Assembly (NCBI GenBank): GCA_963699225.1
Contig: OY969423.1
Location: 2,032,740 to 2,096,739 of the forward strand
Direction: 5' to 3'
From: an uncultured Solirubrobacterales bacterium
GTDB lineage: Bacteria; Actinomycetota; Thermoleophilia; Solirubrobacterales; 70-9
DNA length: 64,000 nt
The notes beneath the pieces are model-generated. The model saw only the letters and a program-made list of their open reading frames with translations, was not told the DNA's origin and searched no databases. The position numbers and the translations under genes were made by a program. Below are positions 1 through 64,000 of this stretch, one piece after another; within the stretch, counting starts at the first letter, position 1, and every line of letters begins with the position of its first letter.

Positions 1-1
1 C

Positions 2-274
2 TTTACCTACTGGGACTATCGCGCCGGGATGTTCCACCGCGACCTCGGGATGCGGATCGACCTGATCCTGGCCGGTGCCCCGGTCGCCGACCGCGTGCGC
101 GCCGCCTGGGTCGACCGCCAAGCGCGCAAGGGCAAGGGCCCGAGCGACCACGCTCCGGTGATCGTCGACCTCGACGAGGCCCCGGATGGCGACATCGGGC
201 CCGTCGTGCCGCCGCCCTCGGCTCCGGTCACCAAGCGCGGCGCCGTCAAGCTGCCACAGTCGCAGCACAAGTAG
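2..274 (+). CDS. xthA: exodeoxyribonuclease III family (EEP) protein, C-terminal fragment; 5' end outside window
   Basis: The frame is open from the window edge. It reads FTYWDYRAGMFHRDLGMRIDLIL...KGPSDHAPVIVDL, which are C-terminal ExoIII/APE-type motifs (RID, SDHAP). Stop at 272-274. Confidence 0.8.
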   Translation, partial: FTYWDYRAGMFHRDLGMRIDLILAGAPVADRVRAAWVDRQARKGKGPSDHAPVIVDLDEAPDGDIGPVVPPPSAPVTKRGAVKLPQSQHK

Positions 275-314
275 CGATGCGAAGCGACCCCGTTACCGAG
301 AGGAGCAAGTAGCC

Positions 315-863
315 ATGACGACGTACACGGTCGACCTGTTCTCAACCCTGGACGGCTTCGGCTCTGGTCGCGTTGCCTACTGGGGCAAGGAGGGTCCCGA
401 GTTGGTCGAGCAGCGGGCCCAGACCTATGGCAACAAGGATCAGACGCTGGTCTTCGGGGCGAACACCTACCGCCTGTTTCAGAAGTTCGCTCCAGCGGAA
501 GACGATCCGAGCCATACGCCGCTGAACAAGGCGCAAAAGATCGTCATCTCCCGGACGCTGGAGGAGCCGCTGACTTGGGAGAACACAACGCTCATCGCCG
601 ATGACGCCCTCGAGGCCGTTCCACGCCTGAAGGCGGAGTCACCTGTCCCGCTCCGCTCCCACGGCAGCCTCGCAATGAACCACGCACTCCTAGCCGCCGG
701 CCTGGTCGATCGGCTCGAGGTGATGGTGTTCCCCGTCATAGCCGGGGCCTCAGGATCCGATCCGATCTTCGCCGACCTGCCCGATATCGACCTGGAGCTC
801 GTCGACTCACAGGTGTTTGACGGACGCATGCAGCAGCTCGTCTACGTGCCGACTGTCCGCTAG
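315..863 (+). CDS. dihydrofolate reductase-like (RibD C-terminal domain family) protein
   Basis: ATG 315 is preceded by GAGAGGAG. MTTYTVDLFSTLDGF...LRSHGSLAMNHALLAAGLVDRLEVMVFPVIAG fits the RibD_C/DHFR-like pattern (GS..L...L...GLVD...L.V.P...G). Confidence 0.7.
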   Translation: MTTYTVDLFSTLDGFGSGRVAYWGKEGPELVEQRAQTYGNKDQTLVFGANTYRLFQKFAPAEDDPSHTPLNKAQKIVISRTLEEPLTWENTTLIADDALEAVPRLKAESPVPLRSHGSLAMNHALLAAGLVDRLEVMVFPVIAGASGSDPIFADLPDIDLELVDSQVFDGRMQQLVYVPTVR

Positions 864-945
864 GGCAATCAGCCGACTTTCATCCCCACCTCTCTGCTCT
901 CTGCGCGATACGGTCTCCGGCGTGCCGGGGCCGAACGCACTCAAG

Positions 946-2874
946 GTGGCGCTGCTGGGTGCGATGGCGGCACTGGCCGGCCTCTGTGGCAGCGACCCGG
1001 CCAAAGCGGCCTGGAGCGGAGCCGAACAGGTGAAAAGCTACCTCTCGCAGCGCAACGTCAACGCCAGCCTGCTCGACGACGGCACCGCGCAACTCGGCTT
1101 CACCGCGACCACCGCGCCCGGCGGCGCGGGAATGTACGTGTTGAGCCGGCCCCCGGAAGCGGCCGCCTGGACGCCGACCTTCCTTGGCACCGGGCCGCCC
1201 AACGCGAGCTTCGCCTTCGGCCGCGACGGCTCGGCGGCGGTCGTCTTCGAGGGCGCCCAGGAGGGAGGCAAAGACACGGTTTGGGGCATTTATCGCAAAG
1301 CCAGCGGCAGCTGGGGGGCGGTGACCAAGCTCGCGGTCGTGCAGCGCATCGACGCCGGACCGGTGGCGGCGATCGATGACGAAGGCGATGCGGCGGCGAT
1401 CTGGATCGACCGCAGCACCAGCGGCCTGATCGCTCCCGACCGGGTGATGCAGTCGAGCACCTCGACCGGCACCTGGCCGGCGTCGCCGCAACAGCTGGCC
1501 CCGATCGCCGCTCCCGATCCGCAGATCCCCGATGGCGGCGGCGGCTTTGTCTTCGCCAATTGCGGCCCGGGCGTGTTGGGGGCCGCCGTCTTGCCCGACG
1601 GCACGCCGATCGCGGCTTGGGACTCGCCCTACGGCTCTTTCAAGTCGCACGGCACCGAACCGACCCCGTCCGATCAGGAGTGGGCGGTCTGCGGGGTGCA
1701 GATGGCGAAGGCGGGCGGCCCGGTCGTCAACGTGACGCCGCGGCCCGCGATCGGCTGGAACGAGACGCCGTCGAGCGCGATCCCCGACTGGAAGCTGACG
1801 CGGATGAACGTCGACCCGGTGACGGGGGAGGTCGCGCTGATGGCGGTTGGCCTCGATGACGCGCTGAAAACGACCTGTGCTGGCAGCGTTGACTACTGCC
1901 GCCGCACCGATACGCAGCTGCGGATCTCGCTCGGTGGCTCAGGCGGGGTGCCCCACCCGGGAACCCTGCTCGGCTCCAACATCAACGGCATCGCGGCCCT
2001 GCGCAACGGCTTCGTCGCGGTCGCGAGCCAGAACGGCTCGAATCCGCTCGCGGCCGGTGTCGGCGGCTCGATCCCGAGCCTCACCCCGCTTACGCCCGAC
2101 AAGCCGCTCTTCGCCAGCTCCGCGATCGCCCTGGGCCCCGCCGGCGAGGCCCAGCTGCTCACCGCCACCAGCATCCCGACGGGGCTCTGGGGCTACAGCG
2201 CCGGGGCGGGGCAGCAGTTCGGCAGCGGCGTCCAAATCACCACCAATCAGATCCAGACGGTCTCGGCCTCGGTCGATTGCCGCGGCAACGCCTTCGCAGG
2301 CATGGCGACCGGCTCGACCGCCGGCTACCAGGTCCACGTCGCGACCAACCCGTCGGGGGCGTCGAGCGGCATCGGCTGTATCGTTCCTGGCGGCGAAGAA
2401 CCCGGTCCCGAAGAACCCGACCCCAAAGGCCCCGGTCCCTCGGATCCCGGTGCGTTGGGCCCCCCGAACGTCGGCGCCCAGGACCCGCCCCACACCGACC
2501 CCGTGCCCAACACGCTCGGCAACCTCGGCCTGCTCACAGTCCTCCCCGATGGCAAAACCGTGAAGCTCACGGTCGCCTGTTCGGTGGCGGCTGTCACCGG
2601 CTGCTCCGGCACGGTCGGTATCGCCCCCCTGGACGGCGCCCGCATCTCAGCCAGGCCAAAGAAGTCGGTGAGCTACGGCAGCACCAGGTTCGCCGGCATC
2701 GCCCCCGGCGCGAAGAAAACGGTCACGGTCAAGCTCAACGCCAAGGGCAAAGCGGCGCTACGCAAGGCTGGCTCGCTGCGAGTTCTAATCACGGTCGCGA
2801 TCAGCGACGCCCGCAAGGTCACCCGCACCCAGAGCTTGACGAAGAAGCTGAAGCTGCCGCCGAAACGCGGCTGA
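946..2874 (+). CDS. secreted hypothetical protein (large, Gly/Pro-rich linker, beta-rich C-terminal tail)
   Basis: ORF 817-2874. In-frame GTG 946 and ATG 964 precede a signal-like segment, VALLGAMAALAGLCGSDPAKA. The C-terminal tail (KTVKLTVACS...KKTVTVKLNAKGKAAL...) resembles the tails of the 11574-13250 and 32607-33629 products. The start is uncertain. Confidence 0.55.
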   Translation: MALLGAMAALAGLCGSDPAKAAWSGAEQVKSYLSQRNVNASLLDDGTAQLGFTATTAPGGAGMYVLSRPPEAAAWTPTFLGTGPPNASFAFGRDGSAAVVFEGAQEGGKDTVWGIYRKASGSWGAVTKLAVVQRIDAGPVAAIDDEGDAAAIWIDRSTSGLIAPDRVMQSSTSTGTWPASPQQLAPIAAPDPQIPDGGGGFVFANCGPGVLGAAVLPDGTPIAAWDSPYGSFKSHGTEPTPSDQEWAVCGVQMAKAGGPVVNVTPRPAIGWNETPSSAIPDWKLTRMNVDPVTGEVALMAVGLDDALKTTCAGSVDYCRRTDTQLRISLGGSGGVPHPGTLLGSNINGIAALRNGFVAVASQNGSNPLAAGVGGSIPSLTPLTPDKPLFASSAIALGPAGEAQLLTATSIPTGLWGYSAGAGQQFGSGVQITTNQIQTVSASVDCRGNAFAGMATGSTAGYQVHVATNPSGASSGIGCIVPGGEEPGPEEPDPKGPGPSDPGALGPPNVGAQDPPHTDPVPNTLGNLGLLTVLPDGKTVKLTVACSVAAVTGCSGTVGIAPLDGARISARPKKSVSYGSTRFAGIAPGAKKTVTVKLNAKGKAALRKAGSLRVLITVAISDARKVTRTQSLTKKLKLPPKRG

Positions 2875-2986
2875 GCCGCGTCGCCTTGCCACGCTTCCCA
2901 AAGAAGCTTTGGTTGCAGCCCGGCTATCCCAAGTAAAACGCCTAAACCTTTGGTAGCGTCGTTTCCATCCCAAGGATCCCAGGGAC

Positions 2987-4189
2987 ATGAGCGGCGCCTT
3001 CACGAACAACAAAGCGGGCAGGGCCGGGCAGTTCACGCCCGTGCCTTCTGAGTCTGGCGCCTACTCGACGTTCTCGCCGAAGCCCCTTCCACCAGATCCT
3101 CCGCTTGCCATCGATGCGGAGATGCAACGCCTGCTGGATCGGGCGAATCAGGCCTTGGGTCGACTCGACGGCATCACCCTCCTTCTGCCCGACGCTGATC
3201 AGTTCCTCTACAGCTACATCCGCAAGGAGGCGGTGCTTTCCTCGCAGATCGAGGGCACCCAGTCCTCTCTCTCGGATCTGCTCCTCTTTGAGCACGATGT
3301 TGCGCCGGGTGTCCCGGAAGAGGACGTGCGCGAGACCACCAATTACCTCGCCGCGCTCAACCTGGGCCTAAGAACCATGGAGGAGGGCCTTCCTCTCAGT
3401 TTGCGCCTCCTGAAGCAGATTCATGGCGAGCTCTTGCGCGGCACTCGCGGCGGCGCGACTGGCCCGGGCGAGTTCCGTCGAATTCAAAACTGGCTCGGCG
3501 GATCCGAGCCCACGGCGGCTCGCTACGTCCCTCCACCCCCAAACGAGGTGCCGTCCGCCATGGCCGACCTCGAGAAGTTTCTGCACGGCGAGCCCGTGGC
3601 CATGCCCATCCTGATTAGAGCCGCGCTGGCCCACGCCCAGTTCGAGACGATCCACCCATTCCTCGATGGCAACGGTCGACTAGGCCGACTCCTTGTGACG
3701 CTCCTGCTCTGCAGCGAGACCGCTGATGGCGAAGCCCGCGTCCTCTCGCGGCCTCTGCTCTATCTGAGCCTTCACCTGAAGAGCCACCGCGACACCTATT
3801 ACGAACGGCTTCAGGCGATCCGGACCGACGGCGATTGGGAGGGCTGGCTCCGCTTCTTCCTGGAGGGAGTGATCTCAGTCGCCGACCTTGCGAGCGAAAC
3901 CACCAAGCGGATCGTCGAGCTGATCGAGCGAGACAGGAAGCGGATCAGCACCCTCGGCCGCGCGATGGGCTCAGCCCTGCTCGTCTTTGACCACGCTGTC
4001 AGAGAGGTCGTCCTACGAATCCCCGAAACCGCCGAGCAGCTGCCGGTCTCCGAACCGACAGTCGCCACGGCCATCAGCCAACTAGAGCGAATCGGCATCC
4101 TCCGCGAGCTCACCGGCCGCCCCCGCAACAAGATCTTCGCCTACGACGAGTACCTGAAGATCTTGAGCGAGGGGACGGAGCCGCTGTAG
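2987..4189 (+). CDS. Fic family protein (AMPylase-type fold with N-terminal inhibitory helix and C-terminal wHTH-like tail)
   Basis: Fic motif HPFLDGNGRLGRLL (HPFx[DE]GNGR). An inhibitory-helix-like SSQIEG ([ST]xxxE[GN]) lies upstream. 400 aa, with visibly lower GC3 than the core genes. Confidence 0.9.
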   Translation: MSGAFTNNKAGRAGQFTPVPSESGAYSTFSPKPLPPDPPLAIDAEMQRLLDRANQALGRLDGITLLLPDADQFLYSYIRKEAVLSSQIEGTQSSLSDLLLFEHDVAPGVPEEDVRETTNYLAALNLGLRTMEEGLPLSLRLLKQIHGELLRGTRGGATGPGEFRRIQNWLGGSEPTAARYVPPPPNEVPSAMADLEKFLHGEPVAMPILIRAALAHAQFETIHPFLDGNGRLGRLLVTLLLCSETADGEARVLSRPLLYLSLHLKSHRDTYYERLQAIRTDGDWEGWLRFFLEGVISVADLASETTKRIVELIERDRKRISTLGRAMGSALLVFDHAVREVVLRIPETAEQLPVSEPTVATAISQLERIGILRELTGRPRNKIFAYDEYLKILSEGTEPL

Positions 4190-4315
4190 GGCACTGCGCC
4201 GTCGGTGCCGGTAGGCCACTGCGTGTCACGGAAACAAATAGTTCCGAAACAGGATTAGGATCGTCCCTTAACGCTCGGCGGGGAAGCAACCGAGTTAATG
4301 CGAGAGGGAGATCAG

Positions 4316-4618
4316 ATGACCCCAAGTTCTAGACAGGCCACTGTAGTTGCCGTTCTCTATCTCCTCTTGGTGGGAGTGATCGCGGTGGTCGCACTCCACG
4401 AGTACCGGATCGATGACTTCCTCAAGGTTTGGGCTGTACTCGGAACCCTAGTCGGAGTTCTAACGGGCGCCGTCCCGTCCTACTTCTTCGCTGTCTCTGC
4501 GGGGGACGCCAAAGAAAAGCAGGCGAAGGCTGAGGAAAGAGCACAGACGATCCTAGGGGTCGCGGATTCAGACGCTCTTAAAAGGGCGAAAGAACTGCGC
4601 TCCGATCTCTTCAAATAG
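4316..4618 (+). CDS. small membrane protein (two predicted TM helices plus charged helical tail)
   Basis: ATG 4316 follows GAGGGAG with a 6-nt spacer. Hydrophobic segments VVAVLYLLLVGVIAVVAL and VWAVLGTLVGVLTGAVPSYFFAV. The gene ends 30 nt before the KAP NTPase gene. Confidence 0.55.
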   Translation: MTPSSRQATVVAVLYLLLVGVIAVVALHEYRIDDFLKVWAVLGTLVGVLTGAVPSYFFAVSAGDAKEKQAKAEERAQTILGVADSDALKRAKELRSDLFK

Positions 4619-4647
4619 ACCACCGCCCACCAAGCCAACTTCGCACC

Positions 4648-7134
4648 GTGGCGCCTGAGCCAGTGCATTCCGCCTCATCAATTGTGGCTTCGGATCTAAT
4701 TCCGGATCGTGCTCTGCGTGCCGGGGATCCTGATGAATTCGACTACGCCCCTCTTGCAAGTCGGGTTGCAGAGCTTTGCGACGCAGCCGAGACTCCAGTC
4801 AATATCGCTCTCTTCTCTCCTTGGGGCTCGGGTAAGTCGAGCCTCTACTCCCTAATCGAGAGACGGCTGGCTGCACTAGGAGGGCACTCTCGGCTTATCC
4901 GCTACGACGCCTGGCGCTACGGCGGGGATGGACTGCGCCGTAACTTCATCGCCCACGTAGCCCGGGAGTTGCACCTTCCTCACGAGGACCCTCACTACTC
5001 GGAATTCAACCGCGGCCTCTATGAGAATCAGCGACGGGTTTCGCTAACTCTGCCCGGACTTTGGAGTGCACTGCGAAACGCCCGTCTCTGGCCGCTGGTT
5101 GCCTTGGCAGTGTTCCTCGCGGCCGTTGGTGCCCTGCTCGGCGTCGACTCGGTTCTGATCGGCGCTTTGATCTCCACCTTCCTGTTGCTGATCACCGCCC
5201 TGGTCGACGCCGGCAAGGTCGAAATCGAGCAATCCAAGCCCTCCGAGGACGAGGAGTTCTTCTCGCGCTTTACCCGCCTGGTCGAATGGGCGACGGACGA
5301 GAGTGCCCCAGTTCGCGGCGCCCGGGTTCGGGCTGCCGAGCGTTGGGATCGCCTCCGCCAAACCGTGGCCGAGCACGTCGGTCTCTACCGATTGTTGTTT
5401 TGGTGGTCAGAGAAGGTCGAGGCCCGGCCCTATCCGCTGCCCAAGCCAAGGCGCCTGGTGTTCTTCATCGATGAGCTCGACCGCTGCAGTCGCGCCGACA
5501 TCGTCAAGACCCTGAAAGCCCTGCGCACCTTTCTGGACGCAGATCGTTGCGCCTTCATCGTCGCCGCCGATCGTCGTGTGATCGAACAGGCGCTCGGAGA
5601 GGTTGAACAGTCAACCCCATCTGAACCCGAAGTTCCCTACTACTCGAGTGCCGGTGCCTACCTCGACAAGATCTTTCAACACCAGTTGGCCCTTCCGCCG
5701 CTTCAGGGCTCACGCTTGACCAGCTTTGCCGGTGTGCTGGTCGAAAAGCAAATCGCCAGAAGTAAAGATGGGCCTGGCTTTTGGCGTGAGTTGCAGGAGG
5801 CCGGCGAGGGCGACATTCTCGATGACGCTCTCTATGCACTGATCCCCTCTCATGTGCGCAGTCCCCGGCGGGTCAAGGTGCTGCTCAACAACTTCGTAGT
5901 TACGGCCAAGCTCGCAGAAGCGCGCGGCGTTTACGTTCCCGCTCGGGCTCCCGAGGTCGCAAAGCTCGTTGCCCTCCGCACCGAGTTCCCGGTTTTCGCC
6001 GCGGTCCTTTTTCGCGAGCCCCGCCTCGCCAGCTACTGGACTGAGGCCGCGGTTCCTCCCGACCACCGCATTGAACAGGTCCAGAGGTTGATGGCGGAGA
6101 TCGCCGATTCACCTGGCCCCGCTGCCTACATCGACGGTCTCGACCAGACCGGATCAGGGAGCACTTCCGAAGAGCTTTCAACTCGCCATTTCGAAGAGCT
6201 TCGCCGCTACCTCGAGCGCACCGCAGATACCAGCGACCCCGGCCGGGATCTGCTTTATCTAGAGGCGCCGGGGAAGATCTACAACCTCGATCCTGAATTT
6301 GGCGAGCGCCTCGAGCGCGACGCCCCTGATGTGCCGCTCGAGGTGCTTGATTCGCTCTCCGAACAGAACGAGGAGACCAAGCGCAGCGCCGCGCGACTCC
6401 TATCCGACATGGTTCAGACCCTTAGGGGCCCGGAGCGCTCACGGGTGATGACGGTGCTGATGGGTCTCGCCGAGCAGCTCGATCCTCTCGGTACGACCGC
6501 GTGGTATCTCGCCAAGGCGCTGAAGACCTACCGCAGGGCCGAGGAGCTAGACGCCGACCATCTAGTCGGAGCCCTTCGAATCGCCCTTGACGAGGCGCCG
6601 ACGCCGATACCTGGGCGCGAGCTCGTCACTCGGCTCTTCGCCGACCCCCGACTGCTCGAAACGCCCGCCCGGATCGAAAGCGTGGCAAAAATGGCCAGCC
6701 GCCTCTCCGACGCAGAAATCGAACAGCTGTGGACCGCAATCGCGAGCGTCGTCGTGGAGAGTCCTTCAGTTCTAGTGGTGCCTCTGGAAAGGCTCGACGA
6801 AGGGACCGCGCTCGCTCTGATCAATTCCGACCAGATCTGGGGTGCCATACGAGCCGCTGAGGCTGACTACCCCGCTGAGAGGGTTGCTGAGATTTGCGAT
6901 CAGCTGCAACTCGCTGGCCTTTCCGGACCTTCGAAGCCAGAGCTTGCCTTCCGAATCCAGGGCCACCTGCTCGACTGTGAATCGGGGCTTGCTTATCAGG
7001 TGGTGAACCGGTATGCCGACGAGGTCTTCGATGGTCAGGGGGACGACCAGCGGGTCAATGCGCGTGTCCTGCATGCCTGGCGGCACGCCCCGGCTGAGCA
7101 TTGGGAGGAATGGAATGGACGCCTCCGTGTCTGA
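4648..7134 (+). CDS. KAP-family P-loop NTPase with membrane insert (Tmn-like)
   Basis: Walker A SPWGSGKSS (about nt 4816-4839). Two hydrophobic helices, LWPLVALAVFLAAVGALLGV and VLIGALISTFLLLITALV (about 5085-5205), are inserted before Walker B LVFFIDELDRC (about 5455-5487). That insert position is the KAP hallmark. A long helical C-terminal region follows. GTG start. Confidence 0.85.
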   Translation: MAPEPVHSASSIVASDLIPDRALRAGDPDEFDYAPLASRVAELCDAAETPVNIALFSPWGSGKSSLYSLIERRLAALGGHSRLIRYDAWRYGGDGLRRNFIAHVARELHLPHEDPHYSEFNRGLYENQRRVSLTLPGLWSALRNARLWPLVALAVFLAAVGALLGVDSVLIGALISTFLLLITALVDAGKVEIEQSKPSEDEEFFSRFTRLVEWATDESAPVRGARVRAAERWDRLRQTVAEHVGLYRLLFWWSEKVEARPYPLPKPRRLVFFIDELDRCSRADIVKTLKALRTFLDADRCAFIVAADRRVIEQALGEVEQSTPSEPEVPYYSSAGAYLDKIFQHQLALPPLQGSRLTSFAGVLVEKQIARSKDGPGFWRELQEAGEGDILDDALYALIPSHVRSPRRVKVLLNNFVVTAKLAEARGVYVPARAPEVAKLVALRTEFPVFAAVLFREPRLASYWTEAAVPPDHRIEQVQRLMAEIADSPGPAAYIDGLDQTGSGSTSEELSTRHFEELRRYLERTADTSDPGRDLLYLEAPGKIYNLDPEFGERLERDAPDVPLEVLDSLSEQNEETKRSAARLLSDMVQTLRGPERSRVMTVLMGLAEQLDPLGTTAWYLAKALKTYRRAEELDADHLVGALRIALDEAPTPIPGRELVTRLFADPRLLETPARIESVAKMASRLSDAEIEQLWTAIASVVVESPSVLVVPLERLDEGTALALINSDQIWGAIRAAEADYPAERVAEICDQLQLAGLSGPSKPELAFRIQGHLLDCESGLAYQVVNRYADEVFDGQGDDQRVNARVLHAWRHAPAEHWEEWNGRLRV

Positions 7135-8323
7135 GCCCGAAATCGCGATCGCCGATCAGGCCGGAGAGGTGGTGGTGACGATGTTGGCCGGGTTTGACGC
7201 GGCACCGACCGAGGTGCAGTTCGAGGTGCCGCATTTCTGCGAACGGCTGGCGCCGATGCTCGTGCCGTCCTCGGCAGAGTCACTGCAGGAGGGGGTCGTC
7301 CATCGCATCGAAGAGATGCTCGCCGCCGATGAGTGGTCGGCGAGCGATGAGGCATGTGAACGTCACGTACGGCTCTACCGTGTCGCCATGGCCCTGCGCT
7401 CGGTCGAGTCGATCGCCGAGTCGCTTGAAGACGCGCTTCGAAACGACGCAGCGCGGATCCCGACCGAGGGATGGACGCTAGAAATTCTGCGCCGCGCCCG
7501 ACAGCTCGGTGCCGAGGCCCCCAACGCAGCCCGTCAGGCGATCATTGATCAGTTGCCGGCGCGCGATTGGGAGGCCCCCGAGCAGGCCGCCGCCGTGGCT
7601 CGTGCGCGGGCAGAGCTAATCCTCGCCCTCGGCGATGAGGCCGGGGTCTGGCCCTTGAGCCCCGTCGACGCCCGCGCTGCCTTTGAAACCCAAGAGAACC
7701 GCGACGCCCGCGCGGCTCTAATCGCCTGGCTTCGCGCCAAACCTTCGCCGAAGATGGTTCGCACACCCCTGGTCAGCAACGGAGTAAGACACGATGAGCT
7801 TGTCGATGCAGTCGCGACTTGGGCAAGGAAGCAGCCCGAATCATTTCGCACCGAGATCGCCGTGGCCCTGATCTCCCACAAGGTCCGCCGCCGCCGCTCT
7901 CTGAAAGCCGTGGCCGCTGGCGGAATAGATGAGCGCAAGCTCGCTAACTATGCCGGCAAGCGCCTGCGACCGATGCGCCGGGTCGAGGACCGTCGTCCGG
8001 TCGCCGAAACTCTCTCCGGACATATCTTCAAAGACGAGGGGGCTCGCGCCCAGATAGTGCGCCTGATCGCCTTCCTCTTGAGACCCGGAGAACCGAAGGC
8101 GAATATGGAGATCGTTAACGAGCTTCTGTCGGCGCTCGGACAGAAGCTACTCGTTGACCCCGAACCCCTTAGCACCGCGATTCGCCGTGCCCAGAAGCGC
8201 TGGAAGCTGAAGTTGACCGAGAATCAAGGCACGCGCTTGGTCGCACTCGGTGTCAAGATCGAAAAAGGCTGGTTCGGTGAACGGATAGCCAAGCGAGTTT
8301 GGAAACGCTTGCCAAAGCTCTGA
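7115..8323 (+). CDS. hypothetical alpha-helical protein, overlaps the KAP NTPase gene by 20 nt
   Basis: In-frame ATG 7115 (MDASVSEPEIAIADQ...) lies within ORF 7013-8323. It overlaps the 3' end of the KAP gene, suggesting co-translation. No motif recognised. Confidence 0.6.
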   Translation: MDASVSEPEIAIADQAGEVVVTMLAGFDAAPTEVQFEVPHFCERLAPMLVPSSAESLQEGVVHRIEEMLAADEWSASDEACERHVRLYRVAMALRSVESIAESLEDALRNDAARIPTEGWTLEILRRARQLGAEAPNAARQAIIDQLPARDWEAPEQAAAVARARAELILALGDEAGVWPLSPVDARAAFETQENRDARAALIAWLRAKPSPKMVRTPLVSNGVRHDELVDAVATWARKQPESFRTEIAVALISHKVRRRRSLKAVAAGGIDERKLANYAGKRLRPMRRVEDRRPVAETLSGHIFKDEGARAQIVRLIAFLLRPGEPKANMEIVNELLSALGQKLLVDPEPLSTAIRRAQKRWKLKLTENQGTRLVALGVKIEKGWFGERIAKRVWKRLPKL

Positions 8324-8456
8324 TGGAAAATGGAATCGCTACCGATAAAACGGGGCTTCCTCGGAGCAGGCGTCTGATCCCAAGTAGGCGCATGTGGTGG
8401 GCAGTCTTAAGAACCAGAAAGTGTCTACTTGAGGGCAGGATGATTTCTGCACATTT

Positions 8457-8485
8457 TTGATGGGGTAGTGTCCCGTTACTAAACT
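8457..8485 (+). promoter_or_regulatory. candidate sigma70-type promoter for the 8548-10067 gene pair
   Basis: TTGATG (8457-8462), a 17-nt spacer, then TAAACT (8480-8485) in an AT-richer intergenic stretch. It is followed by an inverted repeat, CTCCAAGT/ACTTGGAG (8497-8517), flanked by direct GAGTTCTC copies. Confidence 0.45.
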
Positions 8486-8547
8486 CTTGCTGAGTTCTCC
8501 AAGTCTTATACTTGGAGTTCTCGGTTGGTGTTCGCCTCCGCCCCATC

Positions 8548-9033
8548 ATGCTGCCAATGGCCCTCAGTGACACTGCTGCGATCTCAATGGTCGGAATCGT
8601 CGTCTCCGGCGTCGTTGGGCCCGGAGTCGCCGCGCACTGGGCGCGAACGAGGCAGCGCGACGATCATCAACATGCTCGCGCCCAGAAGGAACTCGATGAT
8701 CTAACTTCGCTGCTCGACGCAGCTGCCGTCACGCTCGCCCCCGGTGTGACGCGGCTGCGACAGGCGAGGTCCGAAGCCGACCCCGACATCGCAATGTGGG
8801 CGACCGAGGTGCACGCGACCTATGAGCGTCTGCTTTTGAGGGTCCCGGTCGGTGACCCTGTCGCCACCAGTTACATGACTGCGCGGGATCGTCTCACCGC
8901 CGTCGCCGCAACTTTCGACGCCTCAGCTTCAGAGGTCGAAGAGAACGAGGCAATCGGATCTTTCGAGGAGGCTCGACTGTCCTACCTAAATGCGGCCCGC
9001 GCTTGCCTCACGAAGAAGGGAGGGGCGATATGA
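8548..9033 (+). CDS. hypothetical protein with N-terminal TM helix
   Basis: ORF 8512-9033. In-frame ATGs at 8548 and 8557. TM-like AAISMVGIVVSGVVGPGVAA. The stop overlaps the next start (ATGA at 9030-9033). The start is uncertain. Confidence 0.5.
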   Translation: MLPMALSDTAAISMVGIVVSGVVGPGVAAHWARTRQRDDHQHARAQKELDDLTSLLDAAAVTLAPGVTRLRQARSEADPDIAMWATEVHATYERLLLRVPVGDPVATSYMTARDRLTAVAATFDASASEVEENEAIGSFEEARLSYLNAARACLTKKGGAI

Positions 9034-10067
9034 CTGTGACGCTTTCGGACCTGCAGATCAGTGATGCCGTTGTGCACGACGTGCCACGGCCAGAAACCGG
9101 CGAGCCGCTGACCCTCACTGATAGCCCGGTGGCGCTTGACACCGAGCTCGAGAACTATTTTCGCGACAAGCTCAAGGAGTCGCTGCTTGGCCGTGGCATT
9201 CGAATCCAAGCCGATCCTGGACTGCCTCCCGTCGTTAGGGACAGCGTCGGAGCAATTCTCTCCGATCCAACCCGGCATGTTTCTGCTTCGCAGGCGATGG
9301 CGGTACATCTTTTCGAACTACAGAAGAAGACCAATTCACCGGGCCTACTGACTGTCATCAGAGCGCGAGCTGCCAACCAAGACTTGATCGCTGTACTGAA
9401 GCTCGAGCGCGAGGTAGGGGTTCACGTTCTGATTGACGATGAAGGTCCCAAGCGTGTAATCAATTTGGAGTTCCTCCGCGATCTCACCCTTACGCGCAAG
9501 ACCCGCGTCTTCAAGGCGGCTGTCGTAGAGCTCGTTGATCACTCCAATCCTCTGACTATGCAGGGTCTCGCCTCCGACGATCAGCGAAGCCGAACGGAGG
9601 GACGAGGTTTGGCACGCTTTTTCCTTTATGACTTTCTCGGATGCCAGCTCAGCGCGAGTGCCGAGAAAGCGACCCAAGACTTCTGGAATGCGGCGCAGAC
9701 GTTTATCAACGAGGATGTCCTCTCGCCCGAGCGCAAGGGTCGATATCAGGTCGCGGTCCAGGCCTTCCTAGAGGAGCCCGAAGAAGACCTTCGTCCCGAA
9801 ACGTTCGTTCAACGGGCGATCGACGCCAACGACCAGCCGAAGCTGCGACAGAGGATTGTCGATCAGGGGCTGAACCCGCAGTCCACCGTGCCCAAGGACA
9901 CCGGACTGATCGCCAGAAAGATCATGGGATTTCGCGTCACGTTTGGACACGGAATGTCTCTCGTTGGCGGCCGCGACGATCTCAATGAGCGGGTTGACCT
10001 TCCAAGCCAGAATGGCTCGGGTCACACCGTAATCCGCGATTCGATTAAGAGCTTCTCCGGGCGCTGA
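9030..10067 (+). CDS. nucleoid-associated protein NdpA/YejK-like (NA37 family)
   Basis: MTVTLSDLQISDAVVHDVP at the N-terminus, DLIAVLKLEREVGVHV centrally, and RFFLYDFLGC matching the family signature (YFRDFIGC / FFMDFLGA in Pseudomonas and E. coli NdpA/YejK as I recall them). About 345 aa, as in that family. Confidence 0.65.
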   Translation: MTVTLSDLQISDAVVHDVPRPETGEPLTLTDSPVALDTELENYFRDKLKESLLGRGIRIQADPGLPPVVRDSVGAILSDPTRHVSASQAMAVHLFELQKKTNSPGLLTVIRARAANQDLIAVLKLEREVGVHVLIDDEGPKRVINLEFLRDLTLTRKTRVFKAAVVELVDHSNPLTMQGLASDDQRSRTEGRGLARFFLYDFLGCQLSASAEKATQDFWNAAQTFINEDVLSPERKGRYQVAVQAFLEEPEEDLRPETFVQRAIDANDQPKLRQRIVDQGLNPQSTVPKDTGLIARKIMGFRVTFGHGMSLVGGRDDLNERVDLPSQNGSGHTVIRDSIKSFSGR

Positions 10068-10259
10068 CCGTATTCCTAGTAGTCGTGGATCTGCCTCACC
10101 GCATCTTTGCCTGCTGAGGCTGCTGTGCTGGCCAAAATGAGCGGAAATCGACGAATCCTCAAGATTTGAGCCACTAGTGGCTCAAATGGAGTGCGATACG
10201 GCGAGATCGCCTGGGATTCCGAAACGGAGAAGGCTCCGACTAGCAGGGCCTTCTTGAAG

Positions 10260-10332
10260 TGGAGCTAGGCGGATTCGAACCGCCGACCTCCTGGGTGCGA
10301 TCCAGGCGCTCTGCCAGCTGAGCTATAGCCCC
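10260..10332 (-). tRNA. tRNA-Ala (anticodon CGC)
   Basis: The reverse complement is GGGGCTATAGCTCAGCTGGCAGAGCGCCTGGATCGCACCCAGGAGGTCGGCGGTTCGAATCCGCCTAGCTCCA. It folds as a cloverleaf with a G3:U70 pair and anticodon loop AUCGCAC. CCA is not encoded. Confidence 0.92.
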
Positions 10333-10420
10333 GAGTGCGTGGGTGGGAGGTTCATCCCAGCGCCCTCGCAAGGCGAAGGATAACCGCATAGGCTTTAGGT
10401 TCCCGCTTTGGGAGTCAGCC

Positions 10421-11380
10421 ATGGGCATCCTTGACGAGGCAATCCGAGAGCACCTGGAACTGAAGCGCCAGCACGGCGCGGGCGATTCCGAGCTGCAGCA
10501 GCTCGAGGACGAGGCGTTCGGTCAGGCGGACCGGCCGGGCGACGAGCAGGCGGCGGATCCGATGGCGGAGGCGCCTACGCAGTTCATGGAGCAGCCGGAG
10601 ATCGCCGAGGACGAGAGCGCTCGCCGTGAGCCGACGATCGCCGACCTGCAGGAGCCCCCGCCGCTTCCCGAGCCGAAACAGACTGCGGTCGTCGAGGATC
10701 TCGCCGAGCCGGAGCCCGCGCTCGTCGATGAGGCCCCCGCCGAGGAGGAGCAGCCGGCGATGGAGCACGAGATCATCGCCGATGCCGTCGAGGCCTCCGG
10801 GCCCAGCGCCGAGGAACGCCAGACGATCGCCGAACAGCCGACCGAGATGTTCGACGTCGAGGAGGAGCTGGGCGGACCGCCGAGCCCGACCGACGAGGAG
10901 CTGGTCGAAGAGGAGATCGCCGAGCCTCGCCTGGCGCCCACCGACCCGCTTGCCGGCCTCGCCGAGACCGAAGAGGCTGAGGTCAGCGTCCAGGGTCCAG
11001 CGCCCGACGACGATGACGAGTACGACGATGAGGACGACGCCTTCTGGAACGAGCAGCGCCTCTCCGATGAACTCGACCAGGCGCTCGAGGCGCCGCGCGA
11101 TGCCGAGCCCGAGCCGGCGGCGGAGGTCGAGATCGAGACGGAGCCCGAGCCAGAGATCGAGGAGCCGGCCGAGCCCGACGCGGAGTCCGAGTCCGAGGAA
11201 TACGAGGCACTGCCGGAGACTGCCGAAGAGTCCGCTCCCGTCGCGGAATCCGAGCCCGAGTCTGCCCACCACGAGGAGGACGTGCTCGAGGAGACGCCGG
11301 ACTTCCTCGAGGAGACCCCCGAGGACGACCAGCTCTGGTTCGAGCAGAAGCCGCCCAAGGACTTCGACTTCGACGACTGA
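10421..11380 (+). CDS. extremely acidic (Asp/Glu/Pro/Ala-rich) hypothetical protein
   Basis: ATG 10421 (MGILDEAIREHLELKRQHG...). 319 aa, ending ...DDQLWFEQKPPKDFDFDD. It has structured-looking N- and C-terminal ends and a low-complexity acidic middle. All other frames here carry long shadow ORFs. Confidence 0.65.
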   Translation: MGILDEAIREHLELKRQHGAGDSELQQLEDEAFGQADRPGDEQAADPMAEAPTQFMEQPEIAEDESARREPTIADLQEPPPLPEPKQTAVVEDLAEPEPALVDEAPAEEEQPAMEHEIIADAVEASGPSAEERQTIAEQPTEMFDVEEELGGPPSPTDEELVEEEIAEPRLAPTDPLAGLAETEEAEVSVQGPAPDDDDEYDDEDDAFWNEQRLSDELDQALEAPRDAEPEPAAEVEIETEPEPEIEEPAEPDAESESEEYEALPETAEESAPVAESEPESAHHEEDVLEETPDFLEETPEDDQLWFEQKPPKDFDFDD

Positions 11381-11432
11381 GCGGTCTGTCGCTCCGTCTG
11401 TTTCGCCTCGACCCACCTAAACTCTCACCTGC

Positions 11433-11505
11433 GGGGCCATAGCTCAGCTGGCAGAGCGCCGCCTTTGCAAGGCGGAGGTCGCCGGTTCGATCCCGGCTGG
11501 CTCCA
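11433..11505 (+). tRNA. tRNA-Ala (anticodon TGC)
   Basis: GGGGCCATAGCTCAGCTGGCAGAGCGCCGCCTTTGCAAGGCGGAGGTCGCCGGTTCGATCCCGGCTGGCTCCA. Cloverleaf fold, G3:U70 pair, anticodon loop UUUGCAA. Confidence 0.92.
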
Positions 11506-11573
11506 TCGACGAGGGGCTGTGGCGCAACTTTCGTCCGGCCGGTTAGGAAGTTCACGCTGACCGCCGTGTTTCG

Positions 11574-13250
11574 GTGTTGAATGAGGCAGTGCGTCTCGTC
11601 CGATCGCTCGCGGGGGCTGTGCTTTTGCCGATCGTCCTTGCGGTCGCGCTCTTCGCTGCACCCGCCGCTGCGGCGCCGCTGCCGGTGCTGGTGGGCCAAG
11701 TCGGCAGCGGGTCCAACACAGGGTTTGCCACCTCGGCGGGCGGGTGCATCTGCACCGTGGCGCAGATGCACGAGGCCAGTCCGGCCAGCAAGTCCTACGT
11801 GTTCCCCTACGACGGGGTGATCGTGTCCAGCGGCACCTACGTTGGTAGCTCCGTCGAAGCCGGCGACACAGACACCGTGCAGGTCCAGACGGTGCATAAG
11901 ACCGGCGCGACGACGGGCACCGTCGTCAGCGAGGGCACCGCCCACCACCTCCTCGGGTTGCCAACGAGCACCGTGGATCGGTTCTACGACAGGTTGCCGG
12001 CTCACGCGGGCGACGTCCTTGCCGCGCGCTTCCACGACAGTGGCTTCATTGAATCGACGCCCTTCTTCTTCAAGGCCACCGCCGGCGGAGATGAAGTCGA
12101 GGTGTCCACCCCCACGGCAGCCGGCGGCAGCCTCTCGGGATCCTCACTGGTGGCCGAACGCCGGGTCAACCTCGAAGCCGTGCTCGAGCCCGACGAAGAC
12201 CACGACGGCTACGGGGACGCATCGCAGGACCTCTGCCCGGGCTCGCCGATAGCGACCTCGGCCTGCTCGGGCTTGCTCTTCGGCACTGCCCTGGAGGGCG
12301 AACGCTCGGTTCCGCCAGCCGCCTGCTCTCCCTCCTGTCTATACGTGCAGACCGCCCTCGGCGGCGTCTCCACGGCGACATCCTCACCCGGGGTGATCGT
12401 TCGCTGGCGGGTGCTGAACGGCAGCAGCGGCGCCTACCGAATCAATGTGCTGACCGATAACCCCGGAGGGAGCGGCGGGGCATTCCACGCCTACCACGTG
12501 CTCGGCTTCAGCGAAACCGGGACCGTGACCGCGCCCACCAACTCGGCGTTCTCGCAGATCTCGGGCTTTCCGACCCGGATGCCGATCCCGGCTGGCGCCT
12601 ATGTCGGCCTGACGGTGCCGGGTGGCAGTGTCCCCGGCTTCCAATCGAGCGTCGGCGGCCAGGCGAAATATTCGCGCACGGAAGCGCCATTCCCCGGCAT
12701 CACCGGTGTCGTCGGCGAATCCCACAACGGCGCGATCCTCTACGACGCCGACATCGAGCCCGACGTCGATGGCGACGGTTACGGCGACGTCACTCAGGAC
12801 TCGTGCCCGACCTCAGCCTCGATCCACGAAGGACCGTGCCCGGCGACCGGCGCCGGAAAAGCTCCAATCGTGTCGACGCATGGCGACCGGGCTCACCTTC
12901 CGAAGATCGGGTCGCTGGCGGTAAAGCCGAAGAGCTTCCACGCCAAGCCGCTCGGACGGGTCACGGCGGGAGGCAAATGGGGGACGAAGGTGAAGCTCTC
13001 GCTCTCCTCAGCGGCGACCGTGACGCTCGCGATCGAAGCTCGACAGGGCCGGCGCTTCCACGTCGTCACCCGGCTGACCAAGAAAGCAGCCGCGGGGCGC
13101 ACTTCGGTCGCCTTCAGTGGCCAGTACCGCCAAGCCGGCAAGCTCACCGACCTTCAGCCCGGCACCTACCGCCTCAGCGCGAGCGCCAAGACCAGCGCGG
13201 GCACCGGACCGGTCAAGCGCACGACCTTCACCGTCCTTCCCCCGGCCTGA
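11574..13250 (+). CDS. secreted protein with two beta-rich modules, each ending in an EPDxDxDGYGDxxQDxCP motif, plus a C-terminal Ig-like tail
   Basis: Signal-like LLPIVLAVALFAAPAAAAP. Motifs LEPDEDHDGYGDASQDLCP and IEPDVDGDGYGDVTQDSCP. The tail reads ...KVKLSLSSAATVTLAIEAR...GTYRLSASAKT. Paralogous to 32607-33629. Several starts are possible (GTG 11574, TTG 11577, GTG 11589). Confidence 0.7.
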   Translation: MLNEAVRLVRSLAGAVLLPIVLAVALFAAPAAAAPLPVLVGQVGSGSNTGFATSAGGCICTVAQMHEASPASKSYVFPYDGVIVSSGTYVGSSVEAGDTDTVQVQTVHKTGATTGTVVSEGTAHHLLGLPTSTVDRFYDRLPAHAGDVLAARFHDSGFIESTPFFFKATAGGDEVEVSTPTAAGGSLSGSSLVAERRVNLEAVLEPDEDHDGYGDASQDLCPGSPIATSACSGLLFGTALEGERSVPPAACSPSCLYVQTALGGVSTATSSPGVIVRWRVLNGSSGAYRINVLTDNPGGSGGAFHAYHVLGFSETGTVTAPTNSAFSQISGFPTRMPIPAGAYVGLTVPGGSVPGFQSSVGGQAKYSRTEAPFPGITGVVGESHNGAILYDADIEPDVDGDGYGDVTQDSCPTSASIHEGPCPATGAGKAPIVSTHGDRAHLPKIGSLAVKPKSFHAKPLGRVTAGGKWGTKVKLSLSSAATVTLAIEARQGRRFHVVTRLTKKAAAGRTSVAFSGQYRQAGKLTDLQPGTYRLSASAKTSAGTGPVKRTTFTVLPPA

Positions 13251-13264
13251 AGCGCCCTGCCGTT

Positions 13265-13372
13265 CTAAGCGGCCCTTGCGAGAACCTCCGAAGCGGTGGC
13301 AGTTGGCTTGCCGTCAGTGTCGATCTCTTCGACACTGGGAGCCTCATACGGCTCGGGACGGATCTCGCTCAT
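13265..13372 (-). CDS. candidate 35-aa peptide (RiPP-leader-like), unannotated small ORF
   Basis: GGAGGAGAG is immediately upstream of ATG 13372. The product is MSEIRPEPYEAPSVEEIDTDGKPTATASEVLARAA, with stop TAG at 13265-13267. It is divergent from the PqqD-family gene. It is too short for the ORF track, and support is weak. Confidence 0.3.
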   Translation of the reverse strand: MSEIRPEPYEAPSVEEIDTDGKPTATASEVLARAA

Positions 13373-13472
13373 CTCTCCTCCAGAAGTAGATCGCCAGTGG
13401 CGTGAGTCTAGCCGTATCGCTCTTAACCTCGAATCCATAGAGGCCGCTCATCCGGTCATAGGGTATGGACCG

Positions 13473-13763
13473 ATGAGCGAAACCAAGACGATCGAGGCCG
13501 AGACCACACTGCGCCGCACCGAGCGCGCGGTGCACGGCGACCGGCCCGACGAGACCGTGTTGCTCGACGTCGATGCCGGCACCGCGGTGCGGCTCAACTC
13601 GACCGGCGCCTGGATCTGGGAGCAGCTCGAGCAGCCGCGCCAGGTCAGCGAGCTGGCCAGTGGCCTGGCCCAGCGCTTCGAAATCGACGAGGGGCGGGCG
13701 CTCGGCGACGTCGTTGCCTTCGCCCGCGAGATGGCGCGGCGCGACCTGCTCGCCGCCAGCTAG
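13473..13763 (+). CDS. PqqD-family protein (stand-alone RiPP recognition element-like)
   Basis: MSETKTIEAE...VLLDVDAGTAVRLNSTGAWIWEQLEQPRQVSELASGLAQRFEIDEGRALGDVVAFAREMARRDLL fits the PqqD/RRE pattern (LN..A..IW..L.....V.EL...L...). Confidence 0.75.
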   Translation: MSETKTIEAETTLRRTERAVHGDRPDETVLLDVDAGTAVRLNSTGAWIWEQLEQPRQVSELASGLAQRFEIDEGRALGDVVAFAREMARRDLLAAS

Positions 13764-14752
13764 CCGGCCAGCGCCCGCTCGGGCAGGTTCTGGTCGGCGT
13801 GGTAACTCGAACGCACCAGCGGACCTGAGGCGACCGACTCGAAGCCGAGGTCGTAGGCCGCCTTCTCCAGCGCCGCGAACTCCTCCGGGTGCCAGTAGCG
13901 CACCACCGGCAGGTGGTTTTCGGTCGGGCGCAGGTACTGGCCTACGGTCAGCACCTGGACGCGATGCTCACGCAGCAGGCCGAAGGTCTCGACCATCTCC
14001 TCGAAGCTCTCGCCCAGCCCGACCATCAGCCCCGACTTGGTGACGACATCGGCGCCGCCCATCTCCTTGGCCATCTTCAGCACCCGCGCCGAGCGCAGGA
14101 ATTTGGAGCCGCGCCGCGCCACTGGGTAGAGCCGGGGCACGGTCTCGACGTTGTGGTTGAAGACGTCGGGCTTCTCGTGGATCACCTTGGCCAGCGGCAT
14201 CTCCTGGCCGCGGAAGTCGGGGGTGAGGATCTCGACCTTGCAGCCGGGCGCCTGCATGCGGATCGAGCGGATCACGCCGACGAAGGCGCTCGCACCGTAG
14301 TCGGGCAGGTCGTCGCGGTCGACCGAGGTGACGACGGCGTGGCGCAGTCCCATCTTCTTCACTTGGTTGGCGACCCGCAGCGGCTCCAGCGGGTCGTTCC
14401 AGGTCGGCACGCCCGTCTTCACGTTGCAGAAGCCGCAGCGGCGGGTGCAGACGTCGCCGAGGATCATGAAGGTCGCCGTGCCGCGCTCCCAGCACTCGCC
14501 GACGTTGGGGCAGTTGGCCTCCTCGCAGACCGTGTGCAGGTTGTCGCTGCCGATCATCGCCTTAAGCCGGCGGTAGGTCGGCCCGCCCGGAGCCGGCACC
14601 TTCAGCCAGGGCGGCTTGCGGGCGCGGCGGAAGGGAACGGTGCCGTCGCTCTCGGCCGCGATCCCGCCCGGCTTGGCACGGGAGCGCGTTACGTGGACTC
14701 GCTCCTCCGTGGGAGCGTTGCGCTCCGCGGGCTCTGTCGTCGACTCGCTCAT
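13760..14752 (-). CDS. lipA: lipoyl synthase
   Basis: CEEANCPNVGECW and CTRRCGFCNV (radical SAM CxxxCxxC plus the auxiliary cluster motif). 330 aa. Overlaps lipB by 4 nt. Confidence 0.95.
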   Translation of the reverse strand: MSESTTEPAERNAPTEERVHVTRSRAKPGGIAAESDGTVPFRRARKPPWLKVPAPGGPTYRRLKAMIGSDNLHTVCEEANCPNVGECWERGTATFMILGDVCTRRCGFCNVKTGVPTWNDPLEPLRVANQVKKMGLRHAVVTSVDRDDLPDYGASAFVGVIRSIRMQAPGCKVEILTPDFRGQEMPLAKVIHEKPDVFNHNVETVPRLYPVARRGSKFLRSARVLKMAKEMGGADVVTKSGLMVGLGESFEEMVETFGLLREHRVQVLTVGQYLRPTENHLPVVRYWHPEEFAALEKAAYDLGFESVASGPLVRSSYHADQNLPERALAG

Positions 14753-15522
14753 GCGACTCCGAGCCTAGCGTTGTCGAGGCCCAGCTCGGCCGGACTTGCT
14801 TCCCGGGGGGCGCGCTCATAGACCTCGGCGTAGCGCTCGGCGACCGTGTCGGCAAAGGGCGCCAGCTCCTGCTCGCTGCCGAGCTCGCGGCTCAGCGAGC
14901 TGACCTGACAGCCCTCGATACCGCAGGGCACGACCCACTCGAACGGCTGCAGGTCATTGCTGACGTTCACCGAGAGCCCGTGGGTGGTGATGCCGCGGCT
15001 GACGTGGACGCCGATCGAGCCGATCTTGCGCGCCTCTGGCGGTGGCGGGCCGATCCCGTCCATGGTCTGCACGCTCTCCACCGCTGGGCCACCCGGTGGT
15101 GTGCCCTCGGTCCAGACCCCGGTCAGGCCCTCGATCGTCTGCGCACCTACCCCGTGCTTGCCCAGCGCCGAGATCGCCACCCGCTCGAGCCGCCGCACGT
15201 ACTCGTGGACGTCGTCGCCGTAGGCGCGCAGGTCGACGATCGGGTAGGCGACCAGCTGCCCGGGCCCGTGGTAAGTGACGCGGCCGCCGCGATCGGTGTC
15301 GTGCACCGCGATCCCCTGCATCTCGTACCACTCGGCCGCCATCGGCAGCTCCTCAGGCGTGGAGCGGCGGCCGCGGGTGTAGGTGGGAGGGTGCTCGAGC
15401 AGCAGCAGGACGTCGGGAATCGAGCCGTCCTCGCGCGCGTCGCGCAGCCAGCGCTGGGCGACCAGCGCCTCGTCGTAGGTGACGAGGCCGCAGCGGATTA
15501 CGAGGACTTCTGCGCTCATCAC
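14749..15522 (-). CDS. lipB: lipoyl(octanoyl) transferase
   Basis: LLLLEHPPTYTRGRR...RGGRVTYHGPGQLVAYPI...KIGSIGVHVSRGITTHGLS are typical LipB motifs. Confidence 0.9.
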   Translation of the reverse strand: MMSAEVLVIRCGLVTYDEALVAQRWLRDAREDGSIPDVLLLLEHPPTYTRGRRSTPEELPMAAEWYEMQGIAVHDTDRGGRVTYHGPGQLVAYPIVDLRAYGDDVHEYVRRLERVAISALGKHGVGAQTIEGLTGVWTEGTPPGGPAVESVQTMDGIGPPPPEARKIGSIGVHVSRGITTHGLSVNVSNDLQPFEWVVPCGIEGCQVSSLSRELGSEQELAPFADTVAERYAEVYERAPREASPAELGLDNARLGVA

Positions 15523-15534
15523 CGAAATCGTTGC

Positions 15535-17190
15535 ATGACGCCGCTCTATCCTTTGGCGTCCTCCCTAATGGTCCAGTCAAAGGCCCTCCGACCAGACTGG
15601 CTTCCCGCCGTCGCCCTCAGCTCCCTGCTCGCCCTGGCGATGCTGGTCTGGAACCCGCAGGTCGGCGACCTCGCCGCCCAGGTCTTCCGTACCGAACTCT
15701 TCCAGCACGCCGGCCTGGCGATCTGGAACGGCAGCTGGTACGGCGGCCACTACACGCTCACCTACAGCTTCCTCTTCCCACCGCTCGCCTCGCTGTTGGG
15801 GCCGCAGCTGGTCGGGACGATCTCGGTCGTCGCTTCCTCCTATTTCTTCGACCGCCTCGTGCGCGACCGCTGGGGCGCCCCCGCCCGCTGGGCGACCCTC
15901 TGGTTCGCCGCCGGCGTGGTCACGCTGCTCGCCGACGGCCAGCTCACCTTCGCTCTCGGCGTCGCTTTTGGCTTGGCTGCGCTGCGCTGCCTGCAGATCC
16001 GCCGCGACAAGCTCGCTTTCGCCGCAGCCGCAGCCTGCGCCCTCTCCAGCCCGGTCGCCGCCGCCTTCCTCGCCGGGATCGTCCTGGTCGGGGTGCTGGA
16101 GCGCGGCAGGCCGGTCAACCGGGTCGCCGCCGGCGCGGCCGCGATCGCGCTCGGCCTCGTCCTCCTGCCCAACCTCGCCTTCCCCGAATCGGGCCAGTTC
16201 CCCTTCGCCTTCTCCTCCTACGTCGCAATCCCGCTCTTCTGCGGCGGCGCGCTCTTCGTAACGCGCGGGCTCGGCGATCAGGAGCGCCAGCTGCGCTGGG
16301 CCCTGATCGGCTACGTCGCGGCGGCGACCGTGTTGCTGCTGGCGCCAAACCCGATGGGCGGCAACGCCGTCCGCCTCGGCGCCCTCTTCGGCGGCCCGGT
16401 GCTGGCCGCGGTGATGCTCGCTCGACGGCCTCGCCTCGGCGCCTTCTCAGTCGTCGTCCTCTCGTTGGCGATGGCCGGCGGTCTCTACTGGCAGGTGACT
16501 GCCAGCGTTAGTCAGATCGCCCGTAGCGTCGGCGACCCCTCGACCTCGCGCGAGTACTTCCAGCCAGCCGCCCACTGGCTGCGCGCTCATGGCGGCACCG
16601 GCGTGCGGGTCGAGGTGCCACCGACCGCGAACCACTGGGAGTCGGCTTACTTGGCGACCCAGTTCGAGCTTGCGCGCGGCTGGCTGCGCCAGCTCGACAC
16701 CACTCGCGACGACGTCTTCTACGACAACGAAAGCCAGCTGACCCCCGCGGCGTACGAGCACTGGCTGCACCGCAACGCGATCTCCTACGTCGCCCTGCCC
16801 GATGCCCCGCTCGACTACTCCTCGGTCGCCGAGCGCCGCCTGATCCTCAGCGCGCCGAGCTACCTCCATCTGCGCTGGAGCTCACCCCACTGGCGGATCT
16901 ACGCGGTGCGAAATCCCGAGCCCCTGGTCGAGCCGATGGCCGGCGCCGCGGCTCACACGCTCTGGGTCGGGCGGCAGAGCTTCGGCCTCGACGTCACCCG
17001 TCCCGGCGACTTCCTCGTCCGCGTCAACTTCACCCCCTACTGGTCGATTGCCCGCGGCGCCGGATGCCTGCTGCGCCATGGCGAGTGGACGATCGCACGC
17101 GCCTCGCACCCCGGCATCCTCAGGGTCTCGGCCGACTTCTCCCTCGGCCGGGCCTGGAACGCGGTTACGGGCGCGAAGAAGACCTGTTGA
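15535..17190 (+). CDS. polytopic integral membrane protein (possible GT-C-type glycosyltransferase; function not established)
   Basis: In-frame ATG 15535 within ORF 14980-17190. The upstream part of that ORF is antisense to lipB. There are at least 9 hydrophobic segments followed by a soluble C-terminal domain. Confidence 0.55.
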   Translation: MTPLYPLASSLMVQSKALRPDWLPAVALSSLLALAMLVWNPQVGDLAAQVFRTELFQHAGLAIWNGSWYGGHYTLTYSFLFPPLASLLGPQLVGTISVVASSYFFDRLVRDRWGAPARWATLWFAAGVVTLLADGQLTFALGVAFGLAALRCLQIRRDKLAFAAAAACALSSPVAAAFLAGIVLVGVLERGRPVNRVAAGAAAIALGLVLLPNLAFPESGQFPFAFSSYVAIPLFCGGALFVTRGLGDQERQLRWALIGYVAAATVLLLAPNPMGGNAVRLGALFGGPVLAAVMLARRPRLGAFSVVVLSLAMAGGLYWQVTASVSQIARSVGDPSTSREYFQPAAHWLRAHGGTGVRVEVPPTANHWESAYLATQFELARGWLRQLDTTRDDVFYDNESQLTPAAYEHWLHRNAISYVALPDAPLDYSSVAERRLILSAPSYLHLRWSSPHWRIYAVRNPEPLVEPMAGAAAHTLWVGRQSFGLDVTRPGDFLVRVNFTPYWSIARGAGCLLRHGEWTIARASHPGILRVSADFSLGRAWNAVTGAKKTC

Positions 17191-17233
17191 GCGACACCGT
17201 CTTGGCACCGAGGCCGCTGCTAGGTTGCCGCTG

Positions 17234-17872
17234 ATGAAGAAGCTCGCTCCTGCGATTCTCGCTGCCCTGGCCCTGCTCGTCGCGCTCTTGGCCACCGGCC
17301 CCGGCGCGACGGCCGCGCCGACGAGCTGCCCCAGCTTCCGCGTCCTCCACGACGACCGCATTGGTCCCGCCGTTCTGCCAGCCGGCAGCTACACGATCAC
17401 GATCGATTCGACCTCGGGACTTGCCTGCGGAGCGGCGGCGAAACTCTTCACCCGCTTTCTCGAGGACTACGACGGGGTTCTTCCCAGGCCATGGAGAGTG
17501 AGCGCCGAAGGGAGCGGCAAGGCGTCGTTCAAGCCCGGCGACGCTGCCGGCTTCTCGGTCTCGCGCAGCAGCGGAAGTGGCGAAGGGAGCTCTTTGCTCG
17601 GTGCTCTCTGCAATGGCACCTTCACGGTCAACGCCAGCACCCGGGTCGGCCCGCTGTTCTTCCCCAAGGCCGGCTACCTGCTCTACATCCCGCCGCGATC
17701 GGGGATCAGCTGCCGCCGCGCCTCCATCCTCTTCACCCGCTTCCTCGGTGCCGGCGGCGCCTTGCCGCAACCCTGGCGAACGATTGCCCAGACGGCGACC
17801 TTCTACAAGCCGGCCAACCCGACGCGCTCGGCTTTCCGCGTTGAGCCGCTGAGCGGCGCCGGTCCCCGCTAG
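17234..17872 (+). CDS. secreted protein with an internal two-fold repeat
   Basis: MKKLAPAILAALALLVALLATGPGATAAP is a signal peptide. Repeat 1 is SCPSFRVLHDDRIGPAVLPAGSYTITIDS..CGAAAKLFTRFLEDYDGVLPRPWRV. Repeat 2 is LCNGTFTVNASTRVGPLFFPKAGYLLYIPP..SCRRASILFTRFLGAGGALPQPWRT. Confidence 0.65.
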   Translation: MKKLAPAILAALALLVALLATGPGATAAPTSCPSFRVLHDDRIGPAVLPAGSYTITIDSTSGLACGAAAKLFTRFLEDYDGVLPRPWRVSAEGSGKASFKPGDAAGFSVSRSSGSGEGSSLLGALCNGTFTVNASTRVGPLFFPKAGYLLYIPPRSGISCRRASILFTRFLGAGGALPQPWRTIAQTATFYKPANPTRSAFRVEPLSGAGPR

Positions 17873-19182
17873 AGCGCCAGCGAGAGCGGCTCTTCGAGCA
17901 GCGAGCGCACGCGGGCGAGGAATTCGGCGGCGGGGGCGCCGTAGAGGATGCGGTGGTCGCAGGCGAGGTTGACCCGCATCAGGTGCGCGGTGGTGGTCTG
18001 GCCGTCGCGAACGACGGGGCGCTCGCTGATCGCGCCGACGGCGAGGATTGCCGCCTGCGGAGGGTTGATCACGGCGGCGAAGCTGTCGATGCCGAACATC
18101 CCCAGGTTGGAGACGGTGAAGGTCGCCCCCGAGAGCTCCGGCGGCGTGATCTGCCCGTCCCGCACCCGCTGTGCCAACGCCCGCGAATCGCCGGCGATCT
18201 GCCGCAGGTTCTTCTGGTCGGCATCGAAGATCGTCGGCACCACGAGCGCATCCCGAGCCGCCACCGCCACCCCGATGTTCACCCGCGAATAGAGCTCGAA
18301 GCGCCCATCCCGATAAGCCCCATTGGCCCGAGGATGATCCCGCAGCGCCAACGCACAAGCCTTGACCACCATGTCGTTGAACGAAGGAACGACGTCGCCT
18401 TCTTTGGCTCCGGCTTTGATTTGGGACCGAGCCGCAACCAACCGACTCATATCGATCTCTGCCTCCAAATAGAAGTGCGGCGCCGTCGCCTTCGACTCCG
18501 ACATCCGCCTGGCGACCGTCGACTGCAGCTTCGACGGGTCTTCGTAGCTGACGGTCCCCTTGGCTGTTTCGGGAGCAGGAGCTGCTGGTGCGGAAGTGCT
18601 GGCTGGGGACGGAGCGGTCGCAGGTTCAAATCCTGTCTCCCCGGTAGGTGTGCCACCAGCTTTCTCGACATCGGCCTTGACGATCCGACCACCTGGCCCG
18701 GAGCCCTGAAGCTGTGCCAAGTCGAGACCCTTCTCCTTGGCAATCCGTCGAGCCACCGGTGACGCCTTCGGGCGCTCGCCGCCTCCGTTGGAAGCCGGTG
18801 GTGCATTGATCGCAGCTTCCGCGGGTGGCGCCGTAGGGGGTACCGCCCCTGAGGAAGCTTTAGCTACCGGAGGGGGCGGTGGGTCCCCTGCGGCGACAGG
18901 ACCCGCGGCAGTGCGGTCGGTCCCTCCACCGTCCCGATCGGACGCATCTGCATCCCCGACTGTCGCAATGGGGGTTCCGATCGCAACGGTCTCACCCTCC
19001 CGGACCAGAATCTCGCTAAGCGTCCCCGCCACGTCGCTTTCGTAAGCCATATTCGCCTTGTCGGTCTCGATCTCGACGAGCTCATCTCCCACGGCCACCT
19101 CGTCCCCAACCTGCTTCAGCCACTGCAGGATCGTTCCCTCCTCCATCGAGTCGGACAGCCTCGGCATCACGATCTCGGCCAT
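17869..19182 (-). CDS. dihydrolipoamide acyltransferase (E2 of a 2-oxoacid dehydrogenase complex)
   Basis: N-terminal lipoyl domain (VEIETDKANMAYE). E3-binding segment (ASPVARRIAKEKGLDL). Catalytic domain with the DHRILYG motif. Confidence 0.92.
   Translation of the reverse strand: MAEIVMPRLSDSMEEGTILQWLKQVGDEVAVGDELVEIETDKANMAYESDVAGTLSEILVREGETVAIGTPIATVGDADASDRDGGGTDRTAAGPVAAGDPPPPPVAKASSGAVPPTAPPAEAAINAPPASNGGGERPKASPVARRIAKEKGLDLAQLQGSGPGGRIVKADVEKAGGTPTGETGFEPATAPSPASTSAPAAPAPETAKGTVSYEDPSKLQSTVARRMSESKATAPHFYLEAEIDMSRLVAARSQIKAGAKEGDVVPSFNDMVVKACALALRDHPRANGAYRDGRFELYSRVNIGVAVAARDALVVPTIFDADQKNLRQIAGDSRALAQRVRDGQITPPELSGATFTVSNLGMFGIDSFAAVINPPQAAILAVGAISERPVVRDGQTTTAHLMRVNLACDHRILYGAPAAEFLARVRSLLEEPLSLAL
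18819..18908 (-). repeat. family-2 90-nt imperfect palindromic repeat, translated in frame within the E2 linker
   Basis: 81/90 nt identical to 54119-54208 (hand alignment). Terminal inverted repeat CCGCGGGT...ACCCGCGG. Encodes [29 protein letters not shown]. Confidence 0.8.
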
Positions 19183-20171
19183 CAGATCGACCCCTCCAAA
19201 GCAGCCAGTGCCGCCTTAACGACGTGCTCCTCATGAGGAATGGCAGCCTGCTCCAGCCGCCTCGAGTACGGCATGTGCACGTCGGCCCCGGTCACCCGTT
19301 GCACCGGCGCGTCGAGGTGGTCGAAGGCCTGCTCGGTGATCAGCGTCGCCAGGTTGGCGCCGACGCCGCCGTGCGGCCAGCCCTCCTCGACGATCACCGC
19401 CCGGTTCGTTTTGCGCACCGAGGCGAGGATCGTGTCGAGGTCGAGCGGGCGCAGCGTGCGCGGGTCGATCACCTCGGCCTCGACGCCGTGCTTGTCCGCC
19501 AGCGTCTGGGCCGCCTCCGCGGCCGTGTGGGCCATTTTGAGGATGCCGATGATCGTCACGTCGCCGCCCTCGCGGCGCACCGCGGCCTCGCCGAAGCGCA
19601 GCACCTCACCGTCGCCCTCGGGCACCTCACCGCGCGCCCCGTAGAGGCTCTCGTGCTCGATGAAGATCACCGGGTTGTCGTCACGGATCGCCGTCTTCAG
19701 CAGCGCCTTGCCGTCAGCCGGGGTCGAGGGGCAGGCGACGAGCAACCCGGGCACCTGCAGGAAGAGGGCCTCGAAGCTGTGCGAGTGGGTGGGGCCGAGC
19801 TGGTGGCCGCCGCCACCGGGCATCCGCACCACCATCGGCACCCGCGCCTGGCCGTTGAACATGTAGGGGATCGCGGCGGCGTGGTTGATGATCTGGTCGA
19901 GCGCGAGCAGCGAGAAGTTGACCGTCATCAGCTCGACGATCGGCCGCAGGCCGCCCATCGCCGCGCCGACCCCGGCGCCGACGATCGTGTTCTCGGAGAT
20001 CGGCGTGTCGCGCACGCGGCGCTCGCCGAACTCGTCGAGCAGGCCCTCGGTCACCTTGAAGGCGCCCTGGAAGACGGCGACGTCCTCGCCCATCACCAGC
20101 ACCGCCTCGTCGCGGCGCATCTCCTCCGCCATCGCGTCGCGCAGCGCCTCGCGCATTCGCAGCTCCGCCAT
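19182..20171 (-). CDS. 2-oxoacid dehydrogenase E1 component beta subunit
   Basis: 329 aa. The transketolase-like pyrimidine-binding and C-terminal domains are typical of PdhB/BkdB. Start and stop overlap the neighbouring genes by 1 nt. Confidence 0.93.
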   Translation of the reverse strand: MAELRMREALRDAMAEEMRRDEAVLVMGEDVAVFQGAFKVTEGLLDEFGERRVRDTPISENTIVGAGVGAAMGGLRPIVELMTVNFSLLALDQIINHAAAIPYMFNGQARVPMVVRMPGGGGHQLGPTHSHSFEALFLQVPGLLVACPSTPADGKALLKTAIRDDNPVIFIEHESLYGARGEVPEGDGEVLRFGEAAVRREGGDVTIIGILKMAHTAAEAAQTLADKHGVEAEVIDPRTLRPLDLDTILASVRKTNRAVIVEEGWPHGGVGANLATLITEQAFDHLDAPVQRVTGADVHMPYSRRLEQAAIPHEEHVVKAALAALEGSI

Positions 20172-21358
20172 CAGTCCGCCGCCTCCTCGACCTCTTCGGC
20201 GACCTCGGGCTCGGTGCCCTCCTGGGCATCGCCGTGGGTCGCCGGGTTGGGGCGCGACCCGCCGTCCTGTTGCTCCGCGTAGGCGGCTCCCGCCTCGGCC
20301 AGCTCGCGGGCGGCGTCGGGCATCTTGCTCTCGTGCTCGCCGCGGTGCGGCTCGGGGCTGCGCTCGTCGACCGCGTACCAGGCGTCGCTGTCGAGCACGT
20401 AGAGGTTCTCGTAGAGGGTGTCGAGCGGCGGCTCCTCCGAGGCCTCGGCGAACTCGACCGCCGCCAGCACCGTCTGCTCGGCCTTGTCGCGCACCTCCTG
20501 CAGCTCACGCTCGCCGAGCACGCCTGCCTCGATGCAGCGCCGCGCGAAGCTCTCGATCGGATCCTTCTGGCGCCACTCCTCGACCTCGTCGCGCTCGCGG
20601 TAGACCTCGGGGTCGGCGGCGGAGTGGCCGCGGTAGCGGTAGGTGAAGGCCTCGATCAGGGTCGGGCGACGCTCCTCGCGTGCCAGCCGCACGCCCTCGG
20701 CGACGCCCTCGCGCACCGCCAGCACGTCCATGCCGTCGATCCGCCGGCCGGAGATGCCATAGCCCTCGGCCTTCTTCGAGAGGTCGGTCTGGGCCGAGTG
20801 GCGCTCGACCGAGGTGCCCATCCCGTAGAGGTTGTTCTCGACCAGGAAGAGGATCGGCAGGCTCCAGAGCGCCGCCAGGTTCATCGTCTCGCCGAAGTTG
20901 CCGGCGTTGGAGGCGCCGTCGCCGAACATGCAGACGGTGACCGCGTCTTCGCCCTTGAAGTCCGAGGAGAGCGCCAGCCCGGCCGCGATCGGCAGGTTGC
21001 CGCCGACGATCCCGTAGCCGCCCATGAAGCGCCGCTCGGCGTCGAAGATGTGCATCGAGCCGCCGCGCCCGCCGCTGGTCCCGTCGACGCGGCCGAAGAG
21101 CTCGGCCATCACCCGCTTGGGGTCGGTGCCGCGGGCGATCGCGTGCCCGTGGGTGCGGTAGGTGCCGATCAGGTAGTCCTCCTCGCGCATCACCGAGGTG
21201 GTGCCGACGATCGTCGCCTCCTCGCCGATCGCCAGGTGCAGGAAGCCACCGGCTTTGGCCCGCTGGTACTGGCGCCCCGCCTCCTCCTCGAAGCGGCGGA
21301 TCAGCGCCATGCGGGCGAGGAGCTCGTAGGAGGTGGTGGCGTCAGGCAAATCTGCCAT
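20171..21358 (-). CDS. 2-oxoacid dehydrogenase E1 component alpha subunit (TPP-binding), with an acidic C-terminal extension
   Basis: GDGASNAGNFGETMNLAALWSLPILFLVENNLYGM is the TPP motif (GDG...NN). ATG 21358 (MADLPDATTSYEL) is preferred over 21409 because it avoids overlapping the upstream gene and follows AAGGTGG. Confidence 0.9.
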   Translation of the reverse strand: MADLPDATTSYELLARMALIRRFEEEAGRQYQRAKAGGFLHLAIGEEATIVGTTSVMREEDYLIGTYRTHGHAIARGTDPKRVMAELFGRVDGTSGGRGGSMHIFDAERRFMGGYGIVGGNLPIAAGLALSSDFKGEDAVTVCMFGDGASNAGNFGETMNLAALWSLPILFLVENNLYGMGTSVERHSAQTDLSKKAEGYGISGRRIDGMDVLAVREGVAEGVRLAREERRPTLIEAFTYRYRGHSAADPEVYRERDEVEEWRQKDPIESFARRCIEAGVLGERELQEVRDKAEQTVLAAVEFAEASEEPPLDTLYENLYVLDSDAWYAVDERSPEPHRGEHESKMPDAARELAEAGAAYAEQQDGGSRPNPATHGDAQEGTEPEVAEEVEEAAD

Positions 21359-21368
21359 TGAGGCCACC

Positions 21369-21965
21369 TTAGCTAGCTGCGGCGACCGCCTCCTCGACTC
21401 GGTCGTCACCCCAGAAGACTTGGTCGCCGACGACCAGCGCTGGGACCCCGCTGACGCCTCGCTCGGCCGCGCCGTCCGTCGCCTCGCGCAGGGCGTTCTT
21501 CACGTGTTGGGTCTCGACCGCCTTGAGCAGCGCCTTGGGGTGCAGCTCGCAGCCGGCGGCGGCGATCAACACGTTGTCGGGCTCGCTCAGGTCGCGCCCG
21601 GCGACGAAGGCCTGGCGGAAGGCGGCGAGGGCGAAGGAGACGGTGCGGCCGGTCTGCTTGGCGAAAGTTGCCGCCCGCATCGCCATCAGCATGTTGCCGG
21701 GCCAGGGCTCTGGCCAGACCAACGCTGGCAGCCCGTACTCGGCGCCGCGCCGCTCGACCTCGGCCATCCCCGCCTCGCGCTCGGCGCCGTTGCCCCAGGA
21801 GTCGCGCTCGAAGTGTCGGAACAGGCCACCGAGCAGGATCGGCTGCCACTCCGGCTGCTCCAGCCCCGCTTCGGTGAAGAGCGCGCTAACCCGCTCCGCG
21901 GTCAGGTACGCGTAGGGCGAACCGAGGTCGAAGTAAAAAGTGACGCGGGGGCGCGACTCAGCCAC
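21369..21965 (-). CDS. 2-hydroxychromene-2-carboxylate isomerase / DsbA-like thioredoxin-fold protein
   Basis: RVTFYFDLGSPYAYLTAERV...GVSGVPALVVGDQVFWGDDRV matches the HCCA isomerase family pattern. Confidence 0.8.
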   Translation of the reverse strand: MAESRPRVTFYFDLGSPYAYLTAERVSALFTEAGLEQPEWQPILLGGLFRHFERDSWGNGAEREAGMAEVERRGAEYGLPALVWPEPWPGNMLMAMRAATFAKQTGRTVSFALAAFRQAFVAGRDLSEPDNVLIAAAGCELHPKALLKAVETQHVKNALREATDGAAERGVSGVPALVVGDQVFWGDDRVEEAVAAAS

Positions 21966-22012
21966 ACGTCGACTCTATGGGCAGCGACGAGAGGCGCTGC
22001 GTGACGTGCGTC

Positions 22013-23380
22013 TCAGGCGTGAATCGCTCCACCAGCGACGGCTCGCGCCGCTTCTGGAATCGCCTCGGAGATCGTCGGGTGGGGGTGGACGATCTGGGCC
22101 AGCTCTTGGTAACCGCCCTCCAGCGCCATCGTCGCGATCAGCTCGGCGATCATGTCGCAGGCGCGGTTGCCGACGATGTGGGCGCCGAGGATCTCGCCGT
22201 ACTTGGAGTCGACGACGAGCTTGACCAGGCCATCTTTGTCGTCGTAGACAGTGGCCCCGCCGACGCCGCCCAGCTTCTGCTTGCCGACCTTGACGTCAAA
22301 ACCGGCCTCCTTGGCTGCCGCCTCGGTGAGGCCGACGCTGGCGACCTGCGGGTGGCAGAAGGTGGCGCCGGCGACGAGGTTCTGGTCGACCGGGTGGGCG
22401 GGCTCGCCGGCGGCGTGCTCGGCCGCGACGACGCCCTCCTCGGAAGCCTTGTGGGCGAGAGCCTTGGCGTTGACCAGGTCGCCGATCGCATAGACCTTCG
22501 GGTTCGAGGTGCGCTGGTACTCGTCGACCTTGACCTTGCCTTTGTCGGTCAGCTCAACTCCGGCGCCCTCGAGCCCAAGGCCCTCGACGTCGGGAGCGCG
22601 GCCGCCGGCGATGCAGAGGTAGTCGACCTCGATCTTCTCCTCGCCGTAGCTGAGCTTGACCGAGCCATCGCTCGCCTCGACGTCGCTGACCGGAGTGCCG
22701 GTGGAGATCGTGATGTTCTGCTTCTTGAAGGCACGCTCGACCACGCGGGCCATGTCCTTGTCCTCGGCGGGGAGGATCTGGTCGAGCATCTCGATCAGCA
22801 CCACCTCGGTGCCGAAGCGGCCGTAGGCGGAAGCGATCTCACAGCCCGAGGCGCCGGCGCCGGCGACGGCGATCTTCTGCGGCTGCTCGGGCAGCGACCA
22901 GGCGCCCCAGGTGTCGACGACGCGCCCGCCGAACTCGACCCCGGGGATCGGCAGCGCGACCGAGCCGGTGGCGAGCACGACCGCGCCCGCCTCGTAGACC
23001 TCGTCGCCGACCTTGACGTTGCCCTCGGGGGTCAGCGAGCCTGAGCCCTCGATCAGCGTGATCTTGTTCTTGTCCCAGAGCATCTTGACCCCGCTGGAGA
23101 GCGACTCTGAGACCGAGGCGCGGCGCTTGCCCAGCGCCTCCCAGTCGATCGAGACGTCCTTGGCGACGATGCCGAGCTTTGCTCCCTCACGGGCCTGCTC
23201 GTAGATCTCCGCCGTGCGCAGCACGGTCTTGGCCGGGATGCAGGCGTAATTGAGGCAGCGGCCACCGGCCTTGTCGCGCTCGACGACAGCCGTTTTCTTG
23301 CCCAGCTGGGCGGCGCGGATCGCGGCCACATAGCCGCCCGGGCCCCCGCCGATGACGATCACGTCGTAAGAATCTGCCAC
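22013..23380 (-). CDS. lpdA: dihydrolipoyl dehydrogenase (E3)
   Basis: GTG 23380 gives VADSYDVIVIGGGPGGYVAAIRAAQLG (FAD GxGxxG) and the redox-active GGRCLNYACIPAK. 455 aa. The upstream part of ORF 22013-23611 is not coding. Confidence 0.92.
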   Translation of the reverse strand: MADSYDVIVIGGGPGGYVAAIRAAQLGKKTAVVERDKAGGRCLNYACIPAKTVLRTAEIYEQAREGAKLGIVAKDVSIDWEALGKRRASVSESLSSGVKMLWDKNKITLIEGSGSLTPEGNVKVGDEVYEAGAVVLATGSVALPIPGVEFGGRVVDTWGAWSLPEQPQKIAVAGAGASGCEIASAYGRFGTEVVLIEMLDQILPAEDKDMARVVERAFKKQNITISTGTPVSDVEASDGSVKLSYGEEKIEVDYLCIAGGRAPDVEGLGLEGAGVELTDKGKVKVDEYQRTSNPKVYAIGDLVNAKALAHKASEEGVVAAEHAAGEPAHPVDQNLVAGATFCHPQVASVGLTEAAAKEAGFDVKVGKQKLGGVGGATVYDDKDGLVKLVVDSKYGEILGAHIVGNRACDMIAELIATMALEGGYQELAQIVHPHPTISEAIPEAARAVAGGAIHA

Positions 23381-23409
23381 TGGTTCCCAGCCTATAGAAC
23401 AGGCGCTGC

Positions 23410-23847
23410 CTACTCGCGCGTCGGCATCTGGATCCGCGCCATCGCCTTGACCATGAAGTAGAAGAAGGTGCCGGTGACGGCGAGCAGGCCGAGGGTGGCG
23501 AGGATCTGGCCAACCGTCGCCGCCTGCAGGGCGAGGCCGTAGACGGCGCTGAAGATGAGGAAGACAAGGATCAGCTGGAAGCCGAGCACGGCCCAGTAGC
23601 GGGCGCGCCACATGCCGTAGGCCATCAAGCCCAGCAGCAGCGACGGCGCCAGGACCTGGACGAAGGGCGGTTTCTCGCCGTTCACCTTGGTGCCCGCGAG
23701 GTAGCCGATCACGATCGAGAGCACGATCAGGGCGGAGATGACCGCCCCGATCGTCACCACCAGCGGCCGCTCGCCCTTATCCAGCGGCTCGAGCGCTTCG
23801 CGGGCCTCCTGGTTGCGCTCCTCGGCGCGGGCGTAGCCGCGCTCCAT
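23410..23847 (-). CDS. small integral membrane protein
   Basis: ATG 23847 (MERGYARAEERNQ...). An alternative GTG at 23907 overlaps the thiE stop. Three to four hydrophobic helices. Confidence 0.5.
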   Translation of the reverse strand: MERGYARAEERNQEAREALEPLDKGERPLVVTIGAVISALIVLSIVIGYLAGTKVNGEKPPFVQVLAPSLLLGLMAYGMWRARYWAVLGFQLILVFLIFSAVYGLALQAATVGQILATLGLLAVTGTFFYFMVKAMARIQMPTRE

Positions 23848-23899
23848 CCGCTCGCGCGGGGTCGGCGAGGCGCCGCGCTGCTTGCGCTTGCGCGGGTGC

Positions 23900-24673
23900 T
23901 CAGGCACCGGGCGCCTCCTCGCCGAGGGGGGCGAAGGCGGCGCGCAGCGCTTCGGCGGCAGCCGCGGGATCGGTGGCGTCGCGGACCGCGCGCACGACAC
24001 AGAGCCGCCGCGCCCCGGCCTCGACCACCTGGGAGACGTTCGAGGCGTCGATGCCGCCGATCGCGAAGAACGGGTGGGGAGCGTTGGCGGCGGCGTGGGA
24101 GATCAGCTCCAGCCCCACCGCGGGTCGGCCCTGCTTCGTCGGCGTCTCCCAGATCGGCCCCACGCTGATGTAGTCCGGTGACGCGCCTGACCGGCGCATA
24201 TCTGCGTCCTCGGTCGCTTGCGTGCGGAGCACGCCGCGCTCCCTGTGTCCTTGATCTGCTTGGTCAGGCGCGTCACCGGAAGCCGCAATTTGCTCTTTTG
24301 AATGCGTGGATAGACCGACTATGGCGTCGGGGCCAAGGAGCGCTCGTGCTTCAGCGACGGTCGTGTCGTCCTGTCCCAAATGGACCCCGTCGGCGTCGCA
24401 GGCGCGCGCCAGGTCGGGGTCGTCGTTGACGATGAAGAGGGCGCTGTTGTTGTCGCAGAGGCGGCGGAAGGTCTGCGCGGCGAGCTCGATCTCGCGCCGT
24501 GGCAAAGACTTCTCGCGCAGCTGCACGATGTCGACACCGCCGCGCAAAGCCGCCGCCAGTAGCGGCTCGGGATCCTCGCCGCGGGGGCGCGCCTCGCAAC
24601 AGAGATAGAGCCGCGCCGTGCGCAGCCGCTCGCGTCGCAGCGGTCCCTCGGCCTCGGGTGGTGCCAGGCTCAT
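23900..24673 (-). CDS. thiE: thiamine-phosphate synthase carrying an in-frame ~29-aa repeat-derived insert
   Basis: ATG 24673. LYLCCEARP...GGVDIVQLREK...GVHLGQDD...IVGLSTHS...PDYISVGPIWETPTKQ...FFAIGGI are ThiE motifs. The insert is encoded by 24174-24280. Confidence 0.85.
   Translation of the reverse strand: MSLAPPEAEGPLRRERLRTARLYLCCEARPRGEDPEPLLAAALRGGVDIVQLREKSLPRREIELAAQTFRRLCDNNSALFIVNDDPDLARACDADGVHLGQDDTTVAEARALLGPDAIVGLSTHSKEQIAASGDAPDQADQGHRERGVLRTQATEDADMRRSGASPDYISVGPIWETPTKQGRPAVGLELISHAAANAPHPFFAIGGIDASNVSQVVEAGARRLCVVRAVRDATDPAAAAEALRAAFAPLGEEAPGA
24174..24280 (-). repeat. family-1 element: 69-nt conserved core (SD+ATG) closed by a perfect 19-bp inverted repeat, inside thiE
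   Basis: Arms at 24174-24192 and 24262-24280 are perfectly complementary. The core 24194-24262 is 62/69 identical to 30942-31010 (hand count). Confidence 0.85.
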
Positions 24674-24704
24674 CGTCCCATTATCGCTTGCTTGCCTCCC
24701 AGGC

Positions 24705-24806
24705 CGGGTAGCATCGGAAGGGTACGGGAGCCGAAGAGGCTGAGAGGGTGGCAACGAGGCCACCGACCGTCTGAACCTGATCCGGGTAATGCCGGCGGAG
24801 GCAATG
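24705..24806 (+). promoter_or_regulatory. TPP (THI-box) riboswitch upstream of thiO
   Basis: ACGGGAGCC...GGCUGAGAGGGUGGC...ACCGUCUGAACCUGAUCCGGGUAAUGCCGGCGGAGG matches the conserved THI-element core (CUGAGA, ACCUGAUC.GG.UAAU.CC.GCG.AGG). The GGAGG at its 3' end is the thiO SD. The boundaries are approximate. Confidence 0.85.
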
Positions 24807-24807
24807 C

Positions 24808-26924
<2,117 letters not shown>

Positions 26925-26969
26925 CCGCAAGTCCGAGTCCCCCGGCGCCCGTCTACCATGAGCGACCAC

Positions 26970-27043
26970 GCCCCCGTAGCTCAGTTGGTTAGAGCGGCGG
27001 CCTTTTAAGCCGCGCGGCGCGGGTTCGAATCCCGCCGGGGGCA
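26970..27043 (+). tRNA. tRNA-Lys (anticodon TTT)
   Basis: GCCCCCGTAGCTCAGTTGGTTAGAGCGGCGGCCTTTTAAGCCGCGCGGCGCGGGTTCGAATCCCGCCGGGGGCA. Cloverleaf fold with anticodon loop CUUUUAA. Confidence 0.92.
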
Positions 27044-27186
27044 CTTTGGCCCAACGCGGAACGCCGGATGGGTGTCTGCTCCGGACAAGGGTCGGTCACC
27101 CGAAGGGATCGCCTGGCCGGAGCGTCTTCCGATCCTCATAGCTTGATATAGGGTGCCGCTCATAGCTGACCTCAAAGGGGACTGGA

Positions 27187-27702
27187 ATGAGTCGAAGGGT
27201 GTCGTGTCTTGTCGTGGCTGGGCTTGTCCTGATGGCTGCTCTTGCCGCGGCCGTTGCCGCTGGCGAGCCAATTACACCCAAGCTCGGTCTTTACTACGGT
27301 CGGGTGGTGGGGCCTGAAAAAGACGGAGAAGTTGAGGTTCACGAAACCGAAGTCAAAGTGGTGAAGGTTGGTAAGCGCCAAGGTGCACAGGTCAGCGTAA
27401 GCCCTTTCTCGCCGGCAAGCTGCACCGGCGATCAGGTGCCAGTTGAGTTTTCAGTGCTGGAAAAATCCGCCCTTCCAATCGAGAACGCGAAGTTCAAGCT
27501 CGACCACACAACGCACCCGAGTCTCGCCGGGGGTCACGGGACCGGAACCATGAGAACCGTACTCACCGGGACTTTTACGTCCCCCACGAAGGTGGTTGTG
27601 AAAGTGTCCGTGAACTTCTCTTACAGCATCCAGTATCCGGGACAGCCTGAAATAGAAGGTACGTGTACGGGCAAGCAGACCAGCATCGGCAAGCATCAAT
27701 AG
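27187..27702 (+). CDS. secreted hypothetical protein (lower-GC gene next to tRNA-Lys)
   Basis: Signal peptide MSRRVSCLVVAGLVLMAALAAAVAAGEP. Beta-rich, 171 aa. It has noticeably more A/T at third codon positions than its neighbours. Confidence 0.6.
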   Translation: MSRRVSCLVVAGLVLMAALAAAVAAGEPITPKLGLYYGRVVGPEKDGEVEVHETEVKVVKVGKRQGAQVSVSPFSPASCTGDQVPVEFSVLEKSALPIENAKFKLDHTTHPSLAGGHGTGTMRTVLTGTFTSPTKVVVKVSVNFSYSIQYPGQPEIEGTCTGKQTSIGKHQ

Positions 27703-27747
27703 CTTCCTGCCCCAGGCCGAGCTGAGCGACTCAGCGAGGCGAAGGCT

Positions 27748-28458
27748 TTGACGGGTCCAAACGGGACGACGGGGGCGAAGCGCGACGAGCTGCTGCTGCG
27801 CACGCCCTGCGACGTCGAGGAGCAGGACGATCTTCGCCTCGGGCGCATCCACAACGAGGTCGAGCGTGGCTTCGACGCGCTGCGCGACATCGAGGATGGA
27901 GTGACGATCTTCGGCTCGGCGCGGATCAGTGAGGGCCACCGCTGGTACGGGCTCTGCCGTGAGATCTCCGCTTGCCTGGTCGATCACGGCTTCTCGATCA
28001 TCACTGGCGGCGGGCCCGGCCTGATGGAGGCGGCCAACCGCGGCGCCGCGGAGGCCGGCGGCCTCTCGGTCGGCCTCAACATCGAGCTGCCGCACGAGCA
28101 GCACACGAATCCCTACGTCAACCGCAGCCTCAACTTCCACTACTTCTTCGCCCGCAAGCTGATGTTCGTTCGTTACGCGCGTGCCTTCGTGATCATGCCC
28201 GGCGGCTTCGGCACGCTCGACGAGATGTTCGAGTGCCTGACCCTGATCCAGACCAACCGGATCAAGCACTTCCCGACGATCCTGGTCGACTCAACGCACT
28301 GGGCGCCTCTGCTCGAGTGGATCGACGACAGCCTCGAGGACGACGGCATGATCGGCCCCGAGGACAAGGAGCTGCTCGTCATCGCCGACACCCCCGACGA
28401 GGTCTGCGACCACGTGCAGCGGGCGAGCTCGAAGCAGAAAGAATTGGCGGCGAGCTAA
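27748..28458 (+). CDS. LOG family protein (TIGR00730-type; cytokinin riboside 5'-monophosphate phosphoribohydrolase-like)
   Basis: IFGSARI...ITGGGPGLMEAANRGA...PGGFGTLDEMFE are LOG motifs (GGGxGxM, PGGxGTxxE). TTG start. Confidence 0.85.
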   Translation: MTGPNGTTGAKRDELLLRTPCDVEEQDDLRLGRIHNEVERGFDALRDIEDGVTIFGSARISEGHRWYGLCREISACLVDHGFSIITGGGPGLMEAANRGAAEAGGLSVGLNIELPHEQHTNPYVNRSLNFHYFFARKLMFVRYARAFVIMPGGFGTLDEMFECLTLIQTNRIKHFPTILVDSTHWAPLLEWIDDSLEDDGMIGPEDKELLVIADTPDEVCDHVQRASSKQKELAAS

Positions 28459-28461
28459 AAC

Positions 28462-28491
28462 GCAAATGACCCGCCGAGGCGGGTCATTTGC
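28462..28491 (-). terminator. intrinsic terminator hairpin, functional orientation minus (purF-purN-purH transcript or a 3' RNA)
   Basis: GCAAATGACCCGCC-GA-GGCGGGTCATTTGC forms a perfect 14-bp arm pair. On the minus strand it is followed by GUUUU. On the plus strand no U-tract follows. Confidence 0.6.
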
Positions 28492-28714
28492 GAAACGGGG
28501 GCTGCCGTCGAAATAACGAACGACCCCACCCTCACGTATTCAGATCTTAGCGCCCCGAGCGGGAGTCGAACCCGCCAGCCCCCGTTTCGTGAGGACGAGG
28601 CCCGCATCCGGCGGCCGGGGCGTCGCCGCTCTCGCGGCGGACCCGACGCTATGCAGGCTCATCGCACGTATTGCGCGCTAAATCGAAGGAATAGCGCGCG
28701 AGCTGAGCTGAGAG

Positions 28715-30331
28715 CTAGTGGCGGAAGTGCCGGTGCTTGGTGAAGACCATCGTCACGCCGGCCTCCTCGCAGGCCGCAATTACCTCGGCGTCGCGCTTCG
28801 AGCCGCCCGGCTGGATCACCGCGGTAGAGCCGGCCTGCAGAGCTAGCTCGGGCCCGTCGGCGAAGGGGAAGAAGGCGTCTGAGGCGACGGCGGAGTCCGC
28901 CAGCAGGGCGTCCGCATCCTCGCCGCGAGCGTCGCGGCACTTCTCGACTGCGAGGCGGACCGAGTCGACGCGGCTCATCTGGCCGGCGCCGATGCCGAGC
29001 GTGGCGCCGTCCTTGGCGATCACGATCGCGTTGGAGCGGACGTGGCGGACGACGGTCCAGGCGAAGCACATGTCGTCCCACTGCTGATCGCCCGGCTGTG
29101 ACTTGGTGACAACCTCCATGATCTCGCGCGGCTCGGGGTCGCCGTCGCGGTCCTGGATCAAGAGGCCGCCCATCACCCGTTTGACGTCGCGTTCGCCCGG
29201 TTCGCGCTGGCGGCGCTCCTCCTCGCAGAGGATGCGGATCGCCTCCTTCTGCTGCAGGACAGCGAGGGCGCCGTGCTCGTAGTCGGGCGCGATCAGCACC
29301 TCGACGAAGTTCTCGTGCAGTCGTTTGGCGAGCTCCTCGGAGACCGGCCGGTTGAAGGCGATGACGCCACCGAAGGCCGACATCGGGTCGCAGGCCAGCG
29401 CCTTCTCGTAGGCCTCAAGCGCCTCCTTGCCGATCGCCACCCCGCAGGGGTTGTTGTGCTTGACGATCGTGCAGGCGGGCTGCTCGAAGTCGTCAACCAG
29501 GCGACGGGCCGAGTCGAGGTCGAGCACGTTGTTGAAGGAGAGGGCGCGGCCGTGCAGCTTGGCGACGCGCGAGAGCACGTGGCTGCGCACGCCGGCTTCG
29601 GAGTAAAGCGCGGCCCGCTGGTGCGGGTTCTCGCCGTAGGAGAGGTCGAGCACCTTCTCGTAAGCGACGGCGAGGTGTTCGGGGTAGTCCTCGTACTCGG
29701 TCGAGAACCAGCGGCTGATCGCGGCGTCGTAGCGCGCGGTCTGGGCAAAGGCCTCGTTGGCGAGCCAGTGCCGCGTCGTCGCTGAGACCTCGCCGCCGGA
29801 CTCCTCCAGCTCAGCCAGCACCGCGTCGTAGGACTCGGGCTTGACCACGACCGCGACCCCGTTGTGATTCTTGGCCGCGGCGCGGATCATCGTCGGCCCG
29901 CCGATGTCGATGTTCTCGACCACAACGCCTGGCTCGACGTCCTGGATCGCGACGGTCTGCTCGAAGGGGTAGAGGTTGACGCAGACCAGGTCGATCGGCA
30001 CGATCGCCTCGCGTTCGAGCGTGGCCATGTGCTCGGGGTCGTCGCGGCGGGCGAGCAGCGCCGCGTGCAGCCGCGGGTGCAGGGTCTTGACCCGGCCGCC
30101 GAGGATCTCTTCCTGGCCGGTGAACTCGGCGACGTCGGTCACCTCGAGCCCAGCCTCGCGCAGCGCTGCCGCGGTGCCCCCGGTGGAGAGGATCTCAACC
30201 CCGAGGGCGGCCAGGCCGCGGGCGAAGTCGGCGACCCCGGTCTTGTCGGATACCGAGACGAGCGCCCGGCGCACCCTGATCGCGCCGTCGTTGACGGTCT
30301 CGGATCGGGTGTCTGCGGCGGCCTCAGTCAT
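28715..30331 (-). CDS. purH: bifunctional AICAR formyltransferase / IMP cyclohydrolase
   Basis: RRALVSVSDKTG...ILSTGGTA...GGRVKTLHP...IVKHNNPCGVA...VIQPGGSKRD are PurH motifs. 538 aa. Confidence 0.95.
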   Translation of the reverse strand: MTEAAADTRSETVNDGAIRVRRALVSVSDKTGVADFARGLAALGVEILSTGGTAAALREAGLEVTDVAEFTGQEEILGGRVKTLHPRLHAALLARRDDPEHMATLEREAIVPIDLVCVNLYPFEQTVAIQDVEPGVVVENIDIGGPTMIRAAAKNHNGVAVVVKPESYDAVLAELEESGGEVSATTRHWLANEAFAQTARYDAAISRWFSTEYEDYPEHLAVAYEKVLDLSYGENPHQRAALYSEAGVRSHVLSRVAKLHGRALSFNNVLDLDSARRLVDDFEQPACTIVKHNNPCGVAIGKEALEAYEKALACDPMSAFGGVIAFNRPVSEELAKRLHENFVEVLIAPDYEHGALAVLQQKEAIRILCEEERRQREPGERDVKRVMGGLLIQDRDGDPEPREIMEVVTKSQPGDQQWDDMCFAWTVVRHVRSNAIVIAKDGATLGIGAGQMSRVDSVRLAVEKCRDARGEDADALLADSAVASDAFFPFADGPELALQAGSTAVIQPGGSKRDAEVIAACEEAGVTMVFTKHRHFRH

Positions 30332-30947
30332 CGACTACGACCCGGCGCGGGTCGTCAGCGTCGATCCTAACCTTGCCCGCCGCGATCATGCGGATCGCCT
30401 CCGAGTAGAGCTGGTGCTCGACGGTGTGGATCGCCAGCTCGAGCGCCTCGCGGTCGCGATCGGGCGGCACGTCGACCTCGCGCTGCAGGATCGTCGGCCC
30501 GGTGTCGACGCCCTCGTCGACGAAGTGGACGGTGACGCCGGTGACGTTGGCGCCCGCCGCCAGCGCCTGTCCGATCGCGTCGAGGCCGGGGAAGGCGGGC
30601 AGCAGGGCGGGGTGGACGTTGACGACACGGTTGCGGAAGCGCCCGACGAAGGCCGGGCTGAGCAGCTGCATGTAACCGGCGAGGACGATCAGATCGGCGC
30701 CCCGCTCCTCGACCCAGTCGGCCATTGCGGCGTCGCGCTCGGCCCGATCGGCGAAGTCCTCGCGGGGGAAGAGCCCGACCGCGATCCGCGCCGCCCGGGC
30801 CCGTTCGATCGCCGGCGCCCCGGGCTTGTCGGAGCCGACCCCGACCACCTCGATCCCCTCGCGCATGTGCAGTCGGTCGAGGATCGCCTGCAGATTCGAT
30901 CCGGTCCCGCTGGCCAGGACCACCAGGCGGAATGTGGCGCTACGCAT
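30324..30947 (-). CDS. purN: phosphoribosylglycinamide formyltransferase
   Basis: ATG 30947 gives MRSATFRLVVLASGTGSNLQAILD...NVHPALLPAFPG...VHFVDEGVDTGP. The SD and ATG lie inside the family-1 repeat core. Confidence 0.9.
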   Translation of the reverse strand: MRSATFRLVVLASGTGSNLQAILDRLHMREGIEVVGVGSDKPGAPAIERARAARIAVGLFPREDFADRAERDAAMADWVEERGADLIVLAGYMQLLSPAFVGRFRNRVVNVHPALLPAFPGLDAIGQALAAGANVTGVTVHFVDEGVDTGPTILQREVDVPPDRDREALELAIHTVEHQLYSEAIRMIAAGKVRIDADDPRRVVVDD

Positions 30948-31026
30948 CTCGGCGTCCTCGGTCGCTCGCGTGCAGAGCACGCCACGCTCCCTGCGTCCTT
31001 GATCTGCTTGACCACATTCCGCCTGG
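30923..31026 (-). repeat. family-1 element copy filling the purF-purN spacer (core 30942-31010, arms 30923-30937 / 31012-31026)
   Basis: The perfect 15-bp arms, CCAGGCGGAATGTGG / CCACATTCCGCCTGG, differ in sequence from the thiE copy. The core is 62/69 identical to the thiE copy. Confidence 0.85.
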
Positions 31027-31034
31027 GAGTGAGG

Positions 31035-32483
31035 TCATTGACCCACTGCGGGAACGACTGCAACATCCTCCAACGCAAACTTTCCATTCGCGTCTTCGGG
31101 ATCGCCGAGCGGGTAGCGGCCGCTGAAGCAGGCATCGCAGTGGTCCTCGGGTGGAGTGCCGATCGCCTCGTAGACGCCGTCCATCGAGAGGTAGGCGAGC
31201 GAGTCGGCGTCGAGCTCGTCGGCGATTTCCTGGATCGAGCGCTTGTGGGCGATCATCTCCTCGCGGGTCGACATGTCGACGCCGTAGTGGCAGGGGTTGC
31301 GGATCGGCGGCGCCGAGATCCGCAGGTGGACCTCGCGGGCGCCGGCGTCGCGCAGCATGCCGACGATCTGGCGGGTCGTGTTGCCGCGCACGATCGAGTC
31401 GTCGACGACGACGATGCGCTGGCCGGAGACGATCTCGGGCAGCGGGTTGAACTTCAGCCGCAGGCCGTGCTTGCGCAGCTCCTGGCCGGGCTGGATGAAG
31501 GTCCGCGCCACGTAGCGGTTCTTGATCAGGCCGTCGTCGCGGGGCAGCCCCGAGGCGCGGGCGAAGCCGGCGGCGGCTGGGTTGCCGGAGTCGGGCACCG
31601 AGATCACCAGGTCGGCCTCGACCGGCGACTCGCGATGGAGGATCTCGCCCATCCGGCCGCGCACCTGCTGCAGCACTTTGCCCTCGAGCCGGCTGTCGGG
31701 GCGGGAGAAGTAGATGTGCTCGAAGACGCACATCGCCGGCCGCTCGGCCTTGACCACCTGGCGCGTCTCCAGCCCGCGCTCGGTTAGCGAGACCATCTCG
31801 CCGGGGTGCACTTCGCGCATCAGCTCGGCGCCGATGATGTCGAAGGCGCAGCTCTCCGAGGCGACGACGAAGCGGTCGTCGAGGCGGCCGAGCGAGAGCG
31901 GCCGCACCCCGTGCGGGTCGCGGAAGGCGACGATCGCGCGCTTGGTCATCACCACGGTCGAGTAGGCGCCCTCCAACCGCGGCATCACGTCCGTGACCGC
32001 GTCCTCGATCAACTTGCCGTCATGGGAGGAAAGCAGCGCCGCGATGATCTCCGAGTCCGAGGTGCCGCGGAAGGCGATGCCGCGCTCCTTCAGCTCGCCC
32101 CAGAGCTCGACCGCGTTGGTCAGGTTGCCGTTGTGGGCGAGCGCCAGCTCGCGGCCGTCGTCGCGCCAGACCGGCTGCGCGTTCTCCCAGGAGCCGCCGC
32201 CGGTGGTCGAATAGCGCACGTGGCCGATCGCCATGTCGCCCTCCAGCGCCTTCAGCTTCTCCTCGTCGAAGACCTGCGAGACCAGGCCCGAGTCGCGCAT
32301 CGTGGTGATGTGGCCGCCAACGCAGGTGGCGATCCCGGCCGACTCCTGGCCGCGGTGCTGCAGTGCGTAGAGGCTGAAGTAGGCCAGGCGCGAGACGTCG
32401 TGCCCGGGTGCGTATACGCCGAACACCCCGCATTCCTCGCGCGGGCTGTCGCGGTCTATGAACTGCCCCTGGGGCGGAGTCAA
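31035..32483 (-). CDS. purF: amidophosphoribosyltransferase
   Basis: ECGVFGVYAP (N-terminal nucleophile Cys after a short propeptide). SESCAFD. The PRPP loop VVVDDSIVRGNTT. TTG 32483 follows GAGGAAAG. The ORF is open to 32552, so the start is uncertain. Confidence 0.9.
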   Translation of the reverse strand: MTPPQGQFIDRDSPREECGVFGVYAPGHDVSRLAYFSLYALQHRGQESAGIATCVGGHITTMRDSGLVSQVFDEEKLKALEGDMAIGHVRYSTTGGGSWENAQPVWRDDGRELALAHNGNLTNAVELWGELKERGIAFRGTSDSEIIAALLSSHDGKLIEDAVTDVMPRLEGAYSTVVMTKRAIVAFRDPHGVRPLSLGRLDDRFVVASESCAFDIIGAELMREVHPGEMVSLTERGLETRQVVKAERPAMCVFEHIYFSRPDSRLEGKVLQQVRGRMGEILHRESPVEADLVISVPDSGNPAAAGFARASGLPRDDGLIKNRYVARTFIQPGQELRKHGLRLKFNPLPEIVSGQRIVVVDDSIVRGNTTRQIVGMLRDAGAREVHLRISAPPIRNPCHYGVDMSTREEMIAHKRSIQEIADELDADSLAYLSMDGVYEAIGTPPEDHCDACFSGRYPLGDPEDANGKFALEDVAVVPAVGQ

Positions 32484-32606
32484 GCGCGCTTTCCTCGCGG
32501 TTGGGGAAGGACGTGACGCGCAGGCGGACTGCCTACCCCGGCAGGGTAGCAACGGCGGGCGGCCGGTAAGCCGCGACAGAAAGCTCGCGATTTGCGGCCG
32601 TTCCGG

Positions 32607-33629
32607 CTAAGAGGTCCTGGTGGAGTGGACCCGGTCGCGGCCGTGGAGGCGGATCGTGATCGTGTGATCGGTCACCCTGCCGGCGAGGTCGGTTGTCCGC
32701 GCCGTGATCGTTCCCTTCACCACTTGTTTCGGCGAGGTATCGCCGAGGTGGCGAATCACAGATTTGGGCAGCTTGACGTTGTAGGGCGTGACTTCCCCCG
32801 GTTTCACCAGCGTCGTGCCACCGCTGAGACCGACGATTACCCCGGTGCTGATGTGGTCGCCGGGTTTGTCGGTCGTCTTCGAGGCCAGGGCGCCGCCCTT
32901 GTGGCGTGGTTTCCAGCCAACCTGGCCGAAGATCTGGACCGAGGAAGCTTCGCTGGCGCTGACCAGGACGAGGACCGAGCGCTTGAGCACGATCGGGAAG
33001 GTGTCGAGCAAGATCGTCGGGCAGGGTCCCTGGTAGGCGGCACTCTGCGGGCAGCCGTCCTGGCTCTCGTCGCCGTAGCCATCTCCGTCGCGGTCGGGCT
33101 CGATCACGGCGACTAGCGGCACGCGTTCGTCCACGCCTGCATGAAAGAGATGCGTGGAGCCGACGCCGACACTGCCATTGAAGGACCAGGTGTGGTCGGC
33201 GGTGTTGCCAGTAGCGCACCTCAGTGCGCTTTCTTCACCTACCGCGACTGGCCCGAACCGGTCGCCTGCTCGGACCGGGATCCGCGTGGAGAAGACATTC
33301 GAGCCGGGTTTGACGCTCTCCTCATTGCTCTCGCCGATTACCTGAAAAGTGCCTGCCTCGCCCGTTGGTCGAAAGGCCGCCATCACCTCCGGGACCGGTG
33401 TGGGGAGAGCGGAATTGACCTTCCAGGCCGTCACAACGCCGCTGGCCGGTGCTGACAGCGGCAGTGGACCTTCCGAGGAACGCGCCTCCGGGACCAGCGT
33501 GAACGGGCCGCTCGCGGCGTTACCCGCGCATTCGTCGCCGACTTCGGTCGCTGCTGAGACAGGGGACGCACCGACCAGCGCTATGGCCAGGAGCATTCCC
33601 ACAAGAGCAACTGTGCCCAACGATCGCAT
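32607..33629 (-). CDS. secreted protein, paralog of 11574-13250 (one beta-rich module plus the EPDRDGDGYGDESQDGCP motif plus an Ig-like tail)
   Basis: ATG 33629 follows GGAGGGA. Signal peptide MRSLGTVALVGMLLAIALVGASPVSAA. The motif IEPDRDGDGYGDESQDGCPQSAAYQGPCP parallels the 11574 product. Confidence 0.7.
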   Translation of the reverse strand: MRSLGTVALVGMLLAIALVGASPVSAATEVGDECAGNAASGPFTLVPEARSSEGPLPLSAPASGVVTAWKVNSALPTPVPEVMAAFRPTGEAGTFQVIGESNEESVKPGSNVFSTRIPVRAGDRFGPVAVGEESALRCATGNTADHTWSFNGSVGVGSTHLFHAGVDERVPLVAVIEPDRDGDGYGDESQDGCPQSAAYQGPCPTILLDTFPIVLKRSVLVLVSASEASSVQIFGQVGWKPRHKGGALASKTTDKPGDHISTGVIVGLSGGTTLVKPGEVTPYNVKLPKSVIRHLGDTSPKQVVKGTITARTTDLAGRVTDHTITIRLHGRDRVHSTRTS

Positions 33630-33672
33630 GCTTCCCTCCAGGTTCGACGACGACCGCCGGGAGGTTAGAGGC

Positions 33673-34305
33673 CTAAGGCGACGCCGACGAGCCTTCGAGC
33701 AGCCGGTCCAGCGCATGTCCGAGGCCACCGATCGCCGAGTCGAGCGGCTCCTGGCTGCCGGCGGCACGAGCCCGCAGCAGAGCACCCTCGACTGTGGAGA
33801 CCACGAGCCCGGCGAAGGCCTCGGCATCTTTGGCCCGCACTCCTTCGTCGCGCAGGGCGGCGGCGATCGGCCGTTCCCAACTCTGGAAGGCCGCGGTCGC
33901 AACTGCGGCGAGCTCCGGGTCTTCGGGTCGGGCCAGGGCGACGGCGGCGACCGGGCAGCCGATTCGCTCCGGGTAGTCGGCGACGCGACGGCGGAAGACG
34001 TCGCCGAAGAGTGCGAGGGTCTGCTTCAGGCCGCGCTCCTCGAGCGAGCGTTCGATCAGATCGCGGATAGTCGCGCCTTCGAGTTCGGCCGCCTCGCGGG
34101 CGAGCTGCACCTTGCCGCCCGGGAAGTGGTGGTAGATCGAGCCGCGCGGGGCCTCGCCGCGCTCGGCGACGTCGCGCAGCTCCATGCCGGCGTAGCCCTT
34201 CTCGGCAAGTAGTTGACGGGCGCCTTTGAGCAGCAGGGCGCGACCGTCGCGGCGCTTGCCCTCTCGCGGCTCTCCATCGGCGATCCTCGCTATGCCCACG
34301 GTCAT
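33673..34305 (-). CDS. TetR family transcriptional regulator
   Basis: N-terminal HTH LLLKGARQLLAEKGYAGMELRDVAERGEAPRGSIYHHFPGGKVQL. Divergent from the MFS gene. Confidence 0.85.
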   Translation of the reverse strand: MTVGIARIADGEPREGKRRDGRALLLKGARQLLAEKGYAGMELRDVAERGEAPRGSIYHHFPGGKVQLAREAAELEGATIRDLIERSLEERGLKQTLALFGDVFRRRVADYPERIGCPVAAVALARPEDPELAAVATAAFQSWERPIAAALRDEGVRAKDAEAFAGLVVSTVEGALLRARAAGSQEPLDSAIGGLGHALDRLLEGSSASP

Positions 34306-34342
34306 AGTCTATAGTCCGCGCCGATGTATGACCGTGGTCATA
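34291..34342. promoter_or_regulatory. paired TetR-type operator palindromes in the TetR/MFS divergent region
   Basis: TATGCCCACGGTCATA (34291-34306) and TATGACCGTGGTCATA (34327-34342). Each is a near-perfect 16-bp palindrome. The reverse complement of one matches the other at 15/16 positions. They overlap both start codons. Confidence 0.55.
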
Positions 34343-35793
34343 AAGGGATCGTGGTGGTCGCTTGCGCCGGCGCTTTCCTTGCCTTCCTCGACGCCACGAT
34401 CGTCAACATCGCCTTCCCGGATATCTCGAGCTCCTTCGCGGGCTCGGGGCGAGACGCGCTCTCCTGGGTGCTCGACGGCTACTTCGTCGTCATCGCAGCG
34501 CTGCTGGTGCCGGCGGGCGGGCTGGCCGACCGCTTCGGCCACAAGCGGATCTTCTTGCTCGGCGTCAGCGGCTTCACAGCCGCCAGCTTGCTTTGCGCTT
34601 TGGCTCCATCGCTCGGCTTCCTGATCGCCTTCCGGGTGATCCAGGGCGTTGGCGCGGCAATGGTCATGCCGACCTCACTGGCGCTTGTCCTCGATGCCTT
34701 TCCCTCCGAGCGCCGCGCCGCGGGCGTTGGCATCTGGGGCGCCGCCGCGGCGGCCGCGGCGGCGGTCGGCCCAACCCTGGGCGGTGCCCTGGTCGAGCTC
34801 TACGACTGGCGCCTGGTCTTCCTCGTCAACCTGCCGCTGGGAGCCGCCGTGGTGTGGTTCGGCGCCAAGGCTCTGCGCGAGCGCCCGCAGCTCGACAGCC
34901 GCCTGCCCGATCTGCTCGGGGCGCTGATGCTGGCCCTCAGCCTTGCCCTGGTCACGCTGGCGATCGTCGAGGGCAATGACTGGGGCTGGACCGCGACCGC
35001 GACGCTCGGCTGTTTCGTCGCTTCCGGCCTCCTGCTCGGCGGGATGATCTGGCGCAGCCGCAGCCACCCACGCCCGATCATCGAGCCGGAGCTCTTCCGC
35101 CACGGCTCCTTTCGCGTCGGCAATCTCGGCACCCTGCTCTTCGCCGCCGCCTTCTTCTCGCTGATCCTCGGCAACGTCGTCTTCCTCACCTCGATCTGGG
35201 GCTACACGGTGCTGCAGGCCGGTGCCGCGACGCTGCCTGGGCCGACCCTCTCGACCGTCGTCGCCGGCCCCGCCGGCAAGCTCGCGGACCGCTTCGGCCA
35301 CCGCGCCGTGATCGTCCCCGGCACCCTCTTCTTCGCCGCTGGCGTGATGGTGCTGCGCTCGGCGGGCGCCACTCCCGACTGGCTCGGCCTCTGGCTGCCC
35401 GGCGCCTGCCTCACCGGCATCGGCATCGGCCTCGCCTTCCCAACCCTCGGCGCCGCCTCGGTGCGCGACATCCCAGGCGACCGTTTCGCCACCGCCAGCG
35501 CCGTCAACGCCGCCTTCCGTCAGGTCGGCGCCGTGCTCGGCACCGCGATCCTCGTCGCCATCGTCGGCGAACCGGCGACGCTGCAGGCCGCTCTCGACGT
35601 CTCCAACGACGCCTACCTCTTCTCGGCTATCGCCGCCCTCGTTTCAGGTGCCGCCGTGCTCGGCCTGCGAGCTCAGCGAAAGCCAGGCGCTCTCGGCGGC
35701 GCCGACGCCGACGGTGAAGCTGCGGTCGCCGGCGGCGACCTCGATCGTGCTGCCGCCGACCTCGCCGATCAGCGTCGCCCCGAGCGCGTTTAG
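34324..35793 (+). CDS. MFS transporter, DHA2 (EmrB/QacA-like, about 14 TMS) drug-efflux type
   Basis: FLAFLDATIVNIAFPDI...LVPAGGLADRFGHKRIF are DHA2 motifs. 489 aa. The 3' end overlaps convergent purL by 150 nt. Confidence 0.85.
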   Translation: MYDRGHKGIVVVACAGAFLAFLDATIVNIAFPDISSSFAGSGRDALSWVLDGYFVVIAALLVPAGGLADRFGHKRIFLLGVSGFTAASLLCALAPSLGFLIAFRVIQGVGAAMVMPTSLALVLDAFPSERRAAGVGIWGAAAAAAAAVGPTLGGALVELYDWRLVFLVNLPLGAAVVWFGAKALRERPQLDSRLPDLLGALMLALSLALVTLAIVEGNDWGWTATATLGCFVASGLLLGGMIWRSRSHPRPIIEPELFRHGSFRVGNLGTLLFAAAFFSLILGNVVFLTSIWGYTVLQAGAATLPGPTLSTVVAGPAGKLADRFGHRAVIVPGTLFFAAGVMVLRSAGATPDWLGLWLPGACLTGIGIGLAFPTLGAASVRDIPGDRFATASAVNAAFRQVGAVLGTAILVAIVGEPATLQAALDVSNDAYLFSAIAALVSGAAVLGLRAQRKPGALGGADADGEAAVAGGDLDRAAADLADQRRPERV

Positions 35794-37833
35794 CACCTCG
35801 CGGTCGCCGCTGAGCAGGAAGCCGCCGGGCCCCTCGCCGAACAGGGCCTCCTCGGGCGAGCAGCCGCGTTCGCGCAGCGGCTGCAGATCGACCCGGCAGC
35901 CGAGGCCAGCGGCGATCGCCGACTCGGCCAGGGCACAGGTGAGCCCACCGTCGCTGACGTCGTGGGCGGAAGAGAGCTTGCCGGCGCGGACCGCGTCGCG
36001 GACGGTTGCGCAGGCCGCGGTCACCGCGGTGATGTCGGACCGCGGCAGGCCAACGTCGAGCTCGCCGCGCAGCTTGGTCAGCTCGGAGCCGGCCAGCGAG
36101 GGTTCGAAGGGGCCGAGCAGGGCGATCGCATCGCCCTCGCGCAGGAAGGCGCTGCCGCAAGCCTTCGCCGGGTCGGGCAGCTCGCCGACCATGGCGACCA
36201 CCGGGGTCGGGTAGATCGGGCCTTCCGGTCCCTCGTTATAAAGCGAGACGTTGCCGCCGACGACCGGCACGCCGAGCTGCTCGCAGGCCTCGGCCAAGCC
36301 GCTGACCGCTTGGTCGAGTTGCCAGGCGGGCGCCGGTTTCTCCGGATTGCCGAAGTTGAGGCAGTTGGTCAGGCCGAGCGGCTCAGCTCCGACGCAGGCG
36401 AGGTTCTGGGCGCACTCGAGCACCGCCTCGATCGTGCCGTTGTAGGGGTCGCAGGCGACCCGGCGGCCGTTGCCGTCGATCGAGACCGCGATCGCGTTGC
36501 CGGCCTCGGGGATCTGCAGCACCGCGGCATCGGCGGACTCGGGCCGGCGCACCGTGCGCGAGCCGACCACCGAGTCGTACTGCTCGAAGGCCCAGCGCTT
36601 GGAGGCGATGCTGGGGGAGGCGAGCAGCGCGAGCAGGGTCTCCTCACTGGAGGCGTCGCCGGCGAGCGTCGCCCGGTTGCCGTACATCCACTCCTGCGGT
36701 TCGGCCGGCTCCAGGTCGTAGAGCGGGCAGCCGTCGACCAGTGCCTCGACCGGCATCTCGCCGACGACGTCGCCGTTGCGCAGGATGCGGATCTGGCCGG
36801 AATCCGTGACGACGCCGATCTCGGCCGAGCCGGTCTGCCATTTCTCGCAGACCGCGAGCACAGCGGCCACCTTGTCGGGCTCGACCACGGCGAGCATCCG
36901 CTCCTGCGACTCGGAGACCATGATCTCGAAGGGCTCCATGTCGGCCTCGCGCAGCGGCACCAGGGCTACGTCGAGGTCGATGCCGACGCCGCCGGCGGAT
37001 GCCATCTCACCGGCCGAGGAGGTCAGCCCGGCGGCGCCGAGGTCCTGCAGCGAGACCAGCAGCCCCTTCTCCAACAGCTCCAGACAGCACTCGAGCACCT
37101 TCGACTCCTCGAAGGGGTCGCCGATCTGCACCGTCGGGCGCTTCGCATCGTCGCCCTCGCCGAGCTCGGCCGAGGCCAGCACCGAGGCGCCGCCGATGCC
37201 GTCGCGCCCGGTTGAGGCGCCCATCAGCACGACCATGTTGCCGATCCCGGCGGCTGCGGCGCGGACCATGTCGGCCTTTTTGGCGATTCCCAGGCACATC
37301 GCGTTGACCAGGCAGTTGTGCTCGTAGGGAGCCTCGAAGTAGATCTCGCCACCGACGTTGGGCACGCCGATCGAGTTGCCGTAATGGCCGATTCCGCGCA
37401 CGGCGCCGTCGAGCAGGTGGCGCGAGCGGACCGAGTCGAGCTCGCCGAAGCGCAGCGAGTCGAGGATCGCGATCGGCCGCGCGCCGATCGCGAAGACGTC
37501 GCGGAGGATGCCGCCCACCCCTGTCGCCGCGCCTTGGAAGGGTTCGACCGCGCTGGGGTGGTTGTGGGACTCGACCTTGAAGGCGATCGCGCGGCCGTTG
37601 CCGATGTCGACGGCGCCGGCGTTCTCGCCTGGGCCCATCACCACCCGCTCACCCTCGGTCGGCAGCCGCCGCAGCAGCTTGCGCGAGTGCTTGTAGGCGC
37701 AGTGCTCGGACCAGAGCAGGCTGAACATCGCCAGCTCGACCGCATTGGGCTCGCGGCCGAGCTTCTCGACGATCAGCTCGAACTCGGAATCGGTCAGCCC
37801 CAGCTCGCGGTGCTTGGCGAGCTCGACCGTCAC
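35644..37833 (-). CDS. purL: phosphoribosylformylglycinamidine synthase subunit PurL
   Basis: 729 aa. EHCAYKHS...VESHNHPS...GGILRDV are typical small-PurL motifs. The operon order is purS-purQ-purL. Confidence 0.95.
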   Translation of the reverse strand: MTVELAKHRELGLTDSEFELIVEKLGREPNAVELAMFSLLWSEHCAYKHSRKLLRRLPTEGERVVMGPGENAGAVDIGNGRAIAFKVESHNHPSAVEPFQGAATGVGGILRDVFAIGARPIAILDSLRFGELDSVRSRHLLDGAVRGIGHYGNSIGVPNVGGEIYFEAPYEHNCLVNAMCLGIAKKADMVRAAAAGIGNMVVLMGASTGRDGIGGASVLASAELGEGDDAKRPTVQIGDPFEESKVLECCLELLEKGLLVSLQDLGAAGLTSSAGEMASAGGVGIDLDVALVPLREADMEPFEIMVSESQERMLAVVEPDKVAAVLAVCEKWQTGSAEIGVVTDSGQIRILRNGDVVGEMPVEALVDGCPLYDLEPAEPQEWMYGNRATLAGDASSEETLLALLASPSIASKRWAFEQYDSVVGSRTVRRPESADAAVLQIPEAGNAIAVSIDGNGRRVACDPYNGTIEAVLECAQNLACVGAEPLGLTNCLNFGNPEKPAPAWQLDQAVSGLAEACEQLGVPVVGGNVSLYNEGPEGPIYPTPVVAMVGELPDPAKACGSAFLREGDAIALLGPFEPSLAGSELTKLRGELDVGLPRSDITAVTAACATVRDAVRAGKLSSAHDVSDGGLTCALAESAIAAGLGCRVDLQPLRERGCSPEEALFGEGPGGFLLSGDREVLNALGATLIGEVGGSTIEVAAGDRSFTVGVGAAESAWLSLSSQAEHGGT

Positions 37834-38507
37834 GCCGCCGCTCCCGCCGCGGCGACGGCCTCGAAGACCCGCAGCCCGTCCGTCGATCCCGTCAACGGAT
37901 CGACCGCGTGCTCGGGGTGCGGCATAAGGCCGACCACGTTGCCGGCCTCGTTGCGCACGCCGGCGATGTCCCGCGCCGACCCGTTCGGGTTCTGCCCCGG
38001 CGCGTAGCGGTATGCGACCTGCCCGTTCGCCTCGAGCGCATCGAGCACCTCATCCGGCGCGAAGTAGCGGCCTTCGCCGTGCTTGGCCGGAATCGATAGC
38101 TGCCGAGTGGTCGGTTGACCCACCTCGGTGGTGGTCAATCGACCACTCGGCTCCTCGATCAGGTCGAGCTGGCGGCAGGTGAAGCGCATGCTCTCGTTGA
38201 GCAGCAGCGCGCCGGGCAGCAGGCCTGCCTCGCAGAGGACCTGGAAGCCGTTGCAGATGCCGAGCACCGGGCCGCCGCTCGCGGCGAACTCGGCCACTGC
38301 CTCCATCGCCGGCGAGAAGCGGGCGATCGCGCCGGCCCGCAGGTAGTCGCCGTAGGAGAAGCCGCCCGGGACGACGACGGCGTCGATCCCATCGAGGTAA
38401 CGCTCTTCGTGCCAGACCAGTCGCGCCTTGGCGCCGGTTCGCTCACAGGCATTGAGGGCGTCGCGCTCGTCGCAGGAGCCGGGGAACTGGAGCACTCCCC
38501 AGCGCAT
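37830..38507 (-). CDS. purQ: phosphoribosylformylglycinamidine synthase glutaminase subunit PurQ
   Basis: VVVPGGFSYGDYLR...GICNGFQVL (nucleophile Cys)...MPHPE. 225 aa. Confidence 0.95.
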   Translation of the reverse strand: MRWGVLQFPGSCDERDALNACERTGAKARLVWHEERYLDGIDAVVVPGGFSYGDYLRAGAIARFSPAMEAVAEFAASGGPVLGICNGFQVLCEAGLLPGALLLNESMRFTCRQLDLIEEPSGRLTTTEVGQPTTRQLSIPAKHGEGRYFAPDEVLDALEANGQVAYRYAPGQNPNGSARDIAGVRNEAGNVVGLMPHPEHAVDPLTGSTDGLRVFEAVAAAGAAA

Positions 38508-38743
38508 CAGGCGGCGCCGTCTAGCTGCTCGATCTCGTAGTCCTCGATCAGCGGGTTGGCGAGCAGCTTCTCGCAGAGCTCGCCCAGCCGCTCCGGGTCC
38601 TCGGCTTCCAGCTCGACCATGCGGCCGACCCGCACGTGCTCGATTCCCTCGAAGCCGAGCGCCGGCAGCGCCCGCTCGACCGCCTTGCCCTGTGGGTCGA
38701 GGATCCCCTCCTTCGGGCGGATCAAGACCCTCGCTCGCGGCAC
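38507..38743 (-). CDS. purS: phosphoribosylformylglycinamidine synthase subunit PurS
   Basis: 78 aa. VLIRPKEGILDPQGKAVERAL is the typical PurS signature. Confidence 0.9.
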   Translation of the reverse strand: MPRARVLIRPKEGILDPQGKAVERALPALGFEGIEHVRVGRMVELEAEDPERLGELCEKLLANPLIEDYEIEQLDGAA

Positions 38744-39591
38744 TAGAAGGACAGCTCCGTGATCCGCTCGTAGGCCTCGACGTACTTGGCCCGCGTCTGC
38801 TCGACCACGTCGGGCGGAATCTCAGGGGCCGGCGGGGTCTTGTCCCAGCCGCTCTCGGTCGCCCAGTCGCGCACGTACTGCTTGTCGAAGGAAGGCTGTG
38901 TGCTGCCCGGCTGGTAACGGTCAGCGGGCCAGAAGCGCGAGGAGTCGGGCGTCAGCACCTCGTCGGCGAGAACGATCTCGGCGCCGGCGTGGCGGCCGAA
39001 CTCGAACTTGGTGTCGGCGAGGATGATCCCGCGCTCGGCCGCGTGTTCGGATCCACGCTCGTAGACCTCGATCGAGATCCTCCGCAGCTCCTCCATCAGC
39101 GCTCGGTCGCCGACGATCTCGGCGGCGCGGTCGAAGTCGACGTTCTCGTCGTGGTCGCCGATCTCGGCCTTGGTCGCCGGGGTGAAGATCGGCTCCGGCA
39201 GCTTGTCGGACTCGAGCAGGTTGGGAGGTAGCTCGATCCCACAGACGGCGCCGCCGTTCTTGTATTCCTTCCAGCCCGAGCCAGAGAGGTAGCCGCGCAC
39301 GACGCACTCGACCGGGTACATCTCCAGCCGCCGCACCCGCATCGCCCGTTCCGCCACCTCTTCCGGCACATCGGCCGAGATGAAGTGGTTGGGGACGATG
39401 TCGCCGATCAGCTCGAACCAGAATTCGGAGATCCGGTTGAGCACCTTGCCCTTGTCGGTGATCGCCGTCGGCATCACGATGTCGTAGATCGAGATCCGGT
39501 CGGAGGCGACCATCAGCAGGTCGTCATCCCACTCGTAGATCTCGCGGACCTTGCCGGAGGAGTGGAGCTTCAAATCGGTGAGGGGTGGCAT
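38743..39591 (-). CDS. purC: SAICAR synthase
   Basis: ATG 39591 gives MPPLTDLKLHSSGKVREIYEWDDDLLMVASDRISIYD...ILADTKFEFG, which are PurC motifs. The longer ORF to 39720 is unsupported. Confidence 0.9.
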   Translation of the reverse strand: MPPLTDLKLHSSGKVREIYEWDDDLLMVASDRISIYDIVMPTAITDKGKVLNRISEFWFELIGDIVPNHFISADVPEEVAERAMRVRRLEMYPVECVVRGYLSGSGWKEYKNGGAVCGIELPPNLLESDKLPEPIFTPATKAEIGDHDENVDFDRAAEIVGDRALMEELRRISIEVYERGSEHAAERGIILADTKFEFGRHAGAEIVLADEVLTPDSSRFWPADRYQPGSTQPSFDKQYVRDWATESGWDKTPPAPEIPPDVVEQTRAKYVEAYERITELSF

Positions 39592-39636
39592 TGGCGCGAT
39601 GCTAGCGAGGAGCGCGGCGTGGCTGAACCGAGCCTT

Positions 39637-39660
39637 CATACTGGCTGGGCAGCCAGTATG
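39637..39660. promoter_or_regulatory. 24-bp near-perfect palindrome immediately upstream of the P450 start codon
   Basis: CATACTGGCTG-GG-CAGCCAGTATG (11-bp perfect arms) ends 2 nt before ATG 39663, in the purC/P450 divergent spacer. Confidence 0.4.
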
Positions 39661-39662
39661 CG

Positions 39663-41006
39663 ATGCTTGCCGCCGTGACCCTGCCGCCCGAACCAAAGAG
39701 CTCGCCCCTAGTACAGACACTCAGGTGGAGCTTCCGGCCACTGCCTTTCATGCAGGAGGCGCGGGAAAAGTACGGCGACAACTTCAGCGTCAAATTCCTC
39801 ACCTTCGAGCGGCCGATGGTGATGATCTCCGACCCGGCCGCGATCAAGGCGCTCTACATGGAGCGCTCGCACGGCTTGCCGCCGGGCCGCGACATCATCC
39901 TCACCCCGATCGTCGGGCCCCGCTCGTTGCTGGTCACCAAGGGCGCCGACCACCTCGCCCACCGCAAGCTGATGCTGCCCCCCTTCCACGGCGAGCGGAT
40001 GCGTTCCTACCAGCCGCTGGTCGAGGAGATCGTCGATCGCGAGATCGACTCCTGGCCGCTCGGCGAGGAGTTCCCGATCCACCCGCGGATGCAGGCGATC
40101 ACGCTCGAGGTCATCCTCAAGGTCGTCTTCGGCGTCGCCGACGGCCCCCGCTTCGAGCGCCTGCGCACCGTCCTCACCCAAGTGCTGGAGGAGACCGCCT
40201 CGCCAGTGGCCCAGCTGAGCGGATTGGCCTCGCGCCGCTTCGGCGGCCGCGGGCCCTGGGCCAAGTTCGAAAAGCAGCTGAAGCTGGCCGACGAGCTGCT
40301 CTACGCCGAGATCGCCGAGCACCGCGCCAGCGGCGCCTACGAGGAGCGCGAGGACATCCTCTCGCTGATGATGCAGGCCCGTTTCGACGATGGCAGCGAG
40401 ATGAGCGACTCCGACCTGCGCGACCAGCTGATGACCCTGCTGCTGGCCGGCCACGAGACCACCGCCACGGCCCTGGCCTGGACCTTCGACCTCCTCCTTC
40501 GCCACCAGGGGCCGCTGCAGCGCCTGCGTGAGTCGCTCGAGGCGGGCGAGGAGGACTACCTGCGCGCCGTGATCAGCGAGTCGCTGCGCCTGCGTCCGGT
40601 CGTTCCGCTCGCTGGCCGCCGCCTCAGCGTCGACCTCGAGACCGAGAACCTGCACCTTCCCGCCGGCACCGACGTGACGCCGGCGATCTGGCTCACACAC
40701 ACTCGCGCCGAGTCTTATCCCGAGCCCTTCGCTTTCCGTCCCGAGCGCTTCCTCGAGGACGGCCCCGACACCTACGCCTGGATCCCCTTCGGCGGCGGCA
40801 TCCGCCGCTGCATCGGCGCCGCTTTCGCCGAGTTCGAGATGCGGATCGTCCTGCGCGAGGTGTTGACCCGCTGCGAGCTGCACAAGGCCAGCCCGGCGCC
40901 GGAGAAAATCGGCCGCCGCAACATCACCCTCTCGCCGCGCGCTGGCACCCCTGTTGTCGTCACCGCACGCCACCCGGCGCGCGAGCGCGATTTGGTCGCC
41001 GCTTAG
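39663..41006 (+). CDS. cytochrome P450
   Basis: Heme-binding loop FGGGIRRCIGAAFA. I-helix LLLAGHETTA. ExxR (ESLRLRP). Confidence 0.9.
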   Translation: MLAAVTLPPEPKSSPLVQTLRWSFRPLPFMQEAREKYGDNFSVKFLTFERPMVMISDPAAIKALYMERSHGLPPGRDIILTPIVGPRSLLVTKGADHLAHRKLMLPPFHGERMRSYQPLVEEIVDREIDSWPLGEEFPIHPRMQAITLEVILKVVFGVADGPRFERLRTVLTQVLEETASPVAQLSGLASRRFGGRGPWAKFEKQLKLADELLYAEIAEHRASGAYEEREDILSLMMQARFDDGSEMSDSDLRDQLMTLLLAGHETTATALAWTFDLLLRHQGPLQRLRESLEAGEEDYLRAVISESLRLRPVVPLAGRRLSVDLETENLHLPAGTDVTPAIWLTHTRAESYPEPFAFRPERFLEDGPDTYAWIPFGGGIRRCIGAAFAEFEMRIVLREVLTRCELHKASPAPEKIGRRNITLSPRAGTPVVVTARHPARERDLVAA

Positions 41007-41305
41007 ATCTTCGCCGCCGCGTGTGCCGCAGGATGCTCCTGTGCCCAGCGCTCGATCGTGCTCGAGCCGGAGATCACTTCGCCGTCGTCGAGGACGAGGA
41101 TCGGCACCTCGTTGGTGCCGCTCAGCTCCTTCACCTCGGCCCGGTCCTCATCACGGCTGCCCCAGGTCCAGGGCATCAGCCGGTACCCGCCCATCACCTT
41201 CAGCTCGTAGGTGTAGCCGGCCGCGTCGAGCGCCTTGCCCGCCTTCGCGCACGGATGCGCAAACGCCGGCCCGGTTGTCTTCTGTCCGCAGGTGTAGAGG
41301 AGCAC
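41003..41305 (-). CDS. glutaredoxin-like / GST N-terminal domain protein
   Basis: GTG 41305 lies just after the upstream stop. The product is MLLYTCGQKTTGPAFAHPCAKAGKALDAAGYTYELKVMGG...VKELSGTNEVPILVLDDGEVISGSSTIERWAQEHP, a thioredoxin-fold pattern seen in actinobacterial GST_N-like small proteins. Confidence 0.6.
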   Translation of the reverse strand: MLLYTCGQKTTGPAFAHPCAKAGKALDAAGYTYELKVMGGYRLMPWTWGSRDEDRAEVKELSGTNEVPILVLDDGEVISGSSTIERWAQEHPAAHAAAKI

Positions 41306-41315
41306 GGCGGACAGC

Positions 41316-42770
41316 CTAGAGGGCAAGGGCTGCCAGCACCTCATCGGCAGCGCGCTCGCCGGACTGGACGGCGCCGTCCATGTAGCCACTCCAGATGGTC
41401 GCCGTCTCGGCGCCGGCCCAGTGGATCGGGCCGATCGGCGCGCGCAGGGCACGGCCGTATTCGGTCCAGCCACCGGTGGTCATCAGGCAGCCGTAACAGC
41501 CGCGCGTCCACTCCTCCTCCGCCCAGACTCGCTCGATGAAGCGCTCCGGTCGTGCCGCCTGCGCGCCGAAGAGGCGGGCGTGGCCGGAGAGGATCGCCGC
41601 GCGCCGCTCGGCCGCGGGCCGAGCGCCCCACTGCCGCGCCAGTCGCCCCTCGAGGAAGCCGAGCAGGACACCGGGGCTGCCGTCGGGCGGCGAGTTGTCG
41701 AAGACGACGCGAGCCGGCCCGCCGTCGCTCGCCGCTTGCCCTGAGAGGCCTTCCTCGCGCCAGAAGGGGCGCTCGTAGATCGCCATCGTCTTGATCACCG
41801 TGCCCTGTGGCATGCGCTGGGTCAGCTGGTCGCGCCGAGCCGGCAGCGGTGGGTCATAGGTGATCCGCCCGGCCAGGGTCGGCGGCACGGCGACGATCGC
41901 GCGGCGCGCGCGCAGGGTCAGGCCGCTCGGTCCATCAGCCACCCCGCCGGCGTGCAGGACGACGCCACCGGGGCCATGCTCGATCCGCTGCACCGGCGCC
42001 GCCAAGCGCACGCGTCCCTTGCCCAGCTGCTCGGCCATCAGCAGCGCCAGCCGTTGCGAGCCGCCGTGGAAGCGGTCCTGCTGGGCGCCCCCGTCGGTGC
42101 CGAGCAGCGTGTTGAAGCCGCTGCCCGAGCGCGTATAGAAGAGGACGTGCAGCAGCGAGACGTCGCTCGGCTCCGCTGCCCAGACGGCCTCGGTGGCGAG
42201 CTCGAAGAGCGTACGGGCGGCAGTCGTGCGGGTGTTGCGCCGCACCCAGGTGGCAAAGGTCTGGCCATCCCAGTCGAGCGCCTTCTCCGCCAGCCACGGC
42301 TCCTCCAGCGGCACGCTTCGCGCCATCCGGTCGAGCCGGGCGCGGGCCTGTTCGTAGTCGATCAGCGCCAGCGGCGAGATCGCCCGCGCGAGGTCCCGGA
42401 CCAGGCGCGGGCTGGCGTCGGTGATCGGCCCGGAGTAGGAGGTCAGCTTGCCCCCGATCTCGATCAGGTGCCGCCCTTCGTCATAGGTCGGGAAGGTCTC
42501 GACGCCTAGCTCGACCGCGAGCGCCGCGATCCGCTCCTGGGTCGGGCCGATCCACTGGCCGCCGACCTCGACCACCTTGCCCTCACCGATCTCCTCGTTG
42601 AGCAGCCTGCCGCCGACCCGGTCGCGAGCCTCGACCACGATCGGCTCCATCCCGGCAGCGAGGAGCCGACGGGCGGCGACGAGCCCGGCGAGCCCGGCGC
42701 CGACGATCGCGATGTCCGCCTCGATCCCGCTTTGCGCTCCATGCTCCACCGACAACGAGCCTAACTCCAC
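41316..42770 (-). CDS. flavin-containing amine oxidase
   Basis: DIAIVGAGLAGLVAARRLLAAGMEPIVVEARDRVGGR (FAD GxGxxG...E..R.GGR). The C-terminus reads HWAGAETATIWSGYMDGAVQSG. GTG start; position uncertain. Confidence 0.85.
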   Translation of the reverse strand: MELGSLSVEHGAQSGIEADIAIVGAGLAGLVAARRLLAAGMEPIVVEARDRVGGRLLNEEIGEGKVVEVGGQWIGPTQERIAALAVELGVETFPTYDEGRHLIEIGGKLTSYSGPITDASPRLVRDLARAISPLALIDYEQARARLDRMARSVPLEEPWLAEKALDWDGQTFATWVRRNTRTTAARTLFELATEAVWAAEPSDVSLLHVLFYTRSGSGFNTLLGTDGGAQQDRFHGGSQRLALLMAEQLGKGRVRLAAPVQRIEHGPGGVVLHAGGVADGPSGLTLRARRAIVAVPPTLAGRITYDPPLPARRDQLTQRMPQGTVIKTMAIYERPFWREEGLSGQAASDGGPARVVFDNSPPDGSPGVLLGFLEGRLARQWGARPAAERRAAILSGHARLFGAQAARPERFIERVWAEEEWTRGCYGCLMTTGGWTEYGRALRAPIGPIHWAGAETATIWSGYMDGAVQSGERAADEVLAALAL

Positions 42771-42777
42771 GGCCTAT

Positions 42778-43071
42778 ATGGGCATCAGGAACGGATGCTA
42801 CGATCGTCGCACTATCGTAGAAATAGCGACACGTGACCTGCGGAACAAAACCGCTGATCTGCTCAAGCGCGTCGAGGCGGGCGAGAGCATGGTGATTACG
42901 GTCCGGGGTAAGCCGGTCGCCGATCTGGTTCCACACAAGAGCGAGCCTCGCTGGCTTACGCCTGAGGACGTGCTCGCGATTCGCGAAATTGCTGATCGCG
43001 ATCCTACGTTTGGGGCTGACATACGCCGCCTGACCGAAGGAACGACCGACGAATTGGGCCCGATCTGGTGA
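42778..43071 (+). CDS. type II antitoxin (Phd/YefM-like) of a VapBC-type pair
   Basis: IATRDLRNKTADLLKRVEAGESMVITVRGKPVADLVP is a Phd/YefM-type N-terminus. The stop overlaps the toxin start (GTGA). The start is uncertain. Confidence 0.7.
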   Translation: MGIRNGCYDRRTIVEIATRDLRNKTADLLKRVEAGESMVITVRGKPVADLVPHKSEPRWLTPEDVLAIREIADRDPTFGADIRRLTEGTTDELGPIW

Positions 43072-43478
43072 CCTCCAAGCGCCCCTCGGTTGGTCTGATC
43101 GACACATCCGTTCTGGTTGCAGTTGAGAAGGGTCGCCCGTTGCGAGAGGAGGCGCTTCCCGAACGTTCCGCTGTCTCGATCGTCACCGTTGCCGAGCTAC
43201 GCGCCGGCGTCTTGGCTGCACCAGATATCGAAAGCCGGGATCGACGTATGACGACCCTCGAAGGGGTTGCAGGGGTCACTATTCTGCCGGTCGAAGCAAG
43301 GGTGGCCCGCGCCTGGGCGGCGATGCGCGCATACCTCGTGGCATCAGAGCGGCGAGTTGGTGTAAACGATCTATGGATAGCCGCGACGGCCGCAGCGCAC
43401 GGGATGCCGGTACTTACCCAAGATGGCGACTTCGATGCTCTCTCGGGCGTTGAAGGTCTGACCGTGATCCCGGTCTAG
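43068..43478 (+). CDS. vapC: PIN-domain toxin
   Basis: VGLIDTSVLVAVEKG...TVAELRAG...NDLWIAATAAAHGMPVLTQDGDFD carries the PIN acidic residues (D..E..D..D). 136 aa. Lower GC than the flanks. Confidence 0.85.
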   Translation: MTSKRPSVGLIDTSVLVAVEKGRPLREEALPERSAVSIVTVAELRAGVLAAPDIESRDRRMTTLEGVAGVTILPVEARVARAWAAMRAYLVASERRVGVNDLWIAATAAAHGMPVLTQDGDFDALSGVEGLTVIPV

Positions 43479-43492
43479 CCGGTCCGAGCGAC

Positions 43493-44779
43493 TCAGCCGC
43501 GCAGCGCTTCCAGCCGCTCGAAGATCTCGGGCAGATGGGTGAGGTAGGAGCTGTAGTCGAAGACGGCATCGAGGTCGAGCTCGGGAGCCGCCTTGCCGAG
43601 AAGCTCGCGGAAGTGGGTACCGCTGTCCCATGCCTGCTGGGCGTTCTCCTGGACGACGCGGTAGGCCTCGTCGCGGGTGAGGCCGGACTCGACCAGGGCG
43701 GTGAGGGCGCGCTGGCTGAAGAGGGCGCCGTGGGTGAGCTCGAGGTTCTCGCGCATGCGGTCCTCGCGCACAGTCATCCCACTGACGACCTTGGTCGCCA
43801 GGTCCTGCATGTAGTCGAGGCCGATCGTCGCGTCGGGCAGGATCACCCGCTCGGCACCGGAGTGGGAGATGTCGCGCTCGTGCCAGAGGGCGACGTTCTC
43901 GAGCCCGGTCTGGGCGTAGCCGCGCAGGACCCGGGCGAGGCCGGTGATCCGCTCGGTGCGGATCGGGTTGCGCTTGTGCGGCATCGCCGATGAGCCCTTC
44001 TGCGCCCCCGAGGCAAACGGCTCTTCGACCTCGCGCACCTCGGTCCGCTGCAGGTTGCGGACCTCGGTGGCGAAACGCTCGAGACCAGCGCCGGCGATCG
44101 CGACCCGCGAGGTGAGCACGGCGTGGCGGTCGCGGGGAATTACCTGCGTCGCCACATCCTCGCGCTGCAGGCCGAGCCGCTCCATCACCCGCGCCTCGAC
44201 CGCGGGCGGCACCGAGGCGTAGGTGCCGACCGCGCCCGAGAGCTTGCCGAAGGCGAGCTGCTCGAAGGCATCGGTCAGCCGGCCCAGGTTGCGGTCGGCC
44301 TCGAAGGCGAAGCCGGCCAATCGCAGGCCGAAGGTGGTCGGCTCGGCGTGGACGCCGTGGGTGCGGCCGACGCAGAGCGTGTCGCGGTGCTCGAGCGCCC
44401 GCTCAACCAGCGCGTCGCGGTAGGCGCGGGCACTTGCCAGCACGACCTCGCCCGCCTCGCGCAGCTGCAGAGCCAGCGCCGTGTCGAGCACGTCGGAGGA
44501 GGTCAGCCCGTAGTGGATCCAGCGCCCGTGCTCGCCCACCGAGGCGGCGACGACGTCGACGAAGGCGGCGACGTCGTGGTCGGTCACCTTCTCGCGCTCG
44601 TTGACCGCCTCGACCGTGAAGGCGGCGTTTGCCCGCGCTGCCCCGGCCGCCTCGCGCGGCACCGCGCCCTCCTCGGCCCAAGCCTCCGTCGCGGCGAGCT
44701 CAACCTCCAGCCAGCACTCGAACTTGCGCTGTGGAGACCAGACCGCGCCGATCTCAGGCCGCGTGTACCTCGGGATCAC
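43493..44779 (-). CDS. purB: adenylosuccinate lyase
   Basis: GLTSSDVLDT...GSSAMPHKRNP is the fumarate-lyase signature (SSxMPxKxN). 428 aa. Confidence 0.95.
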   Translation of the reverse strand: MIPRYTRPEIGAVWSPQRKFECWLEVELAATEAWAEEGAVPREAAGAARANAAFTVEAVNEREKVTDHDVAAFVDVVAASVGEHGRWIHYGLTSSDVLDTALALQLREAGEVVLASARAYRDALVERALEHRDTLCVGRTHGVHAEPTTFGLRLAGFAFEADRNLGRLTDAFEQLAFGKLSGAVGTYASVPPAVEARVMERLGLQREDVATQVIPRDRHAVLTSRVAIAGAGLERFATEVRNLQRTEVREVEEPFASGAQKGSSAMPHKRNPIRTERITGLARVLRGYAQTGLENVALWHERDISHSGAERVILPDATIGLDYMQDLATKVVSGMTVREDRMRENLELTHGALFSQRALTALVESGLTRDEAYRVVQENAQQAWDSGTHFRELLGKAAPELDLDAVFDYSSYLTHLPEIFERLEALRG

Positions 44780-45288
44780 GCGTTGATTATCCGGGCTGCG
44801 AGGATGCCGGCGTTTTTCGCCCCGTCGATCGCCACGCAGGCAACCGGGATCCCGGGCGGCATCTGCACGGCGGAGAGCAGCGCGTCGAGGCCACCGAGGG
44901 ATTTGCCGAGGATCGGCACGCCGACGACCGGCAGGTCGCTGTGGGCGGCGGCTACCCCCGGCAGGGCGGCGGACATGCCGGCACCGGCGATGATCACCTT
45001 CAGCCCCCGCATCCGCGCGTTGGTGCAGTACTCGCGCACCAGCTCGGGATCACGGTGAGCGCTCATCACCCGCACCTCGTAGCGAATCCCCGCCTCGTGC
45101 AGGGCCTTGCCCGCCGGCTGCATCTTCGGCTTGTCGTTCTTCGAGCCCATGATGATCCCGACCAGGGGCTCATCGACGTCAATTTCCTCGAAGGCCTCCT
45201 CGACCGCCGGCATCGCCAGCGCCTCGCCGACCTGCGGCTCGTTGGCTTCGCCTCCGGTGGGCTGGGGCTCCTCTGAAATCTCGCTCAT
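44776..45288 (-). CDS. purE: 5-(carboxyamino)imidazole ribonucleotide mutase with a ~40-aa acidic N-terminal extension
   Basis: ATG 45288 follows AGGAAGGAAGGG. VGIIMGSKNDKPKM...RVMSAHRDPE...IIAGAGMSAALPGV are PurE motifs. Confidence 0.9.
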   Translation of the reverse strand: MSEISEEPQPTGGEANEPQVGEALAMPAVEEAFEEIDVDEPLVGIIMGSKNDKPKMQPAGKALHEAGIRYEVRVMSAHRDPELVREYCTNARMRGLKVIIAGAGMSAALPGVAAAHSDLPVVGVPILGKSLGGLDALLSAVQMPPGIPVACVAIDGAKNAGILAARIINA

Positions 45289-45308
45289 CCCTTCCTTCCT
45301 ATGACTGG

Positions 45309-46583
45309 CTAGCTGGCGACGCGGTCCACCGCTCGCGCGGCGATGTCGGATCGCATTTGCATTCCCGCGAACTCGATCCGGCCCGCGGCATCGTACGCAC
45401 GATCGCGGGCCTCGGCCGGCGTCGCTCCCAATGCCGTCAGGTTGAGTACCCGGCCGCCGGCGGTGACTATCTCGCCGTCGCGCGCGGCGGTGCCGGCGTG
45501 GGTGACCTCGGCCCGCTCGGCCGCCGCCTCGAGGCCGCTGATCAAGTCGCCCTTCGAGGAGCTCTCGGGGTAGCCGGCCGAGGCGAGGACCAGGGTCACC
45601 GCCCACTCGGGGGCAAACTCGGCCTCGGCTCCGGCTAGGCCGCCCGGCTCGCGCGCGGCGAGGCAGAGGTCGACCAGGTCGGAGCGCAGCCGCGGCAGCA
45701 CCGCCTGCGTCTCGGGATCGCCGAAGCGGGTGTTGAACTCGAGCACCTTGGGGCCGTCGGCGCCGATCATCAGGCCTGCGTAGAGGACGCCGTGGAAGGG
45801 CCTCCCGCGCCGCGCCATCGCCGCCACGATCGGCCGGTGCACCGCATCGACGATCTCCTCGACCTCGGCCGGGCCGAAGCCGGGCACGGGGGAGTAGCTG
45901 CCCATGCCGCCGGTGTTGGGGCCCTCATCACCGTCGAAGATCCGCTTGTAGTCCTGGGCCGGCGCCAGCGCCACCACGTTCTCGCCATCGCAGAGGGCCA
46001 GTAGCGAGAGCTCCTCACCCTCGAGGAACTCCTCCAGCACCACGGTCGTCTCGCCAAAGCGCTGCTCGGTGAAGAAGACGTCGACAGCGGCCCGCGCCTC
46101 GTCCTCGGAGCCGCAGATGATCACTCCCTTTCCCGCAGCCAGGCCGTCGGCCTTGAGCACCGCTGGGTAAGTGGCAACAGCAATCTCGGCAAGTGCCTCC
46201 TCGTGGCTGTGCAGCAACACGTGCGCCGCGGTCGGTACCCCGGCCTCCCGCATCAGCTCCTTGGCAAACGCCTTCGAGCCCTCCAGCTCCGCCGCCGCCG
46301 CACTCGGCCCAAAGGCCGGCACGCCAGCGTCCTCAAGCGCGTCGACGACCCCGGCGACCAGCGCCGCCTCGGGCCCAACCACGACCAAGTCAACACCGCG
46401 CTCTCGGGCGACGGCGACGATCGCCCCAACGTCATCGGCCGCGATCTCGGGCAGGCACTCGGCATCGGCAGCGATGCCAGCATTCCCGGGCACACAGAGC
46501 AACTCAGGCGCATGAGCCGAGCGAGCCAGCGCCCGCACAATCGCGTGCTCCCGCCCACCCCCACCGACTACGAGGATCTTCAA
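45309..46583 (-). CDS. purD: phosphoribosylamine-glycine ligase
   Basis: MKILVVGGGGREHAI...LKADGLAAGKGV...EFNTRFGDPE are PurD ATP-grasp motifs. 424 aa. Confidence 0.95.
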   Translation of the reverse strand: MKILVVGGGGREHAIVRALARSAHAPELLCVPGNAGIAADAECLPEIAADDVGAIVAVARERGVDLVVVGPEAALVAGVVDALEDAGVPAFGPSAAAAELEGSKAFAKELMREAGVPTAAHVLLHSHEEALAEIAVATYPAVLKADGLAAGKGVIICGSEDEARAAVDVFFTEQRFGETTVVLEEFLEGEELSLLALCDGENVVALAPAQDYKRIFDGDEGPNTGGMGSYSPVPGFGPAEVEEIVDAVHRPIVAAMARRGRPFHGVLYAGLMIGADGPKVLEFNTRFGDPETQAVLPRLRSDLVDLCLAAREPGGLAGAEAEFAPEWAVTLVLASAGYPESSSKGDLISGLEAAAERAEVTHAGTAARDGEIVTAGGRVLNLTALGATPAEARDRAYDAAGRIEFAGMQMRSDIAARAVDRVAS

Positions 46584-46596
46584 GCGCTTGCCCTAC

Positions 46597-46878
46597 CTAG
46601 AGCGAGCCGGTCAGATCGTCGGTCGACATCGCCGCCAGCGTCTGGCTCGTCATCGTCCCTCGCGACCCCAGCTCAACCGAGACCTTCGCCATCACCTTCT
46701 CGTCAGGAGCCTCGACAATCGTGACGAAGTCGTACTGCCCCAACGTCGCGTACTGGGCCACCACCTTCGCCCCAATCTGCTCAACCTCTTTGTTGACCTC
46801 GGCAACCCGACCTGGGTTGTTCTTCAGGGTCCTAACTCCCTCGGCAGTGAGGTTCGTAAGCATCACAAAGGTAGGCAT
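46597..46878 (-). CDS. GYD domain-containing protein
   Basis: MPTFVMLTNLTAEG...ATLGQYDFVTIVEAPDE is typical of the GYD family. 93 aa. Confidence 0.8.
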   Translation of the reverse strand: MPTFVMLTNLTAEGVRTLKNNPGRVAEVNKEVEQIGAKVVAQYATLGQYDFVTIVEAPDEKVMAKVSVELGSRGTMTSQTLAAMSTDDLTGSL

Positions 46879-46926
46879 CGCACTCTCCTCTCGACGGGGA
46901 CTTGGCCCCTACGTTACCCGGCCCAA

Positions 46927-46992
46927 GGAGCGTCGGGGGTCCCTCCCCAGGAACTCCCGCGAAGCGGCCTGGGGAGGGACCCCCGACGCTCC
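46927..46992. repeat. perfect 23-bp inverted repeat with a 20-nt loop
   Basis: GGAGCGTCGGGGGTCCCTCCCCA (46927-46949) and TGGGGAGGGACCCCCGACGCTCC (46970-46992), between the hydrolase stop and the GYD start. Confidence 0.7.
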
Positions 46993-47011
46993 GTGAGTGG
47001 CAACCGAAGGC

Positions 47012-48616
47012 TCAGTACCCAGCCGGGTGGCGGACGACGAAGCCTTCGGGGTAAGGGGGCTCAGGATGCCAACGTGGGCCAGTGCCCTGAGCATCTCCGA
47101 CGGTGTCCCAGCGGAGGCCGGCAATCTCGGCGTAAGCGTGAGTGGCGCTGGCGTAGATGGTGATCCAGCGGCCGGGGCCGGGTTCGCCGTAGCTCTCGAG
47201 TGAGCCGGAGGTGAGCGGTGTGTCGAGCAGACCGGCGCCGTAGAGGGCAAAGCTGACCGCGCCCGAGCAGTCGTATCCGGAGGCGTACCAGCTGCCGTGC
47301 CCGCCGCCCCAGATGTAGGGGGTGGTGGCGATCGAGTTGGCGGCGGAGATCGCCGCCTTGACCGCCGCCGGCGCGTCTTCGGGGGCGCTGGCGAAGCCGT
47401 TGTCGAGCACCGCGCTCGGGCCCGGAGTTTCGAAGCCCGAGGCGAGCGGGGCGACGCGCCAGTCGACGTAGCTGGTCTTGCAGTGGCCTTCGAGGGCTTC
47501 GGCGTCGGCGAGCACCGCCTGCACGTACCAAGCGGCCTGATTGTGGGCGAAGATCCCGGCGCGGAGGCTGCCTTTCGACCAGATCAACCGTGCCAATGTC
47601 GCCGCCGAGTCGGCCGGATCAGCACGGTGGATGTGGCCGTCTTCGTCGCCGTCGACCGCGTACTTGTTCCACTCACTCGGTTCGAGTCCGAGCGGCCCGC
47701 GTTCGCGCATCTGCTTGGCGCCCATGCTGCGGCCGAAGTTCGACTCGAGCCTGGCGACCGCGGCCAGTGCCCACACCCCGCGTTGCCCCAGTTCGTAGCG
47801 AGCCGCCGCGTCCTCGAAGGCGGCGAGGTAGTCGGCGGGGATCCGATCCTGCCAGGCCGGAGCCGGTTGGCAGGCAAGCACTGGCATTTGCGGAGTGAGA
47901 GCGAAGCCGCCGCCGGTGCCGCCGCCGAGCGAGCCGTAACAACTGGCGTTGGCCAGCACCTCGGCCACGTACCAGTCGGCGTGGTTGTAGGAGAAGATCG
48001 CGTTGTACGTGTCGGTCGGCATGCCCGAGGCGTTGAGGTAGCTCGCCGCGGCGAAGATCGCGTCTTCGGGGTCGTAGGGATCGCGCACGCCGTCGCCATT
48101 GGCGTCGACTCCCCAGGTTTCCCAGGTCGAGGGCAGGAACTGCATCCAGCCAATCGCGCCGGCAGACGACGGCCCCATGTTGGTGCCGAAGGCGCTCTCG
48201 ATACCGTTGATCGAGGCGAGGATCGCGGCGCCCTGGGGGCCGAGCCCGTAGGCGTTGGCGGCGCGCTGGTAGATCGGGATCAGCACCGGCGGCACTCCCG
48301 AGCTGGCGCAGCTGGAGCTGGGGATCGACGGAACTTCGAAGACTTCTGAGGGAGTCGGGGTGGGAACCGCGCCGGCGTCGGGTCCGTTTTCCGTCGCCGG
48401 TTCAGCTGCTTCCGTTTTTTCTTCGGCCGGCGCTTCCACTGCGGTGCCGCCGCTTGGCTGCGGTGCCGGCGTTGCCGCAGGCGGGGCAAGTGTTTCGTTC
48501 TGTTCGAGCGCTGGCGCGATCGTCGCTGCCGGTTCGGGTGCGGCGGCACTCGCCTGGGTGGCGCTCAGCGCCGCGCCGACCGCCGCGACGGCGAGGGTAT
48601 TGCGCAGGCGGCCCAT
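47012..48616 (-). CDS. secreted cell-wall hydrolase: two lytic-transglycosylase-like domains plus a C-terminal NlpC/P60 domain
   Basis: Signal peptide AVAAVGAALSATQASAAAP. GAIGWMQFLPSTWETWGVDANGDGVRDPYDPEDAIFAAASYL is a transglycosylase motif. YIWGGGHGSWYASGYDCSGAVSFALY has the NlpC/P60 catalytic Cys context. Confidence 0.8.
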   Translation of the reverse strand: MGRLRNTLAVAAVGAALSATQASAAAPEPAATIAPALEQNETLAPPAATPAPQPSGGTAVEAPAEEKTEAAEPATENGPDAGAVPTPTPSEVFEVPSIPSSSCASSGVPPVLIPIYQRAANAYGLGPQGAAILASINGIESAFGTNMGPSSAGAIGWMQFLPSTWETWGVDANGDGVRDPYDPEDAIFAAASYLNASGMPTDTYNAIFSYNHADWYVAEVLANASCYGSLGGGTGGGFALTPQMPVLACQPAPAWQDRIPADYLAAFEDAAARYELGQRGVWALAAVARLESNFGRSMGAKQMRERGPLGLEPSEWNKYAVDGDEDGHIHRADPADSAATLARLIWSKGSLRAGIFAHNQAAWYVQAVLADAEALEGHCKTSYVDWRVAPLASGFETPGPSAVLDNGFASAPEDAPAAVKAAISAANSIATTPYIWGGGHGSWYASGYDCSGAVSFALYGAGLLDTPLTSGSLESYGEPGPGRWITIYASATHAYAEIAGLRWDTVGDAQGTGPRWHPEPPYPEGFVVRHPAGY

Positions 48617-49530
48617 CAGCCGAGCGAGTCCGCGACTTGCCAGACGCCGGTTTTCGGATCACGCTGCATCTCGAGCCGCAGCTCACTGGTGACGCCGACC
48701 CGCAGCAGCGAGACGCTCAGCGTGAAGGTGTCCCCTTTGTGCGGTCCGGCCACGACGTTCAGCACCTTCGCCTTCGGCACCTTGACGCCTGCCGGCTGCC
48801 GCGGCGGCCGCCGCAGGAGCTCATGGGCCAATCGTGGGGTGGCGGTTGCGTTGAAGGTTGTTTCGACCTGCGAGGTCTTGCGGCCTATCTCATAGAGGAC
48901 GAAGGCGCCGGCGAACTGGCCGGCGACCTTGGTCGCCGGCGGTCCGGCGGGCTTGACGGCGGGTGTGCTGGCGGAGTCGCCGGTGCTCGAGCCCGCCGAC
49001 TTCGCCACTTCCGCGGTCGAGCCGCTTTCGCTGGTCGACCCGCGGGTTGCCGCAGTGCTTTCCGCGCTGGCGCCTGAGTTCTTCGAGACGCTGCTCTGCG
49101 GCGCGTCGGCGAAGTCGGGCTTTGCTCCTTGCAGCACCGGCGCTGCTGGCGTTGCCGGTGGGGTGGCCTGCCGCACGATTGGCGCCGCGACCGGCGCGCT
49201 CGCCTCCGGCGCTGGGGACGTTCCACCGCCGCCACTGCCGGAAGCCCAGAGAAGGCCGAGCACCCCGGCGCCAGCCGCCAGTAGGCCCAGGACAGCAACG
49301 CCCAACGCGCGCAGCTGCGGGTCCCAATCTCCGGTGCGCTCCTCCAAGGGCCAGACGAGGCCGCGCTCGATCGCCCAGATCGCTCGCTCAAACGGCCACT
49401 TGACCACGTCGACGATCCCGCGCAGAACGTCGGCGCCGCCCCAGACCACGCGCTCCTCTACCGCGAAAGCGGCGTGGGCAATTGAAGATCGGAGGGGGGC
49501 AGGGGTATCGATACGACGGCGTCCAAGCAT
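48616..49530 (-). CDS. hypothetical membrane-anchored protein, translationally coupled to the hydrolase gene
   Basis: TGATG junction at 48614-48618. One TM helix (ALGVAVLGLLAAGAGVLGLLWA), then a Ser/Ala/Pro-rich linker and a C-terminal domain. Confidence 0.6.
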   Translation of the reverse strand: MLGRRRIDTPAPLRSSIAHAAFAVEERVVWGGADVLRGIVDVVKWPFERAIWAIERGLVWPLEERTGDWDPQLRALGVAVLGLLAAGAGVLGLLWASGSGGGGTSPAPEASAPVAAPIVRQATPPATPAAPVLQGAKPDFADAPQSSVSKNSGASAESTAATRGSTSESGSTAEVAKSAGSSTGDSASTPAVKPAGPPATKVAGQFAGAFVLYEIGRKTSQVETTFNATATPRLAHELLRRPPRQPAGVKVPKAKVLNVVAGPHKGDTFTLSVSLLRVGVTSELRLEMQRDPKTGVWQVADSLG

Positions 49531-49616
49531 GGATTGGTCAGGTTGAGAGCTTATTTCGGATTCTCCAACCTTTCCCTTAACACCAAATAATGGGCTTTAG
49601 TTCCCATCGCTGCCGT

Positions 49617-52185
<2,569 letters not shown>

Positions 52186-52199
<14 letters not shown>

Positions 52200-52491
52200 C
52201 GGCGCCTCCTTCCAGTTCTCTCAGCCTGCGTTCCAGCGCCAGCACCCGCTCCACCCCGGCCAGGTTGAGGCCTTCGGTGGTCAGCTGCTGGATCCGTCGC
52301 AGCCGCTCGACGTCTCGCTGCGAGTACAGCCGGGTGTTCTTCGGCGAGCGCTTGGGCTGGATCAGGCCGCGCGCCTCGTAGATCCGCAGTGTCTGCGGGT
52401 GCATGTGGGCGAGCTCGGCGGCGACCGAGATCATGAAGACGCCCTGGTCGGAGTCGATCGAGACTTCGATCCGTTCGCGCCGGACGCTCAT
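52186..52491 (-). CDS. hspR: MerR-family heat-shock repressor HspR
   Basis: [51 protein letters not shown] is a MerR HTH. The gene sits between dnaJ and clpB. Confidence 0.85.
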
Positions 52492-53618
52492 CGGCGGCCT
52501 GCTCTTGCCAACAGGTCAGCGCGGGGGTCACTTCCGTTGAAGGCCTCGGCCAGCTTCTCGGCTGCCTCCTCCTGCTCCTTTGTCAGCTTCTCCGGCATCT
52601 CGATCTCGAGCCGGTAGCGGATGTCGCCTTTGCCGCGCCCCTTCGGCTTCGGCGCGCCCTCGCCTTTGAGTCGCTGAATCGAGCCGTGCTTGGTGCCCGA
52701 GCCGACCTTGATCTTCTTCGTGCCCTCCAGCGTCGGCACCTCGATCGTCGCCCCGCGCAGCGCCTCGGCGATCGTGATCGGCACTGTCACCTCGAGGTTG
52801 CCGCCGTCGAGCCGCTTGAAGATCGGCGAGGCGGCGACGCGGGTGACGACGAAGAGGTCGCCGGGCGGGCCGCCGCGCTGGCCCGCCTCACCCTTGCCAG
52901 CGAGCCGGATCCGCGCCCCGTCCTTGACCCCGGCGGGGATGTTCACCTTGTAGCGCTTGGTCTGTTTGGTCAGTCCCGAGCCGCCGCAGGTGGGGCAGGG
53001 GTCCTCGATGATCTGACCCTGGCCGCCGCACTGTGGGCAGGGCTGACTGATCGAGAAGAAGCCCTGGCTCTGGGCGTCGATGCCGCGGCCTTCACAACGC
53101 GGGCAGGTGACCGGGCTGGTCCCCGGTTTGGCACCGTTGCCGTGGCAGGTCGGGCAGCGTTCGGCCTTCGGCACCGTGACCGAGACCTGGGCGCCGTTGA
53201 CGGCCTGGTCGAAGCTGAGGCTGAGCTCGGTTTCGAGGTCGCGGCCGCGCACCTGCTGTGGCTGGGCCCGGCCGCCGCCACCGCTGCGGCCGAAGAGGTT
53301 GGAGAAGATGTCGCTGACGTCGAAGCCACCGGCCGCGCCCGGTCCGCTAGGCCCGAAGGGACCGGCGCTACCCGGTCCACCGGCCCCACCGCCGAAGCCG
53401 CCGAACATGCCCCCGCCGGCGTCGTACTCCTTGCGCTTCTCGAGGTCGGAAAGCGTGTCGTAGGCGCCCTGAATCTCCTTGAAGCGCTCCTCCGCCTTGG
53501 GGTCGTCCGGGTTGCGGTCAGGGTGGTACTGGCGCGCCAGCTTGCGGTGCGCTTTCTTGATCTCCTCCTCGGAGGCCCCTTTCGGGACCCCGAGCACCTT
53601 GTAGAGATCCTCAGCCAC
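52488..53618 (-). CDS. dnaJ: molecular chaperone DnaJ
   Basis: J-domain DLYKVLGV...YHPDRNP. G/F region. Four CxxCxGxG zinc-finger repeats. Confidence 0.95.
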
Positions 53619-53621
53619 CAG

Positions 53622-54250
53622 CTACTCGCTCACCACCACACGCGCAGGCCGGATCAACTGCTCATCGAGCCGGTACCCCTTCTGCATCACCTCGACGACC
53701 GTCCCCGACTCGACCCCAACCGAGGCCACGGTCGAGAGCGCTTCGTGCAGCGTTGGATCGAACTTCTCCCCCTCCGGATCCAAGGTCTCGACCCCGTTCC
53801 GCGTCAGCGTCTCCCGCAGCCTGCGGAAGACCAGCAGAACCCCATGAGAGAGCCCATCCTCGGAATCCCCCTCCGGATCAAGACCCGCAGCCTGAATCGC
53901 CCGCTCGAGATCATCGAGAACCACCACAACCTCCCGAATCACCTCAGCCTTCCCGCGCCCCGACGCCGCCTGAACCTCCGCCGTCATCCGCTTGCGAAAG
54001 TTCTCGAAGTCAGCCTTGGTCCGCTTAGCGAGGTCGAGATACTCGTCCCGCTCCCGCTGGGCGTCCGCCAGCAGCGCGTCGAGATCGGTCTCAACGGCGT
54101 CCGCCTGTGGCGCGTCTCCCGCGGGTGGCGGTGTAGGGGGCACCGCCCCTGAGGACGCTTTAGCGACCGGAGGGGGTGGTGGGTTCCCTGCACCGACAGG
54201 ACCCGCGGGCCGATGCTCCTCAGTCCCGGACTCATGTCCCTGATCTGGCC

Positions 54251-54254
<4 letters not shown>
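53622..54254 (-). CDS. grpE: nucleotide exchange factor GrpE carrying a repeat-derived N-terminal segment
   Basis: [20 protein letters not shown]...[11 protein letters not shown] are GrpE motifs. N-terminal residues ~17-46 are encoded by the family-2 repeat. Confidence 0.92.
54119..54208 (-). repeat. family-2 90-nt imperfect palindromic repeat, translated in frame in the GrpE N-terminus
   Basis: 81/90 nt identical to 18819-18908. Encodes [29 protein letters not shown]. Confidence 0.8.
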
Positions 54255-56158
<1,904 letters not shown>

Positions 56159-56208
56159 TATTAACTACCTCCAACTCTAGTTCGTTCTGCCTAAGAAATC
56201 TAAGCGGC

Positions 56209-56237
56209 AGTATGGCAGATTTCCCACATGATGCCAA
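56209..56237 (-). promoter_or_regulatory. candidate promoter of the dnaK operon
   Basis: On the minus strand: TTGGCA (56237-56232), a 17-nt spacer, then CATACT (56214-56209), about 50 nt upstream of the dnaK start. Confidence 0.4.
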
Positions 56238-56365
56238 GCTTCTGCTTATAGTGGGTTTGCGTTTAGCAATGCCGGGCAGCCACTTGGGGTGGGCGCCTGG
56301 CGGGGAGGCGCCTCGACGACTCGACTCGCCGGCTCGCGGCGGGTCGCCAACGAAGAGGAGCCGAT

Positions 56366-57574
56366 GTGAATCACCTTCATTTGTGGAGCCGACGACCGGC
56401 GACACTGCTCGCGATCGCTGCCGCGCTGATCTTTGCCCTACTGCCGCTGGGCGCTGCGGAAGCGCATCACGGCGGTCGGGACTTCGGCCACCATCGCGGC
56501 AAGTCCCATCACCATCCGCATCACCCCGGCCATCCCGGCAAAGGTCACGGTCACGGTAAGCGCGACCTGACGGTCATGACCCAGAACATGTACCTGGGAT
56601 CAAGCCTCAACCCGGCACTCGAAGCGACGACCCCGGAAGCATTCGTCGAAGCCGTTGCGCGGATCTACGCGACCGTGCAGTACACGAACTTCCCCCAGCG
56701 CGCCGAAGCTATCGCCGACGAGGTCCAGGAATCCGAACCGGACCTGATCGGACTGCAGGAGGTCAGCAAGTGGACGACAGGCGGCCTGAATCCGCCCGCC
56801 GGCTACGACTTCCTCGCCATCCTGGAAAACGATCTCCAAGCCCGCGGGCTGCACTACACGGCGGCGTCGATTGCGCACAACGCGAAAATCGGGCCGGCGC
56901 CGCTCGCCCTGGCCGAACAGGGCTGCGTCCAGCCGGGGCCGACGATCACCTGCTCGGTTGAACTCGAAGATCGCGATGTGATCCTCGTCAACGACGACAC
57001 GCCGGGGCTGAGCTGGAGCAATCCGCAGAGCGGGCGCTACGCCACTCAACAGGCGATTGAATCGCCGGTCGGGCCCCTGTCATTCGATCGCGGCTGGGCC
57101 AGCATCGACGCGAAGCTGAAGCACCAGCCGTTCCGCTTCGTCGACACCCACCTCGAAACCGAGGAATCGCCGCTCGTGCAACAGACGCAGGCAGCTGAAT
57201 TCCTCGCCGGTCCGGGCAAGGGCGGGACGATCGTCGCCACCGGCGATTTCAACTCCGCCTCGGACGGCTCCACAACCACCTCCTACGCGCAGCTAACCGC
57301 GCCCGGCAAGTTCCGCGACAGCTGGAACGAGAAACTGCTCGGGCCCGGCGTCTCGTGCTGCCAGGAGTCGAACACCCCGCCGCTTGCACCGGGGGCGCTG
57401 AACAACCCGGTCTCGACCTTGCGGACCCGGATCGACCTGATCCTCGCTCGCGGTGCCGCTCGCTCTGACGGGGACGACGCTCACCTGATCGGGGACACCC
57501 CGTTCCAGGCGACGCCGCCCTTCTGGCCGTCTGATCACGCCGGCGTCGTCAGCGAACTGAGTCTCGGGGGCTAG
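56366..57574 (+). CDS. secreted endonuclease/exonuclease/phosphatase (EEP) family protein with a His-rich N-terminal tract
   Basis: GTG 56366 follows GAAGAGGAG. Signal peptide. LTVMTQNMYLG...PDLIGLQEV...PSDHAGVVSEL are EEP motifs. The His-rich tract is HHGGRDFGHHRGKSHHHPHHPGHPGKGHGHG (nt 56465-56554). Confidence 0.8.
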   Translation: MNHLHLWSRRPATLLAIAAALIFALLPLGAAEAHHGGRDFGHHRGKSHHHPHHPGHPGKGHGHGKRDLTVMTQNMYLGSSLNPALEATTPEAFVEAVARIYATVQYTNFPQRAEAIADEVQESEPDLIGLQEVSKWTTGGLNPPAGYDFLAILENDLQARGLHYTAASIAHNAKIGPAPLALAEQGCVQPGPTITCSVELEDRDVILVNDDTPGLSWSNPQSGRYATQQAIESPVGPLSFDRGWASIDAKLKHQPFRFVDTHLETEESPLVQQTQAAEFLAGPGKGGTIVATGDFNSASDGSTTTSYAQLTAPGKFRDSWNEKLLGPGVSCCQESNTPPLAPGALNNPVSTLRTRIDLILARGAARSDGDDAHLIGDTPFQATPPFWPSDHAGVVSELSLGG

Positions 57575-57586
57575 GAGCTGACCAGA

Positions 57587-57696
57587 GCCAATCCCGGAAG
57601 GGGTGGAGCGTCTTGCACTTTTTCGGCGCGAGCTAGCGGCGCCAGCCCAACCACGCCTCACCGAAAAAGTTAAGCGAAACCCCTTCCGGGATTGGC
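57587..57696. repeat. 110-nt nested palindrome between convergent genes (likely bidirectional terminator)
   Basis: Outer perfect 18-bp arms GCCAATCCCGGAAGGGGT / ACCCCTTCCGGGATTGGC. Inner 10-bp arms ACTTTTTCGG (57617-57626) / CCGAAAAAGT (57661-57670). Confidence 0.65.
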
Positions 57697-57701
57697 CCGG
57701 C

Positions 57702-58109
57702 TCAACCCTCGCCGGCGGTATGAGCGACGAATTCGGCGACTTCTTTCGCCTGTTGCTCGTTGAGGATGCCGCCCGGCATCCGGCCCGGGGTGGTGGTGCT
57801 GTCGACGCCGTTTTCGACCGCGTTGAGGACGCGGCCTTCCACCTGCCCCACTTCTTTACCTTTTGCCGGGCCGGATGGCGTCAGCAGTTCGTCGAGATCC
57901 GGGGCGTAGTTGCCGTCGGTGCCGGCGGCGTAGAGGGTGTGGCAGGTGCCGCAGTTGGTCTGGAACAGGCTCTGGCCGCTCTTCAGGTCCGCGGGCACGC
58001 TCTGGGCGCCACGGGCAGCGTCGCCGTCATTGCGGAAGGCGAGCCACGGGATCAAGACCGCCAGGACGACGACCACGAGGCCGAAGACGATGAACGTTTT
58101 TTTGCTCAT
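57702..58109 (-). CDS. membrane-anchored c-type cytochrome
   Basis: ATG 58109 gives MSKKTFIVFGLVVVVLAVLIPWLAF (anchor). Heme motif CGTCH. Distal PGRMPGG. 135 aa. Confidence 0.8.
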   Translation of the reverse strand: MSKKTFIVFGLVVVVLAVLIPWLAFRNDGDAARGAQSVPADLKSGQSLFQTNCGTCHTLYAAGTDGNYAPDLDELLTPSGPAKGKEVGQVEGRVLNAVENGVDSTTTPGRMPGGILNEQQAKEVAEFVAHTAGEG

Positions 58110-58771
58110 TTGCGCCCGGCACGGTACCAGGGACACATTCGGCGTAGCTCGCACTCGCCGCAGCGCGGTTTCGGCCGACAGACCTCGCGCCCGTGGCGGA
58201 TCACGTTCATGTGCAGCTCGTACGCGTCCGCGGGATCGACGATGGCCTGCATCTCGTCGTGGGCGCGTTCGAACGAGGCCTTCTCGGGAAAGAAGCCGAG
58301 TCGCCCACCGACCCGGTGCACGTGCACGTCGACCGGGATCTCGGGGATGCCCCAGGAGAACATCAGCACGCAGGCAGCGGTTTTTCGCCCGACCCCCGGC
58401 AGCGAGTCCAGGTAGGCCATCGACTCGGCCGCCGGCGCTGTCTTCGTCCAGTCGAGGCTGGGGTCTTCGCCGAGCTGCTCGAGGATCGCCTGGATTCGCG
58501 GCGCCTTCTGCTTGCCCAAGCCGCCGGGCCGGATCGCCTCCTCGACCTCGTTGACCGGTGCATCGCGCACTTCCTCCCAGAGCGGGAAGCGCTCGCGCAG
58601 GGCGGCGAAGGCGCGGTCGCGGTTGCGGTCGTTGGTGTGCTGGGAGAGCACCGTCTTGATCAACTCGGCGATCGGGTGTCCGTGCGGCTCGTTCACCGGC
58701 TGCCCGTACATCTCGCGCAACCGGTCGCGGATCGCGCGCACGCGGCGCTTCGGCGGTCGCTTCCAATCCAT
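58106..58771 (-). CDS. nth: endonuclease III
   Basis: ATG 58771. HhH-GPD (LDSLPGVGRKTAACVLMF...DVHVHRV) and the 4Fe-4S cluster loop CRPKPRCGECELRRMC. Confidence 0.88.
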   Translation of the reverse strand: MDWKRPPKRRVRAIRDRLREMYGQPVNEPHGHPIAELIKTVLSQHTNDRNRDRAFAALRERFPLWEEVRDAPVNEVEEAIRPGGLGKQKAPRIQAILEQLGEDPSLDWTKTAPAAESMAYLDSLPGVGRKTAACVLMFSWGIPEIPVDVHVHRVGGRLGFFPEKASFERAHDEMQAIVDPADAYELHMNVIRHGREVCRPKPRCGECELRRMCPWYRAGRK

Positions 58772-58829
58772 GGCGCGGACCCTAGTAGGGCTCTCACCAG
58801 GGCCTACCAGCCAGGCATATGGTTCGAGC

Positions 58830-59648
58830 GTGGCCGTGATCGAAGAGGGGGAGCTGAGGGTCGACGGCGTCAACGTCTTCTACCGGCGCGTCCCCGGCGA
58901 GGGGACGCCAACCGTCTACTGCCACGGCAATCCGACCCACGGCGAGGACTGGCTGCCTTTCCTCGAACAGGGAGGTGGTCCGGCGATCGCGATCGACATG
59001 CCTGGCTGGGGACGCTCGGACCATCCCGATCCCGCCGACTTCGACCACTCGATGTACGGGCTCTCGGCCTTTCTCGAACGCTGCCTCGAGCGGCTCGACA
59101 TCGGCCGCCGCAAGCTGGTCGTCCACGACTGGGGCTGCCTGGCCCTGATCGGCGCCCAGCGACGGCCGGAGCTGGTCGAGAAGCTCGTGGTGATCAACGC
59201 GGTGCCGCTACTGCCCGGCTTTCGCTGGCACTGGGTCGCGCAGATCTGGCGCCGCCGCGGCCTCGGCGAGCTCGCCAACGCGACCACCACCAAATCGTCG
59301 ATGGGATTGATCATGCGCCAGCTCTCAGGTGACCGCCGCGCGATGCCGCCCCGGTTCATAGACACGATCTGGGACCACCTGGACCACGGCACCAATGAGG
59401 CCACACTCGCCCTCTACCGCCACGCCGATCCCGGCCGCCTCGCCCTCGCCGGCGGGGATCTCAACCGCATCACCTGCCCTGCGCTGGTCCTGTGGGGAGC
59501 CAACGACCCCTTCCTCAAGCCGCGCTTCGCCGAGGCTTACGCGGCGGCCCTGCCTGGCGCTCAGTTCGAGCTCGTCGAGGGCGCCGGACACTGGCCCTGG
59601 ATCGACGACGTCCGCGTGATCGATCGCGTTTTGCGCTTTCTCGGCTGA
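58830..59648 (+). CDS. alpha/beta hydrolase, haloalkane dehalogenase-like
   Basis: VYCHGNPTHGEDW and VVHDWGC (nucleophile Asp context), with C-terminal GHWPW. Start either GTG 58830 or ATG 58770. The latter would overlap the nth start codon in a CCATGG. Confidence 0.75.
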   Translation: MAVIEEGELRVDGVNVFYRRVPGEGTPTVYCHGNPTHGEDWLPFLEQGGGPAIAIDMPGWGRSDHPDPADFDHSMYGLSAFLERCLERLDIGRRKLVVHDWGCLALIGAQRRPELVEKLVVINAVPLLPGFRWHWVAQIWRRRGLGELANATTTKSSMGLIMRQLSGDRRAMPPRFIDTIWDHLDHGTNEATLALYRHADPGRLALAGGDLNRITCPALVLWGANDPFLKPRFAEAYAAALPGAQFELVEGAGHWPWIDDVRVIDRVLRFLG

Positions 59649-59658
59649 TCCTCGTCCT

Positions 59659-59678
59659 TTCGCCCGTTAACGGGCGAA
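59659..59678 (+). terminator. hairpin after the hydrolase gene
   Basis: TTCGCCCGTTAACGGGCGAA is a perfect 20-nt palindrome followed by TTACAATT. Confidence 0.5.
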
Positions 59679-59695
59679 TTACAATTGGCTGTCCC

Positions 59696-60478
59696 GTGTC
59701 TCGTGCCCTCGCCCGCATCGGAACCAAGCTGCCCCAGGGGTGGGGCGACGCCGGCCGCCAGCTCGGGATCCTCGTCCTGGTCGACATCGCCTACGAGCTC
59801 GTCCGCGGCATCGCCGACGGCCAGCGCTCGGAGGCGATCGGGCACGGCCAGCAGGTGATCGACTTCGAGCGCTCCACCCACCTCCTCTTCGAGCCCAGCG
59901 TCCAGGCCTTCTTCCTGCCCACGCGCTGGGTGATCGACCTCGCCAACCAGCTCTACCTCAACGCCCAGTTCTCGATCGCCCTGGGCTTCCTGATCTGGCT
60001 TTACCTCTTCCGCAACGAGTCCTATTACTTCGTGCGCAACATGTTCGTCGTCTCGATGGGCTTCGCCCTGATCGGCTACACGCTCTTCCCGACCGCGCCG
60101 CCGCGGATGTTTCCCCACGACGGCTTCGTCGACACGATCACCGACTTCTCCAACGTCAACCACGACTCCTCGCTGGCCAAAGTCTTCATCAACCCCTACG
60201 CCGCGGTGCCGAGTATGCACTGCGCCTTCGCCGCGATGATCGGCATCACCGGGGTGCGCGTCTGCCGCCACTGGTGGTCGAGGGCGTGGTGGGCGTTTTG
60301 GCCGCTGCTGATCGCCTGGGTCGTGATCGTCACCGGCAACCACTACTGGGTCGACGTCGCGCTCGGCTGGATGGTCGCCGGCGCCTCCGCCTTGGTCGCC
60401 CAGCGCCTGCTCGCCCGCGCTCGTCCCCACGCGTGGTCCTGGGCTCGCCCTGCACAGCAGCGAGAGGCAGAGGCCTAG
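59696..60478 (+). CDS. PAP2-superfamily integral membrane protein (lipid phosphatase / inositol-phosphotransferase-like)
   Basis: GTG 59696. Multiple TM helices. PYAAVPSMHCAFA and VTGNHYWVDVALG resemble the PAP2_C/Aur1-type C2-C3 motifs (SxH ... H..D). Confidence 0.65.
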   Translation: MSRALARIGTKLPQGWGDAGRQLGILVLVDIAYELVRGIADGQRSEAIGHGQQVIDFERSTHLLFEPSVQAFFLPTRWVIDLANQLYLNAQFSIALGFLIWLYLFRNESYYFVRNMFVVSMGFALIGYTLFPTAPPRMFPHDGFVDTITDFSNVNHDSSLAKVFINPYAAVPSMHCAFAAMIGITGVRVCRHWWSRAWWAFWPLLIAWVVIVTGNHYWVDVALGWMVAGASALVAQRLLARARPHAWSWARPAQQREAEA

Positions 60479-60536
60479 CTGGACGGCGCGTTCCGGGGGT
60501 GGCATCTGGTCCCCCGCGCCCGGTAGCCTGACCCCG

Positions 60537-61202
60537 ATGGAGTCTTCGGCGCCCCCTCGGGCCCCCGGCCCACGCCGCAACGGTCGCCAGGCACGCAATG
60601 GCCAGGAGCTGCGCGCCTACGCCCGCGAGCGCCTGATCGAGTCGCGCCTTACCCCGAACGCGATCTCAATCGCCGGCCTGATCGGCAACCTGATCGCCGC
60701 CGGCCTGGTCACCCAGCGCTACTTCTTCCTCGCCGGGGTTGCCTTCATCGTCGGCTCGGTGATGGACACGCTCGACGGGCGCTACTCGCGCATGTCGGGC
60801 AAGGGCTCGCTCTTCGGCGCCTTCCTCGATTCGACCCTGGACCGGATCGAGGAGGGGATCGTGCTTGCCGCCGTGGCCGGCTACTTCGCCGCCAACGGCC
60901 AGGACTTCGCCGCGGCGATGTGCGTCGTCGCCGTGCTCGGCTCGCTGATGGTCTCCTACACGCGCGCCCGCGCCGAGGCGCTCGGGGTCGAGTGCAAGGT
61001 GGGGTTGGCCACGCGTCCCGTGCGGGTAGTCATACTCTCCATCGGCTTGGTCTTCGCCAAGGGCGCTGGGATTGGCGATTTCGAGCTGCTGGCGCCCTCG
61101 GTCTACCTGATCGCGGCGCTGACCATCATCACCACGATCCAGCGCGTATGGCACGTCCGAAACCAGCTTTCAAACGAGGGCCCGGACCCAACAGATCTGT
61201 AA
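60537..61202 (+). CDS. pgsA: CDP-alcohol phosphatidyltransferase, probable phosphatidylinositol-phosphate synthase
   Basis: DTLDGRYSRMSGKGSLFGAFLDSTLDRI matches D(x2)DG(x2)AR(x8)G(x3)D(x3)D. The gene lies directly upstream of ino1. Confidence 0.8.
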   Translation: MESSAPPRAPGPRRNGRQARNGQELRAYARERLIESRLTPNAISIAGLIGNLIAAGLVTQRYFFLAGVAFIVGSVMDTLDGRYSRMSGKGSLFGAFLDSTLDRIEEGIVLAAVAGYFAANGQDFAAAMCVVAVLGSLMVSYTRARAEALGVECKVGLATRPVRVVILSIGLVFAKGAGIGDFELLAPSVYLIAALTIITTIQRVWHVRNQLSNEGPDPTDL

Positions 61203-61263
61203 CCAGTCGCGGCCCAGGGTGTCCCTTGCCACCTAGCCCGATCGAGGAAGGACTTCGAATTAC

Positions 61264-62436
61264 ATGAGCGATAGCAACGGAGCAAATGGCAGCAACGGCG
61301 CCGGCCGCACGGACGAGAAGGTCCGCGTAGCGATCGTCGGCACCGGCAACTGCGCCAACAGCTTCATCCAGGGTGTCCAGTACTACAAGGACGCCGACCC
61401 CAGCGAGGAAGTGCCCGGCCTGATGCACGTCGACCTGGGGGGCTACCACGTCGGTGACATCGAGTTCGTCGCCGCTTTCGACATCGACTCCGAGAAGGTC
61501 GGCAAGGATCTCTCCGAGGCGATCTGGTCTGGCCAGAACGACACGATCAAGTTCGCCGAGGTGCCAAACCTTGGCGTCAAGGTCGAGCGCGGCATGACCC
61601 TCGATGGCCTCGGCAAGTACCTGAAGGAGAAGATCACCAAGGCGCCGGGGGAAACCGCTGACGTCGTCGGCATCCTCAAGGAGACCAAGGCGGACGTGCT
61701 GGTCTGTTACCTGCCGGTCGGCTCCGAGGACGCGACCAAGTGGTACGTCGAGCAGGCGCTCAAGGCGGGCGTCGGCTTCGTCAACTGCCTGCCCGTCTTC
61801 ATCGCCCGCGAGGACTACTGGGACAAGCGCTTCAAAGAGGCCGGCCTGCCGATCATCGGCGACGACATCAAGTCCCAGGTCGGGGCGACGATCGTCCACC
61901 GCCAGCTCGCCCGCCTCTTCCACGACCGGGGGGTCCGCGTCGAGCGCACCTCACAGCTCAACGTCGGCGGCAACATGGACTTCTACAACATGCTCGAGCG
62001 CGAGCGGCTCGACTCGAAGAAGATTTCCAAGACCAACGCGGTCACCTCGATCATGGGCCACGACCTGCCCGCCGAGAGCGTTCACGTCGGACCTTCCGAT
62101 TACGTCCCTTGGCTGACCGACCGCAAGTGGGCGCACATTCGGCTCGAGGGCAAAGCCTTCGGCGACGTGCCACTCAACGTCGAGCTCAAGCTCGAGGTCT
62201 GGGACTCGCCCAACTCGGCCGGCGTCGTGATCGACGCGGTGAGACTCATAAAGCTGGCGCTCAACAACGGCATCGCCGGCCAGCTCGACGGGCCCTCCAG
62301 CTACCTGATGAAGTCGCCGCACTCGCAGCGCCCCGACGATGAAGCGCGCGAACAGACCGAGGAGTTCATCGCGGCTAACCGGCGCGACAAGGGTGCTGCG
62401 CCCAAGGTCGAGAAGCCCGCAGAGGTTGAAGCGTAG
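61264..62436 (+). CDS. ino1: inositol-3-phosphate synthase
   Basis: [24 protein letters not shown]...LNVGGNMDF...SYLMKSP are typical of actinobacterial/archaeal MIPS. 390 aa. Confidence 0.9.
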
Positions 62437-62487
62437 AGGCGTCCTAGTCCCTTCGATCCCTGCAGGGATGGTGCTTATGCTGCGGCC

Positions 62488-63762
62488 GTGTCGGAAAAGC
62501 TCTCGATAGTTCAGGTCACGCCGCATCGGCGTGGCACTGAGAACGCGGTCAATCGCTACATCGAGCGAGTCTCGGCGGAGCTCGAGCGGCGTGGCCACTC
62601 GGTGCAGGTCGCCGGCGTCGGCGATCAAGTCAAAAAGCTGCTGCGGGCGTCCACCGCGGATATCGTCCACGTCCACGACCCGTTTGCGCCGCGGGTCTCC
62701 TCGACCGCCCTGCGCCACTCCTCAGCGCTCAATGTCGCCACCTTCCATGCGCCGCAGGAGCGAGTGCTCTCGACCCAGGTGGCGCGACCGTTGATCGAGA
62801 TCTTCTTTGGCCGGCTCGACGCCCGCACGGTCGCCTCCGCCGCTACGGGAGAGCTGTTGGAGCGCTACTTCCCGGCTCCCTACGAGCTGGTGGCGCCCGG
62901 AGGAGGCGATCGCGAGTGGTCGCAAGTTGCCGACGAGCTGGAGGCGATCTACCTGCGCCTGGCCGCGCGGCGCCACGATCCGGCCGGCAACGAAGCGGTG
63001 CGCCGGCGCATCGCCAAGCGGCCGCTGATCGAGGTCGACCTGCACATGCACACCGACCACTCGCCCGATTGCGCGACCCCGGTCGAGGTACTGCTGGAGA
63101 CGGCGCGGGACCGTGGCCTTGGCGCGATCGCGATCACCGACCACAACGAGGTCTCCGGGGCCCTGGAGGCCCGACGTATCGCTGAAGGTATGGACGACAT
63201 CAAGGTGATCGTCGCCGAGGAGGTGAAGACGGCCGAGCAGGGCGAGGTGATCGGGCTCTTCCTCGAGGAGAAGATTCCCAAGGGGATGACGATGGCGGAG
63301 ACGATCGCGGCGATTCGCGCCCAGGGGGGCCTGGTCTACGTGCCGCATCCCTTTGACCGCTTCCACTCGGTGCCCGATTACGAGCACCTGCTCGACATGG
63401 TCGAGGAGATCGACGTGCTCGAGGTCTTCAACCCGCGCGTCGCCCTGACTGCCTTCAACGAGGAGGCCGAACGCTTCGCCCGCAAGTACCGGATCGTGCC
63501 GGGAGCTGGTTCCGACAGCCACGTCGCCCAGGGACTGGGCAGCGTGCGCGTCCGGATCCATGATTTCGACGGGCCAGAGGAGTTCCTCGAGGCGATGCGC
63601 GACGCCGACATCACCCGCAAGCACAAGAACCTCGTCTACGTGCAGACGCTGAAGCTGCTGCAGACGGCGGGGCGGCCGAAGGCGCCCAAACGCAGCGTTC
63701 CCGACGCCAAGCCAGTGCGCGGCGGCCGTCCGCGCAAACGCCGTCCGGCGAGCAAGAGCTGA
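62488..63762 (+). CDS. fusion protein: GT4-type glycosyltransferase N-terminal half plus PHP-domain metal-dependent phosphoesterase plus a basic tail
   Basis: Residues 1-145 look like a GT-B N-domain (LSIVQVTPH...RGHSVQV...ADIVHVHDP...VATFHA...ELVAPGG) with no EX7E C-domain. This is followed by VDLHMHTDHSPDC...IAITDHNEV...YVPHPFD (PHP motifs) and a KRSVPDAKPVRGGRPRKRRPASKS tail. Confidence 0.75.
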   Translation: MSEKLSIVQVTPHRRGTENAVNRYIERVSAELERRGHSVQVAGVGDQVKKLLRASTADIVHVHDPFAPRVSSTALRHSSALNVATFHAPQERVLSTQVARPLIEIFFGRLDARTVASAATGELLERYFPAPYELVAPGGGDREWSQVADELEAIYLRLAARRHDPAGNEAVRRRIAKRPLIEVDLHMHTDHSPDCATPVEVLLETARDRGLGAIAITDHNEVSGALEARRIAEGMDDIKVIVAEEVKTAEQGEVIGLFLEEKIPKGMTMAETIAAIRAQGGLVYVPHPFDRFHSVPDYEHLLDMVEEIDVLEVFNPRVALTAFNEEAERFARKYRIVPGAGSDSHVAQGLGSVRVRIHDFDGPEEFLEAMRDADITRKHKNLVYVQTLKLLQTAGRPKAPKRSVPDAKPVRGGRPRKRRPASKS

Positions 63763-63821
63763 TGCAGTCGGGGCAGGCGAGAGGAGCCGGGGCGGCCTCG
63801 TCAAAGAGAGCGCCCAGCCCC

Positions 63822-64000
63822 ATGCCCACCACCGACGACGAGATCAAGGAGAAGTACCTCGAGCGCGCGATCCGCGAGCTCAACCAGATGACCCACGATC
63901 TCCAGGCTTGCCCCCACTGCCCGCGCGGCAAGCTGATGCCGGTGCTTGGCTCCGGCCACCCGCAGGCTGACGTCTTCATGCTCAAGCACGCTCCCGCGGC
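63822..64000 (+). CDS. uracil-DNA glycosylase superfamily (family 4/5-like) protein, N-terminal fragment; 3' end outside window
   Basis: ATG 63822 gives MPTTDDEIKEKYLERAIRELNQMTHDLQACPHCPRGKLMPVLGSGHPQADVFMLKHAP. The C..C...PV.G.G...A.(I/V)(M/F).(V/L) pattern is that of Fe-S UDGs. The frame is open to the window end. Confidence 0.55.
   Translation, partial: MPTTDDEIKEKYLERAIRELNQMTHDLQACPHCPRGKLMPVLGSGHPQADVFMLKHAPA

Follow-up and report, generated by a model that had tools for sequence, protein, structure and literature searches.

PifA and QatA are KAP-family P-loop NTPases of phage defence: the former is responsible for the F-plasmid exclusion of T7, which has been argued to benefit the element rather than the host, and the latter is the ATPase of the Qat system. 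The first role proposed for KAP NTPases, as cited in PMC13001434, was the regulation of membrane-complex assembly. The function of membrane P-loop NTPases with solenoid arms as immune sensors was demonstrated only recently (Tmn in 2026 and the TM-KAP proteins also in 2026). [quoted passage not shown] Furthermore, KAP NTPases of Enterococcus faecalis with uncharacterised C-terminal regions protect against phages, and both the Walker B motif and the C-terminal region are needed for this protection (PMC13552941).

Here we describe a gene cassette that probably represents an anti-phage system of soil actinobacteria which has not been catalogued so far. It lies in a window of 64,000 nucleotides (the whole stretch of DNA that was analysed) from an uncultured Solirubrobacterales bacterium and consists of three ORFs on the plus strand, coding for proteins of 100, 828 and 402 aa (Table 1). 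The first two ORFs are separated by 29 nt, and the second and the third overlap by 20 nt in differing frames. In a comparison at the protein level each of the three proteins had homologues in the same order on independent contigs and, therefore, the three ORFs are real genes and not chance ORFs. The order small protein, KAP NTPase, partner is repeated in loci whose KAP proteins are 48-92% identical, in differing flanks. Thus, the ORFs, the spacing and the tight cassette of the original prediction were all borne out. The co-occurrence with KAP NTPases that it anticipated was found for the partner in 10 out of 10 KAP-centred loci (8 separate and 2 fused). For the small protein it held only by half, because this protein was present in 4 of the 10 loci and its wider family also occurs in loci without a KAP gene.

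Table 1. Position and support of the cassette features and of the upstream context gene (coordinates within the window)
Feature	Position	Strand	Support
SoFic-type Fic-domain gene (context, outside the cassette)	2987..4189	+	PADLOC SoFic E 3e-113; Pfam Fic_N and Fic
SD of the small ORF, GAGGGAG	4304-4310	+	Precedes the ATG at 4316
Small two-TM protein gene, 100 aa	4316..4618	+	ORF, SD and TM segments
KAP NTPase gene, 828 aa	4648..7134	+	GTG start at 4648; TGA stop ending at 7134
Walker A (P-loop) WGSGKSS, residues 59-65	4822..4842	+	W59, G60, G62, K63, S64 and S65 invariant in 42 homologues
TM hairpin, residues 144-191, between Walker A and Walker B	5077..5220	+	Hydropathy, model helices, conservation
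Walker B FFIDELDRC, residues 272-280	5461..5487	+	F272, D275, E276, L277, D278 and R279 invariant in 42 homologues
KAP/partner junction	7103..7134	+	SD GGGAGGA 7103-7109, 5 nt, ATG 7115, KAP stop TGA 7132-7134
402-aa partner gene	7115..8323	+	ATG start at 7115; SD GGGAGGA 7103-7109

The 828-aa protein matched the Pfam family KAP_NTPase (PF07693) with 95.4 bits and an E-value of 5e-27, the cut-off being 20 bits, and its fused relatives scored 98-109 bits. We found 641 KAP homologues, and many of them are 1,165-1,355 aa long, which is near the sum of 828 and 402 aa. The TM hairpin lies inside the NTPase domain, between the two Walker motifs, so the prediction of a KAP NTPase with this insertion was right. 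In the AF2 model (pLDDT 79.7) the hairpin consists of the helices 148-164 and 167-188, located between the strand 81-87 and the Walker B strand 269-275, and it is followed in the protein by the conserved juxtamembrane motif DAGKVEIEQSKPSEDEEF. The model shows a P-loop alpha/beta core and only helices from residue 354 to the end; from around residue 560 on, this helical part has a pLDDT mostly of 90 or more. The best Foldseek matches to the model were the RdrA rings and ORC/Cdc6. The 828-aa protein is a membrane-anchored hub with a proximal helical arm and corresponds to the N-terminal two thirds of an ancestral protein of about 1,250 aa.

The original prediction had assigned this protein to a Tmn-like family, and the two architectures do resemble each other. 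Both carry two TM helices in the P-loop domain, between the two Walker motifs, as well as long all-helical cytosolic arms ending in an ARM/HEAT-like solenoid, which is a predicted feature in our case. The total length is around 1,230-1,280 aa, the median of the Tmn clades Ia/Ib being near 1,270 aa. Both show a variable C-terminus with a conserved NTPase core, and a sporadic occurrence linked to mobile elements. Nevertheless, the family assignment had to be rejected. The protein reached 11.7 bits on YobI-ATPase (E-value 0.19, over 21 residues of the P-loop), the cut-off being 27, against 95 bits on KAP_NTPase; in a whole-genome search with YobI-ATPase it obtained 10.6 bits, and true actinobacterial YobI proteins obtain 280-350 bits. 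When it was aligned to one of these true YobI proteins with hhalign, 30 P-loop columns were aligned and no more. The Tmn model of PADLOC is the definition used in PMC13001434, and in our run of PADLOC-DB 2.0.0 there was no Tmn match for the window protein or its fused relatives; only QatA, PifA and PDC-S20 gave partial matches, and no PADLOC model matched beyond the P-loop region. Moreover, the gene is divided here into two ORFs and is preceded by the gene of a small TM protein that is conserved. Tmn lacks conserved partners in its operon, and it has been reported mainly from Pseudomonadota, Bacillota and Bacteroidota. Fused relatives, for instance L001 and L065, do have a self-contained single gene, but the cassette of the window does not; Dietzia (pDK2035-53) and Patulibacter also carry a fused relative. 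The same design of membrane NTPase plus solenoid is present in a KAP-type lineage, in a family that the current defence catalogues do not detect.

Regarding the other described systems, the E. faecalis KAP proteins, compared by their description, also combine a TM-containing KAP_NTPase domain with a subsequent region in which no domain is known, and they too are located in a mobile or defence context. However, one of their TM helices is N-terminal and the other lies inside the domain, their C-terminal region has 322 aa and their hosts are Firmicutes, whereas here a two-helix hairpin inside the domain is followed by a helical arm of about 880 aa spread over two genes. QatA (E-value 8e-22) and PifA (1.7e-15) were the best partial matches in PADLOC/NCBIfam. 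However, NCBIfam QatA scored 84.6 bits against a cut-off of 600, with matches on P-loop segments only, and neither qatB nor qatC nor qatD was found near the cassette; PifA has no TM helices (PMC13001434). RdrA of RADAR (PDB 8hr8, 8fnu), a defence ATPase that forms rings and has a helical C-terminal domain, came first among the Foldseek matches to the KAP model, but this match is weak (E-value 1e-3, TM-score 0.23-0.28), RdrA lacks the TM hairpin and there is no RdrB deaminase among the genes of the island.

The 402-aa protein did not match any Pfam, NCBIfam, PHROG or PADLOC family. Its AF2 model is all-helical, with 21 helices (pLDDT 92.1, pTM 0.85), and the top Foldseek matches were armadillo-repeat proteins and importin-alpha, at the low TM-scores (0.2-0.3) that are usual for solenoids. 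The protein is collinear with the last 400-480 residues, approximately, of single-gene relatives of around 1,200-1,300 aa. Specifically, it corresponds to residues 725-1187 of the 1,212-aa relative P0106 (hhalign 99.2%, E-value 2e-19), to residues 958-1241 of P0049 (BLASTP E-value 2e-24) and to residues 767-1169 of a Dietzia plasmid protein (E-value 4e-5). Therefore, the 828-aa and 402-aa proteins are the result of a gene fission of the single-gene form, and the 402-aa protein is the detached distal ARM/HEAT-like solenoid arm of the KAP protein. The majority of the relatives have one polypeptide of this kind. The 402-aa protein had been regarded before as an added component without motif, which does not agree with this homology; the idea of a multi-component variant survives for the small protein, which was indeed added, but not for the 402-aa protein, and the cassette does not combine three separate families.

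An exhaustive search of 1.84e9 representatives with the partner profile retrieved 156 proteins. Among the 150 matches listed we counted around 57 proteins that exceed 950 aa and match at their C-terminal end, as well as around 35 stand-alone proteins of 385-522 aa. The cut point depends on the subclade: 828/402, around 773/510, and 880/411 aa. The partners of about 505-510 aa in the 773-aa clade begin with some 80 residues that align to residues 747-822 of the window KAP protein, which means that the clades differ in the cut point. In the tree, the 880/411 pair is the sister of fused proteins of 1,242-1,247 aa, and at least 9 changes between the fused and the split state are required. We are thus highly confident that the cassette encodes a membrane-anchored KAP NTPase whose ancestral chain of about 1,250 aa was split into two translationally coupled genes, one for the core, hairpin and proximal arm (828 aa) and the other for the distal solenoid (402 aa), and to which the 100-aa protein was added in one subclade. 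A split at several independent positions is a natural domain dissection; it predicts that the hub and the distal arm fold autonomously and associate, and the split forms offer ready constructs for mapping trigger recognition.

The cassette is located in an island with a GC content of 0.58-0.62, the flanks having 0.68-0.71, and a tRNA-Ala abuts the island. Its neighbours are the SoFic gene, a 173-aa TM protein and an NA37 protein. The SoFic gene directly upstream is conserved only in the relatives of around 90% identity (L015-L017) and, therefore, guilt-by-association with SoFic is limited to these close relatives. The cassette was absent from 60 related genomes, and the KAP family was present in 3 of 401 genomes of the phylum. 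The family is spread over soil Actinomycetota, chiefly in lineages of the Solirubrobacterales type, and also occurs on a Dietzia plasmid. Regarding the neighbours of the relatives, HEPN/MNT, AbiE and PIN genes, an integrase and a TrwC relaxase were found, as well as an MmeI-type enzyme beside a relative on a mobilizable plasmid. This context favours defence. When we compared the cassette with the clade of 50% identity, the N-terminal 740 aa were 50-53% identical and the small protein 58-65%, and the C-terminal part of about 490 aa was only 23-26% identical; in the divergence table the 402-aa protein is the fastest-evolving part of the cassette.

The split could also be due to an artefact or to decay: the assembly could be wrong, the gene could be a frameshifted pseudogene, or a programmed +1 frameshift could yield one protein. 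The ORF overlap in differing frames would fit with this, and so would the fused 1,297-aa protein P0039 that stands beside the split 777-aa P0035 in the tree. However, the SD at the junction, the start of the partner (ATG, but GTG in L002) and the TGA are all kept in 4 loci of 72-92% protein identity and, because the junction keeps these signals, we regard the split as a stable and translationally coupled fission rather than an error. Furthermore, the partner clade of the 828/402 form comprises 14 clusters of 58-100% identity, 13 of them exactly 402 aa long, KAP genes of 816-833 aa are known from independent assemblies, and both halves are under purifying selection. Neither was a slippery motif seen by inspection, and the SD is more than 20 nt away from the stop, unlike in prfB. 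An artefact is thus extremely improbable. Hardly more probable is a Tmn variant with several true components, where the 402-aa protein would be a sensor or effector subunit that was recruited independently. In favour of this, the genes are separate and tightly coupled, and their arrangement is conserved. Nevertheless, the collinearity with the C-terminal third of the single-polypeptide relatives, the differing points at which the clades cut the same protein and the failed Tmn/YobI family tests all speak against a recruited subunit.

The function is another question, since the genes could serve something other than immunity, either as a membrane signalling or housekeeping NTPase complex or in the maintenance or exclusion functions of a mobile element, to the benefit of the island or plasmid and not of the host. 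The role in membrane-complex assembly first proposed for KAP NTPases, according to the citation in PMC13001434, is in line with this, several relatives are on plasmids or adjoin relaxase or integrase genes, and no effector domain is visible. We consider it unlikely, however, in view of the very sparse and patchy distribution and of the fast divergence of the C-terminal arm, and because the relatives repeatedly adjoin defence and toxin-antitoxin genes and similarly built TM-KAP and YobI NTPases were shown to be anti-phage (PMC13552941, PMC13001434).

Our preferred reading, to which we give a probability of around 0.6, is a system against phages or other mobile elements of the kind 'membrane NTPase with solenoid sensor', by analogy with Tmn and with the KAP NTPases that carry C-terminal extensions. 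The two KAP pieces would rebuild the full-length architecture through non-covalent contacts and form oligomers at the membrane. The solenoid arms, which diverge rapidly, would bind a protein of the invader, and this binding would switch the NTPase. The output would be an insult at the membrane level, either a flux of ions or solutes or a loss of membrane integrity, and it would bring the infection to a halt. The 402-aa protein would then be the putative trigger-recognition part. Since no enzymatic effector domain could be recognised in the cassette proteins, the membrane insult is a guess by analogy. Regarding the sensor and effector parts suggested at the outset, the helical C-terminal parts do look sensor-like, but a recognisable enzymatic effector is lacking.

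The small protein is a genuine but optional accessory and the first gene of the cassette; it is not essential to the core mechanism, because it is missing from 6 of the 10 KAP loci. According to hydropathy, its TM segments comprise approximately residues 4-32 and 35-60. They are followed by a charged helical tail, and the loop and TM2 bear the invariant motif DDFLKVWAVLGTLVGVLTGAxPxYFFA, which includes a GxxxGxxxG glycine zipper (G43, G47, G51). It is possible, although we hold it only tentatively, that this protein forms a pore as the output of the system, or that it serves the hub as a membrane adaptor or regulator. Somewhat more speculative is the idea that the glycine-zipper protein is a portable output or adaptor module, common to the split KAP NTPase and to an unrelated membrane protein of about 500 aa, so that the window would encode a three-part immune complex of NTPase hub, detachable ARM-solenoid sensor and small pore or adaptor. 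If this were true, it would be a three-part membrane immune architecture for which no counterpart is described, and an exchange of the detached sensor would be possible without a change of the hub. Since the small protein is reused together with a second family of membrane proteins, it is a concrete candidate for the output step. The small-protein family comprises 37 clusters in 5.8e9 proteins, and copies of 58-91% identity are located 6-30 nt upstream of the KAP genes in L002, L003, L015-L021, L057 and L063. Distant relatives pair instead with the protein of about 500 aa, which consists of a soluble head of around 370 aa and 3-4 C-terminal TM helices.

[quoted passage not shown] Its interpretation was partly supported: the cassette and its KAP NTPase stood, whereas the 402-aa partner as a recruited subunit and the membership in Tmn did not. 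The 828-aa product scores 95.4 bits with Pfam KAP_NTPase (E 5e-27; cut-off 20), with Walker A (WGSGKSS) at residues 59-65, Walker B (FFIDELDRC) at 272-280 and a hydrophobic hairpin at 144-191 between them. In the AlphaFold2 model (pLDDT 79.7) this hairpin corresponds to helices 148-164 and 167-188, between the strand 81-87 and the Walker B strand 269-275. Two TM segments were also seen in the 100-aa small protein. A scan for sigma-70-type promoters gave no sites.

Features of the cassette and its surroundings in the window, and loci where a homologue of the small protein precedes a ~500-aa protein
Feature	Position	Strand	Description
ORF 1, small protein	4316-4618	+	100 aa; ATG preceded by GAGGGAG
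ORF 2, KAP NTPase	4648-7134	+	828 aa; GTG start; 29 nt 3' of ORF 1
ORF 3, partner	7115-8323	+	402 aa; ATG preceded by GGGAGGA; 20-nt overlap with ORF 2, in another frame
Terminator-like hairpin	8435-8450		weak; the only one
Downstream pair	8512-10067		173-aa protein (N-terminal TM) overlapping the start of a 354-aa NA37/YejK-like nucleoid-associated protein
tRNA-Ala(CGC)	10259-10332	-	right edge of the low-GC island
Second tRNA-Ala(TGC)	11433-11505		tRNA gene
Small-protein homologue + ~500-aa protein	L006:5368-7272; L022:4696-6512; L023:6992-9000; L024:6947-8873		homologues of 46-56% identity by tblastn

The 402-aa product had no match in any family library, and the small protein had nothing significant either, its sole match being the PHROG "Rz-like spanin" family (E 0.005). 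The relatives of the KAP protein (641 in a collection of 5.8 billion proteins) tell what the partner is. Many of them are 1,165-1,355 aa long, near the 1,230 aa that result from adding 828 and 402, and the partner is collinear with their C-terminal ends: with residues 958-1241 of the 1,247-aa homologue P0049 (BLASTP E 2e-24), with residues 866-1160 of the homologue P0067 (E 9e-5), with residues 725-1187 of the 1,212-aa P0106 from Patulibacter sp. (hhalign probability 99.2%, E 2e-19) and with residues 767-1169 of a 1,190-aa protein of a Dietzia kunjamensis plasmid (E 4e-5). Furthermore, the C-terminal end of the window KAP protein, …HAWRHAPAEHWEEWNGRLRV, matches the middle of P0049, …RAWQRAPTEDWHLWARRLRPG…. 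An exhaustive HMM search of 1.84 billion representatives with the partner profile found 156 proteins. By our own count over the 150 of them that were listed, around 57 are longer than 950 aa and carry the match at the extreme C-terminus, around 35 stand alone with 385-522 aa, and what remains is fragments or pieces of 600-860 aa where the match is again terminal; therefore, the domain was seen in no other setting among the proteins listed. The collinear homology to the C-termini of the fused relatives goes against the separate component that had been proposed, and the partner is a part of the KAP protein that was split off by recurrent gene fission, and not a recruited subunit.

A split of this kind could also be the result of a frameshift or of an assembly error, but this explanation can be discarded, because independent contigs preserve the split together with the Shine-Dalgarno sequence and the start and stop codons. 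The partner clade of the window comprises 14 clusters (identity 58-100%), in 13 of which the protein has exactly 402 aa, and the matching KAP genes, from independent assemblies, code for 816-833 aa. At four loci with a protein identity of 72-92% the junction DNA keeps the GGGAGGA, the 5-nt spacer, the ATG (GTG in locus L002) and the TGA stop, and both halves are under purifying selection. No slippery site was seen at the junction by inspection, and the conserved pattern is the signature of re-initiation or translational coupling and does not agree with a frameshift error.

Regarding the position of the cut, the clade that is ~50% identical to the window KAP protein has genes of 758-781 aa and 493-516 aa. 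The first ~80 residues of these longer partners align to residues 747-822 of the window KAP protein and, at the C-terminal end, these partners match the window partner and P0049, so this clade cuts the same ancestral protein ~55-75 residues earlier. A third arrangement of 880 and 411 aa was found in locus L060, sister to fused proteins of 1,242-1,247 aa. In a FastTree phylogeny of 112 N-terminal regions the fused forms are spread across the base and the window lies inside a large, mostly split clade; at least nine changes between fused and split states are required, with the architecture inferred from length alone and some of the split entries possibly being truncated contigs. In many other proteins, of 596-864 aa (for example P0188, P0194, P0195 and P0200), the partner domain is C-terminal, and a number of KAP pieces have 612-704 aa, which suggests either one more fission point nearer the N-terminus (~550-620 / 630-740) or truncated contigs. 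Within an otherwise split clade, the fused 1,297-aa KAP protein P0039 (L062:952-4845) lies beside the split 777-aa P0035, with branches of 0.15 each; the two states may toggle easily, or there may be an indel in one contig.

The high-confidence model of the 402-aa protein (pLDDT 92.1, pTM 0.85) consists of 21 helices of 8-21 residues each. Its best PDB matches were designed armadillo-repeat proteins and importin-alpha (probability 1.0, E about 3e-4), with low TM-scores of 0.2-0.3, as expected for solenoids of differing curvature. The KAP model is helical throughout after residue 354 and its pLDDT is mostly at least 90 for residues ~560-828; thus, the cut falls inside a single long helical arm or at a joint of it. 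For the complete KAP model, the closest folds were the ring-forming RdrA ATPase of RADAR and ORC/Cdc6 (E about 1e-3), which fits a predicted oligomerising NTPase of STAND/AAA+-like type. By sequence, neither the KAP protein nor the partner nor the ~500-aa family of the table had a match in the PDB.

The architecture of the cassette is strikingly parallel to that of Tmn. Tmn is a YobI-family NTPase with two TM helices in its P-loop domain and a hub that is a decamer; ARM-like and HEAT-like repeats make up its distal arm and both arms bind the phage protein RIIB, and its activation leads to more ATP turnover and to Mg2+ export, resulting in plasmolysis (PMC13001434). It has no conserved operon partners, the median length of clades Ia/Ib is near 1,270 aa, and the survey reports it mainly from Pseudomonadota, Bacillota and Bacteroidota (PMC13001434). 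In spite of this likeness, membership in the Tmn family did not hold. The YobI-ATPase profile gave 11.7 bits against a cut-off of 27 (10.6 bits genome-wide) and there was no match to Tmn in PADLOC, which is the definition used in PMC13001434. True YobI proteins of 1,232-1,307 aa occur in 4 of 301 Actinomycetota genomes, where they score 280-350 bits (PF20693). Against a true actinobacterial YobI protein, only 30 P-loop columns of the KAP profile aligned by hhalign and the partner profile had no match at all. Two proteins of the true YobI/Tmn family are those at L070:1184-5020 (-), with 1,278 aa, and L071:1231-5148 (-), with 1,305 aa. QatA and PifA match the window KAP protein over P-loop segments only. 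The closest functional class is that of the TM-bearing KAP NTPases with unknown C-terminal regions that protect Enterococcus faecalis, where Walker B and the C-terminal region are both needed (PMC13552941). In the literature we did not find a split KAP protein or the 100-aa small protein described. Judging from the sequences, the cassette seems to be a KAP-type analogue of Tmn that is not yet catalogued, in which the putative sensor arm is naturally split and the small membrane partner is optional.

The family of the small protein, with just 37 clusters among 5.8 billion proteins, is rare and strongly conserved. L18, Y30, D33, F35-V41, G43, T44, L45, G47, V48, T50, G51, P54, F57 and F58 are invariant, and these residues form a motif of the loop and TM2 with a GxxxGxxxG glycine zipper. 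Against the clade of ~50% identity, the values decrease along the system, from 58-65% in the small protein to 50-53% in the N-terminal 740 residues of the KAP protein and 23-26% in the C-terminal ~490 residues. In L002, L003/L004, L015-L021, L057 and L063 the small gene precedes the KAP gene by 6-30 nt, and no small TM gene was found upstream of the fused or other split forms in L001, L058, L059, L060, L061, L062 and L065. Because it is present in 4 of 10 KAP-centred loci (P0020, P0028, P0038, P0029) and missing in the other 6 (fused P0049 and P0039; split P0055, P0051, P0037 and P0048, these split-form absences being checked by hmmsearch of six-frame translations and by inspection of upstream ORFs), the small protein is an accessory of two subclades, either gained once and lost in a third or gained twice.

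Distant homologues of the small protein (30-56% identity) occur without any KAP gene. Directly 3' of such homologues we found a ~500-aa protein with a soluble N-terminal part of ~370 aa and 3-4 C-terminal TM helices, whose family members are mutually 31-51% identical and have no match in Pfam, PADLOC, NCBIfam or PDB. The two genes may form another membrane module that employs the same small protein. Since it is paired with two unrelated membrane proteins, a generic membrane-level role of the small protein is pointed to.

What the analysis shows is the domain content, the fission with its junction, the co-occurrence of the genes, the divergence gradient along the protein and the accessory distribution on an island. 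If Tmn, the TM-KAP proteins and the logic of STAND proteins are taken as models, the two KAP pieces would come together again as oligomers at the membrane, the rapidly evolving solenoid arms would bind an invader protein and NTP turnover would drive a membrane-level output. As the small protein is optional, the core hub must function without it; speculatively, the glycine-zipper protein might be the output itself (a pore or channel), or an adaptor or regulator.

The cassette lies in an island where the G+C content, 0.66-0.71 in the window, dips to 0.58-0.64 at ~2,500-10,300. Neither an integrase nor convincing att-like direct repeats were found in the island (2500-10332). The defence-type gene SoFic (PADLOC E 3e-113), directly upstream of the cassette, is kept there in relatives of ~90% identity and not in more distant ones. 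The nucleoid-associated protein of the downstream pair was recognised by Pfam (E 2e-14) and PHROG 1974 (E 5e-21), and the pair belongs to the same low-GC island; in the relatives L015-L017 (~90% identity) the cassette does not have it as a neighbour. Since 36 genomes of the same genus and 24 of the same order lack the cassette, synteny could not be used to define an insertion site. In the phylum, the KAP family was found in 3 of 401 genomes, the other two having fused forms.

The settings of the KAP relatives are typical mobile or defence ones, with HEPN/MNT, AbiE and PIN genes in L001, a large serine recombinase and a PIN gene in L002, an AAA_15/AAA_21 ATPase in L003, an integrase in L059 and a TrwC relaxase in L061. 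The fused 1,190-aa KAP protein XAU44943.1 (35% identity; L065, 1849-8597) is encoded on the Dietzia kunjamensis plasmid pDK2035-53 (CP155438.1), directly downstream of a complete MmeI-type restriction-modification enzyme. This plasmid is mobilizable (MOBF) and the strain is cultured; the Dietzia protein offers a practical starting point for experiments on the family.

Follow-up and report, generated by a model that had tools for sequence, protein, structure and literature searches.

The 90-nt segment shared by two housekeeping genes of the window (the whole 64-kb stretch of DNA analysed here), together with its relatives elsewhere, probably represents a family of non-autonomous palindromic DNA repeats of mobile origin, similar to Rickettsia palindromic elements (RPEs) and REP dimers, which are kept in those protein segments that tolerate them. 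The family is new, belongs to the kind first met as RPEs and, judging by the genomes in which it was found, is specific to one clade of Solirubrobacterales (Thermoleophilia, Actinomycetota).

The two window copies (see Table 1), one in the gene of an E2 acyltransferase and the other in grpE, were recomputed to be identical at 81 of 90 nt, as the original prediction had reported, and share both reading frame and orientation within minus-strand genes. Six of their nine differences are at third codon positions, and over a local alignment extended to 98 nt they are 88% identical. A 31-nt core occurs at only two places in the window (0 expected from shuffles), and a covariance-model search of the full 64 kb found no full copy beyond these two, which scored 110.5 bits (copy 1, plus strand; 32 bits on the minus strand) and 110.3 bits (copy 2). 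The arms of the imperfect palindrome named in the original prediction are real: DNA MFE on the plus strand was -37 and -35 kcal/mol for copies 1 and 2, respectively (z = -5.8 and -5.1), and for each copy none of 200 shuffles was as stable. The middle stem differs between the copies by a double compensatory change (CC/GG vs. GT/AC). With respect to the proteins, the insert occupies aa 92-122 of E2, where Pfam assigns aa 3-74 to the lipoyl, 138-173 to the E3-binding and 217-436 to the catalytic domain, and aa 16-46 of GrpE, whose Pfam domain spans aa 51-210. The AlphaFold model of E2 has pLDDT below 50 at residues 79-135 and about 30 over the insert, which is modelled without secondary structure.

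Table 1. Positions of the two repeat copies, the parts of copy 1 and the host genes in the window.
Feature	Position	Strand	Remarks
Element copy 1, 90-nt core	18819..18908	+ (better-folding strand)	Encodes E2 residues about 92-122 on the - strand
Copy 1, unpaired 5' flank (CAGCTT here)	18813..18818	+	Family consensus CYYCTC
Copy 1, outer stem, 5' arm	18818..18826	+	Partner 18901-18909; helix 1, 96.4% of cells paired, 3 double-change pairs
Copy 1, middle stem, 5' arm (includes GTAG)	18829..18840	+	Partner 18884-18895; helix 2, 99% paired
Copy 1, inner stem, 5' arm	18842..18850	+	Partner 18872-18880; helix 3, 99.4% paired, 6/9 double-change pairs
Copy 1, apical mini-hairpin, 'A-type' tip (GGAAGC TTTA GCTACC)	18853..18868	+	Pair 44-53: AU 53 / CG 43
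Copy 1, outer stem, 3' arm	18901..18909	+	Pairs with 18818-18826
Element copy 2, 90-nt core	54119..54208	+	Encodes GrpE residues about 16-46 on the - strand
Host gene 1, E2 acyltransferase of 2-oxoacid dehydrogenase	17869..19182	-	Element in the lipoyl-to-E3-binding linker
Host gene 2, grpE	53622..54254	-	dnaK and dnaJ on either side; element in the N-terminal tail ahead of the GrpE domain

Relatives contain many further copies. Among the matches listed from the GTDB species genomes and the window, to which all copy and locus counts in this study refer, nhmmer detected at least 138 matches, including at least 131 near-full copies (mean pairwise identity 88%), which come from independent short-read and long-read assemblies. 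The near-full copies represent at least 52 distinct loci in about 80 Solirubrobacterales metagenome-assembled genomes, and at least 25 loci are common to two or more species; a DNA pattern scan gave at least 120 loci, almost all labelled Solirubrobacterales. Complete chromosomes with the element include OY969915.1, OY969812.1, OY970304.1 and OY969705.1. One bin labelled Chloroflexota also carries the repeat and is probably misassigned. The core is about 90 nt long (about 100-106 nt when conserved flanks are counted), with length variants of 78 and 81 nt, and its density is low at roughly one copy per 30-60 kb (two in the 64-kb window; a second copy in 15 of 120 8-kb loci). The 90-mer and its variants were found in many unrelated genes, in intergenic DNA, in about 80 genomes and in both orientations, which rules out that the segment is a low-complexity linker of ancestral origin or the product of one ectopic conversion event. 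The encoded peptide is likewise present in unrelated proteins in both orientations; a search with the two open-frame peptides concatenated returned only proteins of at most 109 aa and provides no census, and the 13 phmmer hits of a 33-aa peptide against 1.84 billion representatives are unusable as a count, given that identical matches score only about 40 bits. Viral contigs yielded no match to the element, and the best Rfam 15 hit was mir-BART5 (21.5 bits, where the gathering score is 70), with no gathering-level match at either window copy.

Two of the six reading frames of the element are open, and both are used. Frames were called with a codon model trained on verified window genes (GC3 is only about 0.75 here). 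By locus, 17 insertions were in the P-orientation, which encodes a Pro/Ala-rich peptide, 16 in the opposite G-orientation, which encodes an unrelated Gly-rich peptide, and 19 were intergenic or unresolved. Thus 33 of the 52 loci (i.e., at least 60%) lie within ORFs, always in an open frame and across about 25 different protein families, including uS2, uS5, bS1, uL5, NusA, DnaX, FtsZ, GrpE, E2, BCCP, NuoC/D, Lhr, RecG and Maf; together with the conserved peptide, this bears out the likeness to the in-frame repeats of Rickettsia that had been proposed. Coding copies measure 90, 81 or 78 nt, and the length was a multiple of three in 102 of 107 copies at coding loci versus 15 of 24 elsewhere (Fisher p = 6e-5), with the 79- and 80-nt forms falling after one stop codon and before the start that follows (e.g., ahead of lepA and recQ, or after glnA). 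Intergenic copies are tightly packed between genes and have the same DNA consensus and hairpin as coding ones. The frame and length constraints suggest that genic copies are retained in the mRNA and translated. Removal at the RNA or protein level (by an intron, an intein or translational bypassing of the type known from T4 gene 60 and mitochondrial 'byps') was rejected, since coding copies are stop-free and of length 3n while intergenic copies are not, a constraint that would be needless were the insert skipped. The original prediction also held that the repeat is tolerated only in disordered segments, and this is true of most hosts rather than all: Pfam mapping of 20 hosts placed 14 insertions in tails or linkers and 6 inside domain envelopes (the within-domain sites being in NuoC, Lhr at two sites, the RecG wedge, Maf and RibD_C).

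Pairing in the consensus structure is maintained in 98.6% of 3360 cells, and 13 of 35 pairs show double changes (270 cells); pairs 19-81 and 20-80 of helix 2, for instance, covary through CG, GC, UA and UG. None of 500 shuffles matched this, and slid registers pair at only about 45%. One and the same element strand was the more stable in 130 of 131 copies regardless of the direction of the host gene, and on this favoured strand we counted 229 G·T pairs versus 5 A·C pairs. Compensatory changes alter the peptide and retain the base pairs. The conserved entity is most likely a nucleic-acid hairpin on one element strand, not the peptide. A structure acting in the host mRNA (pausing, frameshift or terminator) was considered and rejected, as the same element strand pairs better in both gene orientations and no T-run lies 3' of the hairpin. 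The unpaired 5' motif CYYCTC (C at -3 in 40, T at -2 in 35 and C at -1 in 37 of the 52 loci) is the same DNA in coding contexts of both orientations and in intergenic ones; its conservation at independent loci indicates that it belongs to the element or else serves as a target motif. Within the middle stem, columns 21-24 read GTAG in 72 of 96 copies and GCAG in 22, and are base-paired. Variants of the form ACCATGTCT...AGACATGGT keep the pairs between the arms while destroying the possible GGGG/CCCC pairing within an arm. Element orientation showed no significant relation to local GC skew (21 vs. 31 loci, p = 0.21), and hence gives no support for a lagging-strand-template mechanism; the intergenic loci alone split 4 vs. 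15, a weak signal.

Comparison of E2 and GrpE orthologues, among others, showed that many insertions are orthologous across species and that almost all well-sampled loci are old. A keyword screen of 120 E2 orthologues recovered an intact linker-1 copy in 103, with at least two of those missed (P0072 and P0102) carrying a copy that has a one-residue change at the screened motif; 19 orthologues have a second copy in linker 2 in the opposite orientation, and about a dozen contain a decayed or internally deleted relic. For the GrpE copy, orthologous insertions are present in the same gene in at least 8 other species. Most insertions are old and vertically inherited, and none of the loci sampled held a demonstrably recent one. 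Between orthologues, third-codon identity was 0.85 in the element versus 0.62-0.67 in alignable flanks (108 pairs), a level of synonymous-position conservation at species-level divergence that a dead selfish remnant does not predict, and that a host-useful or a still-active element would fit equally. Identity was 91.2% between paralogues of the same genome, 90.3% between orthologues and 88.3% for all other pairs. The tip subtype tracks the genome and not the locus (genomes with at least two copies: 24 all-A, 6 all-B, 3 mixed; loci with at least two copies: 12 all-A, 0 all-B, 13 mixed), which is indicative of concerted evolution. Other copies survive as diverged relics or, after internal deletion, as forms of 42-54 nt, and the occurrence of such copies in otherwise normal genes implies that individual copies are dispensable.

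Presence and absence among orthologues, together with the genome-specific subtypes, point to an origin by transposition. The original prediction of a mobile or recombining element is therefore upheld as regards a dispersed hairpin family in many unrelated genes and intergenic DNA, with movement itself a likely reading of these patterns. On that reading, the element would have entered many sites of an ancestral genome and survived only in intergenic DNA or in a stop-free frame of a segment (tail, linker or surface loop) that tolerates about 30 extra residues. Genic copies would be transcribed and translated into one of two peptides depending on orientation, what is conserved would be the hairpin of one strand rather than the peptide, and long vertical inheritance would be accompanied by lineage-wide change in concert, with some copies decaying or losing their centre by deletion. 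The concerted change may be due to trans-acting machinery that recognises the single-stranded hairpin, for example REP/RAYT- or IS200/IS605-like excision and re-insertion beside the retained target motif, or might instead proceed by gene conversion between copies. Searches of about 1 Mb of sampled loci by tblastn with approximate sequences of YafM and of the IS200 and IS608 TnpA returned nothing credible and no transposase or HUH/Y1 gene, and small ORFs adjoining intergenic copies were ordinary genes. Target-site duplication was absent at the 52 loci (longest flank direct repeat 2.56 nt on average vs. 2.50 +/- 0.21 in shuffled pairings), and the sampled loci, 8-kb chunks with right-arm-biased sampling, held no longer element with its arms separated at kb distance.

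A bolder version of the mobile-origin reading, which we put forward tentatively and with some doubt, is that the hairpins are living, vertically inherited, REPIN-like replicators whose main habitat is inside essential protein-coding genes, and which a putative single-copy ssDNA-hairpin enzyme excises precisely and re-inserts beside the retained CYYCTC. Whichever subtype is current in the lineage would then move back into the same codon positions, which would jointly explain why subtype follows genome, why ancient, unrelated loci of one genome hold identical copies, and why conservation exceeds that of host synonymous sites.

Persistence could also have a different cause, namely that the hairpin, whether in ssDNA, cruciform or RNA form, has been co-opted as a host-useful nucleic-acid signal that a host factor binds or processes (e.g., in chromosome organisation or in replication and repair), which purifying selection maintains and which is located in genes only incidentally. 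We think this rather unlikely, although it overlaps with the mobile-origin reading (a mobile element later domesticated) and differs from it only in why copies persist. It would accommodate the third-codon conservation, the fact that, over about 80 species, 46 of 102 columns are invariant and a further 25 nearly so, the strand-specific pairing independent of host transcription and the enrichment of essential, highly expressed genes among hosts; the vertical persistence of REPIN/RAYT systems has, in part of the literature on them, been argued on similar grounds. It fits poorly with the decayed or internally deleted copies at several loci in otherwise normal genes, the low density and the lack of a match to an Rfam family, and no candidate binding factor was identified.

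The peptide itself could be the selected unit, i.e., a Pro/Ala-rich 30-mer recombined between proteins as a flexible linker or interaction motif, with the palindrome as a by-product. The P-orientation peptide does occupy classical Ala/Pro linker positions of E2, BCCP and DnaX, and the third-position differences between the window copies agree with such selection. However, the opposite orientation is used equally by locus and encodes an unrelated peptide, and the DNA consensus and hairpin are retained in intergenic copies; these data contradict the reading, as do compensatory changes that spare the base pairs at the expense of the peptide and a flank motif that is the same DNA in both orientations, and we consider it very improbable. 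An accident confined to two copies, whether one ectopic conversion event involving E2 and grpE, low-complexity linkers that resemble each other by chance or a chimeric assembly, matches the count within the window but neither the number and independent assembly of copies elsewhere, nor the 0 matches expected by chance, nor the orthologous copies that both the GrpE and E2 insertions have in other species; its probability is negligible.

To our knowledge, RPEs are essentially the one textbook example of in-frame palindromic repeats, alongside scattered intragenic REPs. RPEs occur in reduced intracellular genomes, and weak selection is the usual explanation for them. The present family resides in free-living, small-genome, uncultured soil bacteria, inside ribosomal proteins, NusA, FtsZ, DnaX, GrpE, and respiratory and helicase genes of dozens of species. 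At many orthologous sites intact, subtype-switched, deleted and decayed states are found side by side, which makes it testable whether the repeat persists because it is harmless, still copying or used by the host. A 'signature insertion' of 26-30 residues in unrelated proteins may also be a source of confusion in homology searches, in analyses of linkers and in taxonomy based on indel markers, and the repeat is a clean marker of this uncultured clade.

Among known systems, TIR-type MITEs are likewise small, non-autonomous and bounded by inverted repeats, with occasional in-frame ORF fusion (PMC10969869; for intragenic copies of enterobacterial RU/ERIC, PMC2759123). They consist of TIRs around an unconstrained core, whereas here the whole element is one covarying hairpin, target-site duplication is absent and the sampled loci contain no related full-length IS. 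IS200/IS605 derivatives (PATEs), which move by ssDNA 'peel and paste', share the strand-specific hairpin, the lack of target duplication and a short motif on the 5' side only (PMC6006769), but carry a pair of dissimilar subterminal hairpins (LE and RE) instead of one long hairpin; in our data there was no TnpA in the sampled loci and no bias with respect to GC skew. Precise excision by IS200/IS605 logic would leave the ORF intact and the site re-usable, which would explain different subtypes at the same site.

REP dimers and REPINs mobilised by RAYT (TnpA-REP, a tyrosine HUH enzyme) resemble the family in forming a long, imperfect hairpin (70-110 nt) whose arms are conserved and show frequent compensatory changes (PMC3116915), and in G·T pairs that mark one strand, a short unpaired motif 5' of the hairpin foot, extragenic copies tight between genes (often convergent) and long vertical persistence with lineage-specific types (PMC3116915, PMC3733652, PMC6006769). 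By contrast, REPINs are essentially extragenic, as against the largely intragenic loci described above; the arms here are not two self-folding REP units, since intra-arm pairing is lost where inter-arm pairing is kept; the GT[AG]G guide lies at the 5' foot of REPINs, whereas GTAG is here buried in a stem; and no RAYT was found in the 1 Mb of sampled loci. We know of no RAYT in Solirubrobacterales.

The novelty claimed in the original prediction holds for the lineage, in that we found no literature report of in-frame palindromic repeats in Solirubrobacterales or Actinobacteria, and not for the kind of element, since REP dimers that lie within genes and encode 20-30 aa are on record from other phyla (PMC3733652). 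A close parallel is with the RPEs (Ogata et al. 2000, as summarised in PMC10969869), repeats of about 100-150 bp in AT-rich, obligate intracellular Alphaproteobacteria. In that summary they too are dispersed palindromic repeats lying in frame in unrelated, mostly housekeeping genes, with a conserved peptide kept in the product, intergenic as well as genic copies, intact and deteriorating forms and no known transposase. At the element's 74% GC, sequence homology to RPEs seems implausible. The family described here differs in inhabiting free-living, high-GC Actinomycetota, in its 90-nt length and in its nearly equal use of both orientations, and is further set apart by strand-specific pairing, by excess synonymous conservation across species and by lineage-wide replacement of the tip at orthologous sites.

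The two 90-nt segments originally predicted, one in the E2 (2-oxoacid dehydrogenase acyltransferase) linker and one in grpE, were borne out in both placement and likeness: they are identical at 81 of 90 positions and, as claimed, are read in the same frame in their hosts, both of which are minus-strand genes. A repeat finder aligned 98 nt at 88% identity, and a 31-nt core was found at these two sites and no others in the window (with no matches in 100 shuffles). Copy 1 encodes residues ~92–122 of E2 and copy 2 residues ~16–46 of GrpE, i.e., its N-terminal tail. In the AlphaFold model of the window E2, which is of moderate quality overall (mean pLDDT 56), residues 79–135 have a pLDDT of ~30 and are without secondary structure, and the lipoyl and E3-binding domains reach 70–90. 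Folded as single-stranded DNA, the + strand gives −37 kcal/mol for copy 1 and −35 kcal/mol for copy 2 (z = −5.8 and −5.1), compared with a weaker −32 and −28.4 kcal/mol for the − strand. The middle stem differs between the copies by a double compensatory change (GCGCCG/CGGCG vs. GCGGTG/CACCG), and two of the element's six frames are stop-free, namely the one used in E2 and GrpE and one on the opposite strand.

Coordinates of the features discussed (window positions, unless a fetched locus, L-number, is named)
Feature	Position	Strand	Details
Element copy 1 (E2)	18819–18908		
Element copy 2 (grpE)	54119–54208		
E2	17869–19182	−	lipoyl aa 3–74, E3-binding 138–173, catalytic 217–436
GrpE	53622–54254	−	GrpE domain aa 51–210
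E2 linker-2 motif	roughly 18585–18650		residues ~178–200
68-nt repeat, copy 1	24195–24262		closing stem 24180–24194/24263–24277
68-nt repeat, copy 2	30943–31010		closing stem 30930–30937/31012–31019
66-nt hairpin	46927–46992		
TPP riboswitch	24714–24820	+	Rfam, 59.5 bits vs. gathering score 54.3
tRNA gene	10260–10332	−	Rfam gathering scan, whole window
tRNA gene	11433–11505	+	Rfam gathering scan, whole window
tRNA gene	26970–27043	+	Rfam gathering scan, whole window
Inverted E2-type pair	L059 4627–4716; 4894–4983	−; +	
DnaX	L002 8943–10330		
Right-arm duplications	L011 ~4188–4220; L020 3470–3493; L043 4302–4325		
Divergent subfamily	L060 305–393; L028 5726–5814; L103 526–612		

Using the peptides of both open frames as protein queries, we found the motif in GrpE, E2, Maf, BCCP-like, ParA-like and DnaX-like fragments and in hypothetical proteins, with both orientations represented; these matches led to three further DNA copies on two NCBI/ENA contigs. 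We then scanned one genome per GTDB species with a degenerate 21-base pattern for the conserved right arm, which matched at least 120 loci. Among the matches listed, nearly all were labelled as Solirubrobacterales, Thermoleophilia or Actinomycetota MAGs (complete chromosomes of 2.4–3.0 Mb included), and an nhmmer profile run on the 1 Mb of listed loci gave at least 138 hits, at least 131 of them near-full copies. The listed copies include 96 of exactly 90 nt, have a mean pairwise identity of 88% (92% to the consensus) and fall into at least 52 distinct loci by flank comparison. As 25 of these 52 loci hold a copy in two to nine species and have flanks 70–90% identical, these 25 represent orthologous, old insertions; the group of the window GrpE copy spans nine species and that of the E2 copy six. 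The bin JBLMYD01, labelled ‘Chloroflexota bacterium MAG238’, carries full elements on three contigs: L046 (in NuoC), L086 (in uL5) and L094 (in Lhr). The NuoC and Lhr flanks are 75–86% identical to Solirubrobacterales loci, and the bin has probably been either misassigned or contaminated. L040 (JBLNAC01, labelled ‘Syntrophothermus sp.’) has the right arm and nothing more of the element.

Reading frames were called with a codon model trained on verified window genes. Out of 131 listed copies, 54 had coding sequence on both sides in one continuous open frame, 23 lay near a C-terminus, 21 near an N-terminus and 33 were unclassed; these calls are conservative, given that the window GrpE copy itself landed in the unclassed group. 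By locus, 17 of the 52 listed have the Pro-rich orientation (as in E2 and GrpE) and 16 the Gly-rich one (opposite strand), with 19 intergenic or without resolved context; copies without a coding call as a rule occupy the space between two genes, in many cases convergent ones. Pfam mapping of 20 host proteins placed the insert in C-terminal tails (uS5, uS2, bS1, uL5, NusA, a radical-SAM protein), N-terminal extensions (FtsZ, ParA-like ATPase, NuoD), inter-domain linkers (E2, DnaX, BCCP, PyrK-PyrD fusion), a loop of a Wzy_C membrane protein, and within domain envelopes (NuoC, RecG wedge, Maf, RibD_C and Lhr, where one site lies between helicase motifs II and III and the other in the second RecA domain). 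That the insert is translated, not skipped, is argued mainly from its length, which is a multiple of three (90, 81 or 78 nt) in 102/107 copies at coding loci vs. 15/24 elsewhere (Fisher p = 6e-5); copies outside coding loci also measure 79, 80, 88 or 89 nt. Most exceptions at coding loci come from long-read metagenome assemblies and are probably homopolymer errors, not real frameshifts. In one such assembly, DnaX appears as two called genes split around an 88-nt copy (L002).

Among the 120 closest E2 orthologues (77–96% identity), a keyword screen scored the linker-1 copy as intact in 103; it missed at least two others (P0072, P0102), whose copy differs by a single residue at the screened motif. 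About 12 of the 120 hold a diverged or internally deleted relic. A second copy, of opposite orientation, was present in linker 2 of 19 of the 120 (P0051, P0054, P0059 and others), and in these the inverted copies bracket the small E3-binding domain, one per linker. Linker 2 also shows a recurring (G)ETGFEPATA in the window E2 and in P0032, P0034, P0038 and others, preceded in some orthologues by a related unit, GAPGSEPGTA; the motif may reflect a tandem expansion or be a short in-frame repeat in its own right.

The hairpin formed by one strand of this dispersed repeat is under constraint as a nucleic acid. In a gap-free alignment of the 96 copies, tested against a structure of four helices and 35 pairs, 98.6% of cells were paired and both-sided changes occurred at 13/35 pairs (270 cells); none of 500 shuffles reached the observed pairing or double-change values, and slid controls were ~45% paired. 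Some pairs pass through four or five base-pair types (pair 33-65: GC 47, AU 19, GU 12, UA 9, CG 6). Non-Watson-Crick cells on the window-+ strand were G·T in 229 cases vs. A·C in 5, and the equivalent strand was the more stable one in 130/131 copies, whether host-sense (29/30), host-antisense (77/77) or intergenic (24/24). Because the stable strand is the same whatever the host direction, the selected structure is the element's and not that of the host mRNA. An unpaired CYYCTC directly 5' of the hairpin foot is kept at independent loci in all contexts, and a weaker GCCRRG motif lies on the 3' side.

In-frame internal deletions yield 42–54-nt mini-hairpins, one of them in a GrpE orthologue where the locus-specific GT/AC pair is still present. 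Right arms are also found alone or tandemly duplicated among the listed loci, and a fully diverged relic occupies Lhr site 2 in a genome with an intact site 1 copy. The right-arm-only partial duplications (GTCCCCTGC...GACAGGACCC) adjoin full copies, in the L011 Lhr doubling the peptide GSPAATGPAG; no left-arm counterpart was seen in the listed loci, and they may be the footprint of slippage or aberrant 3'-arm processing. Copies of a divergent 87–89-nt subfamily adjoin normal copies in inverted orientation, their middle stem being GAATGGG/CCCATTC or GATCTGG/CCAGATC for GTAGGGG/CCCCTGC, fully compensated.

The window holds other repeats and structures. Two copies of a ~68-nt repeat unrelated to the element are 91% identical in the same orientation, and their closing stems differ in sequence with complementarity kept; copy 1 has an RNA MFE of −56.9 kcal/mol (z = −3.9), no Rfam hit was obtained, and the repeat may represent either a further repeat family or a small structured RNA. 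Between two minus-strand ORFs, after a stop at 47012 and before a start at 46878, sits a 66-nt hairpin whose 25-bp stem is perfect (GGAGCGTCGGGGGTCCCTCCCCAGG...CCTGGGGAGGGACCCCCGACGCTCC; DNA MFE −43.5 kcal/mol, z = −9), with no T-run following it. Its 22-nt stem core (GCGTCGGGGGTCCCTCCCCAGG) had no exact match in 122 fetched loci, and its weak hits (23 bits) to the element's covariance model are probably due to shape alone.

The element has been carried in frame through many proteins, inherited vertically and evolving in concert. At third codon positions, orthologous copies are 0.85 identical within the element vs. 0.62–0.67 in alignable coding flanks (108 pairs). Mean identity is 91.2% between different loci of the same genome, 90.3% at the same locus across species and 88.3% in the background, and one genome has identical 90-mers at FtsZ and uS5, both anciently occupied. 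Two tip subtypes were distinguished: type A, the 90-nt form (tip GAGGAxGCTTTAGCxACCG), and type B, which retains the outer and middle stems around a different, shorter apex (CCTCCTGC-NNN-GCAGGAGG and relatives) and measures 78 or 81 nt within genes, 79 or 80 nt between them. Subtype tracks the genome, not the locus: among listed matches with at least two copies, 24 genomes were all-A, 6 all-B and 3 mixed, vs. 12, 0 and 13 loci, respectively. The B-type genomes are also mutually closest relatives by flank identity. Along one lineage the apex has thus been replaced at many separate sites that were already occupied, which implies that copies either underwent gene conversion with one another or were repeatedly excised and re-inserted. 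Gene conversion offers a plain alternative account of the concerted change; with longest invariant blocks of 12–14 nt, RecA-type conversion would be inefficient but possible.

As to mechanism, the nearest model is that of the REP/REPIN-RAYT (REPINs being REP dimers and RAYTs REP-linked HUH transposases) and IS200/IS605 systems, in which hairpins of single-stranded DNA with a short motif on the 5' side of the foot are excised precisely and the target is not duplicated (PMC3116915, PMC6006769). With such excision, neither the host ORF nor the motif would be damaged, and the site could be re-occupied by the lineage's current subtype. No mobilising enzyme was found in the ~1 Mb of sampled loci or beside intergenic copies, no autonomous partner in the sampled loci, and no replication-strand bias at the 52 listed loci (orientation vs. 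local GC skew); we therefore treat such a step as hypothetical, and on balance unlikely. More generally, the element presumably arose by transposition, and a trans-acting activity reading the single-stranded hairpin may keep its population coherent; the original reading of the repeat as a mobile or recombining element is supported overall, and the observation behind it confirmed.

Flank comparison at the 52 listed loci revealed no target-site duplications, which rules out a classical TIR-type MITE. From REPINs the element differs in both location (extragenic in REPINs) and arms (self-folding REPs in REPINs). On two further REPIN traits the picture is less clear-cut: the GTAG tag occurs in 72 of the 96 aligned copies (GCAG in 22), there base-paired within the middle stem, and no RAYT partner turned up in the ~1 Mb of sampled loci. 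No Rfam family matched it, no copy was found in viral sequences, and searches of open-access papers turned up no account of such a repeat in Solirubrobacterales, Thermoleophilia or other Actinobacteria. The element is a new family, the phenomenon itself being already known. Rickettsia palindromic elements follow the same logic (PMC10969869), and Di Nocera et al. described intragenic REP dimers encoding 20–30 aa in several bacteria, remarking on their G·T pairing (PMC3733652), a feature that the element shares along with its general likeness to them. What the present family offers is unusually clear evidence of strand-specific structural constraint together with lineage-wide concerted change at orthologous intragenic sites.

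Follow-up and report, generated by a model that had tools for sequence, protein, structure and literature searches.

Few components of bacterial genomes are as poorly understood as small palindromic repeats. Rickettsia palindromic elements (RPEs), reportedly described by Ogata et al. in 2000, are short dispersed palindromes, some of which are said to lie in frame within intact genes and to be inherited across species. Mycobacterial MIRUs lie between cistrons as directly repeated tandem units, and their small ORFs are coupled to the flanking genes. RPEs are also mentioned in PMC3733652, in which REP/REPIN elements and CGTC- and GTAG-tagged palindromes are GC-rich hairpins at gene ends, some supplying stop codons and some intragenic; insertion of REPs inside small palindromes is known as well (PMC3733652). 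REPs are imperfect palindromes of 20 to 40 nt with a conserved stem and a GTAG or CGTC head (PMC3733652); their loops are variable, and GTAG REPs are associated with RAYT transposases. MITEs (Correia/NEMIS, Nezha, ERIC) are recognized by terminal inverted repeats that are conserved among copies and match a parent IS and by direct target-site duplications of fixed length, and they can donate regulatory signals. Template switching makes and maintains perfect hairpins (PMC8794818), and quasipalindrome template-switch mutation has been described in E. coli (PMC7202029). In such cases, the reverse complement of adjacent DNA replaces or extends an arm, and several bases acquire "compensatory" changes in a single event (PMC8794818, PMC7202029); the known cases are sporadic and occur at arbitrary inverted repeats. 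Perfect inverted repeats with both arms translated are found in functional mitochondrial genes of Nematomorpha, where conserved parts of the protein are encoded by the arms and no mobile core is shared (PMC6649704).

We analyzed a 64-kb stretch of DNA (the window) whose thiE gene carries a palindromic insert. The insert belongs to a dispersed family of non-coding hairpin repeats, which is apparently undescribed and which, from the searches made here, appears to be known in Solirubrobacterales/Thermoleophilia (Actinomycetota) only. No small palindromic repeats appear to have been described in Solirubrobacterales, an abundant and largely uncultured soil order. Taking the evidence together, we consider it likely that the family builds its arms from the target by fold-back template switching and that one copy landed in thiE.

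The family shares with RPEs the form of short dispersed palindromes, some of them in frame in intact protein genes and adding a surface peptide; in-frame insertion was found in thiE (65 of the 120 best homologues) and in hisF of locus L099, both genes being intact by sequence. RPEs belong to Alphaproteobacteria and the present family to Actinomycetota, and their sequences are set apart by lineage, Rfam, and literature. Moreover, RPE arms are part of the repeat, whereas in the present family it is the centre that is conserved, the outer stem being copied from the target, and most copies lie at gene ends, not in ORFs. The likeness to REPs covers GC-rich hairpins at gene ends and occasional sites inside small target palindromes (PMC3733652), but in this family a structured 50-nt "loop" is conserved, the stem is copy specific, and there is no conserved GTAG/CGTC head. 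The family recalls MITEs in its size, copy number, and hairpin potential, in being polymorphic for presence, and in the signals it donates (a ribosome-binding site and ATG to purN, and TGA stops to neighboring genes), although neither terminal inverted repeats matching a parent IS nor direct duplications were seen here. The purN copy resembles a MIRU in lying between two cistrons with the translation-start signals of the downstream gene, but MIRUs are not hairpins and do not lie inside genes. The first-pass annotation of the window, which had likened the insert to RPEs and MIRUs, was apt in this respect, and no described family was found in Rfam or the literature. Compared with the sporadic cases of template switching, the process here appears to be coupled to a conserved core dispersed in tens of copies per genome. 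In contrast to those of Nematomorpha, the arms here border a dispersed element, and the loop they encode is dispensable.

An in-frame hairpin in thiE

The thiE gene (thiamine-phosphate synthase; 23900-24673, minus strand) encodes 257 aa matching PF02581 (E = 1e-56) and is the in-frame carrier of the hairpin element. Its reading frame contains no stop codon across the inverted repeat and the 69-nt spacer. The protein is 29 to 30 residues longer than 228-aa orthologues and M. tuberculosis ThiE (3O63), in agreement with the insertion of about 29 codons that the first-pass annotation had proposed. 3O63 aligned to two blocks, residues 9-134 and 165-248; its chain residue 155 flanks the gap on either side, which leaves 30 extra residues in the window ThiE. 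Among the 120 best ThiE homologues, the STH-to-GPIW loop was short (25 residues) in 50 and long (54 or 56 residues) in 65; variants of 21 to 27 residues also exist. GC3 was 0.66 in the insert and 0.83 in the remaining thiE. In a structure model, insert residues 135-163 had pLDDT values below 50 and were located between helix 126-131 and strand 168-171, and the element is predicted to be translated as a disordered loop of 29 to 31 residues. In TIM-barrel geometry, a helix-to-strand loop should face away from the catalytic side; by analogy, the insert loop should sit on the noncatalytic face. A TPP riboswitch beside thiE belongs to the divergent thiO operon and has no connection with the hairpin element.

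An intein or self-splicing intron was rejected as the nature of the insert. Such elements have splicing domains and occupy at least ~130 aa or ~200 nt, whereas the insert is 87 nt (29 aa) long, Pfam identified TMP-TENI only, and no Rfam intron matched. Programmed translational bypass between the matching GAC codons at both arm ends was also set aside. None of these processes is necessary because in every one of the 65 long-loop homologues the insert length is a multiple of 3 and the insert contains no stop.

The whole element, comprising arms and core (24174-24280, minus strand), is 107 nt long, encodes SGDAPDQADQGHRERGVLRTQATEDADMRRSGASP(D), and scored 123 bits with covariance model R1 over 24171-24283. 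Its arms, TCCGGTGACGCGCCTGACC (24174-24192) and GGTCAGGCGCGTCACCGGA (24262-24280), are 100% complementary over 19 nt, so that the perfect inverted repeat reported at first within an uninterrupted frame was confirmed. Even with 3 mismatches allowed, the window contains no further occurrence of the 19-mer (0.05 matches expected by chance). The arm coordinates reported earlier are correct, but the 69-nt spacer between them had been placed off by one, at 24194-24262 instead of 24193-24261. On the sense strand, the 5' arm (TCCGGTGACGCGCCTGACC; 24262-24280, minus strand) codes SGDAPD and ends in the family's CTGACC motif; it is largely native sequence and corresponds to SAEAP of uninterrupted orthologues. 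The 3' arm (GGTCAGGCGCGTCACCGGA; 24174-24192, minus strand) codes (R)SGASP(D) and is the inverted copy made with the insertion. The original description of the insert, a core joined to an inverted copy of neighboring thiE sequence, fits this arrangement. The 69-nt core (24193-24261, minus strand) has an inner stem, AAGCAGAT / ATATGCGCC, which encloses a conserved centre of ~50 nt, CAAGGAC...GAGGACGC (24204-24253, minus strand). In this centre, G-C pairs are broken by GA/GA internal loops, and the apical hairpin GCGTGC-TCC-GCACGC lies at about 24220-24234. The segment had a folding energy of -68.2 kcal/mol; none of 200 shuffled sequences was as stable (z = -6.5).

A dispersed family with a conserved centre

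At least 120 loci matched one 26-nt pattern, and the matches listed were all Solirubrobacterales/Thermoleophilia MAGs. From 1.0 Mb of fetched loci, 131 copies were extracted, and model R1 detected exactly two copies in the 64-kb window. The first-pass annotation had named a lack of other copies and a stem not conserved in relatives as objections to its own proposal. The second window copy and the dispersed loci remove the former, and the co-varying arms of thiE orthologues remove the latter.

The copies have in common a unit of about 60 to 81 nt, and the element (about 81 to 110 nt) is small, non-coding, and multicopy. Its near-invariant purine-rich centre is CAAGGACGCAGGGAGCG-TG-GCGTGC-TCT-GCACGC-GAGCGACCGAGGACGCC. 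Among 73 copies, the centre was nearly invariant and the core helices were 98.6 to 99.7% paired, family-wide figures that are inflated because the scan copies were chosen by exact centre match. The inner stem co-varied from subfamily to subfamily. The family ends, CTGRCC/GGYCAG, are semiconserved over 6 nt and contain TGA on each strand; beyond them lie 10 to 20 bp of nearly perfect stem that is particular to each copy. All 20 arm pairs varied on both sides in the 73 copies, in which 82% of arm cells were paired versus 26 to 46% with the partners slid, and most of the outer 14 arm columns had no majority base. Isolated arm mismatches on one strand were G.T in 24 cases and A.C in 6. The arms were not random: CTGRCC, and TGA(G/C)G at 23 to 24 nt, recurred as a weak consensus. 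A few subfamilies had 7 to 9 nt of arm in common (GAAAACC/GGTTTGCAG), and therefore part of the arm travels with the element.

In-frame copies were found only in thiE and hisF. In L099, an element in the orientation opposite to that in thiE contributes 26 extra residues to HisF (PF00977, E = 6e-80). A screen for more in-frame copies by GC3 was noisy, and these two genes alone stood up. A permissive-threshold Rfam search of both strands returned mir-4529 as the best match (24.5 bits versus a threshold of 88), which is a generic hairpin. The PLSDB plasmids, the INPHARED phages, and IMG/VR contained no match to the element, and nothing relevant was found in the literature on Solirubrobacterales/Thermoleophilia repeats and on the core sequence.

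Filled and empty sites

The window also has an empty family site (13730-13812), where convergent lipA and pqqD-like genes overlap at CTAG. The site is likewise empty in L002 and is filled in L001:19607 and L036:4929. In the filled state, the C-terminus of the lipA product changes from ERALAG* to GGS*, which is read from an inverted copy of the end of the pqqD-like gene. Further filled/empty pairs were L088 and L052, L005 and L082, and L064 and L100; gene B of L064 has lost 8 codons relative to L100. Anchored local alignments of filled and empty sites gave net insertions of 68 to 93 nt, only about six pairs being cleanly polarised. A reverse-complement arm was seen at the lipA/pqqD-like site, at L088/L052, L005/L082, and L064/L100, and at thiE and purN.

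The outer stem is not carried between sites; one arm is pre-existing DNA, and the other is its reverse complement. In thiE, the reverse-complement copy was inserted (+93 nt, later +87 nt in the window lineage); in lipA and L064 gene B, it overwrote the opposite flank. Such replacement is frequent and changes the C-termini and stop codons of neighboring genes. The element explains ThiE length polymorphism and odd gene ends in these MAGs. No direct target duplications were seen by eye at the inspected copies (e.g., L088, L057, and L114). A rule that the right arm is always native held at four sites and failed at L064/L100 and thiE, and the native arm may be on either side.

Two empty sites contain short palindromes, CCTGACC-CGCC-GGTCAGG in L082 and GCCTGAG-GCGGG-CTCAGGC in L109, which could be pre-existing hairpin targets and not footprints. 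Entry of the core into the loops of existing terminator hairpins fits these two sites, but it was rejected as a general route; the empty thiE, lipA/pqqD-like, L052, and L100 sites have no palindrome.

Proposed origin by fold-back template switching

Judged from the end products, the arm pattern would be the mark of fold-back (intra-strand) template switching in the course of DNA synthesis. The core would be gained by a nascent strand and would snap into a hairpin. The 3' end would then copy the strand's own fresh flank for one to two helical turns before rejoining the template. Later rounds of template switching would re-perfect the stem, which would explain the co-varying arms. In thiE, the element probably landed a single time, in the loop that joins helix 126-131 to strand 168-171. 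A dedicated enzyme (transposase or HUH nuclease) may take the core to new sites. The usual logic of such repeats is reversed here, with a conserved middle and locally made ends, and the family is a natural system for studying the template switching that creates and maintains long perfect hairpins. A broader scheme is conceivable but on the whole doubtful: transposase-free spread of a GA-rich hairpin core by template switching, with local stems, rewriting of the stop codons, C-termini, and start codons of neighbors, occasional in-frame TIM-barrel inserts (thiE, hisF), and purifying selection on the core nucleotides through a sense-strand hairpin bound by a conserved host factor.

History of the insert in thiE

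The naive ThiE loop SAExPVDY is widespread. In insert-bearing orthologues, the arm pairs differed by lineage (GCGCC/GGCGC, GTGCC/GGCAC, GTCCC/GGGAC, ACGCC/GGCGT, and GCTCC/GGAGC); the stem is perfect, as first described, in the window lineage, but the other thiE orthologues have bulges and mismatches. Independent re-insertion in each lineage was ruled out because six lineages have the same 3'-arm imperfection (CATCC) and the same insertion point.

Core identity between thiE orthologues was 0.94, and also 0.94 at third codon positions, compared with 0.78 to 0.80 in the thiE flanks and 0.62 at their third positions; in this set, 9 of the 11 non-window loci were retrieved by protein and the other two, L038 and L105, via the pattern scan. 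The near-constant core nucleotides in thiE imply a putative sequence-specific role of the sense-strand hairpin, as RNA or single-stranded DNA. The apical-loop base was C in 12 of 12 thiE copies and T in most family copies. Conservation of the core by gene conversion is unlikely because the thiE-wide C is missing from the purN copy in this genome and because 6 positions distinguish the two window copies.

The window allele and L125-type alleles were 0.95 identical over thiE nt 1-240, 0.74 over nt 271-393, and 0.91 over nt 501-771. The low-GC tract beside the insert (24281-24403, minus strand; thiE nt 271-393) is foreign to the gene's own background, and the insert probably reached the window lineage on this recombined tract. 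Deletion derivatives were found in L004, L126, L147, and P0089; L004 has lost exactly 81 nt, and an 11-bp palindrome remains. The insert has been lost at least four times with thiE retained, and half of the close relatives are without it. The ThiE tree was a rough neighbor-joining tree of about 200 columns. All thiE copies are probably of one origin, then inherited, moved on a recombined tract, and repeatedly deleted. The gene would have kept this translated, hairpin-encoded loop of 29 residues over long evolutionary time.

Alternative explanations

The alternative that survives best, and that we consider less probable than not, is a host-selected cis element, which would act in RNA or DNA as a factor-binding site, terminator, 3'-end stabiliser, or similar signal recruited at gene ends. 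In thiE, the element would have been kept to regulate mRNA, for example through RNase III cleavage or ribosome slowing. Such a role is compatible with a template-switch origin. It draws on a thiE core conserved far above the synonymous rate, on co-varying arms and inner stem between orthologues, and on the excess of G.T over A.C mismatches on one strand; conservation of the core within coding sequence points to a nucleic-acid-level function that is now testable. The spread of the insert-bearing tract into another thiE background is consistent with it, as is the position of 98 of 117 copies at the end of one or more genes, with stop codons at fixed stem positions. However, orientation relative to the gene ending at the element was unbiased (63 versus 70), and 28 copies were antisense to both neighbors, which is awkward for an mRNA signal. 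The elements were checked by sequence as candidate terminators and lay mostly at gene ends, but no T-run followed the arms. Actinobacterial terminators often have no U-tract. The repeated loss of the insert with retention of thiE and the lack of a matching Rfam family or known motif also count against a host-selected role, and template switching yields covariation without selection (PMC8794818).

It is improbable that the family is a classical MITE, a non-autonomous element with a transposase encoded elsewhere and with the arms as terminal inverted repeats. Small, non-coding, multicopy units with inverted ends would suit this reading, as would the semiconserved CTGRCC/GGYCAG termini with some subfamily-specific arm sequence, and sites are polymorphic for presence, the 81-nt loss in L004 being equal to the unit size. 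Nevertheless, an outer 10 to 20 bp that differs in each copy around a conserved centre is the reverse of a MITE. The inspected filled sites had no direct target-site duplication visible by eye, net insertion length varied from 68 to 93 nt, and one flank was overwritten by a copy of the other. No partner IS was found in 1.2 Mb of loci, the 8-kb loci showed no autonomous element, and there was no plasmid, phage, or viral match.

The first-pass annotation had also pointed to GAGGA located 7 nt upstream of an in-frame ATG, and the motif is present as stated, with the ATG at 24200-24198. Internal initiation of a second product from distal thiE is nevertheless very improbable. The same motif recurs in the purN copy, where it is the only plausible ribosome-binding site and start of the window purN. 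In thiE, however, a Shine-Dalgarno role is unsupported because the AUG lies within the inner stem; as the 3' half of that stem, it forms GCA/UGC pairs 25-88, 26-87, and 27-86 inside the -68 kcal/mol hairpin. GAGGA itself is one of several purine-rich blocks in conserved internal loops. The ATG is AGG in orthologue L129 and is absent from copies with other inner stems. The product would comprise ~95 residues, roughly three of eight beta-alpha units or the C-terminal third of the TIM barrel only, and we know of no function for it. Lastly, an ordinary lineage-specific expansion of the ThiE loop with palindromic DNA by chance can be dismissed: the site tolerates length change (variants of 21 to 27 residues), but the same 69 nt occur beside purN, in hisF of L099, and in more than 120 unrelated loci, the stem has a chance expectation of 0.05, and the second window copy and the dispersed loci already refute this reading.

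The purN copy

The second family copy (30918-31031, minus strand; R1, 113 bits) lies between the purF stop (31035) and purN. Its perfect 15-bp arms (30923-30937 and 31012-31026) are unrelated to the thiE arms, and the two window copies are 91% identical. GAGGA and an ATG (30947-30945) are located at the purN start. The native purN start in L001 and L003 is GTG AGC GAC TTT CGC, and the window purN starts with ATG CGT AGC GCC ACA TTC CGC. The idea of initiation signals within the element, which failed for thiE, thereby finds a place in the same window, where the purN copy apparently supplies the ribosome-binding site and start codon of purN.

A palindromic insert in thiE

The window thiE gene (23900-24673, minus strand) encodes a 257-aa protein with a Pfam TMP-TENI match. 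Within it lie the arms TCCGGTGACGCGCCTGACC (24174-24192) and GGTCAGGCGCGTCACCGGA (24262-24280), and the palindrome read from the sequence in the first-pass annotation was confirmed: the arms were perfectly complementary over 19 nt, with 69 nt between them, and the thiE frame was open across the whole insert. The core described there also exists, one base offset from where it had been placed. The 19-mer arm had no other sites in the 64 kb with up to three mismatches allowed (chance expectation, 0.05 matches), and the sense-strand RNA of the insert was predicted to fold at -68.2 kcal/mol (z = -6.5). Mycobacterium tuberculosis ThiE (PDB 3O63) aligned to window ThiE residues 9-134 and 165-248, and a single 3O63 chain residue flanked the gap on either side; therefore, about 30 residues are extra. 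The insert showed a GC3 of 0.66 versus 0.83 for the remainder of thiE, and its codons were rare for the genome. The observation is real and its interest exceeds that of a single odd gene, but not along the lines first proposed. The Shine-Dalgarno-like GAGGA box and in-frame AUG are present, but internal initiation from them was rejected because the AUG lies within the inner stem, is not universal among copies, and would start a fragment.

In an AlphaFold2 model of window ThiE, the barrel was confident, whereas residues 135-163 had pLDDT values below 50 and no secondary structure. This segment falls between helix 126-131 and strand 168-171, a helix-to-strand loop that we presume, by general TIM-barrel geometry, to be on the side of the barrel opposite the active site; the extra residues are likely tolerated there.

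The insert belongs to a dispersed hairpin family

A BLAST search of the window with the element returned a second copy with unlike arms. This copy (about 30941-31010) was 91% identical to the thiE element, in the same orientation, and another perfect inverted repeat, CCAGGCGGAATGTGG / CCACATTCCGCCTGG, closed it. Searching a genome collection with a 26-nt centre pattern gave at least 120 loci, and the taxa among the matches listed were all Solirubrobacterales, Solirubrobacteraceae, Conexibacteraceae, Thermoleophilia, or unclassified actinobacterial metagenome-assembled genomes (MAGs). The pattern-matched loci, together with thiE loci obtained by protein search, yielded 131 copies, 73 of which were used to build a covariance model. 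In the window, the model found exactly two copies (123 and 113 bits), and the next-best matches, at about 22 bits, were unrelated hairpins. Nothing similar to the element was found in Rfam, PLSDB plasmids, INPHARED phages, or IMG/VR, and the core sequence was not found in the searchable literature. We conclude with high confidence that the thiE insert belongs to a dispersed family of hairpins whose arms derive from the target.

On its sense strand, which is the minus strand of the window, the element runs from a copy-specific outer arm (10-14 nt) through CTGRCC, AAGCAGAT, CAAGGACGCAGGGAGCG, and TG into an apical hairpin (GCGTGC TCT GCACGC), and then through GAGCGACCGAGGACGCC, GATATGCGCC, and GGYCAG into the opposite outer arm. 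In a 113-column ungapped alignment of the 73 copies, 32 centre columns were invariant and the centre helices were 98.6 to 99.7% paired; the centre folds as G-C pairs with GA/GA internal loops between them and a 6-bp apical hairpin above. The inner stem AAGCAGAT/ATATGC was swapped for quite different complementary sequences in about one-third of copies, for example, TCGCCAGG/TCTGGCGA and GTGCCTGA/TCAGGCAC. Among loci fetched from related MAGs (L numbers, with the position in the locus after the colon), rare variants (L003:13425-13493 and L022:7825) had the apical hairpin replaced by another, e.g., CCGAATAG-CAGGT-CTATTCGG, and in L062:6924 the 3' half of the core was interrupted by a further hairpin of about 35 nt. 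All 20 arm pairs varied on both sides, and pairing was 82% overall, compared with 26 to 46% when the partners were slid; the median total stem length was 22 bp. Isolated arm mismatches were G.T in 24 cases versus A.C in 6; the relevant hairpin is therefore that of the sense strand (RNA or single-stranded DNA). In one subfamily (L053, L102, L084, L077, L090, and L097), the arm GAAAACC ... GGTTTGCAG was shared by unrelated loci; thus, 7 to 9 nt of arm travel with the element in some lineages.

The window also contains long hairpins that lack the core, at 46927-46992, 38099-38154, 28461-28492, and 57583-57700. Among them are a perfect stem of 25 bp around a 16-nt loop, a hairpin with roughly 24 bp, a TGA-containing 14-bp stem (CGCAAATGACCCGC-CGAG-GCGGGTCATTTGCG), and an inverted repeat of 17 nt whose copies lie about 75 nt from each other. 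Possible identities are terminators, remnants of lost elements, and hairpins of other families.

One arm is copied from the target

Orthologous filled and empty sites differed by a net insertion of 68 to 93 nt, and no direct target duplications were found at the copies inspected by eye. The window holds an empty site at 13730-13812, where the stops of convergent lipA and a pqqD-like gene overlap at CTAG and, as in L002, the lipA C terminus reads ...P(E/Q)RA(L/A)AG*; this site is occupied in L001:19607 and L036:4929. In the two occupied loci, the native pqqD-like gene end (LAAS*) forms the 3' arm, the 5' arm is an inverted copy overwriting the last six lipA codons, which now read GGS*, and a one-base bulge brings TGA in frame for both genes. 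The same pattern was seen in L088 versus L052 and L005 versus L082. In L064 versus L100, the native arm was on the opposite side and the convergent gene was short by eight codons, and the 3' arm of the purN copy is N-terminal coding sequence of purN itself. These comparisons indicate that one arm is always local DNA and the other its reverse complement, with either side serving as the template. Two "empty" sites carry short palindromes, which, in comparisons that are not polarised, could represent remnants of deletion or hairpins that preceded insertion as its target.

Intra-strand (fold-back) template switching is documented to make stems perfect in a single step, leaving what look like compensatory changes at several bases (PMC8794818; PMC7202029). 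Judging from the arm pattern, the element stems would have been produced in this way, an origin in which we have moderate confidence.

Placement at gene ends and effects on coding sequences

Among the 117 copies with usable flanks, 35 were between convergent genes, 28 and 18 between tandem genes in the two orientations, and 12 between divergent genes; at least one gene terminated at the element in 98. Stop codons of the flanking genes peaked inside CTGACC/GGTCAG (-5/+5) and again ten nt farther out (+15 in 16 copies). The second window copy (30918-31031, minus strand, between purF and purN) apparently supplies a start: the native purN start in L001 and L003 is GTG AGC GAC TTT CGC, the window gene instead begins ATG CGT AGC GCC ACA TTC CGC, and both this ATG (30947-30945) and a GAGGA eight nt upstream are element sequence.

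Genuine in-frame copies were found in only two genes, thiE and hisF, both of which encode TIM-barrel enzymes. The hisF copy (L099:1968-2080; PF00977, E = 6e-80) is antisense, opposite to the thiE copy, and, compared with solved HisF structures, lengthens the protein by 26 residues between DAKR and WEV.

The core is constrained at the nucleotide level

Across twelve thiE copies, the 69-nt core was 0.94 identical, third codon positions equally so, whereas flanking coding DNA was 0.78 to 0.80 identical and its third positions 0.62. The arms were the fastest-evolving part (0.63 to 0.74), with pairing preserved by matched changes (GCGCC/GGCGC, GTGCC/GGCAC, GTCCC/GGGAC, and ACGCC/GGCGT). Conversion from other family copies is an unlikely source of the core identity, given a thiE-specific loop variant, and protein-level selection cannot account for conservation at synonymous sites; it follows that, even within a gene, the core is constrained at the nucleotide level. 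Orthologous intergenic pairs, a set biased by how it was found, were 95% identical in the centre versus 85% in the flanks. Our leading guess is that the conserved core acts as a putative factor-binding hairpin on the sense strand.

Relation to known repeats

The element resembles RPEs in being in-frame, tolerated, and inherited, and REPs in lying at gene ends and supplying stops (PMC3733652), but it lacks the conserved stem and tetranucleotide head of REPs. It is similar to MITEs in size and copy number but has neither their conserved TIRs nor, by eye, direct duplications, and its stems have the defining features of template-switch products. Because of these likenesses, the missing REP and MITE features, and the template-switch-like stems, we rate the family a kind of small palindromic repeat element. 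No description of a conserved centre with a target-derived stem was found in the literature.

Gain, recombination, and loss of the thiE insert

The short loop STHSEEQIAASAExPVDYISVGPIW occurs across the wider group and represents the naive ThiE state; insert-bearing alleles read ...A(S/T)G(G/D)xP(D/G)Q-core-RR(S/P)GxxxxVDY. The insertion added 93 nt (31 codons), and the window lineage subsequently lost 6 nt; native SAExP is the counterpart of the 5' arm. Nine of the 11 non-window loci in the thiE set were retrieved by protein, independently of the core. The 12 orthologous copies have a common insertion point, six share a CATCC bulge in the 3' arm, and all 12 carry an apical-loop C that is absent from most of the family, the purN copy among them. 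These shared sequence features are evidence for a single origin of the insert.

In the ThiE tree, insert-bearing and naive alleles were interleaved, which is explained by the recombination mosaic of the window gene. Compared with L125-type naive alleles, window thiE was 0.94 to 0.95 identical over nt 1-240 and 0.87 to 0.91 over nt 501-771 but only 0.72 to 0.76 over nt 271-393 (window 24281-24403, minus strand), directly upstream of the insert. This tract is a low-GC haplotype (CAT TCA AAA GAG CAA ATT ...) common to insert-bearing alleles, and the insert therefore came into the window thiE background on a recombined tract. Allele comparison further shows that the insert was lost several times via different internal deletions. 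In L004 (10001-10693; ThiE homologue P0037), exactly 81 nt are missing and an 11-bp palindrome with a 4-nt loop, TCCGGTGACGC-AGGC-GCGTCACCGGA, is kept in the coding sequence; other deletion products are L126 (878-1555; P0040), L147, and P0089.

The surroundings of the thi locus are variable. In the window, a TPP riboswitch (24714-24820, plus strand, 59.5 bits) precedes thiO (24808-25956) and thiS-thiG and is divergent from thiE, so that thiE lacks a riboswitch on its own strand in the window; a tRNA gene (26970-27043, plus strand, 74.9 bits) lies just downstream of thiS-thiG. In two relatives (L125:4229-7517 and L004:1881-7053), an integrated mobile element (relaxase plus serine recombinase; DUF3987 primase-like plus HTH genes) adjoins thiS-thiG, where the window has other genes.

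Follow-up and report, generated by a model that had tools for sequence, protein, structure and literature searches.

A lineage-specific hairpin repeat at the purF-purN junction of a Solirubrobacterales bacterium, its probable stem origin from inverted target sequence and the replaced start of purN

In the window, i.e., the 64,000-nt stretch of Solirubrobacterales DNA analyzed here, one core sequence occurs both between purF and purN and inside thiE, each time enclosed by a perfect stem, and the two stems are unrelated in sequence. How can a nearly identical centre be closed at each site by different arms that pair perfectly with each other? The preliminary description named either a hairpin selected in RNA or single-stranded DNA, or an insertion mechanism that copies its target in inverted orientation. 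On the evidence given below, the segment 30923-31026 is probably a copy of a dispersed, lineage-specific hairpin repeat whose outer stem was built from inverted target sequence and which replaced the start of purN.

The hairpin between purF and purN and its sister copy in thiE

All genes at the purF-purN and thiE loci are encoded on the minus strand (Table 1). The perfect 15-bp stem previously described for the purN copy was confirmed, with 15 of 15 pairs intact, and a G.U pair between 31011 and 30938 lengthens it to 16 bp. The 3' arm is purN coding sequence and takes in codons 4-9, as had been stated; the 5' arm CCAGGCGGAATGTGG can be read as the inverted copy of these codons. The distance from the purF TGA to the purN ATG is exactly 87 nt (31034-30948), in frame and free of stop codons; the two genes share one frame in L130 as well. 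This part of the description stands. The equality with the 87-nt insert in thiE is coincidental, because the net size difference from junctions lacking the element is 83 nt (124 nt between shared anchors in filled junctions versus 41 nt in empty ones).

Table 1. Features of the purF-purN junction, the sister copy in thiE and two sites that are empty in the window (window coordinates).
Feature	Position	Strand	Remarks
purF (amidophosphoribosyltransferase) ORF	31035..32552	-	stop TGA 31037-31035; Pfam GATase/Pribosyltran matches on orthologues
Spacer cctcactc, 8 nt, purF stop to hairpin base	31027..31034	-	
Closing-stem 5' arm CCAGGCGGAATGTGG	31012..31026	-	no clear counterpart in empty junctions
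Element proper, 74 nt	30938..31011	-	covariance-model match 30944-31007, 91 bits
Inner covarying helix, purN copy	31007-31001 with 30950-30944	-	
Conserved 5' strand CAAGGACGCAGGGAGC, purN copy	31001-30986	-	
Apical hairpin GCGTGC-TCT-GCACGC, purN copy	30982-30968	-	
Conserved 3' strand GAGCGACCGAGGACGCC, purN copy	30967-30951	-	
Shine-Dalgarno-like GAGGA	30955..30959	-	7 nt 5' of the purN AUG; from the element's conserved 3' strand
purN start ATG	30945..30947	-	from the 3' strand of the inner helix (GAGATGC)
Closing-stem 3' arm CCACATTCCGCCTGG	30923..30937	-	purN codons 4-9 (A T F R L V); retained target sequence
purN (GAR formyltransferase)	30324..30947	-	207 aa from the element-derived ATG
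Sister copy inside thiE, 107-nt hairpin	24174..24280	-	arms 24280-24262 and 24192-24174; core 24261-24193
Empty site, overlapping convergent stops of lipA and a pqqD-like gene (GGC TAG CTG)	13740..13790	-	filled in L001, L050 and L125
Empty site, 3' end of E2 acyltransferase gene, overlapping stops (..CTC TAG CGG..)	17849..17888	-	filled in L128; span is the interval between flank matches 17889-18088 and 17649-17848

Filled purN alleles all start with MRSATFRL, and the GAGGA motif is kept in the orthologous copies L130 and L131. In the predicted fold, GAGGA lies within an internal loop and is mostly unpaired, while the U and the G of the AUG take part in the 7-bp inner helix; the earlier placement in the loop therefore holds for the Shine-Dalgarno motif and not for the start codon. 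The predicted folding energy of the purN-copy RNA is -61.4 kcal/mol (z = -4.3), which none of 200 shuffled sequences equalled. Since so strong a hairpin would bury the AUG, initiation at purN probably depends on unwinding, e.g., by ribosomes finishing purF. No intrinsic terminator, i.e., a G+C-rich hairpin followed by a U/T run, was found when both strands of 30700-31300 were scanned. Some gene callers report a 218-aa PurN that begins at an in-frame GTG at 30980.

By blastn, the single other copy in the window was located inside thiE (24195-24262). The near-identity of the two cores was upheld, with the hand count of 62/69 matching positions becoming 62/68 (91.2%). The reported orientation relative to the host gene, which is the same for both copies, the quoted peptides and the lack of similarity between the stems were also reproduced. 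The thiE stem comprises 19 perfect base pairs, and its RNA has a predicted folding energy of -68.2 kcal/mol (z = -7.1 versus shuffles). When a covariance model was evaluated at every window position, exactly two copies were recovered, with 91 and 85 bits, and the next score was 14 bits.

ThiE alleles have either 257-259 aa, when filled, or 228 aa, and the 228-aa form, which occurs in relatives as the empty allele, has the canonical spacing. The thiE copy is a net in-frame insertion of 29 codons relative to the 228-aa alleles, and filled alleles carry an open insert of 29-31 codons. SECIS-like or ribosome-bypass readings, considered for thiE and purF, are not needed, as the insert is open and in frame; moreover, a typical copy is antisense, with a convergent gene after it. 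The thi operon carries its own TPP riboswitch at 24714-24820.

A dispersed family with a conserved centre

The two copies of the window are not the only ones: when genomes were scanned for a 22-base pattern from the core, at least 120 loci were revealed. The apparent conservation of the core is inflated by the use of an exact core pattern for finding them. About five further, unseeded copies were present in 769 kb of flanking DNA, i.e., roughly one per 100-150 kb. The records listed, 84 of the 120 matches, are all metagenome-assembled genomes (MAGs), labelled as Solirubrobacterales, Solirubrobacteraceae, Conexibacteraceae, Thermoleophilia or just Actinomycetes/Actinomycetota; so far, the family is known only from Solirubrobacterales-type MAGs. 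Neither the scan of viral contigs nor BLAST against plasmids and phages yielded a match to the element, and Rfam gave none at the element, either at the gathering threshold or at E <= 10. A literature search returned no prior description in Solirubrobacterales and no inverted target duplication by bacterial MITEs.

The centre of the family, about 50 nt long, is nearly invariant and consists of two purine-rich strands, CAAGGACGCAGGGAG and CGACYGAGGACGCC, and a small apical hairpin. Both strands carry AGGACGC and face each other as an internal loop, and both are kept in subfamilies with a different apical hairpin. A covarying 7-bp helix adjoins the centre, and beyond it comes the closing stem, whose sequence is specific to the locus. 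Complete hairpins measure 106 nt in the median (100-119 nt in 77 of 103 copies) and have about 23 bp beyond the conserved part. In the covariation alignment, which was filtered to copies with at least 5/7 pairs, six of the seven inner-helix pairs covaried (pair types AU/CG/GC and UA/GC/CG/AU), with a score of 0.299 as compared to 0.076 in shuffles, and none of 500 shuffles scored as high. Thus, the family combines compensatory base pairs with invariant unpaired internal-loop strands, as a structured motif does.

What had been noted earlier for the window, a conserved core between complementary arms that are peculiar to each copy, holds family-wide. The two arms of one copy reached a median complementarity score of 13, compared to 5.5 for arms combined across loci (123 copies), and 81 of the 123 copies lay above the 99th percentile of this cross-locus control. 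Between non-orthologous loci the outer arms are unrelated, with a median arm-to-arm score of 5, which is the chance level. The idea that the element homes to targets matching its arms was rejected for this reason.

Regarding gene context, the gene on the 3' side is encoded on the opposite strand in 70 of 85 determinable copies, and its stop codon falls within the 3' arm at sharply peaked offsets. Just five copies lie between divergent genes. The neighbouring genes are diverse, and the copies are mostly antisense to the abutting gene and 3' of its stop. Sense-oriented copies such as those at purN and thiE are in the minority within the family, and gene-end copies are the rule, intragenic ones the exception.

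Sequence constraint was assessed in orthologous pairs with both flanks homologous. At the 26 core positions not covered by the search pattern, identity is 88-100% (92-100% in most pairs), compared to 70-88% for the coding flanks in most pairs and up to 96% in the closest ones. Divergence is faster in the stems than in the flanks and includes compensatory double changes at L011/L051 and at thiE (window versus L054). In the purN stem, a C-G pair of the window corresponds to U-A in L130, the change on the 3' side being a synonymous Leu codon of purN; in the same comparison, the 3' half of the core, which holds the Shine-Dalgarno motif and the AUG, differs at 2/40 positions and the 5' half at 6/31. 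Arm mismatches compatible with G.U pairing, counted on the outer arms alone, favour the core-sense strand (74 versus 32, p = 6e-5). The covariation, the compensatory changes and the G.U excess all support the earlier proposal of a selected hairpin. Templated correction of the arms could mimic selection on pairing.

These observations suit an element that is maintained by its host as structured RNA or single-stranded DNA, with mobility being secondary; the loop would be a binding site and the stem would need only to pair. Such an element might bind a protein, protect mRNA 3' ends, mark a processing site or block antisense transcription. Besides the higher conservation of orthologous cores relative to adjoining coding DNA, the covarying inner helix and arms and the strand asymmetry, this explanation draws on the constant stem length of about 23 bp, on the lack of a tail of decayed copies in the window, where scores drop from 91 and 85 to 14 bits, and on the gene-end location, as reported for REPs (PMC3733652). 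However, presence/absence polymorphism and independent insertions at one site, described below, show that the element spreads, many orthologous genes do without it, and the strand favoured by G.U-compatible mismatches is antisense to the gene usually abutted. Host maintenance is therefore a serious possibility that falls somewhat short of being probable; it complements the mobile-element reading without excluding it.

Filled and empty sites and the origin of the stem

The element is present or absent between close relatives, with about 12 filled/empty pairs found beyond thiE and purN. One intergenic site is occupied by two different subfamilies (L100 and L112) and is empty in L072. The purF-purN junctions of element-free relatives, a comparison that had been proposed, hold no hairpin. 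Their PurF ends in VVPASR* as compared to VVPAVGQ* in the window, and their PurN starts with V/M-SDGFKL, one such allele being 98% identical to the PurN of the window. The ancestral spacer of 10 nt was replaced by the element. It is thus largely established by comparison of alleles that the element, together with a new 5' arm, replaced the spacer and the own start of purN. In this event, the 10-nt spacer and the V/M-SDGFKL start would have been displaced and codons 4-9 retained as the 3' arm, so that purN would now start at an AUG with a GAGGA Shine-Dalgarno motif, both provided by the 3' strand of the element (MRSATFRL).

Five filled/empty comparisons (L112/L072, L049/L035, lipA-pqqD, L087/L048 and purN) revealed that one arm corresponds to the old local sequence and that the other is absent from the empty allele, as follows if the outer stem is an added inverted copy of the target. 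In L112 versus L072, the 13-nt 5' arm missing from the empty allele is the reverse complement of the retained C-terminal codons, and in L087 versus L048 the new arm nucleotides include AGCCCCA. The retained arms match the empty alleles codon by codon, with LLAAS for pqqD, DRAGKR for L112, QFVLPP for L049 and F-R/K-L-V-V for purN. These comparisons support the mechanism proposed earlier, in which insertion is accompanied by inverted copying of the target. At several loci they demonstrate this origin of the stem; for purN, we infer it. The nearest empty purN alleles read F-K-L and not F-R-L, which is present in other relatives, and the 5' arm of the purN copy loosely resembles the empty spacer; for these reasons, the direction of copying at purN is argued at the protein level (F-R/K-L-V-V, gap-free).

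The view that the arms derive from the target thus held in one respect, namely that one arm is new and inverted. It did not hold for the stem as a whole, since inner stem ends are inherited, some palindromes pre-exist and the polarity is reversed at the single locus L031, where the retained arm is the 5' one. In most cases, the arm that was kept is formed by the end of the gene running into the element, and this polarity fits an inverted target duplication. The alternative that one arm was overwritten instead of a new arm being added was rejected, as the thiE insert equals the core plus one arm (87-93 nt) with both flanks kept.

The pre-existing palindromes point to a further explanation, according to which the core entered the loop of a hairpin or palindrome that already marked the gene end, e.g., a terminator-like stem or convergent stops that overlap, and the stem predates the core. 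The empty sites L084, L048 and L112 already contain palindromes of 5-8 bp. The L084 allele, TCGACTG-CTTA-CAGATCGA, forms a 7-8 bp hairpin exactly where L098 has the element, and the others read GTGACG..CGTCAC (L048) and CTAGG..CCTAG (L112). Convergent TGA..TCA stops are naturally complementary, and REPs within small palindromes have been documented (PMC3733652). Insertion into small hairpins therefore explains part of some stems. However, the earlier repeats span only 4-8 bp as compared to 13-25 bp in the final stems, no hairpin exists at the empty purF-purN, thiE, lipA-pqqD, E2, L072 (for L112) and L035 sites, and the extra arm nucleotides are new, e.g., AGCCCCA in L087 and the 13 nt in L112. 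As a general account of the stems, this explanation is unlikely.

Slightly less credence is given to conventional transposition of the MITE or REP type, in which the whole hairpin would move with its own terminal inverted repeats, and the likeness between arm and gene would be a coincidence or an overwritten gene end. Subfamilies do have inner ends common to several loci (TGACC/GGTCA, TGGCC/GGCCA and GAAAACC/GGTTTGC), the thiE arm resembles those at the unrelated loci L032 and L106, and the ends of the element often give the stop codon, as in the change from TAG to the TGA of CTGACC at L112 and lipA-pqqD. Part of each stem is therefore inherited with the element, and the arms are in this respect not wholly target-derived. 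Apart from these short inner ends, no conserved terminal inverted repeats were found across copies, and direct repeats at the hairpin boundaries were as frequent as in the cross-locus control, i.e., direct target duplications are absent. The unrelated outer arms of non-orthologous loci and the codon-by-codon orthology of the retained arm to the empty allele in several pairs also speak against movement of the complete hairpin, which is thus doubtful.

Returning to the inverted target copy, the comparisons at several loci show the following course. Insertion brings the centre and a short inner stem, and the rest of the stem arises as the neighbouring target sequence is added once more in inverted form. 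This copy may stem from DNA synthesis that folds back or switches template, with the hairpin of the element as primer, and the complementarity of the arms may later be kept by the same templated correction or by selection on pairing. The two-fold internal loop, each strand of which carries AGGACGC, might then serve as a handle for a putative protein or polymerase-stalling activity. That a non-coding element of about 75 nt without conventional transposase signatures inserts beside stop codons and builds its stem of about 23 bp in this specific way, i.e., as an inverted target duplication, is put forward only tentatively. The narrow distribution of hairpin lengths is unexplained by simple fold-back synthesis.

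A dedicated cis-regulatory RNA, such as a riboswitch or attenuator, that serves the genes of purine and thiamine biosynthesis, suggested by two window copies in sense orientation in biosynthetic genes and by the Shine-Dalgarno motif and AUG within the purN copy, is effectively refuted by the locus census, as the copies at 120 or more loci adjoin unrelated genes without special association with pur or thi genes, mostly antisense and after the stop codon instead of upstream and in sense of one gene class as riboswitch leaders are, these genes are element-free in many relatives, Rfam gave no match, and a TPP riboswitch is already present in the thi operon (24714-24820).

Comparison with known small repeats

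Small hairpin repeats such as REPs, MITEs and Rickettsia palindromic elements (RPEs) are common. The present family is an unusually readable case, since the travelling part, i.e., the centre, can be distinguished from the part made on site, i.e., the stem, and many filled and empty alleles are available in public metagenomes. If inverted target copying is confirmed, it would constitute an insertion mode outside the standard transposition schemes and a route by which selfish hairpins could create gene-end structures, stops and starts in high-G+C genomes.

Template switching at quasi-palindromes (the Ripley model), in which the polymerase copies one arm of an imperfect repeat onto the other and thereby perfects palindromes, would explain both the inverted target copy and the paired changes of the arms. 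It is known to cause point and cluster mutations and is not known to build the 13-19 nt stem of a dispersed element at each new site.

REPs, including BIMEs and RAYT-associated REPINs, are likewise short, dispersed and hairpin-forming. They are enriched 3' of ORFs between convergent or co-directional genes, with few copies inside ORFs, are probably transcribed, and the ends of GTAG REPs often supply the stop codon (PMC3733652). The family follows the same location rule, abutting the 3'-side stop in 70 of the 85 determinable copies. In contrast, REPs have 20-40 nt with a conserved stem and a GTAG/CGTC tag, whereas the family forms hairpins of about 106 nt with a conserved centre and a locus-unique stem, and the GTAG/CGTC tag is absent from it. 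MITEs such as Correia/NEMIS and ERIC resemble the family in being non-coding, about 100-150 nt long, folded into long hairpins, polymorphic between strains and able to donate regulatory signals. What sets them apart is that their terminal inverted repeats are conserved and that direct target-site duplications accompany them; in the family, the two features were looked for and not found. IS1397 and IS110-type insertion sequences also insert at palindromic structures near gene ends; they are full insertion sequences with a transposase, whereas the unit described here is non-coding, has about 75 nt and was inserted mostly at sites without a substantial hairpin.

RPEs are palindromic repeats that lie in frame inside conserved protein genes and are read as an extra peptide. 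The thiE copy resembles them as an in-frame, stop-free insert in a conserved enzyme with insertion-free relatives; the purN copy, being intergenic and 5'-terminal, falls outside this comparison. RPEs, which are mentioned in PMC3733652, belong to another lineage and have another sequence, and the family is found mostly at gene ends. Within the window, one copy of the element is read in frame within the enzyme ThiE, and the other now provides the ribosome binding site and start codon of the essential biosynthetic gene purN.

The purF-purN copy and its twin in thiE

In the window, purF and purN are encoded on the minus strand, and the two arms of the hairpin between them are separated by 74 nt (Table). 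The fold of this copy (-61.4 kcal/mol, z = -4.3) was far better than that of shuffled sequence. When the region was searched against the window by blastn, a sole relative emerged, which lies inside thiE in the same orientation to its host gene and is 62/68 identical. Its perfect stem is unrelated to that of the purN copy, and its fold (-68.2 kcal/mol, z = -7.1) was likewise far better than that of shuffled sequence. The preliminary description of the arms, the unrelated perfect stems and the core identity was thus borne out, apart from the 87-nt equality and the loop position of the AUG, which are taken up below.

Table. Coordinates of the two copies in the window
Feature	Position	Strand	Remark
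purF stop TGA	31037-31035	-	5' arm starts 8 nt further on
5' arm, 15 nt, CCAGGCGGAATGTGG	31026-31012	-	purN copy
GAGGA (SD)	30959-30955	-	between the arms
purN ATG, reading MRSATFRLVVLASG	30947-30945	-	between the arms
3' arm, CCACATTCCGCCTGG, purN codons 4-9	30937-30923	-	perfect complement of 5' arm
Relative inside thiE	24195-24262		
thiE closing stem, 19 bp	24280-24262 with 24192-24174		

Within the internal loop, the purN SD was predicted to be largely unpaired; at the AUG, the U and the G have a probability of no more than 0.17 of being unpaired. No terminator-like site was present at the purN copy. It is plausible that purN initiation depends on unwinding of the hairpin by ribosomes that finish translating purF. 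Both genes are in one frame with a single stop between them in the window (87 nt) and in L130 (75 nt), one of the numbered loci from relatives' genomes and metagenomes. The chance of a shared frame is about 1/3, and the 18-nt difference between the two forms falls within purF coding sequence; the shared frame is unexplained and was not taken as evidence for read-through. The stretch between stop and ATG is open, and read-through of the purF stop would yield a PurF-linker-PurN fusion (window 31037-30945 and L130); the arrangement may be due to chance.

Around thiE, a TPP riboswitch (59.5 bits, 24714-24820, plus strand) was observed upstream of plus-strand thiO-like and thiS-G genes, divergent from thiE; within the window, no riboswitch was found on thiE's own strand. 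Integrative elements adjoin the thi locus in L126 (4229-7517; relaxase and serine recombinase) and in L002-L004 (12-3314; tyrosine integrase and DUF3987 protein in L003 and L004, DUF3987 protein only in L002), and stand in place of the purF-purN-purH block.

A dispersed family with an almost invariant centre

A covariance model scored at every window position identified exactly two copies (91 and 85 bits; next best 14 bits). By a scan with a 22-base core pattern, using one genome per species, the family comprises at least 120 loci. Among the matches listed (84 of 120), all came from Solirubrobacterales, Solirubrobacteraceae, Conexibacteraceae, Thermoleophilia or unclassified actinobacterial MAGs; ThiE homologues put the window itself among Solirubrobacterales-type MAGs. 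About five extra copies, missed by the pattern, were found by the covariance model in 769 kb of DNA around the loci, and this locus-flanking DNA gives a rough estimate of one copy per 100-150 kb, i.e., a few tens per genome. The element is a dispersed family and not a pur/thi signal. Rfam gave no match at the element even at E <= 10, no copy was found in the viral contigs, plasmids and phages searched, and the literature searched held no earlier description of the family.

The centre, CAAGGACGC-AGGGAGCGYGGCGTGCTCNGCACG-CGAGCGACCGAGGACGC, is almost invariant over about 120 copies. The apical hairpin is GCGTGC-NNN-GCACGC, and AGGACGC is present on both flanking purine-rich strands, which lie opposite one another and form a large internal loop. 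In rarer subfamilies the apex is of quite another kind, e.g., GCCGAATAGC-AGC-GCTATTTGGC, yet both purine-rich strands are kept; thus, the conserved module is the internal loop. In the 7-bp helix outside the loop, six of seven pairs covary, with pair types including AU/CG/GC and UA/GC/CG/AU. The covariation score was 0.299, compared with 0.076 in shuffles and no more than 0.074 with partners slid out of register. Pre-filtering of the alignment for at least 5/7 pairs inflates the paired percentage but leaves the diversity of pair types untouched. The closing stem is the outermost part, beyond this helix. Hairpin length has a median of 106 nt, and 77 of 103 copies measure 100-119 nt; beyond the conserved centre, the median stem is 23 bp.

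Copy-specific complementary arms, as described for the two window copies, recur throughout the family. Arms of the same copy had a median local score of 13, compared with 5.5 for arms from different loci, and 81 of 123 copies exceeded the 99th percentile of this cross-locus control. Because arms of non-orthologous loci showed no mutual relation when compared arm to arm, the hairpin lacks conserved terminal inverted repeats. Flanking direct repeats were not commoner than in the cross-locus control. Copies of one subfamily have short inner ends in common (TGACC...GGTCA, TGGCC...GGCCA, GAAAACC...GGTTTGC), and the thiE arm resembles those at L032 and L106; therefore, part of the stem travels with the element. 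The stem is of composite origin.

Individual copies showed nested or tandem arrangements: a small unrelated palindrome, CCGATTAGTCGATCGCATCTGATCGACAATCGG, nested in L083 (element near 6928-6990), an insertion within the 3' half of L092, a tandem pair of cores in L102 and a duplicated 3' arm in L036. In L023 (2793-2880) and L096, GTCGRCTGA occurs three times (two direct, one inverted) across convergent genes and the arm, and shifts in step between these orthologues, with G -> A in both direct copies. This behaviour is not explained by the simple model.

Filled and empty alleles and the origin of the arms

At the purF-purN junction, the element-free relatives L129 (PurN 98% identical) and L128 have a 10-nt spacer and no hairpin, reading purF ..CCC GCC AGC CGC TAG - cttcccggc[a/g] - GTG AGC GAC GGC TTC AAG CTC GTT GTC. 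Filled PurN alleles (86-100% identity) all start MRSATFRLVV, or VLCTRATEDAEMRSATFRL where the gene caller takes the in-frame GTG at 30980; empty alleles start V/M-SDGFKLVV. The SD and AUG of purN were donated by the element. Since F-R/K-L-V-V-L-A-S-G aligns without gaps between both forms, and FRL is also found in other relatives, the 3' arm is read as retained purN and the 5' arm as its copy. The ancestral purN sequence itself was not observed, because the nearest empty alleles have K instead of R. The net gain over the empty junction is 83 nt, so the earlier equation of the 87-nt TGA-ATG distance with the length of the thiE insert reflects a coincidence.

Filled and empty purN alleles are interleaved by identity, which points to a single old insertion with later recombination of the flanks, rather than to repeated precise excision. 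Two metagenomic junctions are filled, L131 like the window and L130 more diverged. In L130, the purF stop TAG lies in the stem base (C-TAG-GCGGAATGTGGC ... GCCACGTTCCGCC-TAG), and one stem pair is changed on both sides relative to the window (C-G -> U-A), the 3' change being synonymous for Leu in purN. Its core differs from that of the window at 6 of 31 positions in the 5' half and at 2 of 40 in the 3' half, which holds GAGGA and ATG, as would be expected if the 3' half is now constrained as the purN initiation region.

Presence or absence differs between relatives at many sites, with about 12 further filled/empty pairs among the loci compared; the family thus shows insertion polymorphism. The empty L072 reads ..GAC TAG ccga CTA ACGCTTGCCGGCGC.., and the filled L112 reads ..GAC TAG CGCCGGCGAGCGC-TGACC-core-GGTCA-GCGCTTGCCGGCGC... 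The 13-nt 5' arm of L112 is missing in L072 and is the reverse complement of the retained C-terminal codons, and the stop changed from TAG to the element's TGA. The same pattern was found for L049 vs L035 and at lipA-pqqD (L001, L050 and L125 carry the element, and the window has an empty site at ~13760). L031 has the opposite polarity, retaining the 5' and not the 3' arm. At these loci, one arm is old local sequence and the other an inverted copy gained with the element, and the same probably holds for the rest. These comparisons support the idea, in the preliminary description, of an insertion mechanism that copies the target in inverted orientation; the central inference of that description was largely right.

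In L087 vs L048, a 6-bp palindrome was already there and seven new complementary bases were gained. No hairpin is present at the empty purF-purN, thiE, lipA-pqqD, E2 gene end and L035 sites. The empty L084 carries a 7-8 bp hairpin where L098 has the element; therefore, small palindromes at stop codons may be favoured targets. Different subfamilies occupy one intergenic site in L100 and L112, which is empty in L072, so insertion at such sites has occurred more than once. ThiE alleles comprise 257-259 aa with the insert and 228 aa without it. In L002-L004 (10394-10419), the allele TCCGGTGACGC-AGGC-GCGTCACCGGA has 11 bp per arm, a 4-nt loop and no core (ThiE 230 aa), and looks like a within-hairpin deletion of a window-like filled allele.

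The inverted copy most likely arises by fold-back or template-switch synthesis, in which a nascent strand, having copied the element's own hairpin, would snap back and copy its own upstream flank. Putative microhomology between target and donor inner stem (GCGCC at thiE, GGTC at the E2 site, TGGCC at L072/L112) would explain the inherited inner ends.

Constraint, genomic context and other repeats

For the 26 core bases not covered by the search pattern, orthologous pairs with homology in both flanks showed 88-100% identity (92-100% in most pairs), compared with 70-88% for neighbouring coding DNA in most pairs and up to 96% in the closest. Stems diverged more than flanks: the arms of L009 and L068 are ~61% identical, and those of L018 and L019 differ by 6 changes in 32 nt vs 4% flank divergence. 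Double compensatory changes were frequent (three pairs in L011/L051; two in thiE, window vs L054). Outer-arm mismatches were G.U-compatible on the core-sense strand in 74 cases vs 32 on the other (p = 6e-5), and further out in the arms in 55 vs 28. Taken together, core identity, compensatory changes and G.U asymmetry indicate that base pairing is important on one of the strands, whether as RNA or as single-stranded DNA. Strand-biased mutation, or templated correction in which one arm is rewritten from its partner, could add to the pattern.

When each core is oriented like that of the purN copy, 70 of the 85 cases that could be determined have the 3'-side gene on the opposite strand, and the stop codon of this gene falls within the 3' arm, at distances that form sharp peaks. 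The 5'-side gene has either orientation; if convergent, its stop is often within the 5' arm. The G.U-favoured strand is thus antisense to the gene whose stop the element usually abuts, and the apparently selected strand and the expected transcript disagree. Where the neighbouring genes are co-directional, 28 copies are antisense to them and 6-7 are sense; therefore, the purN and thiE copies represent the minority orientation.

The family behaves in the genome much as REPs and MITEs do, and the thiE copy as Rickettsia RPEs do. REP elements have a like distribution, their ends often give stop codons, and occasional copies lie inside ORFs (PMC3733652). However, the family lacks the conserved terminal repeats and direct target duplication that define MITEs, as well as the short palindrome with conserved stem and tag that defines REPs.

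The window also contains a second, unrelated hairpin family. Its two 98-nt copies (18811-18908 and 54111-54208) share 88% identity, their plus strands have folding energies of about -80 kcal/mol, and several of the differences between them are compensatory. Three further stretches of 63-64 nt (12177-12239, 12746-12809 and 33048-33111) are mutually related, those at ~12.2-12.8 kb each being inverted relative to that at 33.05 kb (75-77% complementarity), and may belong to a third family of repeats or reflect a gene segment that they have in common.
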